Shown here: one piece after another, positions 1 through 54,624 of the stretch | Layout: each line of letters opens with the position of its first letter | Position numbering within the stretch: the stretch's first letter is position 1 | NCBI GenBank assembly: GCA_022843505.1 | Contig: JALHNN010000001.1 | Coordinates: 1-54,624, forward strand | DNA from: Sulfuritalea sp. | GTDB taxonomy: Bacteria; Pseudomonadota; Gammaproteobacteria; Burkholderiales; Rhodocyclaceae | Length of the DNA stretch: 54,624 nt | Reading direction: 5' to 3' | The notes under the pieces: model-generated | What the model saw: only the letters and a program-made list of their open reading frames with translations | Database searches by the model: none | What the model was told of the DNA's origin: nothing | Position numbers and translations under genes: made by a program

Positions 1-437
1 TATTCTCGACCCATGCAGGACATGGTGTTGATGACCCGTTGCTTCGTGCCGTCGTGATACCAAAGACAGCCGTCTCGATTCAGATAACGCTCCGTCATGT
101 CCCGCCTAATCCTTGCGTCCCAGTGGTGCAGCCGAAGCTGCATGTCGTCAGAGATCAGGAGAAGGATGTCCCACCGACCGAAAACATCTCCATCGCTCTG
201 CACATCGGCATTGCACGCCTCGATCTTGGTGCGCGAGTTTCCGCCCACAAGAATGACGTTTTGGTGCAAATCCATAGCCCGCCTGAACACGCCTTCATCC
301 ATCGTCACGTCATCGAGATCGAGAGATACCAGAAAGGTAATCCGAAGCATGTCCGCCGCCCCATCCACGTACTCCCGCAGGCGGTGAAGGAATATCTCCG
401 GACGCTGGCGGGTGGGATACTTTACGAGGATGCGCAT
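1..437 (-). CDS. GT2-like glycosyltransferase (partial, runs off window start)
   Basis: Manual translation from ATG at 437: MRILVKYPTRQRPE...FLVSLDLDD...SRTKIEACNAD...WDILLLISDDM; GT-A fold start motif and DxD-like motif. Not in ORF track because truncated. Confidence 0.75.
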   Translation of the reverse strand, partial: MRILVKYPTRQRPEIFLHRLREYVDGAADMLRITFLVSLDLDDVTMDEGVFRRAMDLHQNVILVGGNSRTKIEACNADVQSDGDVFGRWDILLLISDDMQLRLHHWDARIRRDMTERYLNRDGCLWYHDGTKQRVINTMSCMGRE

Positions 438-441
438 GGCC

Positions 442-1371
442 TCAATAAACCCTCTTGCCCACATGGCCAAGAACGAGCCCGGTGTCCACGTAGGTTTTGA
501 TGCCCAGCTTGCCAGCACGGCGGCAGAATGCCACGTCCTCCCCGCGCCAGACATTCGACCTCCCAAAGTACCCTGGCGGCTCCTTGTCCCGAGGCGGCGG
601 CGGGGGCGCAATATCGGCCAGAATCCCGCCCGGCGTGGCCGCCGCCTTCATCTCCTCGAAAACCGAGCGATGAACTCGCACAAACCCAAAGGCGGTCCAG
701 CCAACTTCCTCAAGCCGGGACTCGCTGGTCTTGCCCGTGAAACACCCGTTCAGGCGCTCGTTCTCCGTTGCCGCCCTGAAGGCAGATTCGCACTGGACCT
801 TGCCCGTCCCGCGACGATCCCGGTAGAGGCCGCCAACGATGCGCGCCTCCTTGGGGTGAGACATGATCCTGTCGAATGCGTTGAAGCTGGCCCGTGGTTC
901 GGCCAGAGGAACCCCCGCATGGCGCAGCATGGCCCCGTTGCCACACGGCAGGATCATGTCGCAATCGGCGAAGATGAACCATTCGGCGGTGGACAGCAGG
1001 GCCCGCTCGGCCAAGTCATTCCTCGCTTCCTCGATCAGCGTCCGCAGCTTGGGGATGATCGCAATCTTCTCGATGCCGTACAGCCGCATCGACCGAATCA
1101 GCGTGATCAGGAACATCGGCTCAGGATCTTCGTAGATCGGAAGAAGAAGCGCGATGCCCTCATTTGTCTTTCCCCACAGTTCAGGTGTCTGACAGAGGAG
1201 CGTTTCGTCCCAGACCTTTTGGGCGGCAGCAAGGCTGGGTGCGTTCTTGCCCTTCTTCCAGCCTGCGATGGTCCCGAGAGATACGCCGAAGTAGGTTGCG
1301 GCCTCGGCATCGGGCATTGTGCCGATCTTGTCCAGGACGAGGGCGGCCAGTTCTTGCGGCGGCGTAGGCAT
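442..1371 (-). CDS. N-terminal HTH fused to GT2-like glycosyltransferase domain
   Basis: N-term 'DAEAATYFGVSLGTIAGWKKG' HTH; 'EARNDL...FIFADCDM', 'FGFVRVHRSVFE', 'GEDVAFCRRA...YVDTGLVLGHVG' GT-A motifs. Confidence 0.75.
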   Translation of the reverse strand: MPTPPQELAALVLDKIGTMPDAEAATYFGVSLGTIAGWKKGKNAPSLAAAQKVWDETLLCQTPELWGKTNEGIALLLPIYEDPEPMFLITLIRSMRLYGIEKIAIIPKLRTLIEEARNDLAERALLSTAEWFIFADCDMILPCGNGAMLRHAGVPLAEPRASFNAFDRIMSHPKEARIVGGLYRDRRGTGKVQCESAFRAATENERLNGCFTGKTSESRLEEVGWTAFGFVRVHRSVFEEMKAAATPGGILADIAPPPPPRDKEPPGYFGRSNVWRGEDVAFCRRAGKLGIKTYVDTGLVLGHVGKRVY

Positions 1372-1373
1372 CG

Positions 1374-2906
1374 TCAGTCTTCGGTAGTTCCAGACTGCAA
1401 CGCGGTGGCCCGCGCCCGGAGGCCGCTCCTGAAGTCGGTCGGGTCAGACGGCTCCGGCTCCTTGGTCGATTTTCCTGCCGAGGTCAGCAGCGATCCGCCC
1501 TTGCCGGTCGTCTTCATCGCCCCCTTGGCCTTGGAAAGCTGCTCCTTGAGTGCCGCCACCTCGCTTTCAAGTGCGCCAACCGTGCGCCGGAGGTGATGGG
1601 CCTCGGCGGCTTCGAGCTTCATCTGGCCGTATTCCAGCGGTGTCGATGGGTGCTTGCCGAGCCCATCGCGGAGCTGTTTGTTGAACTCGTTGGTCTCCTC
1701 GATCTGCTGGCGTTGCTCCGGCGTGGCATTGGCCGGGATTTCCACGTCCTTGAGCCAATCTGTCTTGCTCGTCGTTTCCGCAAGCCAGTTGGAGTATTCC
1801 TCCGCGGCCTTGCGTTCCGCCGCCTGCCTCCCCTCGACGGCAGCCCGCTGCGCGGCTTCCTGCTTCTCGTAGTGCTCTTTGAAATTGGCCGCCTCCTTCT
1901 CCTTGGCGACCCGTGCTTCCTCGGAAAGGAGGCGCTGCTGCCCCATGGCGGTCTTGATGAACTCGGCGTCGTCGAGTGGAATCGCCTGCATCCACGAACG
2001 CGCCAGTTCGGCCGCAGAGCGCGTAACCTGGACGTTCTCCCCGGTGCCGGGATCGACCTCGGTCACAGTGAATTGCTGGGTTGAGCGGCTGAACGGCCCG
2101 AATCCGCCCGCATCGGCAATCGCCTTCATCGTGGCCTGATTCACGAATTTTCCGAGCGTGTCGGCGATTGACTTTTCCGCCCGCGAGATGGGCTCGACAT
2201 ACTTAGCCTTGAAGTCGGGGTCGTTTTCGATTTCGACCCTGCGCCGAAGAATCTGGGCTGTTTGGGTAGCCTCCTCGAACTTCTTCTTCAGTTCGGCATA
2301 TTCTTCGGCGTTAACTGCGGTGGCGGGCTTTTTCCTGGCCTCCTCCAGTTCCCGCCTCGCCTCGGCCACGGCCTCGTCCTTCTTGGCGATCTCGCGCAGG
2401 AAGTGCTTGATTCGCTTGGCCGTTTCCGGCTTGTCGTGGGCAAGCACTTTGCGCTGATCTTCAGGGACATCCTCCTCCTCGGTCTTCTTGGGGGTCTCCT
2501 CTTTTTTCTCGACGGCCGGCGCAGCCTTTTTGTCGTCGGACTTTGGGGGAGCCTTGGCCTTCACCTCAATCACCTTCTCGGGATCTGATTCCTTCTCGGT
2601 CGCAGGGGCCTCCTGCTTTTTCTTCATCATCTCCCGCGCCTTCTCGCCGAACCCATCCAGCGACCGCTCCATGAGCCTCCCCTTGTCATCGCCAATGCGG
2701 AGGGTGTCTTCACGAGGCTCCTTGAAGACCGTTTTCGGGACCTCGGGGGCCGGCGGCTGCGGGTCCAGGGAGGGACGGCTGCTGCCGGCGAGTTCCTGGT
2801 TGAGCTGTTCCGGCGTAATCGGCTTGGCGGACGAGCCCGCTTGGCTCGGTGGAGATGCTTGAGGGGGGGTTGGGTCTGGCATAAGGGGGTTGGGTCTGGT
2901 GCTCAC
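1374..2906 (-). CDS. Coiled-coil, low-complexity protein; probable capsid scaffolding protein
   Basis: 510 aa, E/K/A/P-rich, helical, two genes downstream of the portal (positional inference). Confidence 0.5.
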   Translation of the reverse strand: MSTRPNPLMPDPTPPQASPPSQAGSSAKPITPEQLNQELAGSSRPSLDPQPPAPEVPKTVFKEPREDTLRIGDDKGRLMERSLDGFGEKAREMMKKKQEAPATEKESDPEKVIEVKAKAPPKSDDKKAAPAVEKKEETPKKTEEEDVPEDQRKVLAHDKPETAKRIKHFLREIAKKDEAVAEARRELEEARKKPATAVNAEEYAELKKKFEEATQTAQILRRRVEIENDPDFKAKYVEPISRAEKSIADTLGKFVNQATMKAIADAGGFGPFSRSTQQFTVTEVDPGTGENVQVTRSAAELARSWMQAIPLDDAEFIKTAMGQQRLLSEEARVAKEKEAANFKEHYEKQEAAQRAAVEGRQAAERKAAEEYSNWLAETTSKTDWLKDVEIPANATPEQRQQIEETNEFNKQLRDGLGKHPSTPLEYGQMKLEAAEAHHLRRTVGALESEVAALKEQLSKAKGAMKTTGKGGSLLTSAGKSTKEPEPSDPTDFRSGLRARATALQSGTTED

Positions 2907-3166
2907 GCCTCCATCGGCGGTTCGTCCAGCGTCCTCTCGGACGACGGAAGCCGGGTAAGGACACCGGTCAGATCATTCAGGGCCTCCTGGTATCCGGCCC
3001 ACTTCAGGGACGCCTCCATGATGGCCGCCACGGTGTCTCCCTTGGCGGCTGGACAGTGATTCATCCGCAAAAACATGACCGCCTCCTGAAACCGTGGATC
3101 GCCGGCAATTTGCCGCCACCAAATAATTGTGGTCTTGTCCAGCGTCGGAGCATCCATGGTCGTCAC
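2903..3166 (-). CDS. Small hypothetical protein between portal and scaffold
   Basis: 87 aa ORF overlapping the next gene start; typical podovirus position. Confidence 0.6.
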   Translation of the reverse strand: MTTMDAPTLDKTTIIWWRQIAGDPRFQEAVMFLRMNHCPAAKGDTVAAIMEASLKWAGYQEALNDLTGVLTRLPSSERTLDEPPMEA

Positions 3167-3231
3167 TTACTCTGCGCACGCGGCCTAACGTCGTGTCAAC
3201 CAAAGAATGACAGGCGTGTCAAAATTTTGCA

Positions 3232-5406
3232 TTATCCCGCAAGCTGCTGACCAGAAATTTGCGGAGCGCCTTGCTCGGCGAACTGTTGCTGCTGGGCGGC
3301 GGCCTGCTCCTTGGCCTTTTCCTCCATCGCGCGCTGGTAGCGTGCAAGAGTGGCCTTGGCCTCGTTGATCTGGTCCGGCGGCCACGTCTTTTGGCTCACC
3401 CCAGCGGCGTAGTGCGCGGCCAAATGAGTGAGTCCTGCCACCGCAGCCTGCATGAGCCCTCCGTTGATCGCGTCCTCGATTGGCTTGCCGGCCAGGCCCT
3501 GCCAGTGGACGTAATGGTTGTCCGTGACCACCACCTGCACCGGCTCGCCGGTCACCAGCATGGTCGTATTCTCAATCTGTTGCTGGCGTTGCTGCGCCGT
3601 GATCGTGGTTATGTCCCCATCCGGGACCACAATGCTTTCCACGAAAGAATCTCCGCCCCCGGGGACGCCGGCCGCCATGTAGCGGGCTGCCGCCGACTGG
3701 TTAAACAGGGGGTTCCCCATGACAGACGAGGCAAATTGGGCGCGCTGGCTTGCGGCATACTCGGTGAAGTCGGTAACGCTTTGGATTACCGGCTGATTGA
3801 TCAGAATCTCTATCTCCTCCTCAGTCAGGCTGATCGAAGGGGGAGGCGTGATCTTTTGCAGGATTTTTATACTTTTCCGCAACTTCCTCCAAATCGACGC
3901 GAGCCACCCGGCGTTGTCTCCCAACAATTTTTTGCGAACCCCCTTGGCGTATTCGTCATCGCTGTCTGGATCGAGCATCCGGCTGATCATGGTCCTCACC
4001 ACCAACGCAACCTGCTTCATCCACGCCTCCAGCACATCGCGCTGCGCCTCCTGCTCACGCGCAAGGGCGGCGTTCACCTGAGCGGCCTTTATGTCACTGG
4101 GCTGAAGGGGGATGGGCGGAAGATAATCGCCCACAATTTCTTGCGCCCACTGCGTCATACGGTCATCCAGGGCCAGATAGCCCTCTGACTTGCCCCCCAC
4201 CGCGGCCACGTTTCCAGCGAAGGTAGCCCCGGTGGCGATAATCATGGTGTCGTTCACCACAAGTTGTGCAGTGGCAACGTCTTTTGCGGACGCAACCTGC
4301 AACTTCTGCTTGTTGCTGTTCAGCAGGTTGTCTATCGAGTCGTTCCGCACCCTCTCCACCTGTGCAGCAAGGTCGTAAAGCAGCTGCCCGGCGCCCCAGG
4401 AACCGTGGATCGTGCCGTCCCCATACCCAAACGTCATGGCGACCACAACGTCGTCCGTCCTTTCGTATGCGTCAAGGTGCTCGTAGAGAAGCTGGAACTT
4501 GGTCGGTCCGCTTGGCCACAGAATGTAATGGCTGACCTTACCGTTGAACTCCACAACGTATAAATGCCTGCACTCTATAACCTTGGTGGTTTTTGTGTAA
4601 CTGAAATCCCATGCCTGCTCTCGAATCATCTCCTCCCACTTGCGTAGGTTGCTGTAATCGCTCGGCATTGCCGGAAGACTGGCCGCTTGGACGGCGGCCG
4701 CCACGGCGTCCTTCTGCCAATTCTCGCTTCCGCCCTCGACAGACTTCCGCACGATCTCCAGCAGGACATTGGGCTGGTAATCCCACTTCAGCGTGAACCT
4801 TTGCAGGTTTTCGTCCATGACCTCGGTTCCACGTGGAACGAACCCCCTGTCCATCCGGCATAAGTGCGGTCTCCACTCGTAAGGGTCTGTCCATGAAGCA
4901 AATCCGAACCCGTAATCCACCACCTCGGATGCCAACCCCCGCCAGAACATGTCATTTTTCCGCCATCCACGGATGGCCCGCGTCATTGTGTCCCTAAAAA
5001 ACTGGGTTTTCTTCTGTCCTTCAGGCCATCCGGCCGGAAGTTCGGCGGCCGTCATGGTCGATGCCGTCAGGACCGGCATGTAAAAGCGGGGCGCAGCTCG
5101 ATTCAGCTCCTTTTGCAGGAACCTGGTCGAAAAGTTTCGCTTCCACGCCTTGCCCTGATCCTTGAGATCCTTGTTGTTGTAAGGAGGCGCACCCTGCTTC
5201 TTGGCCGTGATTCTCCTGGCGTTCCTGATCAGGTTTCTCGCGTCCCGAATGTCGGTCTCTGTGAGATTCACCGCAGCATCGACCGAGGTGACCACGCGAT
5301 TGTCCGCCCCCATGGTTTTCTCGTCTACCTCCGGAGACGCGCCGTAGCCGCTCCCTGTCGGAGAAGTGGCAGTGGAAGATGGTAACCGGGAAAGCGGAGT
5401 CTCCAT
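3232..5406 (-). CDS. Probable portal (head-tail connector) protein
   Basis: 724 aa, Q-rich C-terminal tail, 'HGSWGAGQLLYD' segment, position ahead of scaffold-like gene. Confidence 0.65.
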   Translation of the reverse strand: METPLSRLPSSTATSPTGSGYGASPEVDEKTMGADNRVVTSVDAAVNLTETDIRDARNLIRNARRITAKKQGAPPYNNKDLKDQGKAWKRNFSTRFLQKELNRAAPRFYMPVLTASTMTAAELPAGWPEGQKKTQFFRDTMTRAIRGWRKNDMFWRGLASEVVDYGFGFASWTDPYEWRPHLCRMDRGFVPRGTEVMDENLQRFTLKWDYQPNVLLEIVRKSVEGGSENWQKDAVAAAVQAASLPAMPSDYSNLRKWEEMIREQAWDFSYTKTTKVIECRHLYVVEFNGKVSHYILWPSGPTKFQLLYEHLDAYERTDDVVVAMTFGYGDGTIHGSWGAGQLLYDLAAQVERVRNDSIDNLLNSNKQKLQVASAKDVATAQLVVNDTMIIATGATFAGNVAAVGGKSEGYLALDDRMTQWAQEIVGDYLPPIPLQPSDIKAAQVNAALAREQEAQRDVLEAWMKQVALVVRTMISRMLDPDSDDEYAKGVRKKLLGDNAGWLASIWRKLRKSIKILQKITPPPSISLTEEEIEILINQPVIQSVTDFTEYAASQRAQFASSVMGNPLFNQSAAARYMAAGVPGGGDSFVESIVVPDGDITTITAQQRQQQIENTTMLVTGEPVQVVVTDNHYVHWQGLAGKPIEDAINGGLMQAAVAGLTHLAAHYAAGVSQKTWPPDQINEAKATLARYQRAMEEKAKEQAAAQQQQFAEQGAPQISGQQLAG

Positions 5407-5473
5407 CGACAGAATCTACTCGTGGTCCAGCATTTGACGGACTGTCAGAATGTCGCGAACCGGAGTCAATGAT

Positions 5474-5779
5474 TTAGCGGCGCGGTCCCACCGGGCAATC
5501 CGGCCACATCTGGTGCCGGACCAGCATCTTGATCGCCTTCTTCGCCTGCGCGAGCGACCATTGGCGCGTTCCGCTTTCCAGATAGGAAATCATTCCGCTG
5601 CTCAGGCCCATCCGCCGGGAAAATTCGTCCAGCCTGATCCTGCGGGCCTTGCGTTCAGCCCGGACCATCCTGCCGAACTCACGCCAGAGCCGGCGCGTGC
5701 CCTCGCGCTCGCGCTTCCGGCGCCGTTCGTCAGCTTCCATCGAGGTGATCATGCGGCCCAATGCTTCGAGTGTGGTCAT
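5474..5779 (-). CDS. XRE-family HTH DNA-binding protein
   Basis: 'GRMVRAERKARRIRLDEFSRRMGLSSGMISYLESGTR'. Confidence 0.8.
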   Translation of the reverse strand: MTTLEALGRMITSMEADERRRKREREGTRRLWREFGRMVRAERKARRIRLDEFSRRMGLSSGMISYLESGTRQWSLAQAKKAIKMLVRHQMWPDCPVGPRR

Positions 5780-6093
5780 GTCATCAATCCCTCCATATAC
5801 CCAAACGCGAATCCCTTCCTCGCCAACACATCCTCCGTTCGCGGATCAAAAATGTCCCCATCCCTGAACGCCTTCATTCCCGCCGCGTGAGCCTTCGACT
5901 TCCCTGCCGTGCTCTCCAGCTTGATCCTGCGTCCAAACCGCGCCACGGCCTGATCAAGCGTGCCAAAGCGGTGTGTGACGAGCGGAGAGCCGTTGCCAAA
6001 CTGGTGCTCGCCAGCGGCGTTCTCGCCATAATAGACGACTTGCTGACCCTGAACATCGGCCATGGATTGCGCGCGGGGATTCATTCCAGACAT
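5776..6093 (-). CDS. Hypothetical protein
   Basis: ORF with ATGA overlap to the HTH gene. Confidence 0.5.
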   Translation of the reverse strand: MSGMNPRAQSMADVQGQQVVYYGENAAGEHQFGNGSPLVTHRFGTLDQAVARFGRRIKLESTAGKSKAHAAGMKAFRDGDIFDPRTEDVLARKGFAFGYMEGLMT

Positions 6094-6145
6094 CGCTTAA
6101 CATCTCGTGTTGCGCTGTCGAGATTTTTATCCAACCTTGGTTTTC

Positions 6146-6730
6146 ATGGACATCCTCCTTTCCGTCCTGGTCCCTTCCCTGCCCGAACGGCTGGACAAAT
6201 TGAGTGAATTGCTCGCGGTCCTCGCAAAGCAGGCCGATCCCCAGTTGGAGGTCATCGCCTTTCTCGACAACCGCGCCCGCCATCTGGGCACGAAGAGAAA
6301 CGACATGATGGACATGGCCGCCGGGCGCTACGTCTGCCACATTGACGACGACGACTCCGTGTCACCGGATTTCTTCAGGACACTGAAGCCCGAACTGGAG
6401 CACGGAGTCGATTTGGTGGCCTACAATGCCGATTGCAGCCTGAACGGCTCGCCGCCGTTTATCGTCCGCACGATCCTTGGTGCGCAGAACGAACAGCCGA
6501 AACACCTGCCCCACGGGCGATTCTCAGACATCATCCGCACGCCATGGCACTGGTGCGCGTGGCGAACCGACTTTGCGCGGGACTTTCGTTTCCCGGATCA
6601 CCACGACGGTGCCGAGGACTGGTTCTTTCTCAAGCAGGCACTGCCCAAGGTGAAGACATGGCGGAAGGTAGAGAAGGTTCTGTTCCATCACCGGTATTGC
6701 CGGGAGCGGACGACGTTTGGGCCGCGGTAA
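6146..6730 (+). CDS. GT2-family glycosyltransferase
   Basis: 'LLSVLVPSLPER...LGTKRNDMMDMAAGRYVCHIDDDD...GAEDWFF'. Confidence 0.85.
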   Translation: MDILLSVLVPSLPERLDKLSELLAVLAKQADPQLEVIAFLDNRARHLGTKRNDMMDMAAGRYVCHIDDDDSVSPDFFRTLKPELEHGVDLVAYNADCSLNGSPPFIVRTILGAQNEQPKHLPHGRFSDIIRTPWHWCAWRTDFARDFRFPDHHDGAEDWFFLKQALPKVKTWRKVEKVLFHHRYCRERTTFGPR

Positions 6731-6731
6731 G

Positions 6732-7283
6732 CTAAGGGCTGCGGCCCTCGGGGTCGCCCTTGTTGTTCGGTGAAGGGATGCGGCGCAGTTGGCTATGCCA
6801 GCGCAAGGCACGCAGCGCGGTGTCATCGAGCGGATGGCGAAGCACGTCGAGGCAGTCGGCCAGGCCGTCTGCACATTTCCCAAGCTCGTCGTAGTCCGCA
6901 GTCCGCACGGTCCATCCGTCGAGTTCATGGTCCAGGATTTCGGCGACTAACCGACGGGCCTCGGCGTGCTCGTTCGACATGAGCCAATCGCGGAAGCGGC
7001 CCTCGATTGCGGTCACGATTGTCTCTGCGAGGGCAGAAGCATCCGGAGTGTCCTCTACAGGTCGGACGGCGGAGCTATGTCCCATGACATGATTTCGCAG
7101 TGCTACAGGATCGGCCAACATCGCTCGCACTTCCGACGCCAACACTAGGCCAAACCGCCCAACCAATCGCCCGACACAGCGCTGAATGATGGCAAGCCCC
7201 CGGTCAAGTGCGCTGTATTTGGAACGCCAGCGGTTGTATCTCTGCCACTTCCGGGCGGTTGTGGAAGTTACTCGATTCTTCAT
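6732..7283 (-). CDS. Cassette ORF, hypothetical
   Basis: Ends 'PNNKGDPEGRSP' read through the attC arm; contains 'CVGRLVGR' attC-arm peptide. Confidence 0.6.
   Translation of the reverse strand: MKNRVTSTTARKWQRYNRWRSKYSALDRGLAIIQRCVGRLVGRFGLVLASEVRAMLADPVALRNHVMGHSSAVRPVEDTPDASALAETIVTAIEGRFRDWLMSNEHAEARRLVAEILDHELDGWTVRTADYDELGKCADGLADCLDVLRHPLDDTALRALRWHSQLRRIPSPNNKGDPEGRSP
6735..6771 (+). repeat. attC half-site (L'-R' arm only), array 1 left boundary
   Basis: agggctgcggccctcg-GGGTCG-cccttgtt-GTTCGGT; left arm missing next to the convergent GT gene. Confidence 0.55.
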
Positions 7284-7305
7284 GTTGGTGAATCACTGGG
7301 TCTGC
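7157..7305 (+). repeat. Degenerate attC site
   Basis: GCCCAAC caatcgcccgacac ... TGGTGA atcactg GGTCTGC; arms pair poorly. Confidence 0.45.
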
Positions 7306-7649
7306 GGAAAGATTAGTGCCTCGCTGCCGTCATCGGCCGCAGCGATCATCATCTTGTCGAGGAAGTCGTTCAGCGGGCTGTTGCCCACCTCGTCTTCGCG
7401 GGTCATCGCGCGTCCGACATCCCTCGCCCATGCCTTTCGGCGGCGCGTATCCACTTTGCAGTTGTTGAGTGGGCCACCGTTTCTCCAGTGACTAGCCCAT
7501 GCCAGAGTTCCGACGCCAATCTCGATCACGAGTTTGTTATCGCGGACCACGCACGCAAGCGGCGCAGACCCAGCGCCCACAGCCAACGCCCTAGCGGCGG
7601 ACTTCTTCGAGCGTGGCGTTGCCCGCTCAACATTGGATTTCTTTTTCAT
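7293..7649 (-). CDS. Cassette ORF, hypothetical
   Basis: Start and GGAGG RBS inside attC 7564-7697. Confidence 0.75.
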   Translation of the reverse strand: MKKKSNVERATPRSKKSAARALAVGAGSAPLACVVRDNKLVIEIGVGTLAWASHWRNGGPLNNCKVDTRRRKAWARDVGRAMTREDEVGNSPLNDFLDKMMIAAADDGSEALIFPQTQ

Positions 7650-7697
7650 AGAGTGGTGCCTCCGCTCGCGGGCGTCGGCTGATGCTTATTGTTCGGC
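7564..7697 (+). repeat. attC site
   Basis: GCAGACC cagcgccca CAGCCAACGCCC ... GGGCGTCGGCTGA tgcttatt GTTCGGC. Confidence 0.85.
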
Positions 7698-7991
7698 TTA
7701 AAGGTCACGGGCCATGGCCGCGTCGATGGCGTGGCGGAGTGAGCACCAGTTAGTGCTAGCGAGGATGTCGTCCAGTGTGGCGAGGTTGGATTGCCCGAGG
7801 GCACGATTTTCCAGCCACCTGATTCTGTCCGTGTCGGTGGTCTCTTTCGCCGAACCAGTCGGCACAGCAGCAACGACCTTGATGGGGTCGCGAGATTCGG
7901 GCGGACTGCCTGCGCTCGGGCTGGCCATCGCGTCCAGCATGTCCGCGCAGGCGGCGTGAAATTGATCGGGGGTCTTGATCGGTGTCGTCAT
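7698..7991 (-). CDS. Cassette ORF, hypothetical ('DTDRIRWLE...SLRHAIDAAM' family)
   Basis: Stop TAA abuts R' box; paralog at 31435-31692. Confidence 0.75.
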   Translation of the reverse strand: MTTPIKTPDQFHAACADMLDAMASPSAGSPPESRDPIKVVAAVPTGSAKETTDTDRIRWLENRALGQSNLATLDDILASTNWCSLRHAIDAAMARDL

Positions 7992-8039
7992 TGGGTTGGC
8001 GGGTTTACGTTCTGGTCGTGGCTGACCTCCGTGTTCGGA
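7849..8039 (+). repeat. attC site (191 bp, long coding loop)
   Basis: GCCGAAC cagtcggca CAGCAGCAACGACC ... GGTCGTGGCTGA cctccgt GTTCGGA. Confidence 0.8.
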
Positions 8040-8378
8040 TTAGTAGAGGTTTTCACTGTAGAGTGTGCCGGGGACGCTTACCTGCTCGCGGATTTGTCCG
8101 GTCGTCTCGGCTCTCTTCCACGCGGTCTCGCGGTCCAAGAATTTGCCCCGGATGTCGATGAAGCCCTGTTCCTTTACCCGGCGGTGATAGCCGTCCCCGT
8201 AGATGCGGTGCAGCGTGGCCCGCATGTCGGGCGAGAAGTGGCGCACGCCAGCGACGATCAAGCCGTCATCCATCAGCATCGCGGCGGACACGATGCGATC
8301 CGAACCAGACGCCAGACCATCAATGACGGCCCGCGAGACGGCAGGGAGAGATTCGGGGCTTTGGAGTGGGGCCGTCAT
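8040..8378 (-). CDS. Cassette ORF, conserved small phage protein ('RIVSAA...GVRH...EQGFID..GKFLDRETAW...LYSENLY')
   Basis: Recognisable widespread phage hypothetical motif pattern. Confidence 0.8.
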   Translation of the reverse strand: MTAPLQSPESLPAVSRAVIDGLASGSDRIVSAAMLMDDGLIVAGVRHFSPDMRATLHRIYGDGYHRRVKEQGFIDIRGKFLDRETAWKRAETTGQIREQVSVPGTLYSENLY

Positions 8379-8399
8379 GAGGTCAGCTTAGTGTTCGGC
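8299..8399 (+). repeat. attC site
   Basis: TCCGAAC cagacgcca GACCATCAATGACGGCCC ... GGGCCGTCATGAGGTCA gcttagt GTTCGGC; ATGA start/stop overlap lies in the stem. Confidence 0.9.
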
Positions 8400-8818
8400 G
8401 AAATACGCACTTCGCTCGGGTGGCCATACTTTTGCCATACGGGCACTGGTTTGTCCCCTAATGGCTCTAGCACTTCGCGCAGTCGCTTCATGTCTTTCGA
8501 GTCCGCCACGCCTTCGTCGTAGGTCTGGCAGTAATTGTCGATGGATGCCCGGTATCGACCGATTTCCGCGTGAAGATGCGCCTTTTCTCGTTCGTCTTTG
8601 GCAATTGCTGCGTCCATTTTTTCAAGCGTCTGTATCGCGCGGAATAGCGTCAGCGTTACCGGGTGCTGATTTGCACGAAATTCGGCAGCCCACTCGCGGA
8701 GGTTATCCACAAGATAAGGCACGCCGAACAAGCGATCAGAGCCAACGCTGACAGCGGCTCCTTGGTTTTCGATAGTTGGATTTGTATTCATGGGTTGAGA
8801 GTAGTTCTGCGCTGTCAT
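8375..8818 (-). CDS. Cassette ORF, hypothetical
   Basis: Begins within attC ('VSVGSDRLFG'), ends 'PNTKLTS'. Confidence 0.75.
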   Translation of the reverse strand: MTAQNYSQPMNTNPTIENQGAAVSVGSDRLFGVPYLVDNLREWAAEFRANQHPVTLTLFRAIQTLEKMDAAIAKDEREKAHLHAEIGRYRASIDNYCQTYDEGVADSKDMKRLREVLEPLGDKPVPVWQKYGHPSEVRISPNTKLTS

Positions 8819-8842
8819 CGTGGCTCACTCGCAGGGTTCGGC
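8723..8842 (+). repeat. attC site
   Basis: GCCGAAC aagcgatca GAGCCAACGCTGACAGCG ... CGCTGTCATCGTGGCTCA ctcgcagg GTTCGGC. Confidence 0.92.
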
Positions 8843-9234
8843 GTAAGAAGAGCGCGAATGTCGTCGGCGTAGTCTGCCAGCCGCGCACCGCTCTTTGTGC
8901 GCTCGGCCTCTTCCAGCGCGTAGCGCAGTCGGTCGAAGTTGGGTGCCGTGCCAGTCATGCGCGCTTCGATGGCTCTCCATGTCGGCTCGTATTCAGGCCA
9001 GTCAGATTCGACCACCACGCATTGCAGTAGGCTCTTACCTTCGAGCTTCCGCCCACAGGCCACCGTGCTTCCGAGACTGCGGAGTTTGTCCCATTCCACA
9101 CGCGACAGGTGCTTGCGGGCGTCGCTGAGTTTGACGACGAAGTATCTCGGCTCGCGAGCGAACGCCGAACCCACGGCCACAGCACAACCGGCGCGCTCGT
9201 CCGGCTTGCGATCATTTTCAGTTGGATTTTGCAT
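8815..9234 (-). CDS. Cassette ORF, conserved phage protein ('FAREPRYFVVKLSD...CVVVESDWPEYEPTW')
   Basis: Widespread phage hypothetical motif; ends 'PNPASEPR'. Confidence 0.8.
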   Translation of the reverse strand: MQNPTENDRKPDERAGCAVAVGSAFAREPRYFVVKLSDARKHLSRVEWDKLRSLGSTVACGRKLEGKSLLQCVVVESDWPEYEPTWRAIEARMTGTAPNFDRLRYALEEAERTKSGARLADYADDIRALLTPNPASEPR

Positions 9235-9288
9235 AGAGTGTTGGCGCGGCTTTAGCCCCGCGCCGGTGGCTGATCCGAACCGTTAGCC
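9164..9288 (+). repeat. attC site
   Basis: GCCGAAC ccacggcca CAGCACAACCGGCGCG ... CGCGCCGGTGGCTGA tccgaacc GTTAGCC. Confidence 0.92.
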
Positions 9289-10059
9289 GAAAGACATCAT
9301 GCGTTGTTGCTGACGCTTGGCCGCAATTTCGCAGTATTCCTCGGAAAGTTCGATGCCGATGGCGTAGCGTCCGAGTTCTCGCGCGGCCTGTAGCGTGGTT
9401 CCGCTGCCCATGAACGGATCGAGCACCGTCATTCCTTCCACGCTCACGCTCGCCATGAGGCGTTTCCACGCGCCAAGCGGCTTCACGCACGGATGGCCGT
9501 TCTTCTCTGGTGTTTCCGTCAGCGTGTAGCTGCATGGTGTGCCGAAGTTCCGCTTCGTCGGGTTTTTGCCGTAGTAGAGGATCGGTTGCGCGTCGAGGTT
9601 GCCCCACGTTTGCAGCCCGACGGCTGCCGGTTGGTAGTAGCACCCGAAGCTGTCCGGCTGCGGATAGCGCATCATGTTCGTGTTCCCCGGCGTCACGACA
9701 GTTGGCCATTTGGCCACGCATCGGCGGATCACGTCCGCCACCACGTCGCGGATATATTCCGGCGTGTCATCGAAGTCGCTCGTGTAGTTTCCCCGCCCGC
9801 GGTTCGTGCTCATGCTGCCACGTCCGCCGTGGATGCCATAGGGCGGGTCAGTCATCACGAGATGGCACTTCATTTCGTCCAGCACTTCGCGGCAGTCCGC
9901 GTGATAGATGGCGCACCATTCATCACGGTAGTAGAGGCTCCTCGAAGAAAGACCGGCTAACCAGTCGCCAGAGCCAACGCCGACAGCGGCCCGAGGTTTC
10001 TCGGGAGTCTGTCCGGCGTCGGATGCCAGTTGAAATTTTGCGCTGTCGGCGTGGCTCAT
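9283..10059 (-). CDS. DNA N4-cytosine/N6-adenine methyltransferase (beta class), carried as a cassette
   Basis: 'TDPPYG' catalytic motif, 'HPCVKP', 'VLDPFMGSGTT', 'IGIELSEEYC'; stop TAA inside GTTAGCC box. Confidence 0.92.
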   Translation of the reverse strand: MSHADSAKFQLASDAGQTPEKPRAAVGVGSGDWLAGLSSRSLYYRDEWCAIYHADCREVLDEMKCHLVMTDPPYGIHGGRGSMSTNRGRGNYTSDFDDTPEYIRDVVADVIRRCVAKWPTVVTPGNTNMMRYPQPDSFGCYYQPAAVGLQTWGNLDAQPILYYGKNPTKRNFGTPCSYTLTETPEKNGHPCVKPLGAWKRLMASVSVEGMTVLDPFMGSGTTLQAARELGRYAIGIELSEEYCEIAAKRQQQRMMSFG

Positions 10060-10072
10060 CTAGGTGTTGGGC
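9955..10072 (+). repeat. attC site
   Basis: GGCTAAC cagtcgcca GAGCCAACGCCGACAGCG ... CGCTGTCGGCGTGGCTCA tctaggt GTTGGGC. Confidence 0.95.
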
Positions 10073-10302
10073 GAAGAGATGCCGTCGTTATCGGCGAGGT
10101 CTTGCACGAGCTGCTTGAGCAGCGAGGCAGGCACACGCACCGCGTCTGCGTGGTTCACTTTCAGCGTGATGTAGGCCAGCGGATTGTCGTCGAAGTATCC
10201 GCGACCCGAGTAGGATTTGGTGTAGGTGGTCGCTGTGGGCGCAGACGCGCCCAACCCGCCAGTCGAGCCAACGCTCACAGTCTGTCCTTTTTCGGTAGTC
10301 AT
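10060..10302 (-). CDS. Cassette ORF, hypothetical
   Basis: ATG 10302 with GGAG RBS in attC loop; ends 'SPNT*' directly before the MTase ATG. Confidence 0.7.
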   Translation of the reverse strand: MTTEKGQTVSVGSTGGLGASAPTATTYTKSYSGRGYFDDNPLAYITLKVNHADAVRVPASLLKQLVQDLADNDGISSPNT

Positions 10303-10359
10303 AATTACGCTCCGTCTTTTTTGGTGTTCGAGTGAGCGCGGCTCACTTCCATGTTCGGC
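10249..10359 (+). repeat. attC site
   Basis: GCCCAAC ccgccagtc GAGCCAACGCTCAC ... GTGAGCGCGGCTCA cttccat GTTCGGC. Confidence 0.92.
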
Positions 10360-10703
10360 AGAATCACGATGCTGTTCGAGATGCCGTCCCACGCGGCCAT
10401 CTGGTAGCCGCTGGCGTTGCCATCGATTTCACCGTCCACGATGTCGCGGAAGTGTGCGGCGATGTTCCACACCTTGTAGGCTGGAAAGTAGAAGGCGCGC
10501 AGCGGTTTCGCGTCCTTGAAGATTTCGATTAGCGCGTCCTGTTTGCGCGGCTCCTTGAGGTAGCTTGCGCGCACAGTGTAGCCGCGATCCGGTTCCTTGG
10601 ACTCGAAGGCAATCGAGTCGATCAAAGAGCCGAACGAGGGGCCAGACCCAACGAGCACAGCGGCTCCTTGGTCGGCGGTAGTGGGTTCTGTATTCGTGTC
10701 CAT
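10305..10703 (-). CDS. Cassette ORF, hypothetical
   Basis: MDTNTEP...'VLVGSGPSFG'...'PNMEVSRAHS'. Confidence 0.75.
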   Translation of the reverse strand: MDTNTEPTTADQGAAVLVGSGPSFGSLIDSIAFESKEPDRGYTVRASYLKEPRKQDALIEIFKDAKPLRAFYFPAYKVWNIAAHFRDIVDGEIDGNASGYQMAAWDGISNSIVILPNMEVSRAHSNTKKDGA

Positions 10704-10747
10704 AGAGTTATTTGCGCTGTGCTCGCGGGTCATCCCCGGTGTTGGGC
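10629..10747 (+). repeat. attC site
   Basis: GCCGAAC gaggggcca GACCCAACGAGCACAGCG ... CGCTGTGCTCGCGGGTCA tccccggt GTTGGGC. Confidence 0.92.
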
Positions 10748-10980
10748 CTCGTCCGCCGCAGGAGCCGACCATAGCCATGCAGGCGCTCTCCGACTGTGCA
10801 TGTGGCGGGGATTTTGCTCGGCCACCACATATCGCCGTGCCTTATGACCGTGCCGTTTTTCACAGGCTTCCAGCCTCGGGGGTAGTCGGGCGGACGAGGC
10901 CCAACCAGCCGACCACAGCGAACGCCCTTCATGCGGCCTTTCTTCGTGGATGGCGTTCTACGCTCGTGTGATGTTTTCAT
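10708..10980 (-). CDS. Cassette ORF, small basic hypothetical
   Basis: 'VRCGRLVGP' start-arm peptide, 'PNTGDDPR' end-arm peptide. Confidence 0.7.
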   Translation of the reverse strand: MKTSHERRTPSTKKGRMKGVRCGRLVGPRPPDYPRGWKPVKNGTVIRHGDMWWPSKIPATCTVGERLHGYGRLLRRTRPNTGDDPRAQRK

Positions 10981-11035
10981 AGTTCAAAGGGTTTCACGTC
11001 CGCCCTCGGGCGTCCGCTGATTCGGATTGTTAGCG
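10899..11035 (+). repeat. attC site
   Basis: GCCCAAC cagccgacca CAGCGAACGCCC ... GGGCGTCCGCTGA ttcggatt GTTAGCG. Confidence 0.9.
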
Positions 11036-11398
11036 AAGCCAGCGTGCGGTTGTGCCATCGCGCAGAGTGAGCGTGTCGCCGCACGACATGACGACTTCCC
11101 CTGATTCAAGTTCCACGCGCTCGCCGTTCGGCAGTTCTGCGCGGTATTTTCCGCCGTTCCACTTCGGAAGGTTTACTTGCTCCGGGTGCTCGATGTAGCC
11201 TACTGCCCACCAGTGGTGTCCGCCATCCGAGATTTCCATGAGCACGTTGTCGCTTATCGCGAAGTGCGAGAAGTCGGGTTGCTTGCCGTATCGCTGCACG
11301 ATTTCGAGGGCGAGCAGTTCTTCGGTAGTCTCGAACGGGACCGCTGTCGGATGGTCCACGTCGCAGAATGATGGGATGTGTTGTTTGAATGAGTTCAT
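11030..11398 (-). CDS. Cassette ORF, hypothetical (ORF open to 11485)
   Basis: MNSFKQHIPSFCD...; stop TAA inside GTTAGCG box. Confidence 0.75.
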   Translation of the reverse strand: MNSFKQHIPSFCDVDHPTAVPFETTEELLALEIVQRYGKQPDFSHFAISDNVLMEISDGGHHWWAVGYIEHPEQVNLPKWNGGKYRAELPNGERVELESGEVVMSCGDTLTLRDGTTARWLR

Positions 11399-11410
11399 AA
11401 GAATGAAAGA

Positions 11411-11499
11411 CGCTAACAAGCGATTAGAGACAACGCGGGGACTGGCCGCTTTCTGCATTCGGGGCCAGAGGGCCGCGTGTCTCACTCGCGATGTTCAGG
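11411..11499 (+). repeat. attC site
   Basis: CGCTAAC aagcgatta GAGACAACGCGG ... CCGCGTGTCTCA ctcgcgat GTTCAGG. Confidence 0.9.
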
Positions 11500-11711
11500 G
11501 AAATCGGTTCGTGCTTTTCGCAGGTGCTGTCTTCAGGGCGCCAGTCGATTTTATCTTTCACCAGTTCGCACCATCCCATGATGCGGCCCGAAAGTTGCAT
11601 GGTCTTCGTTGGCACGGATGGCATCCCCCAGTGTCTGCATGAGAAGCACCGGGGACGCCGAGCCCCCGGATCAATCGGCAGAGCCAACGCTCCATGTTCA
11701 TGTGTTTTCAT
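11424..11711 (-). CDS. Anchor cassette ORF, Cys-rich (CxxCxxW...C...C), possibly metal-binding
   Basis: ATGA-coupled to VRR-NUC; only a degenerate R''-L'' arm (ccggatc aatcggca GAGCCAACGC, 11666-11690). Confidence 0.65.
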   Translation of the reverse strand: MKTHEHGALALPIDPGARRPRCFSCRHWGMPSVPTKTMQLSGRIMGWCELVKDKIDWRPEDSTCEKHEPISLNIASETRGPLAPNAESGQSPRCL

Positions 11712-12289
11712 GCGAAATCTTTCGCGGCGTTAAGATAACCCAAAATCATCCTCCGCGCCACGTCCTCCGAGCGCGCCACCCCGACGTTGTATCCTTGCTT
11801 GGAAAGCTGGCGGTGAAATTCCTCCTGCTCTGGCGTCACCACTCCGGTCTCGGTCTTCACCTCAATGAACAGGCCCTTCCCGGTAGGGGTGGTCACGGCC
11901 AGTATCAGGTCGGGCGCACCGCGCCGCAGACCCTCGGCCTTCATAATGGCACCCGTCACGTCCCCTCCACGGAATCCCCCATTAGGAGTCGAGAACAGCA
12001 GGATCTCTGGAATGCCCAGCCTGACACACTCCTTGGACCACCAAGCGATAACGGCGCGCTGAATCCTGCTCTCCTCGTTGTTCCTGCGCTTGCGCTTGGC
12101 TGCCGGCGGCAATATGAAGCCGTCCAGGCTTCCGTGCTTTTCCGTCCAAGCGTTGATCGCCCTCAGTTGGTGTTTGTCGTAGGGCACGGGCGGCGGAGGC
12201 TGGCGTAATACCGCTGCATCCGGCGGTAATACTTGCCAAGCTGGGAGAGGCGGCCCACCGGACGCCCGGGGCGTTCGATGGGTTCCCAT
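11708..12289 (-). CDS. VRR-NUC domain nuclease
   Basis: 'EESRIQ...FSTPNGG...GLRRGAPDL...LFIEVKTETGVVTPEQ'; true start uncertain. Confidence 0.85.
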   Translation of the reverse strand: MGTHRTPRASGGPPLPAWQVLPPDAAVLRQPPPPVPYDKHQLRAINAWTEKHGSLDGFILPPAAKRKRRNNEESRIQRAVIAWWSKECVRLGIPEILLFSTPNGGFRGGDVTGAIMKAEGLRRGAPDLILAVTTPTGKGLFIEVKTETGVVTPEQEEFHRQLSKQGYNVGVARSEDVARRMILGYLNAAKDFA

Positions 12290-12317
12290 GGGTGGTAGTG
12301 TTTCTTCTTCATGGTCA

Positions 12318-13487
12318 TCAAATTTTCACGAGCCACTCATTGACCGCCTGATCCAGCAGCGGCTTGAGGGTGGCATCGACAACGCCCTTTGCGGTGACGG
12401 GGGCTGCGCCCCCCTTGTTGATGCCGCGTTCCTCGGCGATTTCGTCGATCAAGCGAGACATGGAAATCTTGACGGTGGTGGAAAACCGTTCTTCGGACTC
12501 CAGCAGGTCCTTGGCACGGCGATAGTAGGTATAGGGTTGAACACCATCCTTGAGCGAGTATTGGCCTCCGTGCGGGCGCAGGACGTAACTGCCGCCATCG
12601 GCGCAGGGCAGCGAGCCGTTGCGCTTTATGCGGTCCTTAGCCATGGCAATGGCATCATCGATCGGGGTCGCCAGCCGCCGGCCGATCTCGACGAACTTGG
12701 ACAGCGTGAGGTCGTCCGGCTCCGGTCCGGTCGCCGCCAATGCTTCGGGGGTGAGGGTCATCTTCATAGATTCAAGCTCTTCCATTTCTGCCCTCAGCGC
12801 CGGGCAGCTGGGGCCAATGCAGTAGTCGCACCACGGGCCGGTGTGCAACTCATCCTGCCTGTCTAGCTGGGCGCCCATCCGGTTGTCGAGAGCGGAGACC
12901 ACGCCGTTCACGATCTCGGGGCCAACCACGACCGTCGAAACGCGGTCAAATCCAGCCTCTTCGTCGGCGTAAAACTGCACGATCTGGACCATGGCGTTCT
13001 GGATCTCGGCCCACGCCCGTTTTACCAAGGCCAAGTAACCGTTTCCCTGCTCGTTTTCCGATGCCGGATCAACGATCTTTCGTCCGGTCTTCCAGTCGAT
13101 GATGATGACGCTTTTCCCGTCCGGACTGATCGCCAGCAGGTCGATGTGACCGGATTGAATCCACCGCTCGTAACGGTAGGCCAGCCCAACCTCAACCATG
13201 AGGGTCCAGTCGTCCGGCACCGTTTCTCGGATGTGCCGAATCGCCCAGCCCACGATCCACATTGAGAACGCCGGAAGGCGGTAGCCGGCCGGAACGTCAG
13301 GCGCGGCCAGCTCTTCGGGCCCCTCGGCCCCCAGTTCGTCGATGGCGCGCCGCGCAATCAGGTAATGCAGCATGGCGCCCTCGTGGCCGTCATCCCCCTG
13401 GCGGGAGCGCACCTTGGGGCGCAGGACTATCGAGGCCCCGCAATTCAGGGCGCGCTTCAATTCGCTGGTGCGGATGGTGGGAATCAA
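12318..13487 (-). CDS. PD-(D/E)XK exonuclease (RecB/Cas4-like)
   Basis: 'SEL...NC', 'GAMLH', 'SGHIDLL...IIDWKTG', 'GPWCDYC...CP'. Confidence 0.8.
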   Translation of the reverse strand: MIPTIRTSELKRALNCGASIVLRPKVRSRQGDDGHEGAMLHYLIARRAIDELGAEGPEELAAPDVPAGYRLPAFSMWIVGWAIRHIRETVPDDWTLMVEVGLAYRYERWIQSGHIDLLAISPDGKSVIIIDWKTGRKIVDPASENEQGNGYLALVKRAWAEIQNAMVQIVQFYADEEAGFDRVSTVVVGPEIVNGVVSALDNRMGAQLDRQDELHTGPWCDYCIGPSCPALRAEMEELESMKMTLTPEALAATGPEPDDLTLSKFVEIGRRLATPIDDAIAMAKDRIKRNGSLPCADGGSYVLRPHGGQYSLKDGVQPYTYYRRAKDLLESEERFSTTVKISMSRLIDEIAEERGINKGGAAPVTAKGVVDATLKPLLDQAVNEWLVKI

Positions 13488-14293
13488 AACATCCTCCGTC
13501 CCGTCGATACCGGCTCCCGCTTGATCTCAAATGACACGCCCGGGCATGTCGGCACGGCAGAACCTTCCTTCCACGGCGTACAGAAGGTTGCAATCAGCCC
13601 CTGCGTGTTGGGGGTGCGGATGACGAACTGATCGGGGAGAGCGGCAAGGTCTGTGACGGTGGGAACCAAAGTGACACGGAAGGAAACGCCAATCGGCTTG
13701 GCGGCTACCGGCGCAGGTGCATAGCGGACCGCCTCGATGGCCTTCTCGGTCTCAGTTTTTTCGCGAGGGGCCTCCGGCTCCAAGGAATCCTCCAATAGAA
13801 GAACGTCGCCCTCTTCAGCAGCCTCCAGCGCAGCCGCTTCCTGTTCGCGTTGGAGCCGCATGGCTTCGTCGGCCAGACGTTTCGCCTCCTTCTCCTCGGC
13901 CAATCGGATGGCTTCAAGACGCGCCAGTTCCTTCTGCCGGGCGGCCTCGGCCTCGCGGGCGCGCCTATCCTGCTCGATGACGTAGGCGGTAAGGCGCTGC
14001 TTGAGCTTGTCCTTGGCGGCCTCGATCCGCTCCATCGGCTCTCTGGCAGCAGCGTCGATCAGGCGCCCGGCCTCGATGAACGGCGCCTTCAGTCCCTTGC
14101 GCGTGGCATCAAGCTTTTTGCCGGCTGTCGTCAGCCTGATTTGAATGTCGGCCGCAGCCTGGGCGCCGGCATCGTCATTGATGGCCAAGGCGGCAACTTG
14201 GGCCTCGACCTGGGCGAGGGTTTCAAGGAAACGGGAGTCGGCGAGGACGACCGGAGCCTGAATCTCGGGAATGGCAACAGTCAGGCTGTTCAT
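13484..14293 (-). CDS. Coiled-coil recombination-module protein
   Basis: 'LDATRKGLKAPF...IDA...P' plus C-terminal 'LPDQF...PGV'; typical neighbour of phage exonuclease/SSAP. Confidence 0.55.
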   Translation of the reverse strand: MNSLTVAIPEIQAPVVLADSRFLETLAQVEAQVAALAINDDAGAQAAADIQIRLTTAGKKLDATRKGLKAPFIEAGRLIDAAAREPMERIEAAKDKLKQRLTAYVIEQDRRAREAEAARQKELARLEAIRLAEEKEAKRLADEAMRLQREQEAAALEAAEEGDVLLLEDSLEPEAPREKTETEKAIEAVRYAPAPVAAKPIGVSFRVTLVPTVTDLAALPDQFVIRTPNTQGLIATFCTPWKEGSAVPTCPGVSFEIKREPVSTGRRMF

Positions 14294-14321
14294 GGTAACA
14301 CCTCCCGAATCTTCACGCGCT

Positions 14322-15815
14322 TCACTCCTCGACCACTTCCGGGTCCTCCGGATGCGCCTCCTCGATCTTAATGGACTGGATCAGGGCCACGACCTTGACT
14401 TCCCGGACGGTCGTGTCGCCAACCTTGCGGGACACGGGACTCGACTTGCCCACGATGACGAGCTTGACGGGAAGGTCTTCGGCCTTCGCCGCCTTCCATT
14501 CGGCGTTGGGTTCGTAAACGGGCGCGTCTTTCGTACCGACGTTGATTCCGCCGCCGAAGTGATACGCCGGGCCGATGTATTCCCCTTTGAGCAAGACGTG
14601 CGCGCTGGGGGAGGAAACGACCTTCCCGTCTGCGTCCTTGTTGGCCATGGAAATGCCGCGCATGGTTTCGACGTGGCAAACAACCTCGATCCGCTGGCCA
14701 TCGGTCAGGGTTCCGGCCGTGACGGTCGAATGTTGCGCAGGCGCGGAATCGGCGGGCGCATGTGCTTCCTTGGCCGCAGCCGCCTTCATGCGCGCTTCGC
14801 GGTCCTTCATGGCCTTGGCATTCTGGGCGGCGGTGGCGGGGGCTTCGGCTGCGGCAGCCGGCTCCGCATCCTTGGGCACAGAATTCTCTGCCACGGCGGC
14901 GATGCCTGCGGTACTGCGCGGGCGTCCACGCGGGCGCCGTCCAGCCGGCGCCGAGTCGTCCGCGCTTTCAGGGGCGGGGGTTTCCCCCTGAACCTCCGCC
15001 CCGGGGCCCGCTTCAGCCTCCTGACGTGCGCCGAACCAATCGCCTAGGGCGCTGTGGCCGTCCCGGAGGGAGTTGTGGATCTTCAGGAGGTCCGCCAGCT
15101 CTTCGCCCGTCACGGCGTCGAGGGCGTGGCCGACGCGCTGCTCGATCAGCGATGCCGGAACGCCAAGCGTTTTGAACGCCTCGATCATGCGACGAATGCG
15201 ATCCGTCAACGGGGCGTCCGCCGCGCCGGCCAACGTCCGGTCGCACTGGGCCATCGCTGCGGCCACCAAATCCGCCGGAATGATGGCGAGAATCCGGGCG
15301 CGGAGCCGCCGTCCGCCCATGTTTGCCGTCAGTTCGTAAATATCGCGCTCGTCCGTCAGCGCGACACCGCCCCCCTTTTTGTCCCGGATGTGGCGGACTG
15401 TGAACTTCTGGGAAGACATGGTGTTGGTCTCCAGGTCCCAGCAATACGCCTCCATTTCGGAGACCCCTTCCTTGCGGGACAGTTCGCGGATGCCGTAGTC
15501 GATGTTTCCCCAGTTGGCCGCGAGCATTTCAGCGAGCCGGATTGATGGGCCGCTGACAGTCTGCGCACCGCGGGGGAAGGAGTAAATCGCCTCCTCCGCA
15601 AGGCCCGGGCGCCGGCAGGCGTCGATGATGTTGGCATAGGCCCGGGCTTGATCGCGGGGAAATCGCTTGGCGATTACCAGCTTGCCCTGGGCCTCCGCGG
15701 TGGCGCGCTCGGACTCGATGGCGACTGCGCCTGCGTTGACGTGCTCGGCCAGGTGCCGGGCAAATGGATTGCTGATAACGGGGGGCTGGGTGTGAACGAT
15801 GGGTTCGTTGGGCAT
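14322..15815 (-). CDS. Putative ssDNA-annealing protein with low-complexity C-terminus
   Basis: 'AKRFPRD...AEEAIYSFPRG...SGPSIRLAE...WGN...AYCWDLETN'; upstream of exonuclease. Confidence 0.6.
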   Translation of the reverse strand: MPNEPIVHTQPPVISNPFARHLAEHVNAGAVAIESERATAEAQGKLVIAKRFPRDQARAYANIIDACRRPGLAEEAIYSFPRGAQTVSGPSIRLAEMLAANWGNIDYGIRELSRKEGVSEMEAYCWDLETNTMSSQKFTVRHIRDKKGGGVALTDERDIYELTANMGGRRLRARILAIIPADLVAAAMAQCDRTLAGAADAPLTDRIRRMIEAFKTLGVPASLIEQRVGHALDAVTGEELADLLKIHNSLRDGHSALGDWFGARQEAEAGPGAEVQGETPAPESADDSAPAGRRPRGRPRSTAGIAAVAENSVPKDAEPAAAAEAPATAAQNAKAMKDREARMKAAAAKEAHAPADSAPAQHSTVTAGTLTDGQRIEVVCHVETMRGISMANKDADGKVVSSPSAHVLLKGEYIGPAYHFGGGINVGTKDAPVYEPNAEWKAAKAEDLPVKLVIVGKSSPVSRKVGDTTVREVKVVALIQSIKIEEAHPEDPEVVEE

Positions 15816-15842
15816 GTTCTTTCGACGGTCGGGGGTTGGAGG

Positions 15843-15977
15843 TTAAAGTTTCCGCGGGCGTCTGCCGGCATAATAGGCCAGCAGCGAAAATTCGACTTCC
15901 TTCGGGCAGGTTCGCCCGCTCCGGGCGGCGGCCTTGCGCACCTTCGCGGTCACCTTCGGGCTTAGGCGGATTTGCAT
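15843..15977 (-). CDS. Arc/RHH-like small DNA-binding protein
   Basis: MQIRLSPKVTAKVRKAAARSGRTCPKEVEFSL. Confidence 0.6.
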   Translation of the reverse strand: MQIRLSPKVTAKVRKAAARSGRTCPKEVEFSLLAYYAGRRPRKL

Positions 15978-15984
15978 TTGCCCC

Positions 15985-16012
15985 ACGTTGCCCCGTCCCG
16001 GCGCACCGTCAA
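15985..16012 (-). promoter_or_regulatory. Putative sigma70-like promoter of the leftward recombination operon, which ends in array 1
   Basis: TTGACG-N16-CAACGT 8 nt ahead of the RHH ATG; weak -10. Confidence 0.4.
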
Positions 16013-16176
16013 GGATTAAAACAACTTTTGTTGTTCCATGCGGCGGACAACGTCGCGCCGGTCGGGGGGCGGCGCCTTCGGACGACGCCGGCTGGCCAAT
16101 TCCCGGGCCACTTGGGACGCCGTCCAATGCGGGTGCTGCGCCCAGACGCGGGCGAAGAGGACGGAAAAGCGGGGTT

Positions 16177-16323
16177 TCATTTTGCGCCCCTCCTATTCCG
16201 GTTTGTCCGTGCCCGCAGACGCCTCACCTTATTCGCGTCTCCGATCCGGATGCGCCGCTGAAAGCAGAGCCGGACAAACTCGGCATTCGCACTCTCCCCA
16301 GCTTCTCTTTTCGGCACCTTCAT
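16177..16323 (-). CDS. Small hypothetical early protein
   Basis: ATGA overlap with upstream ORF. Confidence 0.45.
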   Translation of the reverse strand: MKVPKREAGESANAEFVRLCFQRRIRIGDANKVRRLRARTNRNRRGAK

Positions 16324-16661
16324 GCTGGCAACGATAGCGCGGCCTCGTCCCTGATCGACTTCAAAACGGCACTCATGGCGCGGGGCTTGCCGGAGCCGAG
16401 AAAGAACCGCCAGGCAAGGCCGTGGACGGAGGAATAGAAGGTGCGGGCGTCGTAACCGGCTTCGAACAGCAGCCGCCACCGCTCGGCGGCTGCGGGCGTA
16501 AGGACATACCCGGCGGGGGCGCGGGCCACGCGGGCGCGCAAAGCCCGGGCCAATCGTCCGGCGCGCTCCCGGTCGGCATCGCTGGTCTCATCGGACAGGG
16601 TGATAAGAATATGGGGCGCACTGCTGGGGAAGCGGCGTTGCTCGGTCAGGGTGAAGGGCAT
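16320..16661 (-). CDS. Hypothetical early protein
   Basis: 113 aa ORF in leftward run. Confidence 0.6.
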   Translation of the reverse strand: MPFTLTEQRRFPSSAPHILITLSDETSDADRERAGRLARALRARVARAPAGYVLTPAAAERWRLLFEAGYDARTFYSSVHGLAWRFFLGSGKPRAMSAVLKSIRDEAALSLPA

Positions 16662-16686
16662 GGCGATATGGAAAACGGGGGTTGGA

Positions 16687-16890
16687 CTAGTGCGTGTTGG
16701 CCGAATCAGTCGTCGCTAGTTCTGCTCGAATCTTGTCAGCGAGCTTTGCCGTTCCCGCCATCCGCATTCCGTAGTCGTCTAGCCAGTCTAGGGCTTTCCG
16801 AAGAAGTTCCTCCTTGCGGGATTCCCGAGATCGGCGGTTTCTTTCCTCCCGCCGCTCGATGGCGTCGTCGGTTGAGTTGTAGAATCTCAT
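16687..16890 (-). CDS. Hypothetical early protein
   Basis: MRFYNSTDD..., ATGA coupled. Confidence 0.5.
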   Translation of the reverse strand: MRFYNSTDDAIERREERNRRSRESRKEELLRKALDWLDDYGMRMAGTAKLADKIRAELATTDSANTH

Positions 16891-17069
16891 TCGGTGTCGA
16901 ATCCGAGTTCGGTCAGAGTTTCCGTCAGGTTTGTGGTGATATCCTTCCCGTATGTTCCGACCTCCCACCGGATGATGCTCCAGCGAGTCACGGACTTTCC
17001 GTTGATTACTTTCGTGCGCCCAACGGTCATTGATTCCAGTTCCTTTGCTGCGTAATTGGTAGAGTTCAT
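16887..17069 (-). CDS. Hypothetical early protein
   Basis: MNSTNYAAKELES... Confidence 0.5.
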   Translation of the reverse strand: MNSTNYAAKELESMTVGRTKVINGKSVTRWSIIRWEVGTYGKDITTNLTETLTELGFDTE

Positions 17070-17203
17070 GCCTACGAGACTGCACATTGTGTGGTCACCT
17101 GGCCGATCACTTCCGCCCCCCGTCGCCCTCGCCATCCAGAAAAATCAGGATGACGAGAACCAGGATGCAGGCGATGGCGAAGATTATGGTTTGCGCGTTC
17201 ATT

Positions 17204-17644
17204 TCAGAAGCGTGGGTTAGGGTTCCAGTATTCGCACAGCATTGAGTCCGTGTCCTCGTTGGGATCTTCGGGGTCGGCAATGTCGCCGGCCTCGTGAAAC
17301 TTGGCCCCGTTCCGGATCATGTCTTCGACTTGGTTGACGTGGCGATAGTGGTTCGACTCGCCCAGGGGTGCCCCGGCGAGCAGCTCCCGGATTTCGTCGG
17401 CGATAAGTTCGCGCTCCAGTTGGGGCAGTCCGTCGAGCAAGCCGCTCGGCTCAAAGTCGCGCGCAACCGCCGTCAGATCGTAACTTGGCGTGAATTCGCA
17501 AAGGTGCGCGTGCAGATTGCGGTTGAATCCGTAAACGGTTTGCACGCTGGACAGGTAGGGCTTGAGCTTGTCCGGGATGGTCCAGTCGGACGTATCTTTG
17601 ATGCCGATGAAGCACCAGTTAGGGGCGGGGGTGGTGGTGTTCAT
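17204..17644 (-). CDS. Hypothetical early protein
   Basis: MNTTTPAPNWCFIG..., ATGA coupled. Confidence 0.65.
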   Translation of the reverse strand: MNTTTPAPNWCFIGIKDTSDWTIPDKLKPYLSSVQTVYGFNRNLHAHLCEFTPSYDLTAVARDFEPSGLLDGLPQLERELIADEIRELLAGAPLGESNHYRHVNQVEDMIRNGAKFHEAGDIADPEDPNEDTDSMLCEYWNPNPRF

Positions 17645-17967
17645 GGGTGGTCGGCCCCTCCGGCTTTGGCTATGGCGGTGCGGGCGGAGTCGATTGTGCG
17701 TTGAACGCATGTAGTATTAGTGCCATCATGGAATTGCCCGACGACAAGCGACAGCGTATCTTTCAGCGCAGCCAACAAATCGGGCGCGGCGGCAATGAGG
17801 CGGGCGTCGGCTTCGGCGTTCGCTTCCTTCACGATGCAGTGGTCATTCGCAGCTTCATCGGAATAGATTCCGAATTGAGGCGAGTGCTCCGGGGTGGCGT
17901 GCTTGCTTATTGCCCACGGCCCTGGCGTGTGTTCGGACGTATTGGAGTTGTTGATTAGGCTGTTCAT
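17641..17967 (-). CDS. 'TPGPW...ARLIAAAPDLL' family small phage protein
   Basis: HTPGPW, EADARLIAAAPDLLAALK, ARTAIAKA. Confidence 0.8.
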   Translation of the reverse strand: MNSLINNSNTSEHTPGPWAISKHATPEHSPQFGIYSDEAANDHCIVKEANAEADARLIAAAPDLLAALKDTLSLVVGQFHDGTNTTCVQRTIDSARTAIAKAGGADHP

Positions 17968-18023
17968 GATATGCGCGCGGTTCCGCAGTGGTTGGTGGTG
18001 ATGTTTGATTTTGATGGTCATGG

Positions 18024-18434
18024 TTATGCGTGAACAGGTTGACCGCGTGTGTAAAACTCCCTGATGGAAGAGCCATTCGGGATGTCTGAGTTACGAACGA
18101 TATACACAGAGCAGCCGCGCGGGTCGGTCTGATGGCACGCCTGAAGGTCCGGGTACTTGGCCATGATCTTGGCCAGTCGCGCAAGCGCCCCTTTCTCGCG
18201 GTCGGGGATGGGGCGCCGATAGCTCTTTCCCGTGTGCGGATATGTAACCATGTATGGCTTGTCGGTCTCGTCGTCCCGCTCGATCGACCAGGACGCGCGG
18301 TCGTTGCCGTCGCCGCATTCAAGCTCATTCCAGCGATGGAGTGTCATGGCGATGCGGCGGATTGCAAAGGCGTCCTCCGTGCGGATGCCGAGATTTGACA
18401 GCCCTTGGATCATTCTGATGGTGTCTTTATTCAT
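18024..18434 (-). CDS. Conserved phage early hypothetical ('TLHRWNELECG...IPDREKGA...QTDPRGCSVY')
   Basis: Motif pattern typical of phage early-region proteins. Confidence 0.75.
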   Translation of the reverse strand: MNKDTIRMIQGLSNLGIRTEDAFAIRRIAMTLHRWNELECGDGNDRASWSIERDDETDKPYMVTYPHTGKSYRRPIPDREKGALARLAKIMAKYPDLQACHQTDPRGCSVYIVRNSDIPNGSSIREFYTRGQPVHA

Positions 18435-18675
18435 GTGCTTTTGCCGCTTAACGTCCGGCGGGACGTTGGGTTTTTGGGTCTGGATTATCGCCAAGGTCAG
18501 GATTTGTTACCTAGCCTTATTGGATTTGATTTCTTGTCGGAAGCGGGCTGCGGCTTCGCGCCGGGAGTAGCCTTGATAAATGCGGGTGACACGCTGGCCC
18601 CCAACCACCTCGGAGATCACGAGGGCGCCAGAGGGGAAATGTTTTTCGATAGTCATTTTTTGGTCTTCCCGGGTT

Positions 18676-18888
18676 TCACAATGTCACTTGCTGCGCCAGC
18701 CGCTCGGAGATTTCCCCGGCGCGGGCAAGCGCGTCAATGTATTCAACGAACGCCGCCCGCGTATCGCACGGCTGGGAGTTTTGCGGCAGGGGCGCGCCGG
18801 ATGGGCCGCGCTTGCAGGCGACCGAGGGATTTTCGCGCCAGAATGCGGCGCGGATTGCGGATTGGGATTTCATATGGGTTTTATTCAT
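18676..18888 (-). CDS. Conserved early hypothetical ('DTRAAFVEYIDALARAGEISERLAQQVTL')
   Basis: Sequence pattern, leftward operon. Confidence 0.65.
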   Translation of the reverse strand: MNKTHMKSQSAIRAAFWRENPSVACKRGPSGAPLPQNSQPCDTRAAFVEYIDALARAGEISERLAQQVTL

Positions 18889-18898
18889 GGCAAATGTT

Positions 18899-19216
18899 TT
18901 ACCGGAAAAACCGGGCTCCCGGCACCCGGACGCGGACAAGATCCTTGGCGCATTTCCGGTCCGTGGCGCGGCAATAGATTTCAACGTGCCCCGGCTCCCC
19001 CCAGGCGCAGAACAGGGGCAGCCCGGTCCCCCAGTACGCCCCTCCCCCGTCATAGCCGCCGGAGTTGAGCCGCACCCGGCGAAGGTTGAGCCGGATCGGC
19101 CGGCGGGGATCGTGCGGGGCAACCTCGCGTCGGCCCATCATGGAGCCGGTGCAGTGCCGTGAACCGTCCGGCAAGGTGCAGTAGGTCAAGCCGTTTTTGC
19201 GGAATGGGGCGGTCAT
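18899..19216 (-). CDS. Conserved early hypothetical ('RVRLNSGGYDGGGAYWG')
   Basis: Sequence pattern, ATGA coupling. Confidence 0.7.
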   Translation of the reverse strand: MTAPFRKNGLTYCTLPDGSRHCTGSMMGRREVAPHDPRRPIRLNLRRVRLNSGGYDGGGAYWGTGLPLFCAWGEPGHVEIYCRATDRKCAKDLVRVRVPGARFFR

Positions 19217-19758
19217 GGGGTTGCCTCCTTTGGCGCGCGATACATTCGCCCTTCCTCGCAGTATTCCCACTCGTTCGCGTCGGAAGTTTCGGAAAAGGCG
19301 GAATCCTCGTACGACGCAGCGCACTCGGCCCGGCCCTGTTTCAGCCATTCTCGGAAAGCCGCCTGCATGAGTCGTTCCAGGTTTCTCTCGCCGGCCGCGT
19401 AGGCAATGCGGAAGCCGTCAATAGCGGCTTCGTCGGACGCAAACCCGGTCAGTTTGCATTCCCCATGCCACCGCTTTGTCTCTAGGTTGAATGTCCCCAG
19501 CTCCGCCAGCCGGACCGCGAGGTCCTCCGACTCAAGGTCCGGCATGGCGAATTCCGCAAATGCCGGATCTTCAGAAAACCAGTCACCCCGCCGGGTCACC
19601 AGGCATCCGCCAAAGTGATTCGCCAAGGCGCTCAGGCTGTCTAGATATTCCTCGGCAGCATCAAACCCGAACACGGCGGCGTGTTGCTCCCGGACAATGG
19701 CGCGGACTTCGTCCGCCAGCTCCGAGTAGCGGTAGATATTTGTTTGGATGGTTCTCAT
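19213..19758 (-). CDS. Conserved hypothetical ('MRTIQTNIYRYSEL...ANEWEY..EG')
   Basis: Family common in phage early regions. Confidence 0.7.
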   Translation of the reverse strand: MRTIQTNIYRYSELADEVRAIVREQHAAVFGFDAAEEYLDSLSALANHFGGCLVTRRGDWFSEDPAFAEFAMPDLESEDLAVRLAELGTFNLETKRWHGECKLTGFASDEAAIDGFRIAYAAGERNLERLMQAAFREWLKQGRAECAASYEDSAFSETSDANEWEYCEEGRMYRAPKEATP

Positions 19759-19895
19759 GTTGATCCTTGGAAGGTTGGTTTTTCACATTGCCAGCATTAG
19801 CACGCCGAGCGCGCCAAGCAGGACCAGGAAAAGCAGGGACGGCAGGATTGATCGGGAGCTGACCTTGGCGGCGCGGATGATGTCGGTTTTCCAGT

Positions 19896-20816
19896 TCATT
19901 TGGCAGTCCCCTCCTGAAGCCGGAAGGCATCCAGCGCCGTGACGGCCTTCATGTGCCCATCCGGCAGCATGAGGAGCAACTCATGTTCGGAGCGGTCCGG
20001 CCGGCGCAAATCCTTCTGCCCCCAGGCGATGACATCACCCGGTTTGCACGACACGCGGAGCAGGCCCGCGCGCCCCCATTTGCCGGTGCTCTCGCCCCAG
20101 GCATAGACCGGCTTGGGGCCGCTGGGGAAGCTGACCGAGGCGCACCAATAGGAGCCGTGCCGGCGCTCGTTGTACGCGGGGGTTTCCATTTCCCAAAAAC
20201 CGCTCTCCAGGTGCCGGGCCGCCTTGGCAGCCTCCGCCGCCGCCTTGGCAGCCTTATCCGCCGCCTCCTGCTCCGCACGTCGCGCCGCCTCCGCCGCCCG
20301 CGCAGCCTCTACGGCCGGCATCTCGGCCGCATTATGCCGCTCACACTCGGCCGCCACGATCTCCCGGCGGGCGGCAATCCGGGCGAGCTGCTCCGGCGTC
20401 CGGTCGTACTCGGAGATGTAACGTGGCACCCATTTCTCCCACGTGTATCCGCCCGCCTCTATGGGGCGCTGCCGGTCGATCCCGTCCGACTCATAGGCCG
20501 TCACCTCAGCCTCTAGCCGGGCCGCACGCTCGGCAGCCCGGACGGCAGCAGCATCCAGCACCGCACGCACGGCAGCGCACAGCGCCTCCGGCGTGGCGTC
20601 GGCCAGCGGGGGGAGTCCGCAGCCGTCGGCTATCGGCCTGCTCACCGCCGGGGGCGTGGCCAGCATGTCGAGGGCCCCGACGATCACCGGCCACAGGTCG
20701 GCTGGGATGGTGTCGGGACTGATGGTGATCTCGGCCGTGGGGCCGAGGACGCGGCCGGCGAGGAGCGCGGCCTGTTGGTCGATGCGTACACTGATACTGA
20801 GGCTGTTATTATTCAT
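19896..20816 (-). CDS. Ala-rich hypothetical early protein
   Basis: 306 aa ORF, very GC-rich. Confidence 0.65.
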   Translation of the reverse strand: MNNNSLSISVRIDQQAALLAGRVLGPTAEITISPDTIPADLWPVIVGALDMLATPPAVSRPIADGCGLPPLADATPEALCAAVRAVLDAAAVRAAERAARLEAEVTAYESDGIDRQRPIEAGGYTWEKWVPRYISEYDRTPEQLARIAARREIVAAECERHNAAEMPAVEAARAAEAARRAEQEAADKAAKAAAEAAKAARHLESGFWEMETPAYNERRHGSYWCASVSFPSGPKPVYAWGESTGKWGRAGLLRVSCKPGDVIAWGQKDLRRPDRSEHELLLMLPDGHMKAVTALDAFRLQEGTAK

Positions 20817-20892
20817 TGGGTTGGGGTTGGAGTTTCGCCGTCTCATCCGATGGCGTCCGCTGCCAGACCGCGCGGATGCGGTCATGGTGGGC

Positions 20893-21219
20893 CTAAACCG
20901 CAAATAATCCGACCGCGCCGTCCTCGTTACGGCCCCAGCGCAGTCCGGGCCGCGTCTCCTGCTCGGTCAGCCACGCAAGCGCCTCCTCCGCCGCCTCCGC
21001 CAGCTGCTCCGCATCGGCAATGTCCGGGCCGTCCGACCGCTCGTCGTCATCCAGCCCGCACGCATCCAGCAGCTCCCGCACCTCAGCATGGACATCCATG
21101 CCGAGCGACTCCGCCAGCTCAATGGTCGCCACGTCATGGCCGACCGCAGACCGGTCACATGGGTCGAGGTAGATGCCGGGGGCCGGCACTCCGTAGGTAG
21201 TCTGTTTTGATGTTTCCAT
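20893..21219 (-). CDS. Acidic hypothetical, first gene of leftward early run
   Basis: METSKQTTYG..., follows an AT-rich promoter-like stretch at 21240-21320. Confidence 0.65.
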   Translation of the reverse strand: METSKQTTYGVPAPGIYLDPCDRSAVGHDVATIELAESLGMDVHAEVRELLDACGLDDDERSDGPDIADAEQLAEAAEEALAWLTEQETRPGLRWGRNEDGAVGLFAV

Positions 21220-22229
21220 GCCCCAACACATACACCACATCATTCCTGTTTCCTAGGAAAATCTTTTTCACAATCCGAACCATTTGCGGGGAAGTTAAAT
21301 AGGACTGTTTTTATTTTCGCACCCTGCACGCTTCGGCCCGCATCGCCTCCCACGAACTGCCCAAGCGCACAAGCGTATCCGCTGCCCGGATACAGGTCCG
21401 GCCTGCACCGCTCATGCGTGTATCCGGCAAACGGATACGCGAGCACTGACCGAGATTGTGGGACATATCGGCGCATGATCACATATGCCGGGTAATCAGG
21501 ATGTTGCACCGGTATTCGGCTTTTACGGGTGCCCATAGGCGGCGGATCGGTCTGGTTCTGCCATCAATAGAGGCTTTCGGCCCTACTCTGACCAGGGCCA
21601 TTTGGCCCTATTGTCCCAGACCCTGAGCTGCGCTGTGCCTGATCCCGTGATCTCTGCCGGGTCCGACGGCGGTCACCTAGACGGCCATTTTTCGGCCGGC
21701 CAAAACACCAACGCATTGCGCTCCATTCGGTTGCGCAACGTTGGACATAATGACTATTGTGCGTCAGGTGTTGCAACTGTGTGATATTCCGTGCGTTGCA
21801 CTTGTAGCCTGTGCTACAATCGCCGATCTCAACAGCGTTCTCACCTGTGTCGGACAGTCCGATTGTGCCAAGCTGCCCATCACACGCGCCCGGCCGCGCG
21901 CGCATTTCACGCGGGCCCGCAACCCCACCACCCCCTCGGCCACGGGGCGCCCATGCCCCCCTACCCTTTTTTCTATACCTTTAAGGGGAGCCCCCGCACA
22001 CAGACATCGATCTCAAGCCCGAAGGTCCACCACCGTCATCCGCTCCCCCGTTTTCGACCCCCCTATCGTTTTGGCGGTGGGGGTGCAGATTTCAACGAGG
22101 CGTGGCGAATGAGGGTCAATTGGTGCCTTGATCCGTTCCGCAGGCTTGGACGAATCCTTGGGCATGTATTGGCCTGTTGTTGAATTGGCCTGATTGCCGT
22201 GGGTTTTGGGCCTGATTTCCGTACTCCCG

Positions 22230-22515
22230 TTTGTTACACTTTTTACACTTCCGTTCAGAGCGCCGCTTCCTGTTTTACAATTACTGATTAAACCGATTAA
22301 ATTGATTTTTCTCGTTAAACTGCAACGTTAAACCCCATTTAACCCCCTCCAGGGGGGGTTAAAAGAGTGGGGTTTAACGAAAAAAACAATCGATAGTTAA
22401 AAGAGGGGTTAAAAGAGTTTAAAGAGGGTACTAAAAATAAAGGAGAACAGCCTACGCGGGCTAATTTTTTGACCCTAGTTTGATGATAGGGGCGAAGCCC
22501 TATTGGCACTAGGGT
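22230..22515. other. Putative replication origin: AT-rich, inverted repeats, short direct repeats
   Basis: CGTTAAACCCCA...TGGGGTTTAACG hairpin (22326-22379), repeated TTAAAAGAG/TTAAAGAG, hairpin 22472-22515; ~200 bp downstream of the helicase gene. Confidence 0.55.
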
Positions 22516-22725
22516 GCTAGAATCCGATTTCCTGGCGTCCGAACCCCTGAATCAGATGCCGATTGGCGCCTGATTCAGCATGGCCCTGGCCAGTCGCAGC
22601 AGAACGACTGCCGGGTGCTTTTCGGAGCAAAGCCTTGGGGCGGGCACCCTGACGCATAGCTCGCCGTTTTCGTATTCCATCCAGCCGGACCAAGTCGTGG
22701 GCGATGGGGGGCATGGATCAGAGTC

Positions 22726-24444
22726 TTACCCAGCCCCTAGCGCCTTGCGATAGACCATCGGTCGGCCTTCCTCGGCGATGATCTCGACGTGGCCCTGCTC
22801 GGCCCAGCGTTTCAGGCAGTTGTGGAGGACGCCTTGGGAGATGGGCTTGTTGGGGCTGAGGGTGCGCTGGAGGACGGAAATGGGCAGACCGTCGCTGGTG
22901 TGCTTCGGGAAGACGTTGGCGTAGTCCTCGAACGAGTACTTCTCGGGGCGGCCGCCGGCTTGGCGCTGCGGGGGCCTTTCCTTGGGTGCCTCGGCGTCAA
23001 CCTCCCGCGGCTCCCAGAATATCTTGGCGATGCCGCCGGCCACGCCGGGCACGTCGATGAACCCCGAGCAGTGCTTCAGCGGGATCGTGGTGAGGGGTTC
23101 CAGCCGCCAGCCAGTCCCCTGCGGAACCTTGCGCGTGACGCCGGCCCGCTTGCCGCGCTTGGCCAGGACCAGGTTGAATTCCCCCTCGTTCTCGGCGGCG
23201 CGCAGGGAGATGATCGCCCGGGCCCAGTTGATGATCTCCGCCCCGCCGGCCATGTCATACATGACCTCGTGCCAGAGCCGCTGCGCCCGCTCCTTGCCCG
23301 TGGCCGGCTTGGTCGTGTGATGGACCACCATGTAACCGAAGGCGGGCGGCTGGTTCAGGGAATTGAGCTGCTCACGCAGGAATTCACCCAGATCCTTGGA
23401 GTCAGTCACGTCGCCTTGGATGAACGCTTGCAGGGGATTGATCCACACCAGGTCCGGCCGGTGCCGCGCTATGAGCGCCTTCAGCACCTTGATGAAGGCC
23501 GGGCCCCGGGCTACGCGCTCCGTGTGGACAAAGACCTTGCTGTCCACCGCGGCAATCTGGTCCGCCGCCAGGTTCAACTCATGCTTGATCGAAAGGGCCA
23601 CTTCACCGATGTCCCCGTCCGAATCCTCGGACTGCACGATCAGACTGGAAAGCGATCCGTTGCCCTGGATGCCGAAGGGGCCCCGGTTGAGCGCCAGCTC
23701 AATCGCCATCTGGATCGCCATCGCACTCTTGCCCATGCCCGAGGTGGAGACCAGCACGGCCGAGTCCCCCCGGTTCAGATACCGCTTCCCCAACAGGATC
23801 GAGGCGTGCCCGTCCGGGGGGATTTCGTAGGAGAAAATCGGCCGGCTGTCGGTCTGCGCCGGGGCGGTGGTGGCAATCCGCGCCAGATCGTCCCGGGCCC
23901 GGACGATCAGCTCCTCCGGCTGCGCGTTGCCCCGCGCCCCCTCGATCATCGCCGTGCCCACCTTGATGGCCTCGCGCAGGGCCGCCAACCGCCTCACCTC
24001 TCCAATGAAGTACCCGGCGTAGACCGTGGTGGGCGCCCCGCCGGTAATGGTTATCAGATTGGACATTCCGCCGACAACCTCCAGCATGTTCCGGTTGATC
24101 AGATGCTGGACCAGCACCTCCAGGCAGACCGGCTGCCGGGCCTTGGCCAGATCGAGGAGGGCGTGGTAGATCAGGCGGTGGGCCGGCAGAAAGAACGCCT
24201 CGGGGGTGAGCCCTTCGGACCGGGCGGCGTCCAGCGAGACGCCCTCGTCCAGCAAACAGCAGGCCAAAACGTGGCGCTCGGCTTCCTCACTGGCGGGGAC
24301 GGTGGGGGGGAGGGGCGGGGGGGCGGGCTTTCTGACGATGGGCGCGGGATGGGGACGGGGCGCAACGACCCTCACGACGGGCGCGGGCTCCGCCCATGGC
24401 TCGGGCGCCTCATCGATGATCAGCTCCTCGTCGGAGTCGTTCAC
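22726..24444 (-). CDS. Replicative helicase-like: DnaB N-terminal domain plus RecA-type AAA (RepA/AAA_25) ATPase
   Basis: 'PASEEAERHVLACCL...FFLPAHRLIY' DnaB-N; Walker A 'STSGMGKS'; 'SEDS'; 'VVHHTTK'. Confidence 0.8.
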   Translation of the reverse strand: MNDSDEELIIDEAPEPWAEPAPVVRVVAPRPHPAPIVRKPAPPPLPPTVPASEEAERHVLACCLLDEGVSLDAARSEGLTPEAFFLPAHRLIYHALLDLAKARQPVCLEVLVQHLINRNMLEVVGGMSNLITITGGAPTTVYAGYFIGEVRRLAALREAIKVGTAMIEGARGNAQPEELIVRARDDLARIATTAPAQTDSRPIFSYEIPPDGHASILLGKRYLNRGDSAVLVSTSGMGKSAMAIQMAIELALNRGPFGIQGNGSLSSLIVQSEDSDGDIGEVALSIKHELNLAADQIAAVDSKVFVHTERVARGPAFIKVLKALIARHRPDLVWINPLQAFIQGDVTDSKDLGEFLREQLNSLNQPPAFGYMVVHHTTKPATGKERAQRLWHEVMYDMAGGAEIINWARAIISLRAAENEGEFNLVLAKRGKRAGVTRKVPQGTGWRLEPLTTIPLKHCSGFIDVPGVAGGIAKIFWEPREVDAEAPKERPPQRQAGGRPEKYSFEDYANVFPKHTSDGLPISVLQRTLSPNKPISQGVLHNCLKRWAEQGHVEIIAEEGRPMVYRKALGAG

Positions 24445-24544
24445 GTTAAAAAAGCCTCCGCCCCGTGCAGGCCGCGAGACCCGGGTGTTGGTAAACGTCC
24501 AGCCGCGCTAGGCGCGGCCACAGGGCGGAGGAAGAGGGCACTGA

Positions 24545-24763
24545 TCATGGCGAGTTTGTGGGCGTGGAACTGCGCGAGCATTTCTTGGAGACCGTTTGCC
24601 GGAGCCGGTTCTCCAGTTCCTCCAGCCGGGCAGCCACCGGACTGCCGCTTCCGAGCAGCCGGTAGATTTCCACCCGGTCCCGGGCCGGAACCAGCATCCA
24701 GCACTCGCCGCAGAGTGCGCCCACGCCGTCCGTGGTCGTTTGCTGGCAGACCCGGCATGTCAT
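24545..24763 (-). CDS. Small Zn-finger-like hypothetical (CxxC...CxxCW)
   Basis: MTCRVC...LCGECW. Confidence 0.6.
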   Translation of the reverse strand: MTCRVCQQTTTDGVGALCGECWMLVPARDRVEIYRLLGSGSPVAARLEELENRLRQTVSKKCSRSSTPTNSP

Positions 24764-24999
24764 GCTCCTTGCCTCCGGGTCGGTGTTGACGTTGATGCCT
24801 CATCCACGGAGGCCAGGTAGGTGTTGAGTTTTTCCAGATCGGCCGTCGCCCCCTCCTCCGTCTCGTGAACCCAATTGACCTCGGGGTGGGGCGGACCGCG
24901 CAGGATGCGGGGACCGGCGACGGTGGGCGGCTGGCCGTGGGCCGATACCATGATGGTCCACCGGCCCGTGTCTGGATCGAACGAGAGGGAGAGGGTCAT
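24760..24999 (-). CDS. Hypothetical protein
   Basis: MTLSLSFDP..., ATGA coupled both sides. Confidence 0.6.
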   Translation of the reverse strand: MTLSLSFDPDTGRWTIMVSAHGQPPTVAGPRILRGPPHPEVNWVHETEEGATADLEKLNTYLASVDEASTSTPTRRQGA

Positions 25000-25391
25000 G
25001 GCTGGTGGTCCTGGAAGGAACGCGGCAGGGTGACATTGAGCGGCAGCTGGCCGCACGCGAAAAACAGGGGGGCAATGTCTTCGGCCTGGTAACCCGCCAG
25101 CCCGCAGCCAATGGGCGTGACCAGAAAGGTCAGGTCGGGCCGGGAACGGGCGAAGGCGACGAAGCGGCGGACCCCGGCGGCGACCTCCGGGAGCGGGAGA
25201 ACGGCCAGGTTCTCGTCCTTGGTCGGCAGCGCGTAGGTGTGCCCGCAAAGCCCTTCGCCGATTCCGTGCCGGGCACCCCAGTTGAGCGCGGTTTTCGCCG
25301 CGCCAGCTCCGTGCCGGCCGGCGCGATTCGATCCGAAGACGAAGATTTCACGGGGGCCTAAGGAGGTGATGTTGTCGGGGGTGGGGTTCAT
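24996..25391 (-). CDS. A1S_2505-like phage protein (macrodomain-like)
   Basis: 'EIFVFGSNRAGRHGAGAA...YALPT...FLVTPIGCGLAG'. Confidence 0.8.
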   Translation of the reverse strand: MNPTPDNITSLGPREIFVFGSNRAGRHGAGAAKTALNWGARHGIGEGLCGHTYALPTKDENLAVLPLPEVAAGVRRFVAFARSRPDLTFLVTPIGCGLAGYQAEDIAPLFFACGQLPLNVTLPRSFQDHQP

Positions 25392-25394
25392 GGG

Positions 25395-25634
25395 TCAGGG
25401 TTGGGATCTACGGGGCTCATCAGTGATGGGCGGAAGAACGCGCCCCGGTGCGGCTGGGTCATGTTTGTAGGTAGTGCCGCGCAGTCCGCACCATTGGCAC
25501 CAGTGGTGTTGTTCCCCGAAGCGCGGGCTCATCGGTAATGGCGGAGCGTAGTGCAGATTGAACCGGTGCAGCACCAGCATCGTCGGGCGATAGAGATACC
25601 GGCACCAGATATTCAGGAAAGACCAAGTCCTGAA
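25395..25634 (-). pseudogene. 3' part of gene interrupted by the ISL3 element (5' part 28119-28234)
   Basis: Removing the element and one TSD joins MSDDAQ...ARR*AGR to FRTWSFLNIW... in frame. Confidence 0.75.
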
Positions 25635-25715
25635 GGTATTTCGGAACATTGGGTTGATGGGGCGGATTTCCGGGTTGATCGGGCGTGTTCATTCATGATG
25701 TCCAACTTCGGCGTT

Positions 25716-25940
25716 TTAGGTTGATGGAACGGAATCCGTCTCGAAACCGTGCTCAGTCACGCGGCACCCCGATGGGTCAGTCAGAAGACCAAGCGCGGAC
25801 TCTGCTGCTTGCTTCGTGTGAAACCGGCACGCGCTGTTTGCGTCGAATGTCCAAGCGAGTAACCCCTCGTAGAAATTCACGTATACAGGGGCCGATATAG
25901 GCCCCGCCTCGATTAGCCACAGAAAGGCGGTAGTGCTCAT
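25716..25940 (-). CDS. IS passenger, small phage-type hypothetical ('WLIE...WT.D...A.RF...TEHGF')
   Basis: ATGA coupled; motif pattern. Confidence 0.7.
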   Translation of the reverse strand: MSTTAFLWLIEAGPISAPVYVNFYEGLLAWTFDANSACRFHTKQAAESALGLLTDPSGCRVTEHGFETDSVPST

Positions 25941-26230
25941 AGGTCTCTCGCTTTGGCAAGGGCTGCGCGGGCCGCCTGCCAGACTTCCTCGCCTCGCGAT
26001 GTGCGCCCCGTGTCCATCGTGTGAACCTCGAAATAGTTCGCCAGGGCATACAGTGCGGTATGCAGCTCGGGAGCGGCGGCAATGAGCTGCGCGTCGGGCG
26101 CGTGCTGAACGTGTGCGACGACAAAGTTATTGATCGAGCCGGGCGTTGGGTCCAAGGGCGACCAGACCTCAATAGCGAAACCGTCTTGGGCTTGAGTCCG
26201 CCACGGTCCTTTCGTGGGTTGGTCACTCAT
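25937..26230 (-). CDS. IS passenger, 'TPGPW...LIAAAPEL' family
   Basis: TKGPW...DAQLIAAAPEL...ARAALAKA. Confidence 0.8.
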   Translation of the reverse strand: MSDQPTKGPWRTQAQDGFAIEVWSPLDPTPGSINNFVVAHVQHAPDAQLIAAAPELHTALYALANYFEVHTMDTGRTSRGEEVWQAARAALAKARDL

Positions 26231-26547
26231 GACTGGCCCTCCGCCTTGGCGATTGCGTCGCGCAGAGCTTCCCACTCTAGATAAGAGGCAGGCTCTTTTG
26301 CCGGGTCAGGGATGCGATTACAGAACCCCTGAAACGCGAGGCGCGCAGCTTGCAGCAGGTCCGGAGCGGCGGAGATCAGTGAGGCATCGGCACGGTTGGC
26401 GGCGCGCGCCTCTTCGGACATGTCGCTCTGACAAACCGCTACCGTTGCATATGACTCACGAGCCTCAATGGCGATCAAGCGACCATCATGGAATACGTTG
26501 GCGGTCCACGGGGCTGGAGTGAATCTGGTGAATTTAGGTGTTTTCAT
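26227..26547 (-). CDS. IS passenger, 'TPGPW...LIAAAPDLL' family
   Basis: FTPAPW...ADASLISAAPDLL...RDAIAKAEG. Confidence 0.8.
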   Translation of the reverse strand: MKTPKFTRFTPAPWTANVFHDGRLIAIEARESYATVAVCQSDMSEEARAANRADASLISAAPDLLQAARLAFQGFCNRIPDPAKEPASYLEWEALRDAIAKAEGQS

Positions 26548-26559
26548 ACACACGAGACA

Positions 26560-26607
26560 GTGCACTGGGTGCACTGCATTGCAAGATAAATGTTGCACTC
26601 AGTGCAC
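26560..26607. promoter_or_regulatory. Two palindromic operator-like sites in a divergent intergenic region
   Basis: GTGCAC-tgg-GTGCAC (26560-26574) and TTGCAC-tca-GTGCAC (26593-26607). Confidence 0.6.
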
Positions 26608-26626
26608 TTTTTATTTGGCTCGTTCC

Positions 26627-26818
26627 ATGACCTTTGCTGAGAAGCTAAAGCCGTGGACGGCGAATAAGCTGATGGAAGTGATCGGCGTTCCGCGCCGAAC
26701 GGCTTATGCGTGGAAATCTGGCGAGAAGATCGCACCCGGTTGGGTGCAGGCGCTCGTCCTCTTCCGACTGAAATACGTGAAACCCGACAATGCTGAACCT
26801 CGACGCGCTGAAGGTTGA
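26627..26818 (+). CDS. Small Cro-like HTH protein overlapping the transposase start
   Basis: 'ANKLMEVIGVPRRTAYAWKSG...P..WVQ'. Confidence 0.7.
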   Translation: MTFAEKLKPWTANKLMEVIGVPRRTAYAWKSGEKIAPGWVQALVLFRLKYVKPDNAEPRRAEG

Positions 26819-28091
26819 TTCCCGCGCTGAGGTTGGAGCTACGGATTACGTCTTCACCGTCCGGGTGGATGACGCTCCCGATCCGTGCTGTCCTCAGCCA
26901 CTCGTCCGCAACGGCAACAAGCCCGTCGCCTACCGCGACCTGCCGATGCACGGCCGGCATGTGACGATCCGTGTTGAACGGCAGCGATACCTTTGCCGAT
27001 CGTGCGGCAAAACTCGCTACGTCGCCGTTCCGCACATGAACGAGACGAACATGATGACCCAACGGCTCGTCGAATACATCATCACGCGATCCATGGAAAC
27101 GCAGTTCACTGCGCTCTCCCGCGAGTTGGGCGTGGATGAAGGCACCGTGCGTCGCATCTTCCGTCGCTTCGCCAAGGTCCAATTGGAGCGGCTGAACATC
27201 GAGACGCCTGAAGTCATGGGCATCGACGAAATCCACATGCTGAGCCGCTACCGTGGCGTGATTACCAACGTGAAAGAACGGACGCTCGTCGATCTGTTGG
27301 AGACGCGTAACAAGCCCGCCATCATCAAATATCTCTCCGAGCTGAAGAATAAGGAGCGCGTTCAGGTCGTGGCGATGGACATGTGGAATCCATACCGCGA
27401 TGCCGTCCGGGAGATACTGCCCAAGGCTCGCATCGTCGTGGACAAGTTCCACGTCGTGCGAATGGCCAACGAGGGAATGGAACGTATCCGCAAGGAGCTT
27501 CGCCTGACCTTGCCTACCAAGACCCGGCTTCAGCTCAAAGACGATCGCTGGATACTGCTCCGCAATAAGGAGGACTTGCCCGCCTTCAAACGGATGATCG
27601 CGGAGACGTGGTTCGACCGCTTCCCCGACCTCAAGTCCGGCTACGACGCCAAAGAGGCGTTCCGCGCCATCTGGACCGCCGCCACTGCCGACGAGGCGCG
27701 AGACCGCTATGACAAGTGGCTGGATGGTCTCGACGAGACCTGTCAGGCCGCGTTCGCCGACCTCATCACGGCTATGTGCAACTGGCGGGAGGAAATCTTC
27801 GCCTACTTCGATCTGCGGGTCACGAACGCATACACCGAAGCAATCAACGGCATCGCTCGAATAGTAAACCGCGCCGGTCGCGGCTACTCTTTCGAGGTGC
27901 TCCGCGCCAAGATGCTGCTCAATTACGCCAACCACCGCATGGTGTGGGGCGGCGGTATGGCCATCCGCCGGAAGCTCGGCATAACGCTCCCATTGGCGCT
28001 TGGCGTGCCGTATTGGAAGCTCCAACACCCCGAGAAGATGAAGCTCCATCAACCTCGGATACTGGACGAGAATTGGCTGTCCGATTTTTAG
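26790..28091 (+). CDS. ISL3-family DDE transposase
   Basis: zf 'RYLCRSCGKT', HTH, 'MGIDE', 'VAMDMWNPY', 'VVDKFHV', 'TNAYTEAING...RGYSFEVLRAK'. Confidence 0.95.
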   Translation: MLNLDALKVDSRAEVGATDYVFTVRVDDAPDPCCPQPLVRNGNKPVAYRDLPMHGRHVTIRVERQRYLCRSCGKTRYVAVPHMNETNMMTQRLVEYIITRSMETQFTALSRELGVDEGTVRRIFRRFAKVQLERLNIETPEVMGIDEIHMLSRYRGVITNVKERTLVDLLETRNKPAIIKYLSELKNKERVQVVAMDMWNPYRDAVREILPKARIVVDKFHVVRMANEGMERIRKELRLTLPTKTRLQLKDDRWILLRNKEDLPAFKRMIAETWFDRFPDLKSGYDAKEAFRAIWTAATADEARDRYDKWLDGLDETCQAAFADLITAMCNWREEIFAYFDLRVTNAYTEAINGIARIVNRAGRGYSFEVLRAKMLLNYANHRMVWGGGMAIRRKLGITLPLALGVPYWKLQHPEKMKLHQPRILDENWLSDF

Positions 28092-28118
28092 CATATCAAC
28101 CCAATTTTCCGATTAGCC

Positions 28119-28234
28119 GTCCTGAAGCGCCCGGCTCAACGACGCGCAGCCGACCGGATGCGGTGGTTTCTCAGCCGCCGGCGCATTACGGGCGACATCG
28201 TGTAGGCGGGAACGTTCTGTGCGTCGTCGCTCAT
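28119..28234 (-). pseudogene. 5' part of IS-interrupted gene
   Basis: ATG 28234 one base after the upstream stop; in-frame TGA at 28136-28138. Confidence 0.65.
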
Positions 28235-28235
28235 C

Positions 28236-28532
28236 TTAATCGTTGGCGGGTTTCTGCATCACCCACGCCGCCAGCATTTCGTATTTCCGGCCATCGCCAT
28301 CCCAGGCAAATCCGATGGCCGGCTCGCCGCGAGCCAACGCCGCCTGGAATGCCTCGGCGAGTTCGGCCTCCGCATCGAACCACCGGACATACATCCCGGC
28401 ACGGAGGGACAGCAGGCAGTAGGGGCGCGTCACCTGCTCGGGAATGGGAACGTTTCGTTGCAGGGTCGTGCGGCCGGAGATGGTGAAACCCGGGCCGTGA
28501 TCCGGGAAAGAGGCGTCAAGCGCATGGGGCAT
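28236..28532 (-). CDS. Hypothetical, first gene of leftward replication operon
   Basis: MPHALDASFPD... Confidence 0.6.
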   Translation of the reverse strand: MPHALDASFPDHGPGFTISGRTTLQRNVPIPEQVTRPYCLLSLRAGMYVRWFDAEAELAEAFQAALARGEPAIGFAWDGDGRKYEMLAAWVMQKPAND

Positions 28533-28640
28533 AAAAAAATCCTTTCCGCCGCCACCCGCTTGGAACAAAACATCAGCTCGCGGTAGAAAGATACGTGATG
28601 CCGGTGGCGACTTGTTGAGTTGTGCCGAGGCAATTTTCGG

Positions 28641-28690
28641 CGTCAACCCCGAAATGAAGATTGACAGGACTTAATTTTTCGCAACAGTTC
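28641..28690. promoter_or_regulatory. Divergent promoter pair
   Basis: TTGACG on minus (28641-28646) and TTGACA on plus (28661-28666), between divergent operons; -10 boxes non-canonical. Confidence 0.45.
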
Positions 28691-28858
28691 GCGTCGGCCC
28701 GATGATAGCCGACGATCCGCTATATAACCGGAGACGCCGCGTGACAGTAGGGCCACTCTCTCCCCAGCCGCAGACGCAACGCGCCCGGCCAGAACACGAG
28801 GACAACCAACAGACCGCCCGGAACCCCTCGTGGTCGCGGGGAATGATTTTCAACCACC

Positions 28859-29077
28859 ATGACCAAACCCGACAAACAATACCTCCCGATCCACGGGGAA
28901 AAAATCCGCGAGGCCCGCATTTGCGCCGGTCTGACGGTGCGGCAGCTGGCCGCGGGACTCGGCAAGGGGACGAAGGCCGTTTACCTGTGGGAGAACGGGG
29001 AAAGCTACCCGCGCCTCCCCGACTACTTTCGCCTGTGCAGGCTGCTTGGCTGCGGGCGCGCACCCTTTGGGCCATGA
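28859..29077 (+). CDS. XRE-family HTH regulator
   Basis: 'GEKIREARICAGLTVRQLAAGLG...VYLWENGESYP'. Confidence 0.85.
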   Translation: MTKPDKQYLPIHGEKIREARICAGLTVRQLAAGLGKGTKAVYLWENGESYPRLPDYFRLCRLLGCGRAPFGP

Positions 29078-29403
29078 CGAATACTGACACTTCGCGGTCC
29101 TCACAATCTGCGCCGGAGCGTGGCGCGTCCGATGGCCCGAGTTGCGCTGGGGCGGCGGGTTCGGCAATTCAGCCCGGCTCGACCGTCGCCTTCAAAGGCG
29201 AAGACGTGCAAGGCACCGTATCGCGGGTGAGAAACGGTCAAGCCTTCGTGAACTGGATAGGCTTCCGATATTCGCCGGCCTATGATGGGTGGCACCACGT
29301 CTCAAAACTCAGACTCTTGCCGAACGTCGCCAGTGAGCCACGGGCGAAGCCCGTTGGCTCTGATGGCTGGTTGGACTCCGAACCCTCGACCCACGAACAA
29401 TGA
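29074..29403 (+). CDS. Anchor cassette ORF (SH3/KOW-like 'IQPGSTVAF...GTV')
   Basis: ATGA-coupled to the HTH; half-site GTTGCGCTG gggcggcgg GTTCGGC at ~29141-29165. Confidence 0.7.
   Translation: MTNTDTSRSSQSAPERGASDGPSCAGAAGSAIQPGSTVAFKGEDVQGTVSRVRNGQAFVNWIGFRYSPAYDGWHHVSKLRLLPNVASEPRAKPVGSDGWLDSEPSTHEQ
29319..29376 (-). repeat. attC site (58 bp)
   Basis: plus: GCCGAAC gtcgccag TGAGCCACGGGC gaa GCCCGTTGGCTC tgatggctg GTTGGAC. Confidence 0.95.
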
Positions 29404-30290
29404 AAAACTCCAGCATCGAATGGACGACGCACACTTTCAATCCGTGGATCGGATGCTCGAAAGTCTCACCAGGCTGCGCACACTGCTACGCCGAAACGCT
29501 CAACAAGCGCATGGCCTGGACGCAGTGGGGTGACGCTGGCGAACGCTTCCGCACCTCTCCGCACAACTGGAATGAGCCGCGCCGCTGGCACCGCGAGGCA
29601 ACCAAGTCCGGCCAGCGCGCCCGCGTCTTTTGCGCGAGCCTCGCTGACTGGCTCGACCCGCGCGCCCCCGTGGCTTGGCTCGCCGAACTGCTCTCACTCG
29701 TGAAGGAGACGCCAAACCTCGACTGGCTATTTCTCACGAAAAGGCCGCAACTCTGGCGCGACCGAATGGCTGCTGTCGTCGGAATGCACATGAGCGATGG
29801 GCCGGCCGCGGTCGATCAATGCTCTGGTGCTGCGCTCGCGGCGGCATGGCTGAACGGTGCAGCGCCGCTGAACGTGTGGATTGGGACAAGTGTCGAGGAT
29901 CAGGATCGTGCCGACGAACGCATTCCTCATCTGCTCGATATTCCGGCGCGGATTCGATTTCTGAGCTGTGAGCCGCTGCTTGGTCCGCTCGACCTCAGCG
30001 ACTACACCGATCCAATCGACGGCGGTTATGTGGGTCGGTCATTCATCGACTGGATTATCGTTGGCGGCGAGAGCGGTCCCAAGGCGCGCCCGATGGAAGC
30101 GGATTGGGTGAGGTCGCTGCGCGAAGAGTGCGAAGTGAATGGCGCGGCTTTCTTCTTCAAGCAGTGGGGCGGAGTGCGAAAGAAGGAAGCCGGACGGATT
30201 CTCGACGGCGAGACATTCGATCAACTGCCAACCGTCGCCGAGGAGTCCAACAACCCGGTCAGCGGCGCGGCGAAGCCGCGTTCGCTGTAG
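29400..30290 (+). CDS. Phage Gp37/Gp68 (DUF5131) family protein, carried as a cassette
   Basis: 'SIEWT..TFNPWIGCSKVSPGCAHCYAE', 'LTKRP', 'FLSCEPLLG', 'VGGESG', 'FFFKQWGG'. Confidence 0.93.
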   Translation: MKNSSIEWTTHTFNPWIGCSKVSPGCAHCYAETLNKRMAWTQWGDAGERFRTSPHNWNEPRRWHREATKSGQRARVFCASLADWLDPRAPVAWLAELLSLVKETPNLDWLFLTKRPQLWRDRMAAVVGMHMSDGPAAVDQCSGAALAAAWLNGAAPLNVWIGTSVEDQDRADERIPHLLDIPARIRFLSCEPLLGPLDLSDYTDPIDGGYVGRSFIDWIIVGGESGPKARPMEADWVRSLREECEVNGAAFFFKQWGGVRKKEAGRILDGETFDQLPTVAEESNNPVSGAAKPRSL

Positions 30291-30304
30291 TGGATTGGTT
30301 CAGC
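30245..30304 (-). repeat. attC site (60 bp)
   Basis: plus: GTCCAAC aacccgg TCAGCGGCGCGGC gaa GCCGCGTTCGCTG tagtggattg GTTCAGC. Confidence 0.95.
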
Positions 30305-30312
30305 TCTTTCTA

Positions 30313-30588
30313 ATGAACACGCGAAACATAATCTTGAGTGGAATCGGCTATCGCATGACAGAAATAGACGGCCAACTCATCTTTGAGGAGGTCGGAGGAA
30401 TCTATGGGGTAACAAACCGCTTCACCCTCGAATGGCTAGGCACCGGATGGTATCTCGTGGATTTCGAGCACAGCTTCGGACACGTCCGGCTCTCGCACAT
30501 CAGCGCAGCGGAAAAGTGGGTCCGCGAGAACTACACCACCGAATACAAAGACGGCACAGGAACGGTGAAGCTGAACAGGCCGAGCTGA
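30313..30588 (+). CDS. Cassette ORF, hypothetical
   Basis: MNTRNIILSG...KLNRPS*. Confidence 0.75.
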   Translation: MNTRNIILSGIGYRMTEIDGQLIFEEVGGIYGVTNRFTLEWLGTGWYLVDFEHSFGHVRLSHISAAEKWVRENYTTEYKDGTGTVKLNRPS

Positions 30589-30642
30589 GGAGCGGAGATG
30601 CAATTTATGAATAGCAAGCAAAACGAGAATCCGTCGCCTCTG
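30570..30642 (-). repeat. Collapsed attC plus emptied cassette
   Basis: GCTGAAC aggccgagc TGAGGAGCGGA ... TCCGTCGCCTC runs directly into the next site; leaves mini-ORF 30607-30654 MNSKQNENPSPLANK. Confidence 0.6.
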
Positions 30643-30753
30643 GCGAACAAATAGTTCAGCCGCGAGGCCGCGAATTTCACCTATGAAAAGCACACGGAAA
30701 AGACTTACGAAAAAGGACAGCCCGGCCTCGTTGGCTGGAACGGCGGGTTCGCC
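30642..30753 (-). repeat. attC site
   Basis: plus: GGCGAAC aaatagt TCAGCCGCGAGGCCG ... CGGCCTCGTTGGCTG gaacggcgg GTTCGCC; ATG 30683 in loop. Confidence 0.9.
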
Positions 30754-31117
30754 TCTTTTGCTTTCAGCGCACGCCGTCCAGAATCCCGATGTGGGGCATG
30801 GCTGGCAACTCGACCTGAAATGCGGCGCTCCGCAACTGGTGATCTACCATGTGTGGACTATCGGGACATACAAAAACGGGCACCCGATGTTCGATCTTCG
30901 GGCTGTGACTACCGACAGTCTCAAGGCAAAAGAATATTCGAAGATGCTCCGCCGCGACAAGGAGGCGAATAGAGAAACGTGGTATCGCGTCCACATCGAG
31001 CCGCGTGTGGCAAACCACCTCTACGGTGAGTGTATGCGCGAATTTCGAGAAGCCACCGGACGCTTGGCGAACAACCCAGTCAGACACGAAGGGGCGCAGC
31101 CCCGGAGTTGTCTGTAG
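30683..31117 (+). CDS. Cassette ORF, hypothetical
   Basis: 'ASLAGTAGS' start-arm peptide; 'ANNPVRH' end-arm peptide. Confidence 0.75.
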   Translation: MKSTRKRLTKKDSPASLAGTAGSPLLLSAHAVQNPDVGHGWQLDLKCGAPQLVIYHVWTIGTYKNGHPMFDLRAVTTDSLKAKEYSKMLRRDKEANRETWYRVHIEPRVANHLYGECMREFREATGRLANNPVRHEGAQPRSCL

Positions 31118-31131
31118 TGGACTGGTTCGCA
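31066..31131 (-). repeat. attC site
   Basis: plus: GGCGAAC aacccag TCAGACAC gaaggggcgcagccccgga GTTGTCTG tagtggactg GTTCGCA. Confidence 0.88.
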
Positions 31132-31135
31132 CTTT

Positions 31136-31438
31136 ATGGACATCGGAACTAAAATCATCGACGAGATCGTGAAGCAGGGAATGTTCTGCGTGAACTATCC
31201 TGACCCAGAAGCCGCGCACGTCTTTGTGTGGTCATCGGGGGCGGCGGAACAACTCCACGCCATCGTTTGCGAATCCGGCGAGGTGCAAATCCCGCGCCGA
31301 GAGGCCGCGCTCTACGGCCAAGCCCTGCAACTCTTGGGCGCACCCGACAACGGCAATCCTGCCGAGCTGCTGGAATGGGCCGAGAAAACAGGGAAGCGCC
31401 TTTGTGCGAACGTTACGGCTCAGCCACGCGACCTATGA
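31136..31438 (+). CDS. Cassette ORF, hypothetical
   Basis: MDIGTKII...ANVTAQPRDL*. Confidence 0.75.
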   Translation: MDIGTKIIDEIVKQGMFCVNYPDPEAAHVFVWSSGAAEQLHAIVCESGEVQIPRREAALYGQALQLLGAPDNGNPAELLEWAEKTGKRLCANVTAQPRDL

Positions 31439-31492
31439 GCAACATACCTGAAGACACGTTCCCTCGCGTTGAGCTGGGGCCGGTGGTTGGGG
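31405..31492 (-). repeat. attC site
   Basis: plus: TGCGAAC gttacggc TCAGCCACGCG ... CGCGTTGAGCTG gggccggtg GTTGGGG; ATGA overlap in loop. Confidence 0.88.
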
Positions 31493-31692
31493 GCCGCTCG
31501 AAGCCGCTGAGCGACACCCAACTGCTGGACTGGATTGAGAACAATCCCGGACGGGTTCTGCACGCCAAAGGCTACCATGGGTCTCGCGATTCGTGGGGAT
31601 GGACAGAGCGCGGCGACTGGCGTGAAGCGAAATCCCTGCGCCATGCAGTGCTGGCAGCTATCGCGTCCTATGAAAAACAGACAGGCCCCTAA
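31435..31692 (+). CDS. Cassette ORF ('DTQLLDWIE...SLRHAVLAAI' family)
   Basis: Paralog of 7698-7991; stop TAA inside CCCTAAC box. Confidence 0.75.
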   Translation: MSNIPEDTFPRVELGPVVGGRSKPLSDTQLLDWIENNPGRVLHAKGYHGSRDSWGWTERGDWREAKSLRHAVLAAIASYEKQTGP

Positions 31693-31876
31693 CAATGGAG
31701 ATGTGCCGACGAGCGGCACGAACGGAGAATAATTTATGCCCGTCGAAATCACAAAAATAGAAACCGACAAAGACGACCAACTGGTCATCCATGTGCGAGG
31801 CACCGGAGGCTTGAGCGCAGAAGCAACACCCGGATCAGTCGCCACGCCGCTCGTTGGCACTGGCTCGTGGTTGGGC
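31687..31876 (-). repeat. attC site (190 bp, long coding loop)
   Basis: plus: CCCTAAC aatggagat GTGCCGACGAGCGGC ... GCCGCTCGTTGGCAC tggctcgtg GTTGGGC; GGAG RBS and ATG 31736 in loop. Confidence 0.88.
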
Positions 31877-32062
31877 TCCGGTGCCGAATCGGCGAAGTCT
31901 TTGATCGAGCACTGGGAGACGCGCGCCGACTACCGACGCGGGCGCGGCTGGGATGACTCCGCGATGGCCTTCCAATACTGCGCAAACCAGCTCCGGGCGG
32001 CAATCGGCCTGCCCGAACGTCGCCAGCCGGAGCCCAACAGAACCGATGAGCCACACGGATAA
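31736..32062 (+). CDS. Cassette ORF, hypothetical
   Basis: 'LVGTGSWLG' arm peptide; ends 'PNRTDEPHG'. Confidence 0.75.
   Translation: MPVEITKIETDKDDQLVIHVRGTGGLSAEATPGSVATPLVGTGSWLGSGAESAKSLIEHWETRADYRRGRGWDDSAMAFQYCANQLRAAIGLPERRQPEPNRTDEPHG
32032..32054 (-). repeat. attC half-site, array 2 right boundary
   Basis: plus: GCCCAAC agaaccga TGAGCCAC; partner arm not found. Confidence 0.65.
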
Positions 32063-32183
32063 ATCAGCAGCGCACCAGTCCGAACGCCCGCCCGTTTCTC
32101 GATCCACGAAACGCTATTTGGCAAGTCCGTCTCCCCAACCCTCGCCGGCCGCAAGATAACGACCCTCCTGCTTAATTACCGAC

Positions 32184-32432
32184 ATGTCCCAACCTTACAC
32201 GCCGCCACCGTCAAAGCTGACTGTCGCTGACCTTCCGCTTGGGTGGCTTCCGGCGCTCCAAGAGATTGTTGTGCGCCATGGCACCAAGCTTCGCCCGTCT
32301 CCCGTGCGCCCAAGCATCGAGGCGTGGTCAGTCGGTCGCGCTTGCTGGTGCGAAATCATGCTGCCGGGTGGCGGCTACCTGTTTGAGAACGACGCCGAGC
32401 GGGACTTGGCAATGAGGGCGCTGGATGTTTGA
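32184..32432 (+). CDS. Hypothetical protein
   Basis: 82 aa ORF overlapping helicase start. Confidence 0.6.
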   Translation: MSQPYTPPPSKLTVADLPLGWLPALQEIVVRHGTKLRPSPVRPSIEAWSVGRACWCEIMLPGGGYLFENDAERDLAMRALDV

Positions 32433-34269
32433 CGATGTAATATCCGTGGATATTTGCGACGCGCCGGCCGATGGGCGCCTGAACATCACTCTGCGCGGGC
32501 ATCAGCCGGCATGGGTCGAGAAGGTCGAACGCGACCTGGAGACCCATTCCCGCCTGCTTTTCGTGGCCCCCGGAGGTATCGGGAAGTCAACCGTCTTCGC
32601 CGCTCTCGCTGCCAGGCAGCACGCACGCGGAGGACGCACGCTCGTTCTCGCCAATCGAGACCGGCTTGTCCGGCAAACGGCCGGACGCATCGCCAGCGAA
32701 ACCGGGGTCCATGTCGAGATGGAGATGGGAAAGGAGCGGGCCGGTCTCTACGCACCCATCGTGGTGGCCTCGGTTCAGACCCTCGGGAGGGTGGACCGCC
32801 TGCTGGGGTTTCCGCCGGACCACTTCGACTTGGTGGTGGCGGACGAGTGCCACCTGTCGCTTGCCCCCCAGTCCATGCGCGTGCTGAATTACTTTCATTA
32901 CGGAGCGGACAGCCTGACCGATGGATGGAGTCGCCCCAAGGACGGGGATTACATTTCCTTGTCCCCCGTCGTCGGATTCACCGCAACGCCCAACATCGGG
33001 AAGACCCGTAACCTGGGGGAATTCTTCCATCACCGGACGGTCAATTATTCCTACCTCCATGCCGTCGAGGACGGGTGGCTCGTTTCGCCGACCGAAATCA
33101 ACATCCCGGTCAAGGTGGATGTGAGGAGCCAGCGGACCGCCAAGACCCCGCATGGACTGGACTTCAATCCAAAGGGGCTTGGGAAGGCGCTCATTCCCAT
33201 CATCGACCGGCTGGCTGAACAGATCGTGGAGCACGCCAGCGACCGCAAGACGATGGCGTTCGTGCCATCTGTCGAGTGCGCCAGGCTCCTGAGCGATGCG
33301 CTCGTTCGGCTCGGAATGTGGAGCGTGTTCGTCAGCGGTGAATGCCTGGACCGTAACGAGAAAACGGAGGCGTTCGTCGAGCGCGGAGCCGGCTCCGTCT
33401 TGGTGAACTGCGCGTTGTATAATTACGGGATAGATTTTCCTGACGTAGATTGCATTGCGTGGTTCCGGCCGACTATCAGCACCGCTTTTTACATTCAGGG
33501 CATCTATCGGGCCTCCCGTGTCCTCCCGGGGGTAATAGACGGACTGGAGACTGCCGAGGAGCGCATCGCAGCCATTGCCGCCAGCGCCAAACCCAACTTC
33601 CTGATTCTCTCCCCGTTCTTCGTGTCCGACCGCATTGACCTGTGCAACCCTTACGACCTGTTCACCGATCAGCCCGAGGTAAAGAAGGCCATGGCCGAGT
33701 CAGGGGAACTGAGCGTTGAATCCGCCAAGCGGGCCGAACGTGACTTTCTGAAGGCCATGGAGAAGGAGGCGGCCAAGCACGCCGCCCGGGAGGCGAGAGC
33801 CATTGACCCCTTGGCGTGGTCCGTCTTCGTCGGTGAGACAAAGGTGTTGAACTACGCCCCGTCCACGCCATCCGAGGCCAAGCCCCCATCGCCCGAGGAA
33901 ATTGAGTTTATCCGCAACGCCGGGATGAACCCCCAAGTCATCACCTGTTCAGGTCAGGCCCAACAGATCATCAAGGTGATGCTAGCCAGGCAGGAGATGA
34001 AGCTGGCCTACCCGAAGCAGATCAAGGAACTGCGGAGGATCACCGCGCAGGAGCGATGCGCCTACCTGCTGCGCGTGGTTGCCCCGGAAATCGCCGAAGC
34101 CTCGCGTCACTTGCCGCTGCTGGAACGACTTAATTACCTGACGGCGAACGCACCGCAGGAGCAACTGGACTTTCTGCCCCGGATCGGGTTCAGCGATTCC
34201 AAGCTTATGACAATGGGCCGGGGGCAGGCCGGGATAATTATCAGCCGGGCGAGCCAGCGGCACTACTAG
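32425..34269 (+). CDS. Superfamily 2 (DEAD/DEAH) helicase
   Basis: 'LRGHQ', 'APGGIGKS', 'VADECH', 'GFTATP', 'YGIDFPDVDC...YIQGIYRASR'. Confidence 0.92.
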   Translation: MFDDVISVDICDAPADGRLNITLRGHQPAWVEKVERDLETHSRLLFVAPGGIGKSTVFAALAARQHARGGRTLVLANRDRLVRQTAGRIASETGVHVEMEMGKERAGLYAPIVVASVQTLGRVDRLLGFPPDHFDLVVADECHLSLAPQSMRVLNYFHYGADSLTDGWSRPKDGDYISLSPVVGFTATPNIGKTRNLGEFFHHRTVNYSYLHAVEDGWLVSPTEINIPVKVDVRSQRTAKTPHGLDFNPKGLGKALIPIIDRLAEQIVEHASDRKTMAFVPSVECARLLSDALVRLGMWSVFVSGECLDRNEKTEAFVERGAGSVLVNCALYNYGIDFPDVDCIAWFRPTISTAFYIQGIYRASRVLPGVIDGLETAEERIAAIAASAKPNFLILSPFFVSDRIDLCNPYDLFTDQPEVKKAMAESGELSVESAKRAERDFLKAMEKEAAKHAAREARAIDPLAWSVFVGETKVLNYAPSTPSEAKPPSPEEIEFIRNAGMNPQVITCSGQAQQIIKVMLARQEMKLAYPKQIKELRRITAQERCAYLLRVVAPEIAEASRHLPLLERLNYLTANAPQEQLDFLPRIGFSDSKLMTMGRGQAGIIISRASQRHY

Positions 34270-34805
34270 CGGTTATCCTTAAGCAGCCGGTCCCGCATCA
34301 GCGCCTTCACGTTCTCGTCAATCCGCGCCTGAGTGAGCCGCATTTCATCGAGGATCTTGGCCATTTCCCGGATGGCAGAATCGTTGGCGTCCTGCCTTTT
34401 ATCAATTGAAGCCACCCGCACCTGCGTAGAGCGGGAAAGCTCCGAACCCTCACGATCCATGCGTGCCAGCCGGGCCTCGTGGATTTCCACGGCCCGGGTG
34501 ATCGTCACGAGGCTCCTTTCCAATCCGGCATATTGTCCTGATACTGCCGCCACCTGGATAGAGATAGGCGCCACCGCCTTGGCCGTTTCGCTGCCGACAA
34601 ACGCAGCTCCACCGTAAAGGATGGCCGACATGCCGCCCACCGTCAGGAACATCAGGATCATGGAAAGAATCCTGAACAGCATGGTCCAGTCCCGGCCTTG
34701 CGAACCCATCGGCGCGTCGCTTTGCGCGTTGGCGGACTGGGCAATTACGGCACCCATGCCCTGCGCGCCAATCGGGGCATCCCTGTCTGTGTTCTTGGGT
34801 GGCAT
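34266..34805 (-). CDS. Membrane-anchored coiled-coil protein (lysis-module like)
   Basis: One TM segment followed by coiled coil. Confidence 0.55.
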   Translation of the reverse strand: MPPKNTDRDAPIGAQGMGAVIAQSANAQSDAPMGSQGRDWTMLFRILSMILMFLTVGGMSAILYGGAAFVGSETAKAVAPISIQVAAVSGQYAGLERSLVTITRAVEIHEARLARMDREGSELSRSTQVRVASIDKRQDANDSAIREMAKILDEMRLTQARIDENVKALMRDRLLKDNR

Positions 34806-34828
34806 GGCAGGCTTATCGGATTACGCGA

Positions 34829-35089
34829 CTACTTGGCTTTGAGGTCAATAGTAGCCTTTGTGACCCAGTAGCCGTTGTATTGGCCGTGCAGCTCACCGCT
34901 GACCCATTTGCCGTCCCTCTTTTCCCCGCTCCCCTTGAGCGAAGCCGAGGTGAACTTGGCCGCATATCCCACCTCGATGTATTCCCAGTTCCCATTTGGA
35001 ATCTGGGCGTCGAGCTTCTGGATCGGATTGGTGGCGCATCCGGAAAGGAAGGCACAGGACAGGGCGACGATGACAGGTTTGTGTTTCAT
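34829..35089 (-). CDS. Small lipoprotein (spanin-like position)
   Basis: Lipobox 'FLSGC'. Confidence 0.7.
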   Translation of the reverse strand: MKHKPVIVALSCAFLSGCATNPIQKLDAQIPNGNWEYIEVGYAAKFTSASLKGSGEKRDGKWVSGELHGQYNGYWVTKATIDLKAK

Positions 35090-35508
35090 GGGAGTGCGGG
35101 ATGAGAGTGATCTTCATTCCAGTATTTGCCGCCAAATATGCGGACGGCGCGGTAGGCGACGGCGCGAATATCCCAGCGTGCGCCGGCCTCTTTCATGGCT
35201 TCAAGGAACACGTCGTCGGCCTGCTTTCTGGTGTATTTCTGACCGGTGGCCATGACCCCCTTCCAATTGTAAAGAGCGTCGTGGGGGATAGACGGGTATA
35301 GGACGCAGGGATCGTCAGGATCGACATATTGCCACGCGATCCTGGGAATGCTGGCGAAGTCGGTCTCAAAGCCGGCCGGCACCGTGAAGGTACCAAGGGC
35401 CTCGGATCGGTAGATGAAATCCTGTGTCAGAATCCACCGCTGGCGCTTCCCGGTCTCGCCCGGCGGAACGGCGTCGATGCTTAGGGTGGACAGGAATCGT
35501 TTGGTCAT
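35086..35508 (-). CDS. DUF1353 family protein
   Basis: 'VPAGFETDFASIPR...HDALY...RKQADDVF...YRAVRIFGG'. Confidence 0.9.
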   Translation of the reverse strand: MTKRFLSTLSIDAVPPGETGKRQRWILTQDFIYRSEALGTFTVPAGFETDFASIPRIAWQYVDPDDPCVLYPSIPHDALYNWKGVMATGQKYTRKQADDVFLEAMKEAGARWDIRAVAYRAVRIFGGKYWNEDHSHPALP

Positions 35509-35846
35509 TTCGGGAAGGGAGGGGAGGTGCCGTTGGTCTGGGCCACGGAAGGCCGCACAAAAGCGATGATGGCCACGCAGCCGGGTTGAAGGACGCGGCA
35601 AGCAGCCTCTACGTAGACCCAGCTTTGCTCCCGGGACACGTCCGCCAGGGCTTGCAGGGAGGCCGCCGTGGCGTACAAGAAGGCCATCGCATAGGCCAGA
35701 GAGTGCTTGGCCGCATGGATGGCAAGGCCACCGATCACGGAAGACACCAAGGGGCTCAGTTCATTCCTCACCTGCCGTGCGACAAGGAGCATGACCAGCA
35801 GGGCAATCAGCGGCCAGACCAACGGGGGAACGTCGAGGATGTCCAT
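35505..35846 (-). CDS. Holin-like membrane protein
   Basis: 113 aa, about three hydrophobic segments. Confidence 0.5.
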   Translation of the reverse strand: MDILDVPPLVWPLIALLVMLLVARQVRNELSPLVSSVIGGLAIHAAKHSLAYAMAFLYATAASLQALADVSREQSWVYVEAACRVLQPGCVAIIAFVRPSVAQTNGTSPPFPK

Positions 35847-35847
35847 T

Positions 35848-36402
35848 TCAGGGTGGGTTGAAGGCGCCTAGTTCGATGCCAAGAATGACTTCCTTGAACT
35901 CAGCCAGTGGCCTGATCCTGAACGGCCCCGCGTCAAACTGGGGCTCAATGATGAAAATTCCCCTGTCCGTGGCGACGCCCACCATGGAGTGCCGCTGATT
36001 GCCCGGGGCGCTGACGGTGATGCGGGCCACAAGGGGGGCGGCGAACACGTTTCCGTCGGCGGCTTTCTTGCTGGCAATCTCCATGAACAAGCCGGCGAAA
36101 TTCTCGCAGTCAAACGAGTTCTTGGTGTATCGCAGTCCGATGGCCATGGCTGCGCTCCACGTCCATGAAGTGTATCGATCCAGCCACTCCTTTGAGACCA
36201 ACGTATAGGAGTCGTCAGAGTAGCTAATTGCCGCCTTGGGGGCGACGGCGCGCGCCTCGGTCAGAACCTGAAGCGCATTAAACTCGCGTGTGTCATCCGG
36301 CTGAATCCACGCTGGGGCGCGTGGAATGGTGATGCTATCGGCGGTCTCGCAGCCGGAGAGAAGGGCAAGAAATGCGAGGAGGATAATAGCTCTGGTAAAC
36401 AC
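35848..36402 (-). CDS. Lipoprotein with papain-like Cys-His motif ('FDCENFA...HS...IEPQ')
   Basis: Lipobox 'LLSGC'; motif like agglutinin-C/transglutaminase-like peptidases. Confidence 0.65.
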   Translation of the reverse strand: MFTRAIILLAFLALLSGCETADSITIPRAPAWIQPDDTREFNALQVLTEARAVAPKAAISYSDDSYTLVSKEWLDRYTSWTWSAAMAIGLRYTKNSFDCENFAGLFMEIASKKAADGNVFAAPLVARITVSAPGNQRHSMVGVATDRGIFIIEPQFDAGPFRIRPLAEFKEVILGIELGAFNPP

Positions 36403-36408
36403 CGTAAA

Positions 36409-37932
36409 TCACGAGCTGACCGATTTGATAACCGTGAACCGGAAAACTGGCTGCTCGGTCGTCGTGCCTCCGGTTGTCGCGAAGGTGATCCGGAAGGAGC
36501 CGGCGGCAATGTTGGTTATGTGCAGCATGTAAAGATCGGTACCAGAAACCTGATTGGGAATGATCGTGTCGGCCGCGCCCACGGCCGAGTTCGTGACTGT
36601 GAACGATTGCCAAGCAGTGGAACCGGCGGCAGAGACGAGGGTGATGGTTCCTGTCACCTTGTTGAGTGTCACTCCGGTTGTCCGGCCGGTGATCTGCGTG
36701 ACCGTGCCGCCCGCGCCGGTGCCGTAGCCAATGCCGGCGGTGGGGGAGGTGGACAGGAGGCCGGCCTTTGACGTGATCTCCCCGGTATTGGCGAAGATCA
36801 TCGCCGAACCGGTGGTGCTGGAACTCCACACCATCGAGTTTGAGCCGTTTAGGAAAAATCCCCAAATGTCTGTTGCGCTACCGGCGTTGCGGAATGACCA
36901 TTGGTTGCCCGTGTTGTTAGTCGCGGACGTGATGAGCGCGGCAGTTGAGCCGGTGGAGGCGATATTGACCTGGCCGCCGAAGTAACTCGGCCCGCCAGCG
37001 TTGCCCGAAAGGCCGATATTTGTCCCCACCCGACCGGCGCCTGATGTGGTGTTTGTCGCCGCAGTTGACGAGTCCATCAACACCGATCCCGTCCCCGTCG
37101 GCGTCAGCGTGATTGACTGATTGGTCCCCGTCGCCGTCAGACCGATGCTGCCGGTCGCGCCGTTGAGGATGCTGCCGGAGGTGCCGAAGGTCAGGTTGCC
37201 CGTTTGGGTTACCCCTCCAGCGTTTCCAACTCGAAACTGGCTCACCCCGCCAACCTGCGCATCGATCAGGCTCTGCGTGCCGCTACCGACGGCTGTTTGG
37301 GTACGGTTGATCAGCAGGTCGGTGTTCGCGGCGGTGCCGGAGGCTTGGTTATAGGTAGGGGTGATGGAGACCCCAACCTGAGTGCCAGAAGTCTGGGCAT
37401 TCGTCTCGCGGCTCAGGCCGAGCGTTCGGAAGATTCCGGTGCCACCCTTGGCGGTGGCCAAGAACGCCGTGTTTCCGGACCACAACGCCTCCAGCCGCTC
37501 AAAATTCGTTGTCTGATCCGCCGTGTTGTACAACTGGAGTCCGGCGGTCGCCGTACTGGGAAGCCGGACGCCCCCTCCTGCTGTGTTCAGGTTGATGGCC
37601 CCCGTCGTGCTCGGCGTCAGCGTAATGGACTTGGCTGCCCCTCCCGCCGTCAACGCAATCGACCCGGCGCTACTCACGGCAAAGGCGTCAGGCACCGCCA
37701 GCGTCGTGCCCAGCAGCGTCAGATTGTTGAACGTCGGCGAATCCTCAGTCCCCAATCCAACTGAAGATAGAAACGACGGCAGTGAGCCAGACGTGATCGC
37801 ACTCTGCCCGGGCACGTCACGCTGGATGTTCCCGGTACCCCCCGGATTACGCTGCGAGAGGATGATCGTATTGGCGGCTTGCCCGAACAGCAACGTCGGC
37901 GCAAGGGACAGAAGGAGCAGTAGTTTCTTCAT
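36409..37932 (-). CDS. G/S/T-rich beta-strand fibre-like protein with N-terminal signal peptide
   Basis: MKKLLLLLSLAPTLLFG-Q; C-terminal 'GYGTGAGGTVTQITGRTTGVTLNK' phage fibre-type domain. Confidence 0.7.
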   Translation of the reverse strand: MKKLLLLLSLAPTLLFGQAANTIILSQRNPGGTGNIQRDVPGQSAITSGSLPSFLSSVGLGTEDSPTFNNLTLLGTTLAVPDAFAVSSAGSIALTAGGAAKSITLTPSTTGAINLNTAGGGVRLPSTATAGLQLYNTADQTTNFERLEALWSGNTAFLATAKGGTGIFRTLGLSRETNAQTSGTQVGVSITPTYNQASGTAANTDLLINRTQTAVGSGTQSLIDAQVGGVSQFRVGNAGGVTQTGNLTFGTSGSILNGATGSIGLTATGTNQSITLTPTGTGSVLMDSSTAATNTTSGAGRVGTNIGLSGNAGGPSYFGGQVNIASTGSTAALITSATNNTGNQWSFRNAGSATDIWGFFLNGSNSMVWSSSTTGSAMIFANTGEITSKAGLLSTSPTAGIGYGTGAGGTVTQITGRTTGVTLNKVTGTITLVSAAGSTAWQSFTVTNSAVGAADTIIPNQVSGTDLYMLHITNIAAGSFRITFATTGGTTTEQPVFRFTVIKSVSS

Positions 37933-37956
37933 GGAAGTGGTGGCCCGGTGCAGAGG

Positions 37957-38274
37957 TTAACCAGCGGGGGGCGGCTCCGACTGTGCTTCCTTCTCCTGAA
38001 CCGCAATGGCTGCGACAGCAGCATTGATTTCAGAATACGTGTAAGTCTTCCCGTTGACCTTCACGGTCTTGTCGGAATCAGCCTTCCACGTCACCGACTG
38101 CCAGGGCTGCTGAAAGGTGGTGCCATCGACCACGATTGTCTTCTCAAAGAAGGCCGTGGCCGTCTTTTGCGGCGGGTCCGACTGAATACGGACGAGGACC
38201 TCTGTGACCGTTTGCGAGAAAGCGGAAGCCGCAAGCAGCAGACCCGCGATGATGGCGATGATCAGTTTCTTCAT
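37957..38274 (-). CDS. Secreted hypothetical protein
   Basis: MKKLIIAIIAGLLLAASAFS-Q signal peptide. Confidence 0.7.
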   Translation of the reverse strand: MKKLIIAIIAGLLLAASAFSQTVTEVLVRIQSDPPQKTATAFFEKTIVVDGTTFQQPWQSVTWKADSDKTVKVNGKTYTYSEINAAVAAIAVQEKEAQSEPPPAG

Positions 38275-38345
38275 GGGGATTAGGTGGATTCCTGTTTGGC
38301 TTGCCCCAGCCAAAATAATCGGACAGTCAGAGTCAATAGGTTACG

Positions 38346-38879
38346 ATGTCCCTGATCTTCCACCATGCCCAGCAGCCCCATGGGGGTCATTGGTTTCCGG
38401 ACCCCACCGGCTACGTCATCCGCAGCAAGACGCTGGAGGGATTGGTCAAAGCAGTCTTGGCCTACCGGAAGAGCAACGGGATGCCCCACGGCTCCCCGGC
38501 GGCTGAGGTTGAGCGGTTCTACGCCAAGCAGTTCCCGTGGCTCGTAAACGGACAGACATCGACCACAGAACGCCCGGCAGAAGGCCCTGGTAGATGGATC
38601 AACCAGCTCTGGCGGCTTCCGCCTAAACGCTGGGCGTCAAACCTTGGGCAACGCAGCCGCATGGACCGGTGCCGGGAGTGCCAGCACTTCTCGCCGCTGC
38701 CGAAGATCGATCAGGAGGACATGCGCCGGCTTATTGCCATCGGCGGGGGGCGCCAGGATTCAGATGTCGGATACTGCTCGGCTCACGGCTGGGTCTGTGG
38801 CTTGGCCGCGTGGATCGAAAGTCCCGAAACCCCAAGGGAGGCCGAGGGCTGCTGGGTTGAAAGACCTGGGTTGAGATAG
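38346..38879 (+). CDS. Cys-rich hypothetical protein
   Basis: 'PHGGHWF', 'RCRECQH', 'YCSAHG', 'CWV'. Confidence 0.65.
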   Translation: MSLIFHHAQQPHGGHWFPDPTGYVIRSKTLEGLVKAVLAYRKSNGMPHGSPAAEVERFYAKQFPWLVNGQTSTTERPAEGPGRWINQLWRLPPKRWASNLGQRSRMDRCRECQHFSPLPKIDQEDMRRLIAIGGGRQDSDVGYCSAHGWVCGLAAWIESPETPREAEGCWVERPGLR

Positions 38880-39376
38880 CCGTCCGTCCATTGCTGCTTG
38901 ATGGACAGGCCATTTACTCCGGTCATCCGGCCGGCTTTGAGGAAGGAGTCGGCTCTATTCAATCCGGTTGCCATCAATCGCTTGGCGGCAGCAATGCACG
39001 CCAGCTTCTGCTCAACGGTGTATTTCGCGGTATTGCGACTAGTGGCCACGTTCTTCCTGCGCGGAATCTCTCCCCGATGCTCCATGAGGTCCTCCTTCTT
39101 TTTGATTGTCCACTGATTGATCCCGGTTTTTCGGACCGCGTACTCCATGCCCTTCTTGCGCTTGAGGAAGATGGCCTCTTTGATCAGGGTCAGTGAGTGC
39201 TTGTTGCGGGCTCGATGGGCAAGAGCCGAACGCCACGAGGCCCCGGTCGGCGCCTTCACGCGCATGGCAGCCACGAACTCTTTGAGGTTTCCCCTGGCAG
39301 ATAACCGCGCCATCTTGCGAAGGGTGGGGGTTTCCTCGACCTTAAACCCGGGCATGATTTCGATTTCGTGATCCAT
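38783..39376 (-). CDS. Basic HTH-like hypothetical protein
   Basis: 'KYTVEQKLACI...AGRMTGVNGLSIKQQW'. Confidence 0.55.
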   Translation of the reverse strand: MDHEIEIMPGFKVEETPTLRKMARLSARGNLKEFVAAMRVKAPTGASWRSALAHRARNKHSLTLIKEAIFLKRKKGMEYAVRKTGINQWTIKKKEDLMEHRGEIPRRKNVATSRNTAKYTVEQKLACIAAAKRLMATGLNRADSFLKAGRMTGVNGLSIKQQWTDGYLNPGLSTQQPSASLGVSGLSIHAAKPQTQP

Positions 39377-39393
39377 ATGTTCTCCTTGTTTGT

Positions 39394-41301
39394 TCAGTCG
39401 GTTAAAAGCTCCATTCTGCCCGGCACCCACTCCGGACCGGCCATTGTGTCCGGCACGTCGGCTGTCTTCAGGCTGACCCGCTCAAGATCGCTTTCCTGAT
39501 CTCCCCGGATTTCTTGGATGCCCGGGATCACGTCGCTTCTCCGGCGGATGAACTCCACCAGCATACAGAGAAGGTCGGCCTCGTCGGGAGACATCCCGGA
39601 GTTGCGGGCCCGGTACTCGTCCTTGGGTTCGACCCGGACCCGGCCGCCCTTGACGTTGCGATACCGCCTCGTGGTTATCTGGGTGAACAGCGGCGACGTG
39701 GGCACGTTCTGGTTGACGAGCACGGCGCACACCATCGGATCGAGCCACCGCTTCATGGCATACCACAGCTCGGAGACCTTGCCGTCATACATCTCGTAAG
39801 CCGTCAGCTTGTCCTCGGCCAGCACCTTGTCCTCGCTGGCAGAGGCACCGAAATCGATCCCCAGCACATCGCCCCAAAACTTTGTCGCATGTGACCAAAC
39901 GCCACCCCCCGTCCCGGTCCGGTCCATCCCCACGTCCTCCGGCTTGATTCCAAGTTTGTTGCATCGACCCATCACATCCTGAATTATCTCCACGGTGGAT
40001 GCGGTTTTGCCGAGCGGAAAGATCTGATCGAGCACGGCGACGTACTGGGTGCGGCGCTGGGATTGGTTCAGATTGTCCGTAAACCAAACCGTCTCTCCGG
40101 TGAACGGTCTCCATCCTGCGGCCTCGCCGAACCGGCCAATTCCCATGAGCGCCTTGTCCGAGCCACCGAATGCCGGGTCCACCACGGCGATGTTGCGCAC
40201 AGCTCCGATGTAAATCGGGTCTCCCCTCTGGCTCTGCATCCACGCGGGCGGAACGATGGTCCACGCATTGTCCTGAAGCGGGGGAAACCCCCGCGCCTTG
40301 GACCAGTATTCCGCCGAGTGCTCTCCCGACTTGAGGAAGTTCAGGTATGACTCGTAAGTCATCATGTTCCTGTAGATGCACCGCCTCTGGGTCACGTTCT
40401 CGAACCTCGCGCCATCCAGGCGAAGAACCGGGTAGCCCTGCTTGCTCACCCAGCTGTACAGCTTGTCTACCTGATCGATTTCATAGCCCCCTTCCGGTTC
40501 TGCCATCTGCACCACCTTTCGATCCATCTTGTCCGGGTTGAAGGACATCACGATCTTGATGTTCCCGATCTCTGAATTGATCGACGCCTCCGTGGTCTTG
40601 ATGTCGTTGAACGCGCCCGGCGACACCTCGGATGCCTCGTCAATCAGAATCAGCAGGCGCGTGGACGAGCCGAGGACGGGATGATGGGGCTTGCGGTAGG
40701 TCTTGGGTTTGTGGCCGCGTAGTGCCCCGGTGGATACCTGCGACTGCTTGCAGAGGATGCCCTGAATCCGCATCTCCGGGAGCGCCCCCTTCATGCTGAT
40801 GAACATGTCGGTCTCGTTCACGCTGATGTTGGCCGGGTCGTCGTCCGTCATAGGCATCACTGCGCCGCGATGCAGTGCGCACAGGTGGGAAAACAGATTC
40901 GTATAGAGGGCGGTCTCGCTCGGGGCCGCGAGCTTCACGGCGGTCCAGAACGGGTCCATGCGCCAGAGCAAATAAAACAGGACGCCGCACGAAAAGGTTT
41001 TGGTCAGGCTCGATCCGCCCATGATCAGCAGCTTGCTTTCCTTCAGTACTGCATCGAAAACCTGCTTCACGGGCGACGGCCTGGAGTCGAACATCTCGTT
41101 TCCCCACAAAAGAACGGCCACTTCAAGGAACCTCTCCTGCGCCGCGAGATTCGACTCCAGCGCACGTAGCGCGATCATCGCCTCCGGCCGCGTTTTGACG
41201 CGCTCCCCGCTCCCGTCCGCTGCCAGCGCCAGATTCGCCGCGTCGATCCAGTCCCCGGACAGCATGGCCTCGTGGACGATCTGGATTTGGTCGATGTTCA
41301 T
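39394..41301 (-). CDS. terL: Terminase large subunit
   Basis: Deviant Walker A 'MGGSSLTKT', Walker B 'ILIDEA', 'SFNP', nuclease 'VDPAFGGSD', 'DRTGTGGG', 'SPDEAD'. Confidence 0.85.
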   Translation of the reverse strand: MNIDQIQIVHEAMLSGDWIDAANLALAADGSGERVKTRPEAMIALRALESNLAAQERFLEVAVLLWGNEMFDSRPSPVKQVFDAVLKESKLLIMGGSSLTKTFSCGVLFYLLWRMDPFWTAVKLAAPSETALYTNLFSHLCALHRGAVMPMTDDDPANISVNETDMFISMKGALPEMRIQGILCKQSQVSTGALRGHKPKTYRKPHHPVLGSSTRLLILIDEASEVSPGAFNDIKTTEASINSEIGNIKIVMSFNPDKMDRKVVQMAEPEGGYEIDQVDKLYSWVSKQGYPVLRLDGARFENVTQRRCIYRNMMTYESYLNFLKSGEHSAEYWSKARGFPPLQDNAWTIVPPAWMQSQRGDPIYIGAVRNIAVVDPAFGGSDKALMGIGRFGEAAGWRPFTGETVWFTDNLNQSQRRTQYVAVLDQIFPLGKTASTVEIIQDVMGRCNKLGIKPEDVGMDRTGTGGGVWSHATKFWGDVLGIDFGASASEDKVLAEDKLTAYEMYDGKVSELWYAMKRWLDPMVCAVLVNQNVPTSPLFTQITTRRYRNVKGGRVRVEPKDEYRARNSGMSPDEADLLCMLVEFIRRRSDVIPGIQEIRGDQESDLERVSLKTADVPDTMAGPEWVPGRMELLTD

Positions 41302-41305
41302 GCTG

Positions 41306-41875
41306 CTATGCGTCCACGACGACCTCTTGTTTGTCCGGCGCCTTGCGTTGGCGGCTTCGCGTCCCGGGCCCCACGCTCCCGAGCTGAAGGATGGTCTTCA
41401 TGCGCTCGTCGTAACTCTTGACTGCTGAATTGGTGGCACCCTCGGCAAACCCCCGTGCCATACTGACCGCCAGCGTGGCCATCTCGCTCTGCTTGTTGGC
41501 GGCTCGGGTGATCGCCTTGGGGCTGTAAACAGCCACGGACATGTCCACAAATGTGGACACGGCTGTGGTCAATCTCTGAAGGTCGATGCCTTCCGGCTGG
41601 ACCGTCTCCGCGTCCTGAAGTGCCTTGTCGATGATGGTTCCCATACGGCTGAGGACCACCTGAAGCCGGGCCCTGTTGGCCGCGGCATCGACCGCTACCT
41701 GAAACCTTTTCCCGTCCGGGGCCCGGACAATCAGGTGAGGGGAAAAGGCGTCGAAGTCCTTTTCCGGTACGGCGAGAGCCACGGTCTCGTCGGCTGAGAC
41801 CGAGAGATCGTCAGGGAGGATTTCCTCGTCCAGCAGCGATTCGCTACTGGCTGGCCGGCCCGGGAGGCGCTTCAT
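41306..41875 (-). CDS. Hypothetical; terminase small subunit candidate
   Basis: Directly upstream of TerL. Confidence 0.45.
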   Translation of the reverse strand: MKRLPGRPASSESLLDEEILPDDLSVSADETVALAVPEKDFDAFSPHLIVRAPDGKRFQVAVDAAANRARLQVVLSRMGTIIDKALQDAETVQPEGIDLQRLTTAVSTFVDMSVAVYSPKAITRAANKQSEMATLAVSMARGFAEGATNSAVKSYDERMKTILQLGSVGPGTRSRQRKAPDKQEVVVDA

Positions 41876-42173
41876 CGCGGTTTACAATCGTGAAGCCGGG
41901 GGCTGTGCCGTTGGCCACGCCGGCCTTGAACTGCTCCTTCATCTTCTCGTGCTCCTCCATCTCGCGCTTGGCGATAAACTCGTCCGTCATGGTGCGGGCC
42001 TGGTCCGGCGTCAGGTTGGCGTGCGTGCCCAGGGCCTGCACCGCGACCATGAGATAGGCCACTCGATTCAACGCCCATTCCAGTTTCCGTTCGAGTTCCC
42101 CGATCTTCAGTTCGGCATCCCGGAGTTGCATCCCCGGCGGTTTGATAAGTCCACTACGTCCGTTTAGTTCCAT
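41844..42173 (-). CDS. Hypothetical coiled-coil protein
   Basis: MELNGRSG... Confidence 0.6.
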   Translation of the reverse strand: MELNGRSGLIKPPGMQLRDAELKIGELERKLEWALNRVAYLMVAVQALGTHANLTPDQARTMTDEFIAKREMEEHEKMKEQFKAGVANGTAPGFTIVNRDEAPPGPASQ

Positions 42174-42195
42174 TGCGCCATTCAGACACAGGTAT

Positions 42196-42441
42196 TCAGA
42201 TTTTTCCAGTACAATCCCGAGTCTCGTAAACGCGCCCGAACAGCCCAGGATTGCGCAGCCACCATCCATTGTAAAGGCGGTTGAAGGCTGAGAAGTTGCG
42301 GTTGCGCAGCCACCATCCGAATGAAGTTCCCTCCGGAGACGCTTCGCGATACCGAGCCAAAAGCTGGGGGGCTGGCACCTCCTCGCTGTGCTCGTTGGCC
42401 CAGCGCATGAACTCGGTCTTGTTGGTTTTGGGGGTGGTCAC
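42196..42441 (-). CDS. Hypothetical protein
   Basis: GTGA coupled to the large gene; 'FGWWLRNR...FN'. Confidence 0.55.
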   Translation of the reverse strand: MTTPKTNKTEFMRWANEHSEEVPAPQLLARYREASPEGTSFGWWLRNRNFSAFNRLYNGWWLRNPGLFGRVYETRDCTGKI

Positions 42442-45400
42442 GGGGAGGGGTTGCTTGCCTGTAGCCCCATCTCCACGGCCAACTGTGCGGCCACTTCCTC
42501 GGAGAGAAGCCCCTTCCGCGCCTGATCCCGGATGTAGGCGATCCGTTCATCGGGGGTCATCGACGCAAGCTTTTGGGCGTAATGCTTGGCCCGGAAGCCC
42601 CCACTGATGGCGAATGACCGCTTGATCACCCTGTCCTCGTAGGTCAGGCCCCGAGCGGCATCGGTCAGGCCGTCGCGAATATACCCCTCCACCCTTTCGT
42701 TGATGACCCCCTGATCCTTGTACCGCAAAAACGTCTGCCGCGCTGCGTCAGGCGCAGCAGTCATCTCGTTGACGATGGTGTCGCCAAGATCCTGCTCCTG
42801 GATGCGCTGGTCGGCGCGGCCCCGCTCCGCTTCCTTGGCGGCGTCAAGAAGGGCCTTCGATTCAACGCGCTCGGAACGGAAGAATCTGTTCAGAAGCGGG
42901 CTGCTTTCTCCGGCGGGATTCCCGGGACTCAGTTTCGGGGAGGCGAATTGCCGGCTGAATCCGCCGGTCAATCCCTCCGTGATGTATTGGAGCTTTCCCG
43001 GACTGCGCAACGTGTCGGGGGCCCATGCGGGCAACGCAGCCGCCGTATCCTTGTAGAACTCGGGAGTGGTAGGCGAAAACTGAAGGTGCGGGGACGCAGC
43101 CATGCGGCTCTCTGGCACGATATTTCTACCGGTGTAAAGGCTCGTGTTGAGGCCAACTTCAACCGGAACGCGCAAGGCCGGGTTAACGCCGGACGCCGCT
43201 GACATGGCTCGTTCCCCGAGTGTGTCCCCGCGGATGGAAACGGGAGACATCGTTTCAAGGAAGCCCTCACCGAAGTTCGCCGCCAGCTGCTTGAAAGAGC
43301 CTTCATCGGTGTCCTTGGCGTAGACAATAAAGTCCTCGATGGTGTTGGCGGCCAGACCGGTGAACTCGCGCTTGGGAATGCGGTAGTATCCGCGCAGCGC
43401 AGCACCGTCCCGGTTATTGAAGTAGTATCCGCCGTTCTCGGTCTGAAGAATCGTGGGCTTTCCCTCCGCATCCCTGTAAAGCGGGATGTGGAAGTACCGA
43501 TCACGCTCGTCCTGAGGGATCAGCTTGTAATCCTTCTCGTTCTCGGGGCTGGAGAGATTGTAGACCATTAAACCGGCAGTCGGAATGCCGAGCAATGCCG
43601 TCATCCGGGTCCAGGCCGCGCCGGCATCCTTGGCGTTTCCGCGCCGAAACGGGTTGAGGCGCGCAAAATCGTTGGTCGCACCCTGCCACCTAGGGTTGAG
43701 GAATGGCATGAGTATATTAAGCGGACGCATGGAGACGCCCTTGCGCATGAAGTCGGGAGAACCGGCATAGTTGCGAACCTCGGTCACGATCTCCGCCCAC
43801 TTTCTGGCCCGCTCCGCCGGCGGCAGGCTGTCCAGCCGTTCAATTCGCATGGCGCGCTGAAGGCCCCATATTTTCGTCGTTTCCTCCAGCGTATTGGAGA
43901 GAAGGGCCGCGAGCTTCAGGGGTGCGCCAAGGCCAAAATTATTCGTCACCAGCGTCTCCCCCAGCTTGGCCTCCTTCGGGAGTCGGGCCGTGAACGCCTC
44001 CGGCACCATTTGCCTTGCAAGCGTCGAGTTGGCGGCACCCGAGCGAATCCATTGGTCATACAGCTCTCCGGGAGGAACCCCCACGGCAGCCCCCAAGTTG
44101 CCCTTGGCAGAACTGAACATTGCCTTGGGCCACTCATACAGGGTCCACAGGAAGTCCTTCGGGCTCTTGAAGCCGTACCTGCTTATGATCGAAAGCCTGA
44201 GTGGATCGAACACGAAGGCATTGGAGAGATTGAACGGAATGCTGGCCCCGGTGGCGCCGAACTTGAACAGGGCTGATGCGCGCCCAAGTGAGCGAAGCAG
44301 GATGTCGGTCTCGTTCGCATCCGCACCGTTAAGCGCCGCGGCAATCTTTTTATCAACCTCCAGAGACTTCGGCTGTCCGTTGACCAGATAGTTCACCTTT
44401 TCGTAGCCGATGCGTGGCTTCTCATCGGCGCCGAGATGGCGGACATAGGTGCCCTCCGGGTCGATGCGAGCGAGCGTGGCCAGTTCGCGCATCTTCCGGT
44501 TCTTTTGCGCGAGAATATAGCCCTTGTAAACCTGCTCGGCGGTGACGTTGGTCGGGCTGTCGATCCGAACATCCACGTCGTCAATGCCGGTGATCTTCTT
44601 GACGAGGCTTTCCATCGTCGGGACCCTCCCGGAGCCCGCCCCCTTGACGAACGGGTCGTCCGCCTCGTAGTGCTTCAGCACTTTGAACGGTGCGTAAAAG
44701 TCATTGGACTCGATCACGCGGTCCATCAACTCCTGAGGCATCCGACCCGAATCAACCTGAATTTGCAGGGCGCGGCGAGCAATCGCTTGGTGCTCTCTAG
44801 CGGCCTGCTTTATGCGTGCGAACGCATCGGGTCCAATCTCTTGCTCAAGCTTTGACAGTCCCCTCTGAGCTTCGGCAATGGACCAGTCGCCCACGCGCTT
44901 GCGGTCGTACTCCTCCTTCAGCTTTTTTGTAGCGGACGACAGCGCCTCGCGCTTGGCGATCACGGCAGCGGAATTTCGGACGCCGGGGTTGGCTTGGTTG
45001 GCGGCGGTGGCGGCTGCCAATTCAGCCTGGGCCTTGGCCACCGCGTCGCTTAGGCGGATGTTGTCCTCGCCGGTCTTGATGAGCCGGTCTTCAATGCGGG
45101 CCAATACCAGATAAGAATCAAGATGAGGGACATCATCACGTGGCAGCTTGTCGATCACCCGCTGAAGCAATTCAACCTCCCCCTCGGCCTGAACGGGAGC
45201 ACCCGCCAGTCTCTCAAAGCTGCGCTCAAGATCGTAATAGCGCCCTGGGGAAAACATCCTTCCCGATAACTTCCAAAGGGCTCGCTGCGCCTCTCCAAGC
45301 GGGGCGAACTGCGTGTTGTACCGGTAGCGGAAGTTGCCGTATCCGTCCGAAAGTTTTTGAAACAGGCTGGGTTTGGTCTCTTTCGGCGTCAGCATCTGGG

Positions 45401-47669
45401 CCACCTTCTTCAGCTCCGGAGACTGGTAGTTCCTGATGGGCCTGGAGAATGCCTTCGCTCCGACCGCGCCAGCCAGCGATCCAGCACCAAGACCAAGCGA
45501 GCCATAGAGGGCGGCGTTTCTCACCCTCTCTTCCACGGTTTCACCCTGCGTGCCACCGTAGGCCGCGCCGCCGCCCGCGCCTACGATCGGGGACAGAATG
45601 TTTGGGTTGATCGCCCCCCGCTGTTGCCGCATCCGAGAAGCCAGCGCCGTAGCCTCCGCCGAACGGGGCGTGGCGGCAGGAGCGTCAGGAGCCGCCGCCA
45701 GCAATTGTTCTACTTCCGTCCGTGGTTCTTGCAGCGGCCTTTGCCGCAGGTCGTTTCGGGGAGCTTGCTGTAGGTCGGCGTCTTCGAGGCGAATTCTCGC
45801 GCCACCTTCGGGTTGTTCGCGTACAGGTAGCGTTGCTGGGCTTTCGATTTGAATGGCATTGGGGTCTCCTTGTCTGATTAAAGCGTCCAGTTCATCCCTC
45901 ATGTACCTCCCCTGAGGCACCCAGTCGGGAACCTCTGGCACCTTGACCCCGTGCTGCCCCAACTCCCTCACGTTGGTTGAGCCCAAACTCTCGCCTTGCG
46001 GGGAGATGATGTCCACCTGAACGGCGGAAGGGTATCCTTCGCCGGGGCGGAAGACGGAATACTGGAAATCGATGCCGGGCGATTCGAGCGCGGTACGAAT
46101 GTAGGCGGCGCGGGGGTCCGCTGCCGGAACGGCCGACGCAAGCTCTCCCCCGGCCTCGGCCATCGCCCGGCCGACATTTCGCGCCCGTATGTCGCCAAGC
46201 AGCCCGGACCCTGGTGCGCCCTCCGGCAGCCGCACATCCGAAACAAGCCCAAGTTCTTCCGGAACGATGGCCCCGGCGCTTTCCACCACTTCCCCAGTGA
46301 GCGGCGTCGCGGCCCTCCGCTCGGCTTCCCGGGCCACTTCTGCGGCCAGGATGTCCGGCTGTGCCTGCGGCCTCCGCTGGAAATCCAATGCCCCTTCAAG
46401 GGCCGAAATGAAATCATCTTCCGACAGATTCCCCCTTCGCCCGAGAATCGTCTGCCGGGTCACATCGTCGCCCCCAGACAACTGATCGACGAGAGACTGG
46501 ATTCGTCGCTCCTTGGCTGCGTCCCGTGCGGCAGCCTGCGTAAAGACAGCTGCGCTTTCCTCGGCGGACTTGAACGGCGCACCTCCAAAGGCAGAAATCG
46601 CATCGGCTTGATTCGGGGGAATTGCCGCTTCCGGCTGCTTCACCGCAGCGACCCCCTCGTTCAACTTGGACTGAAGGGCGAACGGGCTTCCGGTGGTTTG
46701 CGTGGCCACTTCGGTGGCGATGTTCGCAACGCTGGCCCCCTTGGCGGAAGGCTCGGCCAGGATTTGCGAGGACTTCGGTTTATCGATAAATTTCCTAAGC
46801 TTCTCGCTTATGTCCTCGATTTCGCGCGCGATGGGTGGTGAGGACTTCGGGGTAGCGGCAACCAGGTGGGGAGCGATTTTCCTACTGAGGCCCGTCTCCT
46901 TGTTGAGGGCCGCCGACCCGAGGACCGCTATTCCGAGTTTAAGCGGATCAAATTCTCCGGTCGCGATTTGTTGCGCGCCCTCGATGCCGCCGCCAATTGC
47001 TCCGGTTATGACGGGCAGTGTTCGGCGAGCCGCCACGGCGGTTCCAATCGGAAGTCCCGGGCGATACACGCCTGCACTTCCCGCAAACTGACCCAGCATC
47101 GCGGCCACTGGATTGAGGTCCGCGGCAACTGCCGATTGCTGATACAGGTCAGCAAGACTCTCCGGAAGGATTTCAGGAAGCGCAACGTCCTGAGCGGTCC
47201 GCAAGCCCATTGCCCCGGCCGCTCCGGCCACGAGCGGTATGCCCAAGCGAGCAGCTGCTCCGGCAACACGGGTGGCGGGGGTTGGAATAGACGAGAGTGC
47301 CCCACCCACCCGCGTGGCGGCCGGCATCGCAGCCGATGCCGCCGCAGCTCCGGCTGCCATGGACGGAAATGATTTCACCGCCTCGGACCCGAAAGCGACG
47401 ATTGGCTCAGGTATGGTAAACAGGTCTTTCCCGGCGATGGCCTTGGGCAGCGGGACATCCCCGAAGAACGGGACTGGGTAGGTGTCGGCCACCCTTACCC
47501 GGAACTCCGGAAGGTTTTCCCTCGCTCGAATGCGGGCCAGCTTCTCCTCCTGCGCTGCGATTTCCTTGGCGGTCGCTACCGGATCGTAGTCCGCCCATGT
47601 GCCTGTCGCCGTGCTGTCATAGACAATGCGGCCACCTGTCGCTGGCTCTTGGTCGTAAACAACGGGCAT
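42438..47669 (-). CDS. Large internal virion / DNA-ejection protein (LPD38-like C-terminal region)
   Basis: 1743 aa, Ala-rich; 'DFMRKG...MPFLN', 'YYRIPK', 'NPALRVPVE..N...TGRNIVP'. Confidence 0.7.
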   Translation of the reverse strand: MPVVYDQEPATGGRIVYDSTATGTWADYDPVATAKEIAAQEEKLARIRARENLPEFRVRVADTYPVPFFGDVPLPKAIAGKDLFTIPEPIVAFGSEAVKSFPSMAAGAAAASAAMPAATRVGGALSSIPTPATRVAGAAARLGIPLVAGAAGAMGLRTAQDVALPEILPESLADLYQQSAVAADLNPVAAMLGQFAGSAGVYRPGLPIGTAVAARRTLPVITGAIGGGIEGAQQIATGEFDPLKLGIAVLGSAALNKETGLSRKIAPHLVAATPKSSPPIAREIEDISEKLRKFIDKPKSSQILAEPSAKGASVANIATEVATQTTGSPFALQSKLNEGVAAVKQPEAAIPPNQADAISAFGGAPFKSAEESAAVFTQAAARDAAKERRIQSLVDQLSGGDDVTRQTILGRRGNLSEDDFISALEGALDFQRRPQAQPDILAAEVAREAERRAATPLTGEVVESAGAIVPEELGLVSDVRLPEGAPGSGLLGDIRARNVGRAMAEAGGELASAVPAADPRAAYIRTALESPGIDFQYSVFRPGEGYPSAVQVDIISPQGESLGSTNVRELGQHGVKVPEVPDWVPQGRYMRDELDALIRQGDPNAIQIESPATLPVREQPEGGARIRLEDADLQQAPRNDLRQRPLQEPRTEVEQLLAAAPDAPAATPRSAEATALASRMRQQRGAINPNILSPIVGAGGGAAYGGTQGETVEERVRNAALYGSLGLGAGSLAGAVGAKAFSRPIRNYQSPELKKVAQMLTPKETKPSLFQKLSDGYGNFRYRYNTQFAPLGEAQRALWKLSGRMFSPGRYYDLERSFERLAGAPVQAEGEVELLQRVIDKLPRDDVPHLDSYLVLARIEDRLIKTGEDNIRLSDAVAKAQAELAAATAANQANPGVRNSAAVIAKREALSSATKKLKEEYDRKRVGDWSIAEAQRGLSKLEQEIGPDAFARIKQAAREHQAIARRALQIQVDSGRMPQELMDRVIESNDFYAPFKVLKHYEADDPFVKGAGSGRVPTMESLVKKITGIDDVDVRIDSPTNVTAEQVYKGYILAQKNRKMRELATLARIDPEGTYVRHLGADEKPRIGYEKVNYLVNGQPKSLEVDKKIAAALNGADANETDILLRSLGRASALFKFGATGASIPFNLSNAFVFDPLRLSIISRYGFKSPKDFLWTLYEWPKAMFSSAKGNLGAAVGVPPGELYDQWIRSGAANSTLARQMVPEAFTARLPKEAKLGETLVTNNFGLGAPLKLAALLSNTLEETTKIWGLQRAMRIERLDSLPPAERARKWAEIVTEVRNYAGSPDFMRKGVSMRPLNILMPFLNPRWQGATNDFARLNPFRRGNAKDAGAAWTRMTALLGIPTAGLMVYNLSSPENEKDYKLIPQDERDRYFHIPLYRDAEGKPTILQTENGGYYFNNRDGAALRGYYRIPKREFTGLAANTIEDFIVYAKDTDEGSFKQLAANFGEGFLETMSPVSIRGDTLGERAMSAASGVNPALRVPVEVGLNTSLYTGRNIVPESRMAASPHLQFSPTTPEFYKDTAAALPAWAPDTLRSPGKLQYITEGLTGGFSRQFASPKLSPGNPAGESSPLLNRFFRSERVESKALLDAAKEAERGRADQRIQEQDLGDTIVNEMTAAPDAARQTFLRYKDQGVINERVEGYIRDGLTDAARGLTYEDRVIKRSFAISGGFRAKHYAQKLASMTPDERIAYIRDQARKGLLSEEVAAQLAVEMGLQASNPSP

Positions 47670-47678
47670 GACTGAATG

Positions 47679-48695
47679 CTACTGCCACCGGGCCGGTCTT
47701 CCACCGATCATAATTTTCGTGCCGGGCTTCAGAAGTCCAGCAGCGCCGGCAGCCTCAGCCTCTGCTTCGGTTGCGAATGACGGGGTTTCGGACTGGGTTT
47801 CGGCAGATGGAGGGCCAGATAGGGCCGAGATTAACCGGTCGATGCTAGATGCAGATGCGCGCTGTCCCGTTCTAATGGCCCTCAATTCCCCCGTGGCCCG
47901 GCTGACCTGATTAACCACAAGTTCCCCGGTGGTCGGGTCCTCCCCGGACCGGACATTGGTCCAGCCTGGATCATTCAATGCATTTTGCACACGCGCCGCC
48001 GCAGCGTCCGCTTTGATCCTGTCGTTTTCGGCCCGCAATGCGTCGGTGGTCGCCTTGGCCTTGGAAAGTTCGTCATAGGTCGTGGCCCGCATCTCAGCGA
48101 TCCGCGCTTGCGCCAGTCTCGACTCGGCCAGCGACGCCGCCTTGTCAGCCTCCGATTGAATCTGCTGACCCGTCGCCAGAGTATCCGTGCGAGTGAAAGG
48201 TCTTTCGGTGCCCCCGACGCCGATTTCGCGCCCGGTGGTGGTCCTGACCCGGGGGGTGAACTCCTCGACGGCCTCGATGTTCCCGAATCCGGCGTCGATG
48301 TCCAGTGGGCGCATCCGGCGTTCGCCCCCGGTGATGTCAACAGACTCAACAATCTGATTGGGAATGGAAGCGCGGCGCTGCGCCTCCCCAAGCTCCAGCT
48401 GCGCAAGCTGCGTGGTCACGGGAGACCGCGCCACAGCCTCCTGAAGCTGGATTTCGGCAAGCTGCTGACGAAGCGGACGGGCCTTGGCCTCTTCTGAAAT
48501 CTGCAAAAGGGCCCGTGTCAGGCCCATGCCCTGCCCCACCGCGGCCCCGATGTCCACGGTGTTGCCCATGTTCCCGGTGTTCCCGATTTCCCGGATAGTC
48601 CCAAGTGCCCTGGGAGTCGGAGCCAGCAATCGGGGGTCACCGTAATTGATCCCCGGGAGCACACCTGAGCGAGCGCCTGAAGTTGTGACAGCCAT
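47679..48695 (-). CDS. Probable DNA-ejection protein
   Basis: A/Q/R-rich, between pilot-like and large internal protein. Confidence 0.55.
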   Translation of the reverse strand: MAVTTSGARSGVLPGINYGDPRLLAPTPRALGTIREIGNTGNMGNTVDIGAAVGQGMGLTRALLQISEEAKARPLRQQLAEIQLQEAVARSPVTTQLAQLELGEAQRRASIPNQIVESVDITGGERRMRPLDIDAGFGNIEAVEEFTPRVRTTTGREIGVGGTERPFTRTDTLATGQQIQSEADKAASLAESRLAQARIAEMRATTYDELSKAKATTDALRAENDRIKADAAAARVQNALNDPGWTNVRSGEDPTTGELVVNQVSRATGELRAIRTGQRASASSIDRLISALSGPPSAETQSETPSFATEAEAEAAGAAGLLKPGTKIMIGGRPARWQ

Positions 48696-48696
48696 A

Positions 48697-49899
48697 TCAG
48701 CCTCCTCCCCCAAGACCGTAGTTTTTGATCGGAACATACGGGGTGCTGAACGTTGGAAGCGGCACGGCCGGCTTGGGAGCGACCGGCTTTGGCGTTGGCT
48801 TCTTTCCCGCAAGGTTCGTCAGGAGGCCCATGCCAGCGCCTAACAATTGGGAGCCAATCTGGGAAGTCTGATTCGCCGCAGCCGCCTGATTGGCAGCCAG
48901 ATTCGCCGCCTGATTGGCAGCCAGATTCGCCTTCTGGGTCGCCGCAAAGTTCTTCGCCTGCATGGCCTGATCAGCCTTGATGGCTTCGAGGGTCGCGTCG
49001 AATTGCGCCTGCTGGGCGAGCGCATTGGTGTTCCCCACTGCCAGATTGACCACCGACGATGGATCGAGGCCGGTCTGGGGAGTCGCGATGGATTGCCCAA
49101 GCTGGGATGCGGCGAGCGCGCGGGCAAAGTCACCGGACTGGAGACTCGCGAGAAACGCCCCGCTGTCGTACAGGTCACGCCGCCCCTCCTGCTGAAGGCC
49201 GGCCTCGGCCGCTCCAAGGGTGCCGGCCGTTTGCAGCCTCCGATTGAGAAGATCGAGACTTGTCAGTCCGAGGTCTCGGGCAACAACGTCCCGGCCGAGG
49301 CCAAGGCCGCCGCCCACAGTCCCTGCCGTCGCCAGCCCCCGGCGCGTCACGGCATTCTGGACATCGAGCGGCAGCTTTCCGCCCAATCCCAATTCCTCCC
49401 GGGACCGGGCAATGGCACCCCGCAGCAACCCAGCCTCCACTTCGGAACCGGCCTGACCAGCAATCCGATTACTGATCGTATCCACGCCCGGCTGACGGGC
49501 GATGGAATTGATCAGCGACATGACCGAGCCGGTGCGGAGCCGGCCAAGCTCGGGAGACAGCTCGTTTTCTAGCGCCATGCCCTCAATGGCGTTGCGGCGC
49601 GCAAATTCGCGGGCTTGGGCGTCAAGAGAGTTGATGTCCACGGTCGGTGACGGACGGGGTGGAGCAGCCGCCTTGGCAGCGGCCTGGGCTTCGGCTTCGG
49701 CAATGGCCTCGGCCTGGGCATCCGCCTCGGCCCTGGCTGCCGCCTCAGTCGCCGCCCTAGCGGCTGCGTCCGCTGCCTTGCGGGCATCGGACTGGCCCTT
49801 GGCGGTCAGGGCCAATCCGCCCACGGTTCCGGCCAGAGCAAGTCCGCCGGCCGCGGCGCTGCCCCCTCCAATGGCCGCTAAAACTGGGACTACTGGCAT
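48697..49899 (-). CDS. Probable DNA-ejection (pilot-like) protein
   Basis: Gly/Ala hydrophobic N-terminus, A/Q-rich; follows GNAT as in P22/T7-like layouts. Confidence 0.6.
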   Translation of the reverse strand: MPVVPVLAAIGGGSAAAGGLALAGTVGGLALTAKGQSDARKAADAAARAATEAAARAEADAQAEAIAEAEAQAAAKAAAPPRPSPTVDINSLDAQAREFARRNAIEGMALENELSPELGRLRTGSVMSLINSIARQPGVDTISNRIAGQAGSEVEAGLLRGAIARSREELGLGGKLPLDVQNAVTRRGLATAGTVGGGLGLGRDVVARDLGLTSLDLLNRRLQTAGTLGAAEAGLQQEGRRDLYDSGAFLASLQSGDFARALAASQLGQSIATPQTGLDPSSVVNLAVGNTNALAQQAQFDATLEAIKADQAMQAKNFAATQKANLAANQAANLAANQAAAANQTSQIGSQLLGAGMGLLTNLAGKKPTPKPVAPKPAVPLPTFSTPYVPIKNYGLGGGG

Positions 49900-49900
49900 G

Positions 49901-50401
49901 TTATTTGACCTCCTCGCGCCGGATTCCGTAGTACGTTATTTTCACCGGTCGGCCGCTTCGCGTGTTCGGCCAATCGGTCGTGTTCCGGGCAGTCATACCG
50001 ACCGACCGGCAAAACCATTTTACCTGAGGGGTGTCGCTCCAAGCGTATGAAGTAATCTCCCTGGCATCCGTATTGTCAAACACCCAGCGGATTGCCTCCT
50101 TCGCCGCACAGACGGCCATCGCGCCGCGACAGGTGGGAAGAAGGGCGGTGTGCGCTTCGTATCCCCCCTCTCTCGGAAGCAGCCAGAACACCCCGCAGGG
50201 GGCTCCATCTTCAAGGTTGGCCTTCAGGAATATCCCGCCCGGAAGGTCAATCTTGGTCCCCATCAATTTGGCCGGATCGTCGGGACAAGCGTCGTCCCGC
50301 ATGGCCTCGTAAATGTCCCGGTTGAGAAACATCGAAAGCGCCCATTCCGCATCCTCCGTGCGTTCGATACTCACCGTTGGAGATGCGATCTCGGCGATCA
50401 T
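49901..50401 (-). CDS. GNAT-fold virion assembly protein
   Basis: 'YEAHTALLPTCRG...IRWVF...KWFCRSVGM'. Confidence 0.75.
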   Translation of the reverse strand: MIAEIASPTVSIERTEDAEWALSMFLNRDIYEAMRDDACPDDPAKLMGTKIDLPGGIFLKANLEDGAPCGVFWLLPREGGYEAHTALLPTCRGAMAVCAAKEAIRWVFDNTDAREITSYAWSDTPQVKWFCRSVGMTARNTTDWPNTRSGRPVKITYYGIRREEVK

Positions 50402-51396
50402 AGTGCCCGCTCCAGAAGGATTGAGGCGGATGAGTTTCCGCCGGCTCCGGCCACGGTGACATTTCCGGCGCCAACCCCGTCAGCGGCAGACATCCTGAAG
50501 TCGATGATGTCGCCAGTGGCCAATTGGACCAGGGTATAGACCTGCGGATACCATCGGTCTCCCGGGGGCGATCCGATGGCCATTCCGGAACCGTTGTAAC
50601 TCCCCCCGTTCTTAAAGATGGCTAAGGCAAATTCCATGCCGCCGGAAACTCCGGTGTCGTTGTCGATCTGAAGCTCGCACGAAACACTGTAGATGCCGTC
50701 CTTGGGGGCGACGAATTGACTGTTTCCGGAATCGTAGGCCGCGTCCGGATCAACGACGGCATTATTGAAGAGCAGTTTCGTGAATGTCGCGGCTCCCTGA
50801 ATGGGGACCGTTTGATCAGCCGTGAGCCAGACGGAGATGGGGTAATTGATGAGCGAATCCTGCAATGCCGAAACATCCGTCTGAAGATCGGTCACGTCCG
50901 TTTGCAGATCGGTCACGTCAGTTTCTAGTGCATCGATCTGCGGCTGCAACGTCGCGACTGCTGCCGCAATCAACGCATTGACCGCCGTAAGCGTCGGCCT
51001 GTTGGCATACACATCGGTCCATGCGCCGTTGTAGTAGGTCTTTAGTGCCAGGGGCGAGCCGACTGGCGAGCTGACGCCGCTCGTCTCGATCCAGAATTGA
51101 TACTTGGTCGCGTCCGGGGCGGCAATTCCGACGAAATATTCCAACGACAGGGAATTCAGGGGAAGCGGGATATATTCCCCGGCGGTAGCACTCCACACCC
51201 ACAGTTCTGAATCGTTCTTGAACCACGGATTCGGTCCCGAGGTGGGCTCCGTCGATCCCCCAAGCGGAAGCAGATAGGTTCCCCTCGTAACAAGGGTAAG
51301 TGCCCCCGCAATCGCGTCACCAAGCTGCTGCGGCGTCCACCGAACATTGGGGGGGAGCGCCCCCATCTGAATGGTGATTGGAAGTACGTTCGGCAT
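50398..51396 (-). CDS. Tail fibre/spike with coiled coil and C1q-like domain
   Basis: 'TDVTDLQ' heptads; 'FVAPKDGIYSV', 'IFKNG', 'VQLATGDII'. Confidence 0.75.
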   Translation of the reverse strand: MPNVLPITIQMGALPPNVRWTPQQLGDAIAGALTLVTRGTYLLPLGGSTEPTSGPNPWFKNDSELWVWSATAGEYIPLPLNSLSLEYFVGIAAPDATKYQFWIETSGVSSPVGSPLALKTYYNGAWTDVYANRPTLTAVNALIAAAVATLQPQIDALETDVTDLQTDVTDLQTDVSALQDSLINYPISVWLTADQTVPIQGAATFTKLLFNNAVVDPDAAYDSGNSQFVAPKDGIYSVSCELQIDNDTGVSGGMEFALAIFKNGGSYNGSGMAIGSPPGDRWYPQVYTLVQLATGDIIDFRMSAADGVGAGNVTVAGAGGNSSASILLERAL

Positions 51397-51454
51397 GGTT
51401 CTGTTTGGGTGCCCGACGGTTACAGCCGCAGGAACATAGAGTCACGATCAAAAG

Positions 51455-52153
51455 TCATTTGTAAATCCTCGGATGGACGGCGACGGTCGTCCCTGTGTTT
51501 GTGAGGATGTTGCCCTTGATCCCATTCTCGTTGGTGGTGCGTCCGATCAGCGGCCAATAGTCCACCAGCGACTGGGGCCGGATCATAAGCGGCGACGCAC
51601 CCTTTGCCATCGATGCCACCTCGGCATCGGTAAGCGAGACGGACCAGATTGCCGCCTCGGCGATGTCCCCGCTGAAGTACAGAATTGTGCTCGATCCCGT
51701 AAATGCCCCAATGGCTGTTTTGGTAAATCCGGACGGAGAAACCGAAGTCGCATTTGTGAATTTGGTGCCGTTTAGAAACACGCGGCGGTCGGTCGTGCTA
51801 TTGAAAACTCCGGCGGCATGGTACCACGTATCGGCGACTATTCCAGATGTCCCGGTTGTGGCACTGGCGGCGAGGACGGACTGCCGATTGGAGGTTGCAG
51901 TAAGAGGATCTCCCGCGTCAGCCCCACGGAATATCAGGTAGTGTCCGTCATCGCTGGGAGCAAAGACGCCCATGATGACCGTGGTCGCCGTGATGTTGGC
52001 CGGCTTGAACCAACAGGCGAACGTCATCGGGGGGGTCGCCAAACCGGAGGTAATCACCAGTTGTTGGGACGATGCTGACACAAAATTTCTCGCCGCCTTA
52101 ACGGGCGCGGCCAACGCGAGGATGACGAAGACGATGAAAATACGGGCCTTCAT
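51455..52153 (-). CDS. LamG/concanavalin-like domain protein with signal peptide
   Basis: 'TFACWFKP', 'TWYHAAGV', 'VFLNG', 'FSGDIAEAAIWSVSLTDAEV'. Confidence 0.85.
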   Translation of the reverse strand: MKARIFIVFVILALAAPVKAARNFVSASSQQLVITSGLATPPMTFACWFKPANITATTVIMGVFAPSDDGHYLIFRGADAGDPLTATSNRQSVLAASATTGTSGIVADTWYHAAGVFNSTTDRRVFLNGTKFTNATSVSPSGFTKTAIGAFTGSSTILYFSGDIAEAAIWSVSLTDAEVASMAKGASPLMIRPQSLVDYWPLIGRTTNENGIKGNILTNTGTTVAVHPRIYK

Positions 52154-53652
52154 TGCTGGCGAATTTCAATGGCGATGAGTTCTGCGTCGCCGGTCATGGT
52201 GTCGCTGCCGCTTGTGGCGTTGCGGGTTAATTTCACGCGAAACAGGTCTCCGGCAACCAGACCCCCGATCTGGGCTCCGGAGTGATTGATGGTGGTCACG
52301 GTGATTATTCCGCTCGTTCCGTTCGCCGGAGCCGGAGCGGAATCAATTCCCGCAGCAAAATTGTCGCTGTTTAGGTTGCTTCCGTTGCACCGCTCGAAAG
52401 CCGTCGTCCAGACGACATTGCCGCTCGTGGCGGTTGATGCCATCCACATGATGCGAACCGACAGCCCTGTGGTGAAGTCCGCACCGTCCGGGATTGTCCC
52501 GACGAAAACGGCGCTCTCATTGGTGTCCGCATCGTAGTCGAGAAGGGCAATCGAGTTTCGCGTGTCAAAGGTGGAAAAGGTCGCTGCGGGGGGTTGATTG
52601 TCCAAAGGCGTGAATCGCGCCAGCGTGAGGCTGCCAGCACCGCTATCCGTCCCCCACGCCGCTACGCCGCTAGAAACTTTCAGCACCTGTCCTTCGGTCC
52701 CAATGCCAAGTCTTTCCGGGGTGCCCGATGCCGCGCCCCTGATGATGTCCCCAAGCGTGGTCATGGGATTGGTCATGCCGCCGCTATCGGTGTCCCACGC
52801 GAGCGCGCCTCCCACGACCTTCAGCACTTGTCCGTTGGTCCCAATAGCGAGTCTTTCCGGAGTGCCCGATGCGCCGCCCTTGATCACGTCTCCCGCCGTG
52901 GTCATGGGATTAGTCATTCCAGAGGAGGCAGCCGTCCATGCAATAGTCGTTGCCGTGGACGCCAGCACCTGTCCGGTCGTGCCGCGTGGAAGGCGCGTCC
53001 AAACGGTTGCATTGCGATACAGCAGATCGCCCTCAGCCGAGGAACCCGGAACGCCGATTACATCGGTGCCGGGTACCAGAGACAGCTGGGTTCTCATGGC
53101 AGAATAGTCGGCCGCACCAAGAAAGCTCTGCGTGTTGGCGGAAGGAGTGATGCCGGCAAAGATGGTGAGATTGGAACTGAGCGGCTGGAAATCCCCGGCC
53201 AGTCCCTCCTTGGTCGTGCTCACAAGCCGCCACCGGGAGGCCGTGCCGTCGTAAAGAACCGACACGCCGGCCCCCGCCGGAATCGTATAGCTCCCTCCGA
53301 TGGCGAATCGGTTGGCAGCGGCGCTGGAGGAACTCTCGTTGGCGAGTATGATCGGCTGTGCCCCGACGTTGGATAGGACCAGTGAGCGGCCCGCCGGGGT
53401 CGTGCCGGCGGCGATGCCGGTGATCGTGCGCGAGGCGTCAGAACTGAGGCGAAGGAGAAGTGCGGTAGCCAGCCCGGTTGGGTTGTAGTCGTTGACGCTG
53501 GCAGTGATCTGATCGGGCGTGATTGAACCGGTTGAGGCTGAACCGATGCGAACGGACCTCTGCACGTTGAGATCGCTGATCAATTGCTGGGCCGACAGGG
53601 GGACGCCAAAACACAGGATCGCTGCCAGGGTGATAATGATTCTGTTGTGCAT
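52150..53652 (-). CDS. Tail-fibre-like repeat protein with signal peptide
   Basis: Repeats 'NPMTT.GD.I.G.ASGTPERL.IGT.GQVLKV..G..AW'; N-term MHNRIIITLAAILCFGVPLSA-Q. Confidence 0.75.
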   Translation of the reverse strand: MHNRIIITLAAILCFGVPLSAQQLISDLNVQRSVRIGSASTGSITPDQITASVNDYNPTGLATALLLRLSSDASRTITGIAAGTTPAGRSLVLSNVGAQPIILANESSSSAAANRFAIGGSYTIPAGAGVSVLYDGTASRWRLVSTTKEGLAGDFQPLSSNLTIFAGITPSANTQSFLGAADYSAMRTQLSLVPGTDVIGVPGSSAEGDLLYRNATVWTRLPRGTTGQVLASTATTIAWTAASSGMTNPMTTAGDVIKGGASGTPERLAIGTNGQVLKVVGGALAWDTDSGGMTNPMTTLGDIIRGAASGTPERLGIGTEGQVLKVSSGVAAWGTDSGAGSLTLARFTPLDNQPPAATFSTFDTRNSIALLDYDADTNESAVFVGTIPDGADFTTGLSVRIMWMASTATSGNVVWTTAFERCNGSNLNSDNFAAGIDSAPAPANGTSGIITVTTINHSGAQIGGLVAGDLFRVKLTRNATSGSDTMTGDAELIAIEIRQQ

Positions 53653-53657
53653 GTTGA

Positions 53658-54041
53658 TTAGAGGACGGCGATCCATGAAAGGACGTAGCCTTCGGCCGGA
53701 ATGATCGCCCCAAGCCGGGCAGTAAAACCGTCAGCCGTTATCGTGCCTATCTCGACCGATGCGCTGATGGTGTATCCGTCTTCAGGAATCAGGACGGTCA
53801 GCGTGACGCCCCTGGGTGGAGATGGGAATGGGTTGGTGAAGACGACGGCCTTCTCCTCGTCGTCGATTTCAAGGTCTATTCTTCCCGCTTTCACTGTGAA
53901 CCCCTCGTCCGGGTCATAGGGGGAATCCCCGCCATCTTCCGTGCAGTCCGTGCAGTCGAGGCAAGTCGGGAGGAACGGAACATACGGAATGTCCACCACC
54001 CTTGGGGTAAACGGAGCGAGGGCCAGAAATGGAGTGCTCAT
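53658..54041 (-). CDS. Small beta-sandwich (H-type lectin-like) tail protein
   Basis: 'VVFTNPFPSPPRGV...ITADGF...LSWIA'. Confidence 0.6.
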   Translation of the reverse strand: MSTPFLALAPFTPRVVDIPYVPFLPTCLDCTDCTEDGGDSPYDPDEGFTVKAGRIDLEIDDEEKAVVFTNPFPSPPRGVTLTVLIPEDGYTISASVEIGTITADGFTARLGAIIPAEGYVLSWIAVL

Positions 54042-54050
54042 GCTGGGCGG

Positions 54051-54269
54051 CTACCATGTCAATAGGGTTGCAATCACGGCGAGCAGAGTCACGGCCAAAA
54101 GGGCCATCCATCGCGGGACCGCAAACCGGGAGTTCCATCTGGAACGGCGCCGCTTGCACTTCTCGCATTGCATGAGGTCGGTTCCCCATATCAGGTCGAT
54201 GAACCAGACCAAGGGGCGGAAGGCGTAATGGGCCGCGTCGCCGATGCCGAATGATTGGTGCAGGTCCAT
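54051..54269 (-). CDS. Small Cys-containing membrane protein
   Basis: 'GIGD...C.KCKRRRSRWN' plus C-terminal TM. Confidence 0.6.
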   Translation of the reverse strand: MDLHQSFGIGDAAHYAFRPLVWFIDLIWGTDLMQCEKCKRRRSRWNSRFAVPRWMALLAVTLLAVIATLLTW

Positions 54270-54276
54270 CTGCTTG

Positions 54277-54624
54277 CTACGCGATCCGAATAGCCCGCAT
54301 CGCGGACAACCTGGCCCGGTTGAGATAAAACGGGAAATACATGAAAAACGCGCTCGGGATTGGCCGCGCCGAGGCCCCGTCGTTCCATGTCAGCGTTTGC
54401 GCCCCCGACCACGAAGCTGCGTTGATGCTCGCCCTCAGGGCCTCCGCCGAATAATCAGTCCCGGAGACCGTGTTGTATGCCTGATAGACTGTGACGCTCT
54501 GGCTGGCTAATCCCCGGTCGGTAACATTGATTCTGATGCCGGCGAAACTCTGGTAGCCGCTGGCTGCGCCGGGGGTGATCGTGGGCTGCATCACGGGGCC
54601 GTTGTTTGTTGATCCGATGACCTG
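54277..54624 (-). CDS. Partial structural protein (runs off window end)
   Basis: Open frame to the window end. Confidence 0.5.
   Translation of the reverse strand, partial: QVIGSTNNGPVMQPTITPGAASGYQSFAGIRINVTDRGLASQSVTVYQAYNTVSGTDYSAEALRASINAASWSGAQTLTWNDGASARPIPSAFFMYFPFYLNRARLSAMRAIRIA

What the first reader, a model, noticed from the sequence alone, without database searches (positions are those of the whole stretch)
6732..11711. Phage-borne integron-type cassette array 1, with about 10 attC sites and no integrase
Seen: 12 short ORFs separated by imperfect palindromes with attC anatomy. These are R'' (e.g. GGCTAAC), ~9 nt, a GAGCC/CAGCC-AACG arm, a variable loop, a CGT-GGCTCA/GGCTGA arm, 7-8 nt and R' (GTTSRRY), mostly with an unpaired A in the left arm. 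Known: this matches integron attC structure, and attC clusters without intI are called CALINs. Integrons are known mainly from chromosomes and plasmids. Inference: the phage uses a shufflable cassette system for its accessory genes, including a DNA methyltransferase and typical phage hypotheticals rather than host defence or resistance genes. I cannot check the literature, but I do not know this as a described phage system.
Basis: partly seen in the sequence, partly recalled or inferred. Interest (0 to 1): 0.95.

Follow-up and report, generated by a model that had tools for sequence, protein, structure and literature searches.

The report
Phage integron array with reversed genes
This phage carries a row of ten small genes, each bounded by an integron-type recombination hairpin and found elsewhere next to different neighbours, but every gene runs backwards compared with textbook integron cassettes and likely starts inside the hairpin, and the phage likely borrows the shuffling enzyme it no longer encodes.

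Summary
There are ten complete attC sites (7563-11499) and two half sites. In 10 of 10 cassettes R'' pairs 7/7 with the cassette's own left core, the mark of circular cassettes. Three cassettes recur in other metagenomes with new neighbours and ends at the G|TT crossovers.

The finding does not mention the main feature: all genes lie on the attC bottom strand, have an in-frame ATG inside their own attC, and often end in the next attC beside the next start. Across sampled arrays of this attC family, phage cassettes score 85 antisense against 7 sense; bacterial ones 20 against 113.

The window has no intI, only a degenerate attI-like site. Related phages carry the same layout with a full or truncated intI, so this is most likely a phage integron that lost its integrase.

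Phage CALINs, some with methyltransferases, are published (Qi et al. 2023), so the kind is known. I found no paper describing the reversed layout. This scan has noted it before on other DNA. Recombination and translation starts are untested. Verdict: new variant of a known kind.

The parts
7284..7302 (+). attI-like site, degenerate; inferred crossover G|TC between 7300 and 7301
   Evidence: Shares AAT(C/T)AC with the sites between intI and the first cassette in five phage loci. A motif drawn after seeing it matches twice in the window against 0.07 expected. A gapless attI profile does not score it. Pieces in four runs end at 7297-7299.
7301..7691 (+). cassette 1: attC 7563-7697 with covarying non-standard cores (R'' CGCAGAC, own R' GTCTGCG); gene 7293-7649 on -, 118 aa
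   Evidence: the same unit in runs X3, X6, X13, X14
7692..8033 (+). cassette 2: attC 7849-8039 (191 nt); gene 7698-7991 on -, 97 aa
8034..8393 (+). cassette 3: attC 8299-8399; gene 8040-8378 on -, 112 aa, PHROG 839
8394..8836 (+). cassette 4: attC 8723-8842; gene 8375-8818 on - (alternative ATG at 8791)
   Evidence: the same unit in L026 and runs X6, X8, X11, X17
8837..9282 (+). cassette 5: attC 9164-9288; gene 8815-9234 on -, 139 aa, PHROG 7810
   Evidence: one contig of run X8 skips this unit (short side 27 bases)
9283..10066 (+). cassette 6: attC 9955-10072; DNA methyltransferase gene 9283-10059 on -, 258 aa, ATG in the L' box
   Evidence: PF01555 E 7e-23
10067..10353 (+). cassette 7: attC 10249-10359; gene 10060-10302 on -, 80 aa
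   Evidence: the same unit in run X3
10354..10741 (+). cassette 8: attC 10629-10747; gene 10305-10703 on -, 132 aa
   Evidence: a 70% identical protein lies in the IntI-linked array of G008
10742..11029 (+). cassette 9: attC 10899-11035; gene 10708-10980 on -, 90 aa
11030..11493 (+). cassette 10: attC 11411-11499; gene on - from 11458 or 11398 to 11030
11494..11711 (+). decayed distal cassette: left arm only at 11665, R'' degenerate; gene 11424-11711 on -, its ATG overlapping the stop of the VRR-NUC gene
6732..7283 (-). 183-aa ORF in the place where relatives carry intI; not an integrase; contains a lone attC left arm at 7157
   Evidence: hhalign probability 0.6%

Best explanation
This is a row of ten integron-type cassettes in a phage, with genes on the attC bottom strand, and it is likely a phage integron that lost its integrase gene and is likely still recombined at G|TT by an IntI supplied from outside the array. 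Shown: attC anatomy and polarity, circle-type core pairing, the same units beside other neighbours in other metagenomes, no intI in the window, and full or truncated intI beside the same layout in related phages. Inferred steps: (1) IntI excises a cassette by attC x attC recombination of folded bottom strands and reinserts the circle at an attC or attI, in this or another phage. (2) The enzyme would come from the host or from a co-infecting IntI-bearing relative. (3) The genes would be transcribed with the phage's replication and recombination operon from the attI-distal end, not from a Pc promoter. (4) The attC loop would supply the start codon and a short leader for its own gene and, in one fixed frame, the tail and stop of the gene upstream, so reshuffled cassettes would often stay translationally coupled.
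For: Core pairing: R'' is 7/7 complementary to the cassette's own left R' in 10 of 10 and to the next R' in 1 of 10 (permutation p 1.3e-5). The four variable bases match the own R' in 85 of 110 viral and 168 of 206 bacterial cassettes, and the next R' in 18 of 110 and 40 of 206. Mobility: cassette 4 sits inside a 2,508-base contig of X11 with 2 differences and other flanks on both sides, and in L026 the match stops right after GTT. Cassette 1 (four runs) and cassette 7 (one run) match end to end. Orientation by codon score: window 12 antisense, 0 sense, 1 unclear of 13; viral 73, 7, 30 of 110; bacterial 20, 113, 73 of 206. Starts: an ATG open in the gene's frame lies inside attC in 52 of 74 long sites against 25 expected. 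Among 120 homologs plus the query for cassette 8, 90 of 121 start within 12 residues of the core, while the window's copy has a 27-residue attC-derived leader. Ends: 48 of 48 genes that read into the next attC use AAC as a codon (21 loci). Integrase: 3 of 30 records pass the TIGR02249 cut-off, 2 more score 212 bits, and 1 has a truncated intI. G008 has IntI, replication proteins 36-53% identical to the window's, and a relative of cassette 8. Cargo: homologs in 260, 102 and 997 phage records for three genes, and no protein match between 117 phage and 206 bacterial cassette bodies.
Against: No recombination assay, circle or transcript was seen. The two full holders may be the source sample, and the one of them that I laid showed no variant. 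The attI-like site is degenerate and fails a gapless profile. The only precise-deletion joint has a 27-base side at 85% likeness, which the tool flags as weak. A stop coupled to an ATG was found in only 27 of 48 read-through junctions. The in-frame AAC bias also appears in bacterial sense cassettes (25 of 33), so it is not special to phages. GTG or TTG starts inside the bodies are not excluded. Thirty of 110 viral and 73 of 206 bacterial cassettes could not be oriented. Folding energy does not favour the bottom strand consistently (4 of 10). The host is uncertain: the attC family points to Opitutaceae, while the bin's own IntI falls outside that group.
Confidence: 0.72

Rival explanations
1. 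Frozen relic: the array was built by IntI in an ancestor that had the gene, and in this phage it no longer recombines site-specifically. It now changes only by homologous exchange with relatives or by deletion.
For: No intI on the contig. Degenerate attI-like site and decayed half sites at both ends. A relative has a truncated intI. No variant in the one full holder laid.
Against: All ten internal cassettes keep perfect core pairing. One unit differs by only 2 of 450 bases from a copy in another context. Seven of 12 near-complete records found by this attC motif have no integrase match at all, which suggests arrays persist without their own enzyme.
Confidence: 0.18
2. The repeats are phage gene-boundary sequences or terminator-like hairpins that promote modular exchange by phage homologous recombination. 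Their likeness to attC is inherited but not used by an integrase.
For: Whole attC modules are shared between different gene bodies, with breakpoints at R'', which exchange in the conserved left arm could give. The phage has exonuclease genes next to the array.
Against: Homologous exchange does not explain why R'' pairs with the cassette's own left core rather than with the core it folds with in the array. Relatives carry intI and attI in the standard divergent place.
Confidence: 0.07
3. The array is a block of a host chromosomal integron picked up by the phage.
For: The attC arms belong to the family found beside intI in Opitutales genomes. Qi et al. describe such capture in Vibrio prophages.
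Against: Host arrays of this family are mostly sense, with an ATG in the body (96 of 113). No shared proteins. The window's attCs match bacterial ones only over 33-49 bases of the left arm, but match viral ones over nearly their full length in 4 of 10 cases.
Confidence: 0.03

Closest known systems
CALINs and integrons in phage genomes (Qi et al. 2023, PMC9892861)
   Same: attC clusters without intI in phages; methyltransferase cargo; 5 of 6 tested phage attCs recombined with IntI1.
   Different: Published phage CALINs list 2-4 sites, against 10 here plus a second array. TJE1 is canonical, with genes on the top strand. The text I read does not describe reversed genes, starts inside attC, or a phage-specific cassette pool. 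One of its CALINs, MW202573, looks reversed by my model, without comment in the text; its figures and Dryad file were not seen.
Sedentary chromosomal integrons of Opitutales / Verrucomicrobiota (loci L055, L063, L073, L090, L129)
   Same: Same attC arm family, an AAT-AC-type attI, the same own-core pairing and the same in-frame AAC bias at gene ends.
   Different: Genes are mostly sense with their own ATG, the IntI is longer (reading frames about 445-520 aa) and forms a separate branch, and no cargo is shared.
Classical integron (class 1 IntI1/attI1/attC; strand selection as in Nivina et al. 2016, PMC5027507)
   Same: R''-L''-loop-L'-R' hairpin with extrahelical bases on the 3' arm of the bottom strand, and a G|TT crossover. 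The attC polarity relative to attI is normal.
   Different: The gene, not the attC, is reversed, so it faces attI and cannot use Pc. Nivina et al. state that cassettes inserted facing the promoter have not been observed; that refers to whole-cassette inversion, which is a different geometry.

Membership tests
attC site / integron gene cassette | R''-L''-variable loop-L'-R' imperfect palindrome with extrahelical bases, folding on the bottom strand | tested here: met
attC site / integron gene cassette | R'' complementary to the cassette's own left core (circular form) | tested here: met
   10 of 10 at 7/7
attC site / integron gene cassette | Unit found in other contexts with boundaries at G|TT | tested here: met
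   cassettes 1, 4 and 7; the other seven were not found whole at the DNA level
attC site / integron gene cassette | Recombined by an IntI | not testable with these tools
   needs the attC x attI or excision assay
attC site / integron gene cassette | Passes IntegronFinder or HattCI models | not testable with these tools
   not available; a home-built model was used instead
canonical (promoter-facing-away) cassette | ORF on the top strand, starting after G|TT and ending at R'' | tested here: not met
   all genes are on the bottom strand
CALIN | At least two attC sites in a cluster with no intI nearby | tested here: met
   about 5.4 kb of the phage is not in the window
complete integron | intI next to the array | tested here: not met
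   met in relatives G001, G008 and G027
complete integron | attI at the head of the array | tested here: inconclusive
   degenerate attI-like site at 7284-7302
complete integron | Pc promoter driving the cassettes from the attI side | not tested
   no promoter scan was run; the genes face attI, so a Pc could not express them

The most novel reading that the evidence does not exclude
A lineage of phages runs its own mirror-image integron system. It has a phage-only pool of accessory-gene cassettes, made repeatedly by joining ordinary phage genes, minus their start codon, to attC sites that act as portable start, leader and coupling modules. These are shuffled by phage-encoded IntI, or by borrowed IntI after loss of the gene. 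Because the same attC turns up on different genes and the same gene family behind different attCs, these arrays would record cassette creation in progress and make the open question of cassette genesis testable.
Probability: 0.5. Interest if true: 0.88.

Novelty: new variant of a known kind. Interest (0 to 1): 0.72.

Why it matters
Integrons are treated as bacterial devices, and phage attC sites have been read as a route for moving bacterial cassettes. Here the cargo is the phage's own accessory genes, including an orphan methyltransferase of the kind thought to protect against restriction. That points to phages using single-strand site-specific recombination to vary their gene content. The reversed layout, with the hairpin doubling as a translation start and coupler, is a design I did not find in print. 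Cassette-less homologs of the same genes give before-and-after pairs for studying how cassettes are made. Tools that assign a gene to the attC downstream of it will mis-draw these cassettes.

Tried and rejected
Rfam: no match. A search of viral contigs with the neighbouring exonuclease found no relative. blastn of the array against cultured phages gave four 39-54 base matches only. ORF 6732-7283 as an intI remnant: a Y-x-x-W-x-x-K-Y likeness near its start is not significant (hhalign 0.6%, E 0.099), rejected. One clade of phage IntIs with reversed arrays: not supported; 6 rows need 5 changes and no bootstrap tree has them together (34 of the 58 IntI hits were used, duplicates and partial ones left out, stops read as X). 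Defence cargo: PADLOC matched only the methyltransferase, plus one marginal HerA hit. Host assignment: 8 of 20 relatives of the bin have some match to my attC model, inconclusive. Replication-strand bias from GC skew: no clear switch at the presumed origin, so the lagging-strand idea stays inference. No RNA holder was listed, which says nothing about expression. A PDB sequence search of the 724-aa structural candidate found nothing. Literature: ten searches returned no paper on reversed phage cassettes; most subscription journals are outside the library.
Full report
Setting. The window is the whole contig C1 of a 597-contig assembly. It is a phage by gene content: helicases, exonucleases, VRR-NUC, a 1,743-aa LPD38 protein, and head and tail PHROGs. 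A contig of 60,051 bases holds the same DNA, so about 5.4 kb is probably missing from the window (inferred, assuming a circle). That run may be the source of this DNA and is not independent support.

The sites. Ten complete attC-like sites and two lone left arms lie between 7157 and 11694. Polarity was fixed in two ways. First, the unpaired bases sit in the left arm of the + strand, as in the aadA7 site printed in Qi et al. Table S3, so + is the top strand. Second, a covariance model from 39 bacterial sites (86% of cells paired, 0 of 500 shuffles as high) hits five array sites, all on the - strand, two of them at E below 0.01. It misses the other five and was built from short sites. The profile found 15 paired sites in the window, against none in 15 of 20 shuffles and at most 3. 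Both models descend from loci found with a window-derived motif, so they are not fully independent for detection.

They bound cassettes. In an integron array, R'' pairs best with the core at the cassette's own left end, because the two meet in the circle (established knowledge). That holds at 7/7 in 10 of 10 cassettes, against 1 of 10 for the next core (permutation p 1.3e-5). Cassette 1 shows it with a compensatory GAC/GTC change. I laid 8 of the 21 listed runs. Cassette 4 appears in X6, X8, X11 and X17; cassette 1 in X3, X6, X13 and X14; cassette 7 whole in X3. Their ends fall within a few bases of the crossovers, except the X17 piece, which stops at 8827. Some of these ends are contig ends, but in X11, X14 and X3 the unit is internal, with other sequence on both sides. 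The seven non-source runs come from seven studies. In L026 cassette 4 follows a different attC, and the match stops just after GTT. One X8 contig joins 8835 to 9282, a precise loss of cassette 5, but its short side is 27 bases and the tool warns against such joints. The other seven cassettes were not found whole at the DNA level.

The genes are reversed. All twelve ORFs are on the bottom strand. All ten cassette genes have an in-frame ATG inside their own attC; only two (8040 and 11030) also have one within 15 codons past R'' (read; GTG and TTG not excluded). Six genes read into the next attC, all with AAC in frame, and five of these stop within 4 bases of the next ATG.

The layout is general. 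After removing duplicate bodies, a codon score trained on window genes called 12 antisense, 0 sense and 1 unclear of 13 window cassettes; 73, 7 and 30 of 110 viral; and 20, 113 and 73 of 206 bacterial. Kin are not independent, so the contrast, not a p value, is the result. L020 and L038 are exceptions among the viral loci, with near-identical 89-base sites and apparently sense genes; they were left out. In long phage sites an open ATG lies in the gene's frame in 52 of 74, against 25 expected. All 48 of 83 antisense genes that read through R' use AAC as a codon. Without any coding score, that frame is open in 90 of 117 phage cassettes against 37 and 35 for the others, while bacterial antisense frames are even (74, 81, 64 of 206). 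Against over-reading: only 27 of the 48 stops are coupled to an ATG, and bacterial sense genes show the mirror bias (25 of 33). The first in-frame stop is coupled to an open ATG in 56 of 107 phage sites and 11 of 151 bacterial sites.

The cargo. Three genes have homologs in 260, 102 and 997 cultured-phage records. PHROG 7810 begins matching at residue 25, just past the attC-encoded part. For cassette 8, 90 of 121 sequences (the best 120 of 208 homologs plus the query) start within 12 residues of the core. A minority carry longer leaders, several resembling other attC arms by eye, which suggests repeated capture (inference). No protein match links 117 phage and 206 bacterial cassette bodies. 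Conversely, one attC occurs on different bodies: 8723 in X13 and X14, 9164 in L026, X8 and X17, 9955 in L035. Top-strand recombination, homologous exchange in the left arm, or creation on a common template could each give this; I cannot separate them.

The integrase. There is none on C1. The bin has an IntI on contig C282 (446 bits), but it falls outside the Opitutales branch, and the bin shows this attC family only on C1 and on C177, which looks like another phage fragment. The phage may therefore be mis-binned. Of 30 viral records tested, three pass the TIGR02249 cut-off, two near-duplicates score 212 bits, one has a truncated intI, one has only a weak recombinase match, and 23 have none. 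In those with intI, the gene is divergent from the attC top strand as in any integron, which makes it co-directional with the reversed genes, at the end of the operon. In L051 glycosyltransferase-like genes converge on it, as one does at 6107-6730 here. G008 shares replication proteins at 36-53% and a relative of cassette 8, and has two opposed arrays with one intI. The window keeps an attI-like site at 7284-7302, which a gapless profile does not score, and an unrelated ORF stands where intI would be.

Mechanism. The best reading is a phage integron that lost intI and is served in trans (0.72), ahead of a frozen relic (0.18), boundary repeats (0.07) and a captured host block (0.03). Why reversed? 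The genes run with the phage operon, so no Pc is needed. If replication ran both ways from the AT-rich palindrome at 22314-22423, both arrays would have their bottom strands on the lagging template, which favours folding and excision (Loot et al. 2017, PMC5371416, passages). GC skew does not confirm that origin, so this is inference only.

What is known. Qi et al. 2023 (PMC9892861): I read parts 1-4 of 7, which cover the main text, and part 1 of 2 of the supplement; the figures and Dryad file were not seen and could show orientation. Nivina et al. 2016 (PMC5027507): passages and one section. PMC8946536, PMC8352920 and bioRxiv 10.1101/2022.09.11.507474: passages. Jacquier et al. 2009 on translation control by attC: seen only as a reference title. 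That isolated reversed ORFs occur in chromosomal arrays is my recollection, from no call. TJE1 is canonical. MW202573 appears reversed by my model (one hit at E 9e-4, two weak). Ten searches found no description of the reversed layout. Earlier notes of this scan report it in many other genomes (103 findings matched my words); they are unchecked leads, not support.

Verdict. A real, mobile cassette array; a new variant of a known kind; interest 0.72.

Noticed in passing
window 29165-32061: A second, mirror-image array: six complete attC sites with top strand on - and genes on + (including DUF5131), plus half sites at 29165 and 32032. Own-core pairing is 7/7 in 4 of 6. The three short sites (58-66 bases) have genes with their own ATG in the body.
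   Followed up: partly
window 28219-28248: A lone attC right arm on the + strand at the end of ORF 28236-28646.
   Followed up: no
window 26790-28091: An ISL3-family transposase between the two divergent gene blocks.
   Followed up: no
window 22314-22423: AT-rich nested inverted repeats beside the DnaB-like helicase gene; a possible replication origin. GC skew gives no clear switch.
   Followed up: partly
window 17641-18021, 25937-26275, 26227-26598: Three paralogs of PHROG 1273.
   Followed up: no
window 23811-23906: An ARAGORN tRNA-Asp call lies inside the helicase gene on the opposite strand; probably spurious.
   Followed up: no
window 52640-52920: A two-copy 141-base repeat (76% identical) in the 508-aa gene.
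   Followed up: no
G000:C177:2861-4199: Another contig of the bin, apparently a phage fragment, with three or four attC sites of the same family, reversed genes and a related glycosyltransferase.
   Followed up: partly
G000:C282: The bin's IntI lies next to three further tyrosine recombinase genes in a row; it resembles a recombinase-in-trio element (name recalled).
   Followed up: no
L026:7008-7132, L035:1368-1486, L016/L043, L037/L052, runs X8, X13, X14, X17: Near-identical attC modules on unrelated gene bodies, with the match starting at R''. Unexplained.
   Followed up: partly
L063, L090, L055, L119: Bacterial attCs of this family often have GAT/ATC in place of GTT/AAC at the crossover core.
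   Followed up: no
L020, L038: Viral contigs with near-identical 89-base attCs and apparently sense genes, beside weak homologs of the window's structural proteins: possible phages with host-type arrays.
   Followed up: no
L315 (MW202573) 2069-3739: A published phage CALIN whose genes appear to lie on the attC bottom strand.
   Followed up: partly
L308:477-992 (G004): A complete phage with only the first ~90 residues of intI left beside a reversed array.
   Followed up: yes

Follow-up and report, generated by a model that had tools for sequence, protein, structure and literature searches.

Two arrays of reversed attC cassettes on a phage-type contig

The window (the whole stretch of DNA analysed, 54,624 nt) is a phage-type contig that carries an array of ten attC-bounded gene cassettes (array A, units A1 to A10), bordered by exonuclease and VRR-NUC genes. 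All ten genes are encoded by the minus strand and run antisense to the top strand of their attC; the canonical layout, in which the gene is located on the top strand upstream of its own attC, was found in none of the ten units. At least nine of the ten predicted gene starts fall within the unit's own attC, which encodes a predicted leader of 15-45 residues. At six of the nine internal gene junctions the predicted stop lies inside the neighbour's attC, and at five of them the stop-to-start gap measures -4 to +4 nt. The features, in coordinates of the window, are as follows.

6717..7299 (+), possibly an eroded unit to the left of A1: partial left boundary at 6717 and GCCCAAC, resembling R'', at 7157; minus-strand gene 6732-7283 carrying the usual leader motif; arms score close to the chance level
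7300..7691 (+), cassette A1: attC 7564-7697 with non-canonical core GGT/ACC; gene 7293-7649 on minus, 118 aa, no family, start in attC, stop 6 nt past the left boundary
7692..8033 (+), cassette A2: attC 7849-8039 (191 nt); gene 7698-7991 on minus, 97 aa, 45 residues encoded by attC
8034..8393 (+), cassette A3: attC 8299-8399; gene 8040-8378 on minus, phrog_839
8394..8836 (+), cassette A4: attC 8723-8842; gene 8375-8818 on minus, 147 aa, its stop overlapping the A3 start (ATGA)
8837..9282 (+), cassette A5: attC 9164-9288; gene 8815-9234 on minus, phrog_7810, ATGA overlap with A4
9283..10066 (+), cassette A6: attC 9955-10072; N6/N4 DNA methyltransferase gene 9283-10059 on minus, stop within the left R' box
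10067..10353 (+), cassette A7: attC 10249-10359; gene 10060-10302 on minus, 80 aa
10354..10741 (+), cassette A8: attC 10629-10747, 77% like the A4 attC over 70 nt; gene 10305-10703 on minus, 132 aa
10742..11029 (+), cassette A9: attC 10899-11035; gene 10708-10980 on minus, 90 aa
11030..11493 (+), cassette A10: attC 11411-11499; gene on minus ending at 11030, start either GTG 11485 within attC or ATG 11398 slightly outside it
11494..11711 (+), possibly an eroded unit to the right of A10: a degenerate R''/L'' arm around 11666-11690, lacking a right arm; minus-strand gene 11424-11711, coupled to the VRR-NUC nuclease gene
29159..32038 (-), second cassette array (array B), top strand minus, genes on plus and thus again antisense: full attC at 31876-31687, 31492-31405, 31131-31066, 30753-30642, 30304-30245 and 29376-29319; left half-site 29165, right half-site 32038
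30648-30576, remnant unit of array B (72 nt)
29400-30290 (+), DUF5131 gene, part of the array B cargo

Array A thus holds 10 units and array B 7-8, all of them reversed. No tyrosine recombinase was found on the contig (54,624 nt), and likewise no intI or attI beside the array. With at least two attC on the same strand within 4 kb, as called by our custom detector, no intI on the contig and a phage context, the locus has the composition of a CALIN.

Site anatomy and complementarity of the unit ends

The attC sites were called with a custom-built detector trained on these same sites rather than with IntegronFinder; on both strands of 15 shuffled windows it gave a single match at a score of at least 30. 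When each site was left out of the training in turn, all ten sites of array A scored higher on the plus strand, five of them lacking a minus-strand call. The order R''-spacer-L''...L'-spacer-R', with inverted boxes and spacers of 5-6 nt, is present in 10 of 10 sites of array A and in the six full sites of array B. Automatic alignment of the arms placed the extra (extrahelical) bases on L'' in 15 of 16 cases, A1 being ambiguous. The minimum-energy fold of the bottom strand pairs the R box in nine of ten sites; for A5 the bottom strand gave no attC-type fold. In the circular-form sites, the bottom strand was more stable than the top strand in only four of ten.

The earlier note on this DNA had proposed that each cassette's left boundary is the reverse complement of its own R''. 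Indeed, a perfect 7-mer match was observed in all ten units, at 7299/7564, 7691/7849, 8033/8298, 8393/8722, 8836/9162, 9282/9954, 10066/10248, 10353/10629, 10741/10899 and 11029/11411 (boundary/R''), with match lengths from 7 to 17 nt, the longest in A9. Most linear sites are mismatched, as also proposed: R'' pairs perfectly with the next boundary in one of ten cases (site 4). At the four variable R-box positions, 40/40 bases match the unit's own left end, compared with 25/40 in the linear site. The in silico check suggested in that note, pairing within cassettes against shuffled pairings, gave all ten perfect in 3 of 1,000,000 permutations (p ~3e-6; mean 2.2 perfect 7-mers), a test of limited power because GTTCGGC is common to four units, which leaves the six other 7-mers to carry the signal. 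Array B served as an out-of-sample case. Here, six of seven R''-bearing units were perfect and one carried a single mismatch, and 2 of 40,320 permutations were as good as the observed pairing.

The AAC/GTT triplets are conserved in nine of ten R'' boxes. The exception is A1, where ACC is matched by a GGT left end, so that the core, although it departs from GTT/AAC, is still self-complementary. According to the part of PMC2811028 drawn on here, IntI1 tolerates a single change at the second position of the triplet. A1 moves as a unit with this GGT/ACC core: its copy in metagenome run X14 has two differences, neither in the core. In bacterial arrays with the same attC type, the end rule was likewise seen (own-end match 32/43 versus 8/43). 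End complementarity is a known property of integron arrays, mentioned in passing in PMC5371416; it is expected of any integron array and hence is no novelty in itself.

That the sites are terminator- or REP-like hairpins or conserved leader peptides, their end complementarity being incidental, is hardly credible. The sites do fold into hairpins and read as similar peptides, but the complementarity spans the gene and not the hairpin, all three frames are used where the leaders cross R'', and the neighbour swaps at G|TT described below refute this reading. The anatomy of R'', L'', L' and R', a site type found adjacent to IntI, and these swaps bear out the earlier proposal that the units are attC cassettes.

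Units beside other neighbours

Identically ended units with different neighbours, which the earlier note had suggested looking for, were found for units 1, 4 and 7 in unrelated metagenomes, cut at G|TT. Five contig pieces from four unrelated studies match exactly one unit each, with both flanks unlike (A1 in runs X3 and X14, A4 in X11 and X18, A7 in X3). These pieces span G|TT to G|TT, including the attC that holds the gene start. In X3, A7 is present as an identical unit of which both flanks differ; A1 is present whole in runs X3, X6 and X14. The most widely shared unit of array A is A4. At one further locus (L109) identity with A4 stops exactly after GTT, and three others (L268, L269, L270) likewise diverge beyond a boundary. 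Units A2, A3, A5, A8, A9 and A10 were not seen whole among the matches listed.

Exchange also extends into the genes. Among ten A4 protein homologs, nine different tails follow the S/P-P-N encoded by the R' box. One gene body was found behind different attC leaders, switching at R'', and the A5 attC was found on a different gene body too; gene bodies and attC cores are re-paired at R''. Seven A4 homologs (P0012, P0014-P0019) switch their body mid-gene, indicating that ordinary recombination acts here too. A3 has homologs in other phages that are ordinary genes, with similarity setting in directly after R''. Nearly all A5 homologs (62 loci) and A3 homologs (8 loci) lie outside attC arrays. By its content the cargo resembles phage accessory genes, and part of it has plain non-cassette homologs.

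Could the sites be attC-derived, with the units now passing between phages through annealing or recombination driven by homology of the conserved arms, by way of phage exonuclease and annealing functions and with neither IntI nor circles? The exonuclease and VRR-NUC genes bordering array A, the integrase-free contig, the mid-gene swaps among A4 homologs and the likeness of the arms between sites would all suit such a process. However, breakpoints fall on GTT itself and the arm goes with one unit only, the variable R-box positions pair within units without exception, which arm homology would not maintain, and A7 is identical in another sample between unlike flanks. We therefore regard homology-driven movement as unlikely.

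A site-specific phage recombinase other than IntI (for example Xer-like), possibly encoded outside the window, is very unlikely. The matching contig in run X1 measures 60,076 nt compared with 54,624 nt here, leaving about 5 kb of phage in which such a gene could lie. Against it, the sites are built like IntI substrates, and enzymes encoded beside this site type exceed the TIGR02249 cut-off for IntI (265 bits), with 344 bits at L209, 344 at L151 and 294 at the phage locus L137, where a true IntI lies beside reversed cassettes.

With considerable confidence we conclude that the array consists of ten attC cassettes in a phage genome, with antisense genes, and that an integron integrase acting in trans probably excises and inserts these cassettes, each as a unit running from G|TT to G. 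From known integron chemistry, IntI would act on the bottom strand once folded, here the coding (minus) strand, cutting at AA|C. Excised as a circle, the unit would regain a completely paired R box from its R'' and its left end, and would re-enter at another G|TT. For the assembly by crossover put forward in the earlier note, the units cut at G|TT and the full attC anatomy speak in favour; its circular intermediates were not seen, as the contigs of the likely source run held neither a circle nor an excision joint. A single joint skipping exactly unit A5 was present, with a short side of only 27 letters.

Placed at the gene's 5' end, the attC would give each unit a predicted start codon and leader of its own. 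The neighbour's site would supply a short tail, often with the stop beside the next start. With the start in the unit and the stop and tail from the neighbour, shuffling would keep a coupled operon, which would be read with the phage early genes.

The origin of cassettes is a long-standing open question, on which these arrays bear by providing the same gene both as a cassette and in non-cassette form. Tentatively, phages of Opitutaceae-type hosts may keep a cassette pool of their own, made from ordinary phage genes, with both ends of the gene body as crossover points: bottom-strand cutting at R' would shuffle units and swap protein tails, and top-strand cutting at R'' would swap attC core, start codon and leader. 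For ordinary sites, top-strand recombination is reported to be 1,000-10,000-fold lower. If so, the conserved unit is the gene body between TTRRRY and RYYYAA, end complementarity consequently follows the gene body, and the arrays are a natural record of cassette making.

Probable source of the proposed integrase and comparison with known systems

A host was sought in the genome bin to which the contig had been assigned (G000), with IntI on another contig. This candidate was rejected: the present contig (0.91) and contig C177 (0.85) are composition outliers against the bin median of 0.98, and the attC pattern occurs in 0 of 30 relatives of the bin; the binning therefore says nothing about the host. 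Also rejected was a candidate attI-like landing site in the phage: a 63-nt stretch common to 16639-16698 and C177 ends at the GTT where the C177 array begins, but the 18-nt motif was not matched in any viral contig, and 274 loci yielded no informative match. No founding attG or attI site was identified, and no close relatives of the whole phage were found via the exonuclease or among GenBank phages. Most likely, the integrase comes from a Verrucomicrobiota (Opitutaceae-type) host or from a co-infecting phage.

Sedentary chromosomal integrons of Opitutaceae/Verrucomicrobiota (L151, L163, L185, L190, L209, L211, L213) carry the same attC type, with up to 27/30 identical bases in the left arm, the same end rule and an adjacent IntI. 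They differ in that their genes lie on the top strand ahead of attC (36/43), whereas here the genes are antisense with attC at the 5' end. With seven duplicated or overlapping loci left out, together with any locus having fewer than two sites on one strand and gaps above 1300 nt, phage loci gave 34 antisense, 10 sense and 4 unclear calls (n = 48), and Opitutaceae chromosomal loci 2 antisense, 36 sense and 5 unclear (n = 43). A site was held by 24 of 54 viral loci. Seven of the ten viral sense calls come from two loci (L101 and L119) with common cassettes and near-identical sites, as in a chromosomal array.

In the part of Nivina et al. (2016, PMC5027507) drawn on here, the strand that recombines is determined by extrahelical bases on one of the arms, cutting of the top strand at R'' takes place at a low rate, and cassettes facing the promoter are described as never seen in integrons. 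Here, by comparison, all attC point the same way and each gene is reversed with respect to its attC. A single inverted insertion does not account for this layout. A route for starting an integrase-free array is offered by attG insertion outside integrons, as far as the portion of bioRxiv 10.1101/2022.09.11.507474 at hand describes it.

Phage attC clusters themselves have been published: PMC9892861 (2023), in the portion used here, reports clusters in phages lacking intI, often with orphan DNA methyltransferases, and recombination of 5/6 phage sites by IntI1 at G|TT. Its text, taken apart from figures and annotation file, presents these arrays as bacterial-like and makes no mention of antisense genes or of starts in attC. 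In the largely open-access literature searched, the reversed layout was not found. Compared with the text of PMC9892861, the present phage carries two arrays (10 and 7-8 units), all reversed, with leaders and tails encoded by the sites. The unusual part is thus the inverted design of the phage cassettes, in which the recombination site would be the predicted gene start and cassettes could be reordered without breaking the coupled operon.

End complementarity and anatomy of the array A sites

The ten pairs of left boundary and R'' listed in the earlier note were all located. In each of the ten units of array A (A1 to A10), R'' is indeed the reverse complement of the unit's own left end over 7-17 nt, and the mismatch described for the linear sites was borne out, since only site 4 pairs R'' with the next boundary. 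At the variable positions (four per site) 40/40 matched within units versus 25/40 in linear sites. When pairings were shuffled, all ten were perfect only three times in 1,000,000 shuffles; GTTCGGC is common to four units, so this test is carried by the other six. The core of A1 (7299-7305 and 7564-7570) reads GGT/ACC in place of the expected GTT/AAC. Both ends are altered with pairing kept, and this core is retained in copies with other neighbours. It fits the tolerance reported in PMC2811028. The own-end rule as worded in the earlier note is real but textbook; PMC5371416 mentions it in passing for integron arrays.

The array A sites are attC sites, their top strand being plus. A leave-one-out detector (arms and stem) scored the plus strand higher for 10/10 sites, and 15 of 16 automatic arm alignments place the extra bases on the L'' arm, the arrangement described in PMC5027507. 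The folding results are less clear-cut: the bottom strand pairs the R box in 9/10 circular-form sites but exceeds the top strand in stability in just 4/10.

Reversed genes in phage arrays

All ten array A genes lie on the minus strand, antisense to the attC top strand. In nine of them the ATG is within the gene's own attC, and 15-45 residues are read through L'' and R''; for A10 it is uncertain where the gene starts. Six genes cross the left G|TT and stop inside the neighbour's site, and the spacing between genes is -4 to +4 nt at five junctions, two of which are ATGA overlaps. In such a reversed design the unit would hold start and leader and the neighbour would supply tail and stop, so that reordering would keep the operon intact. 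Family assignments exist for only three genes (phrog_839, phrog_7810 and an N6/N4 methyltransferase). A glycosyltransferase gene (6107-6730, plus) converges on the array, its last codons overlapping what may be an eroded left boundary; C177, another contig of the same bin, has a gene of similar appearance.

The same detector revealed a second array:

Array B, 29159-32038: top strand minus, genes plus (antisense)

Array B genes share their direction with the flanking genes, as in array A. The own-end rule holds in 6/7 units and the seventh deviates at one position (p 5e-5); three genes start just outside the site, not inside. The array contains DUF5131 and a remnant unit of 72 nt, and each of its ends bears a half-site. 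Directly upstream, in the reading direction of its genes, lies the gene for an HTH regulator (28859-29077). C177 carries three further such sites with genes on the minus strand. This contig is itself phage-like; the cassettes in its stretch 2640-4199 have the site type of the window's arrays and are reversed, and one gene body is common to the phage locus L109, behind a different leader. A 63-nt stretch (window 16639-16698) also occurs on C177 and ends at the GTT where the C177 array begins; no array follows in the window, no copies were found beyond these two contigs, and the stretch could be an empty landing site.

With a pattern built from the array sites, 54 viral loci and 126 from bacteria were retrieved, both sets being biased to this site type; units were counted after removal of overlaps. 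The 48 viral units gave 43 own-end versus 10 linear matches, with 34 genes antisense, 10 sense and 4 unclear. For the 43 bacterial units, whose loci all bear the titles Opitutaceae, Opitutus, Horticoccus or Verrucomicrobia, the counts were 32 versus 8, with 2 antisense, 36 sense and 5 unclear. Thus, the own-end rule is general to integron arrays, whereas gene reversal is a phage trait. IntI genes adjoin the bacterial arrays of this site type. On the phage locus L137 IntI stands beside a reversed array, intI and the cassette genes being read from one strand; this viral contig (1182-7130) encodes a true IntI (294 bits) downstream of those genes. Two viral-collection contigs (L101, L119) with near-identical attC and sense cassettes look like host chromosomal arrays.

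Mobility of units and exchange at R''

The earlier note had suggested looking for the same units beside different neighbours. Array A was compared with seven metagenome runs from seven studies, the likely source run (X1) being kept apart, and five contig pieces from four studies each contained exactly one unit, both flanks unlike.

Whole units found elsewhere (run, window coordinates)
A1: X3, 7299-7694; X14, 7297-7693; both flanks unlike
A4: X11, 8393-8842; X18, 8392-8840; both flanks unlike
A7: X3, 10066-10359; no difference, both flanks unlike

Three more pieces (A1 and A4 in X6, A4 in X8) stop at both unit boundaries but start at a contig end. A joint in X8 omits exactly unit A5, with just 27 letters on one side. 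Because the moved pieces contain the attC that holds the gene start, the crossover is placed at the plus-strand G|TT. For six units no whole copy was present among the matches listed. In L109 identity with A4 stops exactly after GTT; L268, L269 and L270 have other neighbours. Beyond the R'-encoded motif, nine different tails occur among ten A4 homologs, and one of them resembles a peptide read from an array B site. No circle or joint was found in X1, where a single piece covers the stretch.

Of 19 proteins homologous to that of A4, 16 have a leader that ends at the R''-encoded L-F/L-G, with at least four unrelated leader types, and three show an eroded form. The DNA of L272 and L274 has different attC joined at the R'' box of A4 homologs. 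The A1 leader was found on three unrelated gene bodies, and the A5 attC on another body in L109, X5 and X8. L137 has an identical copy of the core of site B3, but its R'' differs and matches L137's own unit. Such re-pairing of attC and body may reflect an integrase acting at R'' (top-strand crossover), homologous recombination within the conserved arm, or cassettes being created repeatedly from a template. Top-strand crossover is only one of these three readings, since many bodies regularly share a single core in chromosomal arrays as well (L101) and mid-gene swaps occur among A4 homologs. The eroded A4 forms suggest that sites are also lost. Homologs of A3 occur in other phages as plain genes, with similarity from right after R'' to the stop.

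The phage contig and comparison with known systems

The window is the entire contig C1 of a bin with 597 contigs. Its content is phage-like: helicases, exonucleases, a VRR-NUC nuclease, a tail chaperone, head morphogenesis and virion proteins and an ISL3 transposase (26790-28091, inside the phage genome and some 1 kb away from array B). A 1743-aa protein (42438-47669) weakly matches LPD38, a large polyvalent protein type, and three phrog_1273 paralogs (17644-18021, 25940-26275, 26230-26598) lie in small-gene regions without attC sites. The X1 counterpart is 60,076 nt long, so about 5 kb of phage lies outside the window. No tyrosine recombinase is encoded on C1; the bin holds IntI on contig C282 (446 bits). 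C282 shows the start of a bacterial integron: IntI, an attI-like site and a first gene that runs in the normal sense direction; three tyrosine recombinase genes lie immediately behind intI. C1 is a composition outlier within the bin, and the array A site pattern was found in 0/30 relatives of the bin, which is therefore probably not the host.

The enzyme at work is most likely IntI, supplied by an Opitutaceae-type host or by a co-infecting phage. As we infer from PMC5027507 and PMC9892861, it would cut the folded minus strand at AA|C, release the unit as a circle whose R box is fully paired, and insert this circle at another G|TT. Phage attC clusters with methyltransferase cargo and IntI1 activity are already published in PMC9892861. 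A search of mainly open-access literature, with PMC9892861 covered in its text and not in its figures or Dryad file, gave no account of reversed genes that start inside attC.

What the first reader, a model, noticed from the sequence alone, without database searches (positions are those of the whole stretch)
7564..11035. Inverted cassette design: ORFs antisense to attC, with start codon and RBS inside the cassette's own attC
Seen: attC polarity (L'-N7-8-GTT on the right) is on plus, but all ORFs are on minus. ATGs lie in the attC loop or stem (7649, 7991, 8378, 8818, 9234, 10059, 10302, 10703, 10980), so proteins begin with arm-encoded peptides (VGSDRLFG, VGSGDWLA, VGSTGGLG, AVGSA). Many end in PN.. 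peptides read into the neighbour's site. Stops overlap or abut the next start (ATGA at 8375 and 8815, TAG-ATG at 10060) or sit in or next to the R' box. Loops make sites up to ~190 bp because they are coding. Known: canonical cassettes have the ORF upstream of and co-oriented with attC. Inference: each cassette carries its own initiation signal, so almost any order gives a translationally coupled operon, and shuffling also swaps C-terminal tails.
Basis: partly seen in the sequence, partly recalled or inferred. Interest (0 to 1): 0.9.

Follow-up and report, generated by a model that had tools for sequence, protein, structure and literature searches.

The report
Backward integron cassettes in a phage
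This phage keeps its small accessory genes as swappable cassettes bounded by bacterial integron hairpins (attC), but the genes run backwards and most likely start inside their own hairpin, so that an integrase likely reshuffles them without breaking the operon.

Summary
Confirmed. The window is a phage with ten attC sites at 7563-11499 (top strand +, genes on -) and a second, unreported array at 29319-31876 (top strand -, genes on +): both antisense. Polarity is fixed by bulge geometry, by a profile seeded on Opitutaceae integron sites, and by intI geometry in relatives. In this attC family, phage cassettes are antisense (82 vs 10) and bacterial ones sense (163 vs 8). Cassette 8394-8836 recurs elsewhere with breakpoints exactly at G|TT and a different C-terminal tail. 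Read-through crosses the swap point as in-frame Asn (71 of 73), and that frame usually stops at the site's own ATG (72 of 109). attC leaders also recur on unrelated gene bodies, which are free genes in other phages. No integrase lies in the window, but 62 of 80 viral IntI-like loci examined sit beside such sites. Not supported: long loops caused by coding; a distinct RBS. Starts and activity are untested at the bench. My eight searches of the paper library found no description; this scan noted the design before on other DNA (16 findings, at least 15 genomes).

The parts
7563..7697 (+). attC S1 (top strand +), degenerate R''; holds ATG 7649 of ORF 7293-7649
   Evidence: score 27.5; unit 7297-7694 recurs in contigs of X13 and X5
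7293..7649 (-). antisense cassette ORF, 118 aa, no PHROG family
7849..8039 (+). attC S2, 191 bp, holds ATG 7991
   Evidence: score 34.7; geometry unresolved
7698..7991 (-). antisense ORF, 97 aa; stops just before the R' box; no other start within 44 codons after R''
8299..8399 (+). attC S3 (weak), holds ATG 8378
   Evidence: score 13.1 (within shuffle range); boxes complementary to neighbours' as for the other cassettes
8040..8378 (-). antisense ORF, phrog_839 family; free gene in 8 of 8 homologous loci
8394..8836 (+). cassette unit TT...G shown to occur in other flanks; ORF 8375-8818 on minus, reads through into S3 as PN-TKLTS
8723..8842 (+). attC S4, canonical bulges, holds ATG 8818 (and 8791)
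9164..9288 (+). attC S5, holds ATG 9234; same site found on other gene bodies
8815..9234 (-). antisense ORF, phrog_7810 family; family match begins at the R'' box
9955..10072 (+). attC S6, canonical; ATG 10059 lies in the L' box
9283..10059 (-). antisense DNA methyltransferase (phrog_67); stop TAA inside its own core box
10249..10359 (+). attC S7, canonical, loop 70% like Opitutaceae-type bacterial sites; holds ATG 10302
10060..10302 (-). antisense ORF, 80 aa, ends SPN-T
10629..10747 (+). attC S8, canonical; ATG 10703 and an in-frame ATG at 10733
10305..10703 (-). antisense ORF, reads through S7 in the Asn frame
10899..11035 (+). attC S9, holds ATG 10980
   Evidence: score 38.6
10708..10980 (-). 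antisense ORF, 90 aa, reads through S8 in the Asn frame; no family match
11030..11458 (-). antisense ORF; start either at 11458 inside S10 or at 11398 after it
29319..31876 (-). second array, six attC sites with top strand - (29319-29376, 30245-30304, 30642-30753, 31066-31131, 31405-31492, 31687-31876); ORFs on + (29400-30290 phrog_2045, 30313-30588, 30683-31117, 31136-31438, 31435-31692, 31736-32062)

Best explanation
The phage carries two rows of integron-type gene cassettes whose genes are written on the attC bottom strand, opposite to bacterial cassettes, and an integron integrase supplied from outside this contig likely cuts and pastes them at G|TT. Shown: the sites are attC of the family used by Opitutaceae-type chromosomal integrons; each cassette's two ends are complementary; whole units recur in other flanks with G|TT breakpoints; genes are antisense in both arrays and co-directional with the neighbouring phage genes; genes that cross the swap point do so with AAC as an in-frame Asn, and that frame mostly stops at or next to an ATG inside the next site. 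Inferred: those ATGs are the real starts, so each attC acts as a portable start-plus-leader module and any order gives a termination-reinitiation-coupled operon read from a phage promoter; the integrase is a host enzyme or that of a co-infecting phage (relatives encode their own IntI at the downstream end of such arrays). Inferred more weakly: new cassettes arise when an attC module is joined at its R'' box to the body of an ordinary phage gene, by top-strand integrase recombination or short-homology exchange in the conserved left arm.
For: Polarity; canonical intI geometry in 8 of 9 bacterial loci with both intI and sites. Orientation: viral 82 antisense/10 sense/36 unclear of 128 cassettes, bacterial 8/163/39 of 210. 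Ends: own R'' matches the upstream R' 7 of 7 bases in 9 of 9 array-1 cassettes, but the site's own R' in 1 of 9 (boxes); 101 of 128 vs 21 of 128 in viral loci. Mobility: window 8394-8836 vs L272, homology from G|TT to G|TT; near-identical copies in 5 of 6 independent runs laid with edges at 8393/8836-8842, and one contig lacking exactly 8837-9282. Frame: 71 of 73 read-through ORFs in the Asn frame; Asn-frame stop within -10..+4 of an internal ATG in 72 of 109 sites, 33 and 21 in the other frames, shuffle null 48+-3.5, max 60 of 1000, bacterial sites 5 of 321. Leader modules: S5 93% identical to an L272 site on another gene, S6 85% to L025; 8722-8842 and 9164-9286 alone in other contigs. Cargo as free genes: 0 of 8 and 1 of 62 homologues have a 5' attC. 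Phage IntI: L261 and L270 above the TIGR02249 cut-off; 62 of 80 viral IntI-like loci have upstream sites in canonical geometry with 69 antisense, 7 sense, 50 unclear cassettes.
Against: No tyrosine recombinase or attI on the window contig; no order variants in the two runs that hold the whole stretch. For 5 of 10 array-1 ORFs an alternative ATG/GTG/TTG lies within 4 codons after R''. My ORF calls take the longest ATG frame, which favours internal starts. Coupling fails in 37 of 109 sites, and the null already gives 48. Sites S2 and 31687 (190 bp) exceed the 57-141 bp quoted in PMC5371416 and S5 folds poorly (0.025). The frame at R'' is not locked, so only some leader swaps can be productive. 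Loci were picked by motif and are not independent.
Confidence: 0.78

Rival explanations
1. The arrays are fossils: cassettes were placed by an integrase in an ancestor that had intI, and here they are fixed genes whose overlaps were tuned to their present neighbours.
For: No intI on the contig; half-sites at the array ends (7157, 11677, 32045); no variants in X1/X2; weak sites S2, S3.
Against: A copy with 2 differences sits in unlike flanks in X11, so movement is recent; 13 of 14 window sites tested fold their L-box core with probability above 0.1; coupling holds where the present neighbour does not read through (17 of 26).
Confidence: 0.1
2. The hairpins are dispersed repeats, and cassettes are swapped by the phage's own homologous-recombination proteins using the conserved arms, not by an integrase.
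For: An exonuclease (phrog_69) and nucleases lie just upstream in the same operon; exchanges that begin exactly at R'' could arise inside the conserved 25-30 bp left arm.
Against: Breakpoints at the R' side fall on G|TT to the base; bulges and spacers are kept, which matter only to IntI (PMC5027507, passages); 62 of 80 viral IntI-like loci adjoin such sites.
Confidence: 0.07
3. Polarity is the other way round: the minus strand is the top strand, the cassettes are ordinary, and each gene merely starts in the previous cassette's site.
For: Two genes end with TAA inside a RYYYAAC box, as ordinary cassettes do; 5 of 10 sites are not resolved by geometry; attC bodies are also found apart from their gene.
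Against: Bulges lie on the left arm of +; the bacterial-trained profile calls +; the site travels with the gene on its R'' side in L272 and five runs and with the R'-side sequence in 0 of the antisense pairs with alike loops.
Confidence: 0.03
4. The cassettes are antisense but translation starts after the hairpin; the in-frame leaders are chance.
For: Alternative starts within 4 codons after R'' in 5 of 10 array-1 ORFs; 38 of 101 viral cassettes do start after the site; few Shine-Dalgarno motifs.
Against: In the other 5 of 10 the next start is 11-44 codons on, inside the family domain for the methyltransferase and phrog_7810; ATGs open through R'' in 96 of 172 viral but 60 of 321 bacterial sites, and coupled in 63 vs 5.
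Confidence: 0.02

Closest known systems
[quoted passage not shown] 2023, PMC9892861)
   Same: attC arrays without intI in phages, often with DNA methyltransferases; five of six phage attC sites recombined with IntI1 in that paper.
   Different: The passages read do not describe antisense genes or starts inside attC. TJE1's array is canonical (sites and genes both on +); P12002L attC1 has its top strand opposite to the methyltransferases but lies between genes.
Sedentary chromosomal integrons of Opitutaceae/Verrucomicrobiota
   Same: Same attC sequence family, spacers, bulges and similar lengths; same complementary cassette ends (164 of 210); same intI geometry.
   Different: Bacterial cassettes are sense (163 vs 8); phage cassettes are antisense, carry phage gene families, cross the swap point in frame and start in the site.
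Translational coupling at attI1 (ORF-11) and short ORFs in attC (review PMC8876359, passages)
   Same: A reading frame runs across the crossover, takes its stop from the incoming cassette and helps reinitiation; translation through an attC hairpin relieves its block.
   Different: There a helper peptide on the top strand serves the first cassette; here the cargo genes themselves do so on the bottom strand at most junctions.
Single inverted cassettes from top-strand recombination (Nivina et al. 2016, PMC5027507, passages)
   Same: IntI can cut at R'' on the top strand at low frequency.
   Different: That inverts a whole cassette, gene and site together, and silences it; here the gene is inverted relative to its own site throughout the array.

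Membership tests
attC site | R'' (RYYYAAC) and R' (GTTRRRY) boxes, L''/L' arms, 5- and 6-base spacers, extrahelical bases on the L'' arm | tested here: met
   Full canonical geometry in 5 of 10 array-1 and 4 of 6 array-2 sites; all 16 called by the profile with one polarity per array; S1 has a degenerate R''
attC site | Bottom strand folds into the recombinogenic hairpin | tested here: met
   Predicted probability of the L-box core pairing above 0.1 in 13 of 14 window sites computed; S2 could not be computed, S3 was below the score cut
attC site | Recombined by IntI with bottom-strand selectivity | not testable with these tools
   Needs an attC x attI assay
Integron gene cassette | Unit bounded by G|TT crossovers with complementary ends, found in different neighbour contexts | tested here: met
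   9 of 9 complementary ends; G|TT-to-G|TT homology
Integron gene cassette (canonical) | Gene on the top strand, upstream of and outside its attC | tested here: not met
   10 antisense, 0 sense, 5 unclear of 15; 14 antisense ORFs called, 11 starting in the site
CALIN | Cluster of attC sites with no neighbouring integron integrase | tested here: met
   Two clusters; no PF00589 or TIGR02249 match on C1; about 5.5 kb of the phage lies outside the window (60-kb contigs)
Complete integron | intI next to the array | tested here: not met
   met in relatives L261, L270
Complete integron | attI site and Pc promoter | tested here: inconclusive
   Array ends inspected by eye only: half-sites, no clear attI; promoters not scanned

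The most novel reading that the evidence does not exclude
Phages run their own branch of the integron system with inverted cassettes, in which attC is at once recombination site, translation start and N-terminal leader, the crossover is frame-locked on an Asn codon, and new cassettes are minted from ordinary phage genes by exchange at both ends of the site (R' moves whole cassettes, R'' grafts a leader onto a new gene body). These arrays would be a place where cassette genesis can be watched and rebuilt.
Probability: 0.45. Interest if true: 0.92.

Novelty: new variant of a known kind. Interest (0 to 1): 0.78.

Why it matters
Integron cassettes are thought to be kept in one orientation so that Pc can express them, and phage attC arrays were reported as rare captures (17 CALINs in 10,705 genomes, PMC9892861). 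Here a widespread phage layout reverses the gene against its site, uses the hairpin as coding sequence and obeys a reading-frame rule at the crossover; 197 viral stretches encode IntI relatives. It shows phages using integron chemistry to shuffle accessory genes such as methyltransferases, and it offers paired free and cassette forms of the same genes plus reused attC leaders, which bear directly on cassette genesis, called a subject without a reliable model in PMC4792948 (passage read).

Tried and rejected
Rfam: no match in the window. Annotated phages: no relative of 8380-10400 beyond a 39-54 base piece in four E. coli phage records. Homologue scan for ORF 7293-7649: 8 candidates, none confirmed. 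Scan with the single L261 IntI found only itself and two weak recombinase hits; the alignment was needed. The bin's own intI (C282) precedes a sense gene and is not tied to this attC family: outside C1 the profile found only C177 (a phage-like contig) and one site on C323, so the bin does not identify the host. C177 does not overlap the window. Whole-site free energies of top and bottom strands did not separate polarity (some ends offset by 1-2 bases). 'Long because coding' rejected, though internal starts do go with longer sites (median 112 vs 92). Frame lock at R'' rejected. No terminal repeat, so the contig is incomplete; GC skew gave no usable replication origin, so the lagging-strand argument stays a guess. 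PH101 was not checked. Earlier-finding look-ups by place returned nothing.
Full report
Context. The window is a 54.6-kb linear phage contig: PHROG matches to exonuclease, endonuclease, helicase, methyltransferase, head and tail proteins, no terminal repeat. It is contig C1 of a 597-contig bin; none of the 8 PF00589 matches or 9 TIGR02249 matches of the bin lies on C1. Two runs hold the whole stretch on 60-kb contigs, so about 5.5 kb of the phage is unseen.

The sites are attC. Each has RYYYAAC, a 5-base spacer, a left arm with two extra bases, a loop, a right arm, a 5-7-base spacer and GTTRRRY. A motif from the left arm found at least 167 stretches in bacterial genomes, mostly titled Opitutaceae or Verrucomicrobia. 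A weight matrix trained on 45 such bacterial sites alone found 4 array-1 sites on + and one site on - at 29319, and nothing in 5 shuffles. After iteration with viral and window sites it found ten sites on + (7563-11499) and six on - (29319-31876); 15 of the 16 score above the best of ten shuffles (19.0), S3 does not. Polarity is anchored three ways: bulge geometry (5 of 10 and 4 of 6 sites clear, none clearly opposite), the bacterial profile, and position relative to intI, canonical in 8 of 9 bacterial loci and in phage L261. The role of the bulges in strand choice is from PMC5027507 (passages).

The genes are antisense, and that is a phage trait. Using the longest ATG frame per strand, the window gives 10 antisense, 0 sense, 5 unclear of 15 cassettes; 134 viral loci give 82, 10 and 36 of 128; 161 bacterial loci give 8, 163 and 39 of 210 (Fisher p 9e-47 on the clear calls, inflated because loci were chosen by motif and are related). 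Seven of the ten sense calls come from two contigs with bacterial-type arrays (L264, L020). The second array faces the other way and is again antisense, so in this genome the sites follow the direction of transcription.

The units move as cassettes. In array 1 the R'' of each cassette is the exact complement of the R' box on its left in 9 of 9 cases but of its own R' in 1 of 9 (boxes), the mark of circles joined at G|TT. Unit 8394-8836 matches L272 over its full length; homology starts at GTTCGGC, is 100% through S4 and stops at G|TT, with unrelated flanks. The protein ends PN-TKLTS here and PN-HQDHQFRGLKI there, with an ATGA overlap in both. Of 8 runs laid, 6 are independent of the source; 5 of them have contigs with an edge at 8393-8395 or 8836-8842 (X11: 8393-8842, 2 differences, unlike on both sides), 4 have an edge at 7694-7695, and X7 has a contig joining 8835 to 9282, the exact loss of one cassette, with only 27 letters on the short side.

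Reading-frame rules. Of 14 antisense ORFs in the window, 11 have their longest start inside their own site; 8 read across the crossover, all with AAC as Asn, 3 stop with TAA in the box, 3 stop before it. In viral loci 63 of 101 start inside; 63 of 65 read-through ORFs use the Asn frame. The PN signature is therefore the R box itself. The Asn frame meets a stop within -10 to +4 bases of an internal ATG in 72 of 109 sites, against 33 and 21 for the other frames and 48+-3.5 (max 60) in 1000 shuffles; only 5 of 321 bacterial sites do so. It holds in 34 of 48 sites whose neighbour reads through and 17 of 26 whose neighbour does not, so it is a property of the site. The frame at R'' is free (2/4/5 in the window, 14/26/23 in viral loci). 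The MSH- starts use an ATG already present in the L' box of the bacterial consensus. For 5 of 10 array-1 ORFs no alternative start exists within 11 codons after R''; for the other 5 one lies within 4 codons. Shine-Dalgarno-like motifs are uncommon before internal ATGs (24 of 109) and before other genes of this phage (6 of 20), so reinitiation is the likelier mode (inference, by analogy with passages of PMC8876359).

Where the cassettes come from. The cargo is phage-type. Homologues of ORF 8040-8378 are free genes in 8 of 8 loci, one pair 87% identical from residue 27 on, and the attC leader replaces their short native N-terminus at R''; 1 of 62 homologues of ORF 8815-9234 has a 5' site, a short one with the native start (my profile sees only this attC family). 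Conversely S5 is 93% identical to an L272 site from R'' to G|TT on an unrelated gene, S6 85% to an L025 site, and contigs from X13, X4 and X7 share 9164-9286 or 8722-8842 alone. Gene body and attC module thus assort separately. Top-strand cutting at R'' (known at low frequency, PMC5027507) or short-homology exchange could do this; neither is shown.

The integrase. L261 and L270 encode integrases above the TIGR02249 cut-off, at the downstream end of the antisense genes and just before portal or terminase-like genes. An alignment search gave 197 viral stretches; of the best 80, 67 have a detectable site, 62 have sites upstream with the top strand opposite to intI, and cassettes are 69 antisense, 7 sense, 50 unclear (34, 2 and 1 loci; near-duplicate loci not merged). 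A bacterial integrase 60% identical to L261's serves sense cassettes (L128), so the enzyme need not be unusual. The window's arrays would depend on such an enzyme in trans (inference). Why the inversion is favoured is inferred: genes are read from a phage promoter at the far end, towards intI; and the recombinogenic strand becomes the coding strand, which for genes co-directional with replication is the lagging-strand template that favours folding (PMC5371416, passages).

Literature. Eight searches of the library returned no paper describing this layout; most subscription journals are not held. Read: PMC9892861 parts 1 and 3 of 7, term passages and part 1 of 2 of its supplement (figures not visible); passages only of PMC8876359, PMC5371416, PMC5027507, PMC4792948 and 10.1101/2022.09.11.507474. 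TJE1 is canonical; P12002L attC1 is antisense but intergenic. This scan's earlier notes report the same design in at least 15 other genomes; they are not counted as evidence, but one gave me the Asn-frame lead and one the lead to phage integrases.

Verdict. Real, a new variant of the integron cassette, well supported by comparative sequence, untested at the bench. Interest 0.78.

Noticed in passing
window 29074-32062: Second inverted cassette array on the opposite strand; short sites (58-66 bp) have the ATG just after the site, long ones inside it.
   Followed up: yes
window 7157-7185, 11677-11695, 29159, 30570-30645, 32032-32058: Half-sites (one arm only) at the ends of both arrays and one truncated site inside array 2; an isolated GTTCGGT at 6765 ends ORF 6732-7283 as PN. 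Likely decayed cassettes.
   Followed up: partly
window 10741-10757 and 10889-10905: The ends of cassette 10742-11029 form a 17-base perfect inverted repeat, longer than the usual 7-base box match.
   Followed up: no
L096 (G000:C177) 2648-4603: A second phage-like contig in the same bin with a capsid-like gene and three attC sites with antisense ORFs; no overlap with the window.
   Followed up: partly
L261 4690-4810; L270 840-900: Candidate attI-like crossover (GTTAGGT after an A-rich stretch) between the last methyltransferase cassette and intI in phage integrons.
   Followed up: no
L143: Prosthecobacter-titled locus with intI on the same strand as the attC top strand (reverse geometry).
   Followed up: no
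L316 (P12002L) 29248-31255: Methyltransferase genes on minus separated by attC-like sites whose top strand is plus: an antisense layout in a cultured phage.
   Followed up: partly
window 17641-18021 and 26227-26598: Two genes of the same family (phrog_1273) in the divergent middle region.
   Followed up: no
G000:C282 1-2900: Three further tyrosine recombinase genes in a row downstream of the bin's integron integrase.
   Followed up: no

Follow-up and report, generated by a model that had tools for sequence, protein, structure and literature searches.

A phage array of attC-type sites with its cassette genes on the strand opposite to that of bacterial integrons

In a window of 54,624 nucleotides (the whole stretch of DNA analyzed, from a contig binned as Sulfuritalea sp.), we found an array of gene cassettes with attC-type sites at positions 29074 to 32062, confirming the observation of an earlier note on this DNA. 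The contig belongs to a phage and is probably mis-binned. We consider it likely that this array, called array 2 here, consists of integron-type cassettes with sites of the Opitutales/Verrucomicrobiota attC family, carried by a tailed phage with their genes on the strand opposite to that of bacterial integrons and shuffled by an integron integrase from outside. The genes are separated by six full attC-type sites, one collapsed site, and two half-sites, and the six full sites share one orientation within 2.6 kb, as in integrase-less attC arrays (CALINs).

The two ends of each cassette match each other. All seven boundary pairs listed in the earlier note lie where it placed them: six are perfect inverted repeats of 9, 10, 8, 7, 8, and 12 bases, and one is a 10-base pair whose single mismatch is a G-T. 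These far ends are 160 to 880 bases apart, pair inside one cassette, and have an AAC/GTT pair within RYYYAAC/GTTRRRY-type boxes, with box position 4 often off the R/Y consensus, as it also is in Opitutales sites. Over positions 4 to 10, beyond the common GTT/AAC, the true partners pair at 40 of 49 positions; when the ends of all seven pairs were permuted, 1 of 5040 arrangements reached this value (mean, 22), and every end pairs best with its own partner.

We also found that a covariance model of bacterial sites recognizes the array. The model was built from 39 sites of Verrucomicrobiota chromosomal integrons, which had themselves been located with a pattern derived from the phage sites, so that it depends partly on them; a broad left-arm pattern gave mostly chance loci, and only loci with chained sites were kept. 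Searched against 60.8 kb of the ~67-kb phage, it matched six sites in array 2 (E, 9e-11 to 0.05, all on the plus strand), ten in a second array (array 1), four in a third (array 3), and nothing else; of its 22 matches, 20 had E <= 0.05. The shuffle test of folding covered the five full sites other than the 190-base site 6, and four of these fold better than shuffles (z, -2.7 to -3.3), while site 5 folds like shuffles (z, +0.7). The sites form imperfect single-strand hairpins with an L box, an unpaired spacer, and a variable terminal part; the right arm of the plus strand has two bulges, both T, and the usual first G is absent, a double-T bulge that is likewise seen in chromosomal sites beside IntI. 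A simple hairpin detector (13 matches in the window versus 0 to 7 in 20 Markov controls) is weak alone, and the strength of the case comes from clustering, chained ends, and the model. Rfam has no family in the window.

All features of array 2 and its flanks are on the plus strand. On the left, a Cro/CI-like HTH gene (28859-29077; Pfam HTH_3, E 2.5e-8) overlaps the start of gene 1 with its end. The array opens with a half-site (29074-29165), which by its sequence has kept the right arm and GTT and lost the AAC arm and which contains the gene 1 start; it has no covariance-model match and no fold better than shuffles, and given this half-site on its left, cassette 1 is likely fixed. Gene 1 (29074-29403; 109 amino acids [aa], no PHROG or Pfam match) reads through the entire site 1 (29319-29376; 58 bases, GAA loop, 51.3 bits, z -3.25) and stops in an ATGA overlap with gene 2. 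At site 1 the plus strand would be the bottom, recombining strand, with the joint between AA and C at 29324/29325. Gene 2 (29400-30290; 296 aa, cassette unit 29325-30250) does encode a Gp37/Gp68 (DUF5131) protein, as had been claimed, and stops inside site 2 (30245-30304; 60 bases, GAA loop, 23.8 bits, z -2.71). Gene 3 (30313-30588; 91 aa, unit 30251-30575) is followed by the collapsed site (30570-30648), where both inner arms and a start codon seem to be kept and the right outer box and gene body to be missing; it likely arose by deletion across TGGCG and is not matched by the model. The gap 30576-30747 is one collapsed site plus one full site, which corrects the earlier note.

That full site is site 3 (30642-30753; 112 bases, 34.8 bits, z -2.82), which has the gene 4 start codon in its loop. 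Gene 4 (30683-31117; 144 aa, unit 30648-31071) belongs to an unknown phage family, and its homologues switch tails directly after the Asn of AAC; a viral scan with its alignment gave no match. Site 4 (31066-31131; 66 bases, 20.9 bits) has a near-identical stretch on other contigs from the same sequencing runs. It is followed by gene 5 (31136-31438; 100 aa, unit 31072-31410), whose homologues have five different tails following the Asn. The loop of site 5 (31405-31492; 88 bases, 37.4 bits) holds the ATGA overlap between the gene 5 stop and the start of gene 6 (31435-31692; 85 aa, unit 31411-31692), which stops at the TAA of TAAC, and the long-stemmed site 6 (31687-31876; 190 bases, 16.7 bits, E 0.05) carries in its loop the start and first ~45 codons of gene 7 (31736-32062; 108 aa, unit 31693-32037). 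The array closes with a half-site (32032-32062; AAC and left arm only), after which no clear attI-like anchor is found, and then come a conserved 82-aa gene and a superfamily-2 helicase gene (32184-34269), both kept in relatives. The first and last boundary sites of the array are half-sites rather than full ones, and the compact form of 58 to 60 bp with GAA loops claimed for the sites holds for two of six. Because they have full sites on both sides, cassettes 2 to 6 should be excisable; cassettes 1 and 7 border half-sites. Six of the seven genes (1 and 3 to 7, of unknown function) have no PHROG or Pfam family. A promoter scan showed no excess over shuffles.

The opposition of gene direction and attC polarity proposed in the earlier note is borne out: the gene sits on the bottom strand and the site precedes it, in place of the classical top-strand gene followed by its attC. 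Among 105 viral cassettes, gene and site are on the same strand in 44 and on opposite strands in 9 (52 ties), versus 4 and 64, respectively, of 91 bacterial cassettes (23 ties). The gene starts within the loop of the upstream site in 59 of the 105 phage cassettes and in none of the 91 bacterial ones. Of those 59 genes, 51 read through AAC, 5 stop at TAAC, and 3 stop earlier. All 51 read-through genes cross AAC in frame, while the frame at GTT is spread 17/26/16 among the 59. In 38 of 58 sites, the AAC frame reaches a stop within -12 to +11 of the start that belongs to the site, compared with 12 and 14 for the other two frames.

These regularities suggest how the cassettes would work. The mobile unit would begin at the C of one AAC and end with the AA of the following one, so that a hairpin precedes its gene and moves with it. 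Long hairpins hold the start codon and first codons of the gene in their loop. Because the upstream gene crosses AAC in frame and stops close to the next start, any cassette order would remain a coupled operon, expressed under the phage's own transcription, and ribosomes entering the left arm would unfold the mRNA hairpin. The same clustering of stops at the next start, and the fact that the mRNA would carry the hairpin, could be read to mean that the hairpins act mainly in RNA, in translational coupling or processing, with the cassette look as a by-product. We regard this as very improbable; an RNA-only account has no place for pairing between far ends 160 to 880 bases apart, for the likeness to chromosomal attC sites, for attI-like ends, or for IntI genes nearby in other phages.

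Comparison with relatives revealed turnover at the core site. Three relatives (G001, G002, and L416) have the order exonuclease, endonuclease, array or empty site, 82-aa gene, and helicase on one strand and share only this early module with the phage. The HTH protein was not found in G001 or G002, so the interval, which the earlier note had proposed to measure from HTH to helicase, was compared from endonuclease to helicase; it is variable among relatives and not invariant. In G001 and G002, homology is lost and regained at AAC around wholly different cassettes, and L416 has an empty site between the endonuclease and 82-aa genes. In another phage (L401), a cassette of array 1 recurs unchanged from the AAC of the preceding site onward, with different neighbours on both sides, and gene 2 has the same 5' end behind different neighbours in L026 and L049. 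Units were thus found next to changing neighbours, with the breaks falling at the core site. Of three scored pairs, one clearly shows the upstream site travelling with its gene; for the remaining two, and for the Gp37/Gp68 trio, the similarity of upstream sites does not exceed background. Between L026 and L049 the core is 98% alike and the site 75% alike, a pattern that fits exchange at GTT or site conversion too.

Such site bodies, which in some pairs change apart from their genes, are also what would be seen if the cassettes had once been moved by an integrase and were now mostly frozen, with exchange by homologous recombination between similar hairpin arms through phage recombination genes. 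The half-sites at both ends, the collapsed site, the lack of a recombinase gene in what was seen, and the exonuclease and endonuclease module upstream of array 1 are in keeping with this. We nevertheless consider it unlikely: the breaks fall at AAC, where sites share few bases, and not within the conserved arms, cassette ends still pair, and in 14 of 20 pairs both sides have changed in a way that preserves the pairing, in an alignment that was fitted to the structure.

Array 1 of the same phage (7287-11499, minus strand) has ten sites in the layout of array 2, includes a methyltransferase cassette, and ends in an attI-like simple site at ~7287-7302. Array 3, with four sites, sits among the structural genes. 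A 38-base element is common to window positions 16661-16698 and the end of array 3, with a partial echo at 32071, and has no match in viral contigs or the collected loci. The earlier note took two loci as a genome-wide strategy. That there are several arrays per phage is supported by array 3 and by clusters on both strands in three of five other phage records; the independence of the loci is not, since relatives have one array or an empty site in one direction. A check of movement between arrays found no cassette common to array 2 and arrays 1 or 3. There is slightly less than an even chance that a single ancestral array was split into arrays 1 and 2 by inversion of a ~22-kb early region, their opposite orientation then being accidental and no sign of a second, independent system. 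Here the endonuclease gene heads array 1 (minus strand) and the helicase gene ends array 2 (plus strand), although the relatives run one way from one to the other; the orientation of the early block with respect to the structural genes is reversed, and array 2 starts with a half-site and has an ISL3 transposase 1 kb away. Against the inversion, array 1 ends in its own attI-like site, no breakpoint repeat is longer than 13 bases, and the relatives have no more than the early module in common with this phage; array 3 and the records with clusters on both strands also speak against it. An inversion would explain how the locus arose and does not conflict with the mechanism proposed above.

The same site family occurs in large chromosomal arrays of Verrucomicrobiota that adjoin an IntI above the TIGR02249 cut-off, and from this family alone the host would be a member of the Opitutales/Verrucomicrobiota. 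That the sites belong to the host family, and that captures of this type are described for Vibrio phages in the accessible text of Qi et al. 2023 (PMC9892861), could suggest that the phage on one occasion took up part of a host integron. This reading is largely refuted, and we give it almost no weight, in agreement with the earlier note: in host cassettes the gene points the other way and the site contains no start codon, sites on one bacterial chromosome are near-identical while those of the phage vary, the array genes are of phage type with homologues in phages, many outside cassettes, and no cassette is shared with the bacterial loci examined.

For the cassettes to be shuffled as proposed, the integrase would come from the host or a co-infecting phage. 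There is no intI gene beside the array, and no integrase or recombinase was found in the 61 kb seen of the ~67-kb phage (the window, C1, plus C177) or in two complete relatives; none of the 10 bin contigs most phage-like by composition supplied the missing ~6 kb. Other phages with the same site family do have an adjacent IntI. Many phage arrays end in a simple site resembling bacterial attI, as array 1 does, and at 3 of 13 such ends a complete IntI-like gene containing the IntI insertion comes next, two of these genes being above the cut-off. A recombinase tree, in which one row (L162) was in the wrong frame, gave no resolved placement of the phage IntIs. Two DNA sequencing runs of one study, possibly the source of this sequence, were identified as carrying it, and no RNA run was listed. 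Their contigs contained no excision joint at any site, but contigs drop rare forms and this is not evidence of absence. The IntI encoded in the bin (C282) was set aside as the enzyme; it is truncated directly behind the catalytic Tyr, and the scoring of 150 out of 3186 candidates turned up no site of the family in the bin outside the phage contigs. Within that scope, the bacterium of the bin has none of these sites.

We put at even odds a broader reading in which Verrucomicrobiota phages maintain an integron economy of their own. Host or phage-encoded IntI would exchange reversed cassettes from a common pool between phages, each genome offering several attI-like or attC targets. Each cassette would be preceded by an attC that also serves as a stop-start translation coupler and would be silent after landing in a host integron, and this phage, with three arrays, would be an integrase-less user. 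Phage genome mosaicism is usually ascribed to illegitimate recombination; if our reading is true, part of it has a site-specific mechanism, and phages use integron recombination with their own cassette design. To our knowledge, protein-coding attC sites with a strict frame rule have so far been made only by design, and the array sites are natural ones. In addition, the sites indicate which group hosts this uncultured phage and would explain the odd terminal peptides of many small phage proteins.

Phage attC clusters are already known. The phage CALINs of Qi et al. 2023 (PMC9892861) are attC arrays without an integrase gene, as here, and share with array 1 a methyltransferase cassette; five of six phage sites tested recombined with IntI1; its accessible text describes bacterial-like arrays, one with divergent sites, and does not mention reversed cassette genes, start codons in loops, a frame rule, or several arrays per genome, although the supplement may show orientation for 17 CALINs. 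A literature search, with most subscription papers outside reach, found none on reversed phage cassettes. Sedentary chromosomal integrons of Opitutales/Verrucomicrobiota (for example, Horticoccus sp. 23ND18S-11, loci L296-L300 and L382) have the same site sequence and structure, box spacing, bulged T, and attI-like anchor but differ in having genes on the top strand, near-identical non-coding sites, and an adjacent IntI, whereas the phage sites vary in length and code for peptide. In the part of Nivina et al. 2016 (PMC5027507) available to us, the bottom strand is cut at AAC, and reverse insertion by top-strand recombination likewise leaves a gene pointing opposite to the normal direction. In that case the site turns along with its gene, an infrequent error that is said never to have been observed in integrons, whereas all sites of this array have the same polarity and the gene is turned around within the cassette. 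Integrons of Treponema also have an odd orientation, in which, according to the text seen of Cury et al. 2016 (PMC4889954), the integrase rather than the cassette genes is inverted. As far as its accessible text goes, the synthetic attC sites placed in coding sequence by Nivina et al. 2020 (PMC7439510) resemble these sites in that one sequence is both hairpin and reading frame, engineered there and natural here, with start and stop signals within the site.

The seven GTT...AAC boundary pairs that the earlier note placed in array 2 (29074..32062) were all present where it had placed them, and their ends pair with their own partners far better than with other ends, at 40 of 49 positions, a result equalled by 1 of 5,040 permutations. 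We found that six full hairpins, of 58, 60, 112, 66, 88, and 190 bases, separate the cassettes; another site, at 30570-30648, has collapsed, and the array is bounded by a half-site on each side. When each site was rebuilt with its own cassette's end, the outer box closed in all six and the energy was lowered in five. Sites 2 and 4, both compact, are similar to one site of array 3, a minus-strand array of four sites at 2600-4200 of the bin contig C177 (locus L016), which lies between glycosyltransferase-like genes and has a capsid-like gene downstream. In array 1, one cassette (window 7300-7571, minus strand) ends in GTC/GAC, not GTT/AAC, yet seven bases pair.

The right-arm pattern derived from the phage sites, with which we located the bacterial sites, matched at least 148 stretches in bacterial genomes; apart from one contig under the label Paceibacterota, those with multiple matches belong to Verrucomicrobiota records (Opitutaceae, Horticoccus, Nibricoccus, and others). 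The Paceibacterota contig (L240-L243) is 9 kb long, has a 15-match array of Opitutales type, and is likely mis-binned or transferred. The multiple-match stretches are long, regular arrays; an integron integrase (IntI) scores above the TIGR02249 cut-off in 3 of 5 genomes with such arrays and, in both genomes checked, adjoins the first cassette and a simple site rich in AT. For the covariance model, we aligned the 39 bacterial sites of up to 110 bases among 50 non-redundant ones; 91.5% of the cells pair, and 14 of 20 pairs have changed on both sides. Of the model's 22 matches in the window and C177, array 2 has six, array 1 has ten, and C177 has four; the remaining two are weak, in reverse orientation, and fall on sites already matched.

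Six of the seven array 2 genes read through AAC in frame; the other ends at TAAC. Among 59 viral genes that start in a site's loop, 51 read through AAC, every one in frame, and 50 have their stop within the site that follows; at GTT, the frame is unconstrained. In 38 of 58 sites, 18 of them with ATGA, a stop in the AAC frame lies between -12 and +11 relative to the start that the site itself carries; the other two frames give 12 and 14 sites. These counts suggest that the joint would lie at AAC and that each site would couple translation with whichever gene is upstream.

Homology between the complete related phages G001 and G002 is lost at the AAC behind the endonuclease gene, different cassettes follow, and homology is regained at a further AAC, which precedes an AT-rich simple site; no tyrosine recombinase was found in either phage. 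The array is absent from the endonuclease-helicase interval of a third relative, L416. An array 1 cassette recurs in the phage locus L401, with identity starting at the AAC of the upstream site and with new neighbors, and the start of the Gp37/Gp68 cassette was found again in 2 of 80 loci, behind compact sites and with differing upstream genes. The tails of gene 4 and gene 5 homologues switch after the AAC-encoded Asn; further homologues have no ends of this kind. Array 2 has no cassette in common with the phage's other arrays. The upstream site was more alike than background in only 1 of 3 scored cassette pairs, and a gene nearly identical between loci L026 and L049 has differing sites, which complicates the picture and suggests that sites are also exchanged or converted separately from genes.

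G001, G002, and L416 have one slot only between endonuclease and helicase, whereas in this phage one flank belongs to array 1 and the other to array 2, with the early block reversed; the two may therefore be halves of a single array parted by an inversion. Inversion or not, several arrays per phage are real: this phage has its third on C177, and clusters occur on both strands in 3 of 5 other phage records. An intact ISL3-family transposase gene (window 26790-28091) runs against the early-gene direction near the possible breakpoint. A 38-base element opening with AAC is present at the end of array 3 (L016 2606-2643) and as a solitary copy in the early region (window 16661-16698), with a partial echo at window 32071-32083 and no match elsewhere; it may be an unoccupied insertion site of a different type.

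No integron integrase was found in the 61 kb of phage seen. Many phage arrays terminate in a site like the bacterial attI, as array 1 does at about 7287-7302; array 2 has no clear attI-like site. Of 13 attI-like ends, 3 are followed by a complete recombinase gene that has both the insertion specific to IntI and the catalytic residues (312, 271, and 213 bits; cut-off, 265). IntI-like genes lie directly behind the attI-like sites of reversed arrays in the phage loci L106 (1645-2595), L400 (4366-5322), L109 (395-1366), and L162 (about 3260-4290), which appear to be complete phage integrons with cassette genes co-directional with intI. IntI could thus come from the host or from other phages. The bin's own IntI, on contig C282 (L017), is interrupted just after the catalytic Tyr by three tyrosine recombinase genes, which we take to be a RIT-like block, and has an attI-like site and first cassette upstream.

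The window, one of 597 contigs in the bin (C1), is tailed-phage sequence with PHROG matches to helicases, nucleases, a methyltransferase, and virion proteins. Among contigs assembled from two runs of one study, possibly the source, a single 60,076-base record spans both window 31080-35000 and the whole of C177, and another of 6.8 kb, equal in depth, extends up to window 31106. C177 was placed to the left of window base 1, at a distance of about 18 bases, and the record coordinates point to a circular genome of about 67 kb that runs from the window through about 6 kb unseen and C177 back to base 1. A near-identical piece of site 4 (window 31077-31119) is found on other contigs of differing depth in both runs (X1 and X2); these contigs are candidates for the host integron or for a sister phage from that community. 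Since the bin's bacterium looks betaproteobacterial by its RecA and IntI sequences, the phage was probably mis-binned; its host is likely an Opitutales-type bacterium, because the site family is that of Verrucomicrobiota and the model found no match among the 150 of 3,186 candidates scored in the rest of the bin. Downstream of the primase-helicase gene, a long, AT-rich inverted repeat that includes short tandem units (window 22290-22420) is the likely replication origin. Three small early-region genes (window 17641-18021, 25937-26275, and 26227-26598) are PHROG 1273 paralogues, and a tail-fibre-like gene (window 52676-52917) has two internal 101-base repeats that are 82% alike.

When all sites are turned the same way, the genes of bacterial cassettes are opposite to the site strand in 64 of 91 cases (same, 4; undecided, 23), whereas viral ones are on the site's strand in 44 of 105 (opposite, 9; undecided, 52). 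The viral set covers 28 loci, counts the cassettes of this phage too, and has at least one cassette with calls on each strand. Of the 105 viral cassettes, 59 have a start codon in the loop of the upstream site and a frame that stays open through the cassette; of the 91 bacterial ones, 0 do. PMC5027507 places IntI cleavage at AAC on the bottom strand, which in array 2 sites is the coding strand. Array 2 is well supported as an integron cassette array in a real, new form, in which cassette recombination is putative. The accessible literature yielded no description of phage cassettes that are both reversed and protein-coding, although the supplement of PMC9892861 may bear on orientation; functional attC sites in phage CALINs are already published (PMC9892861).
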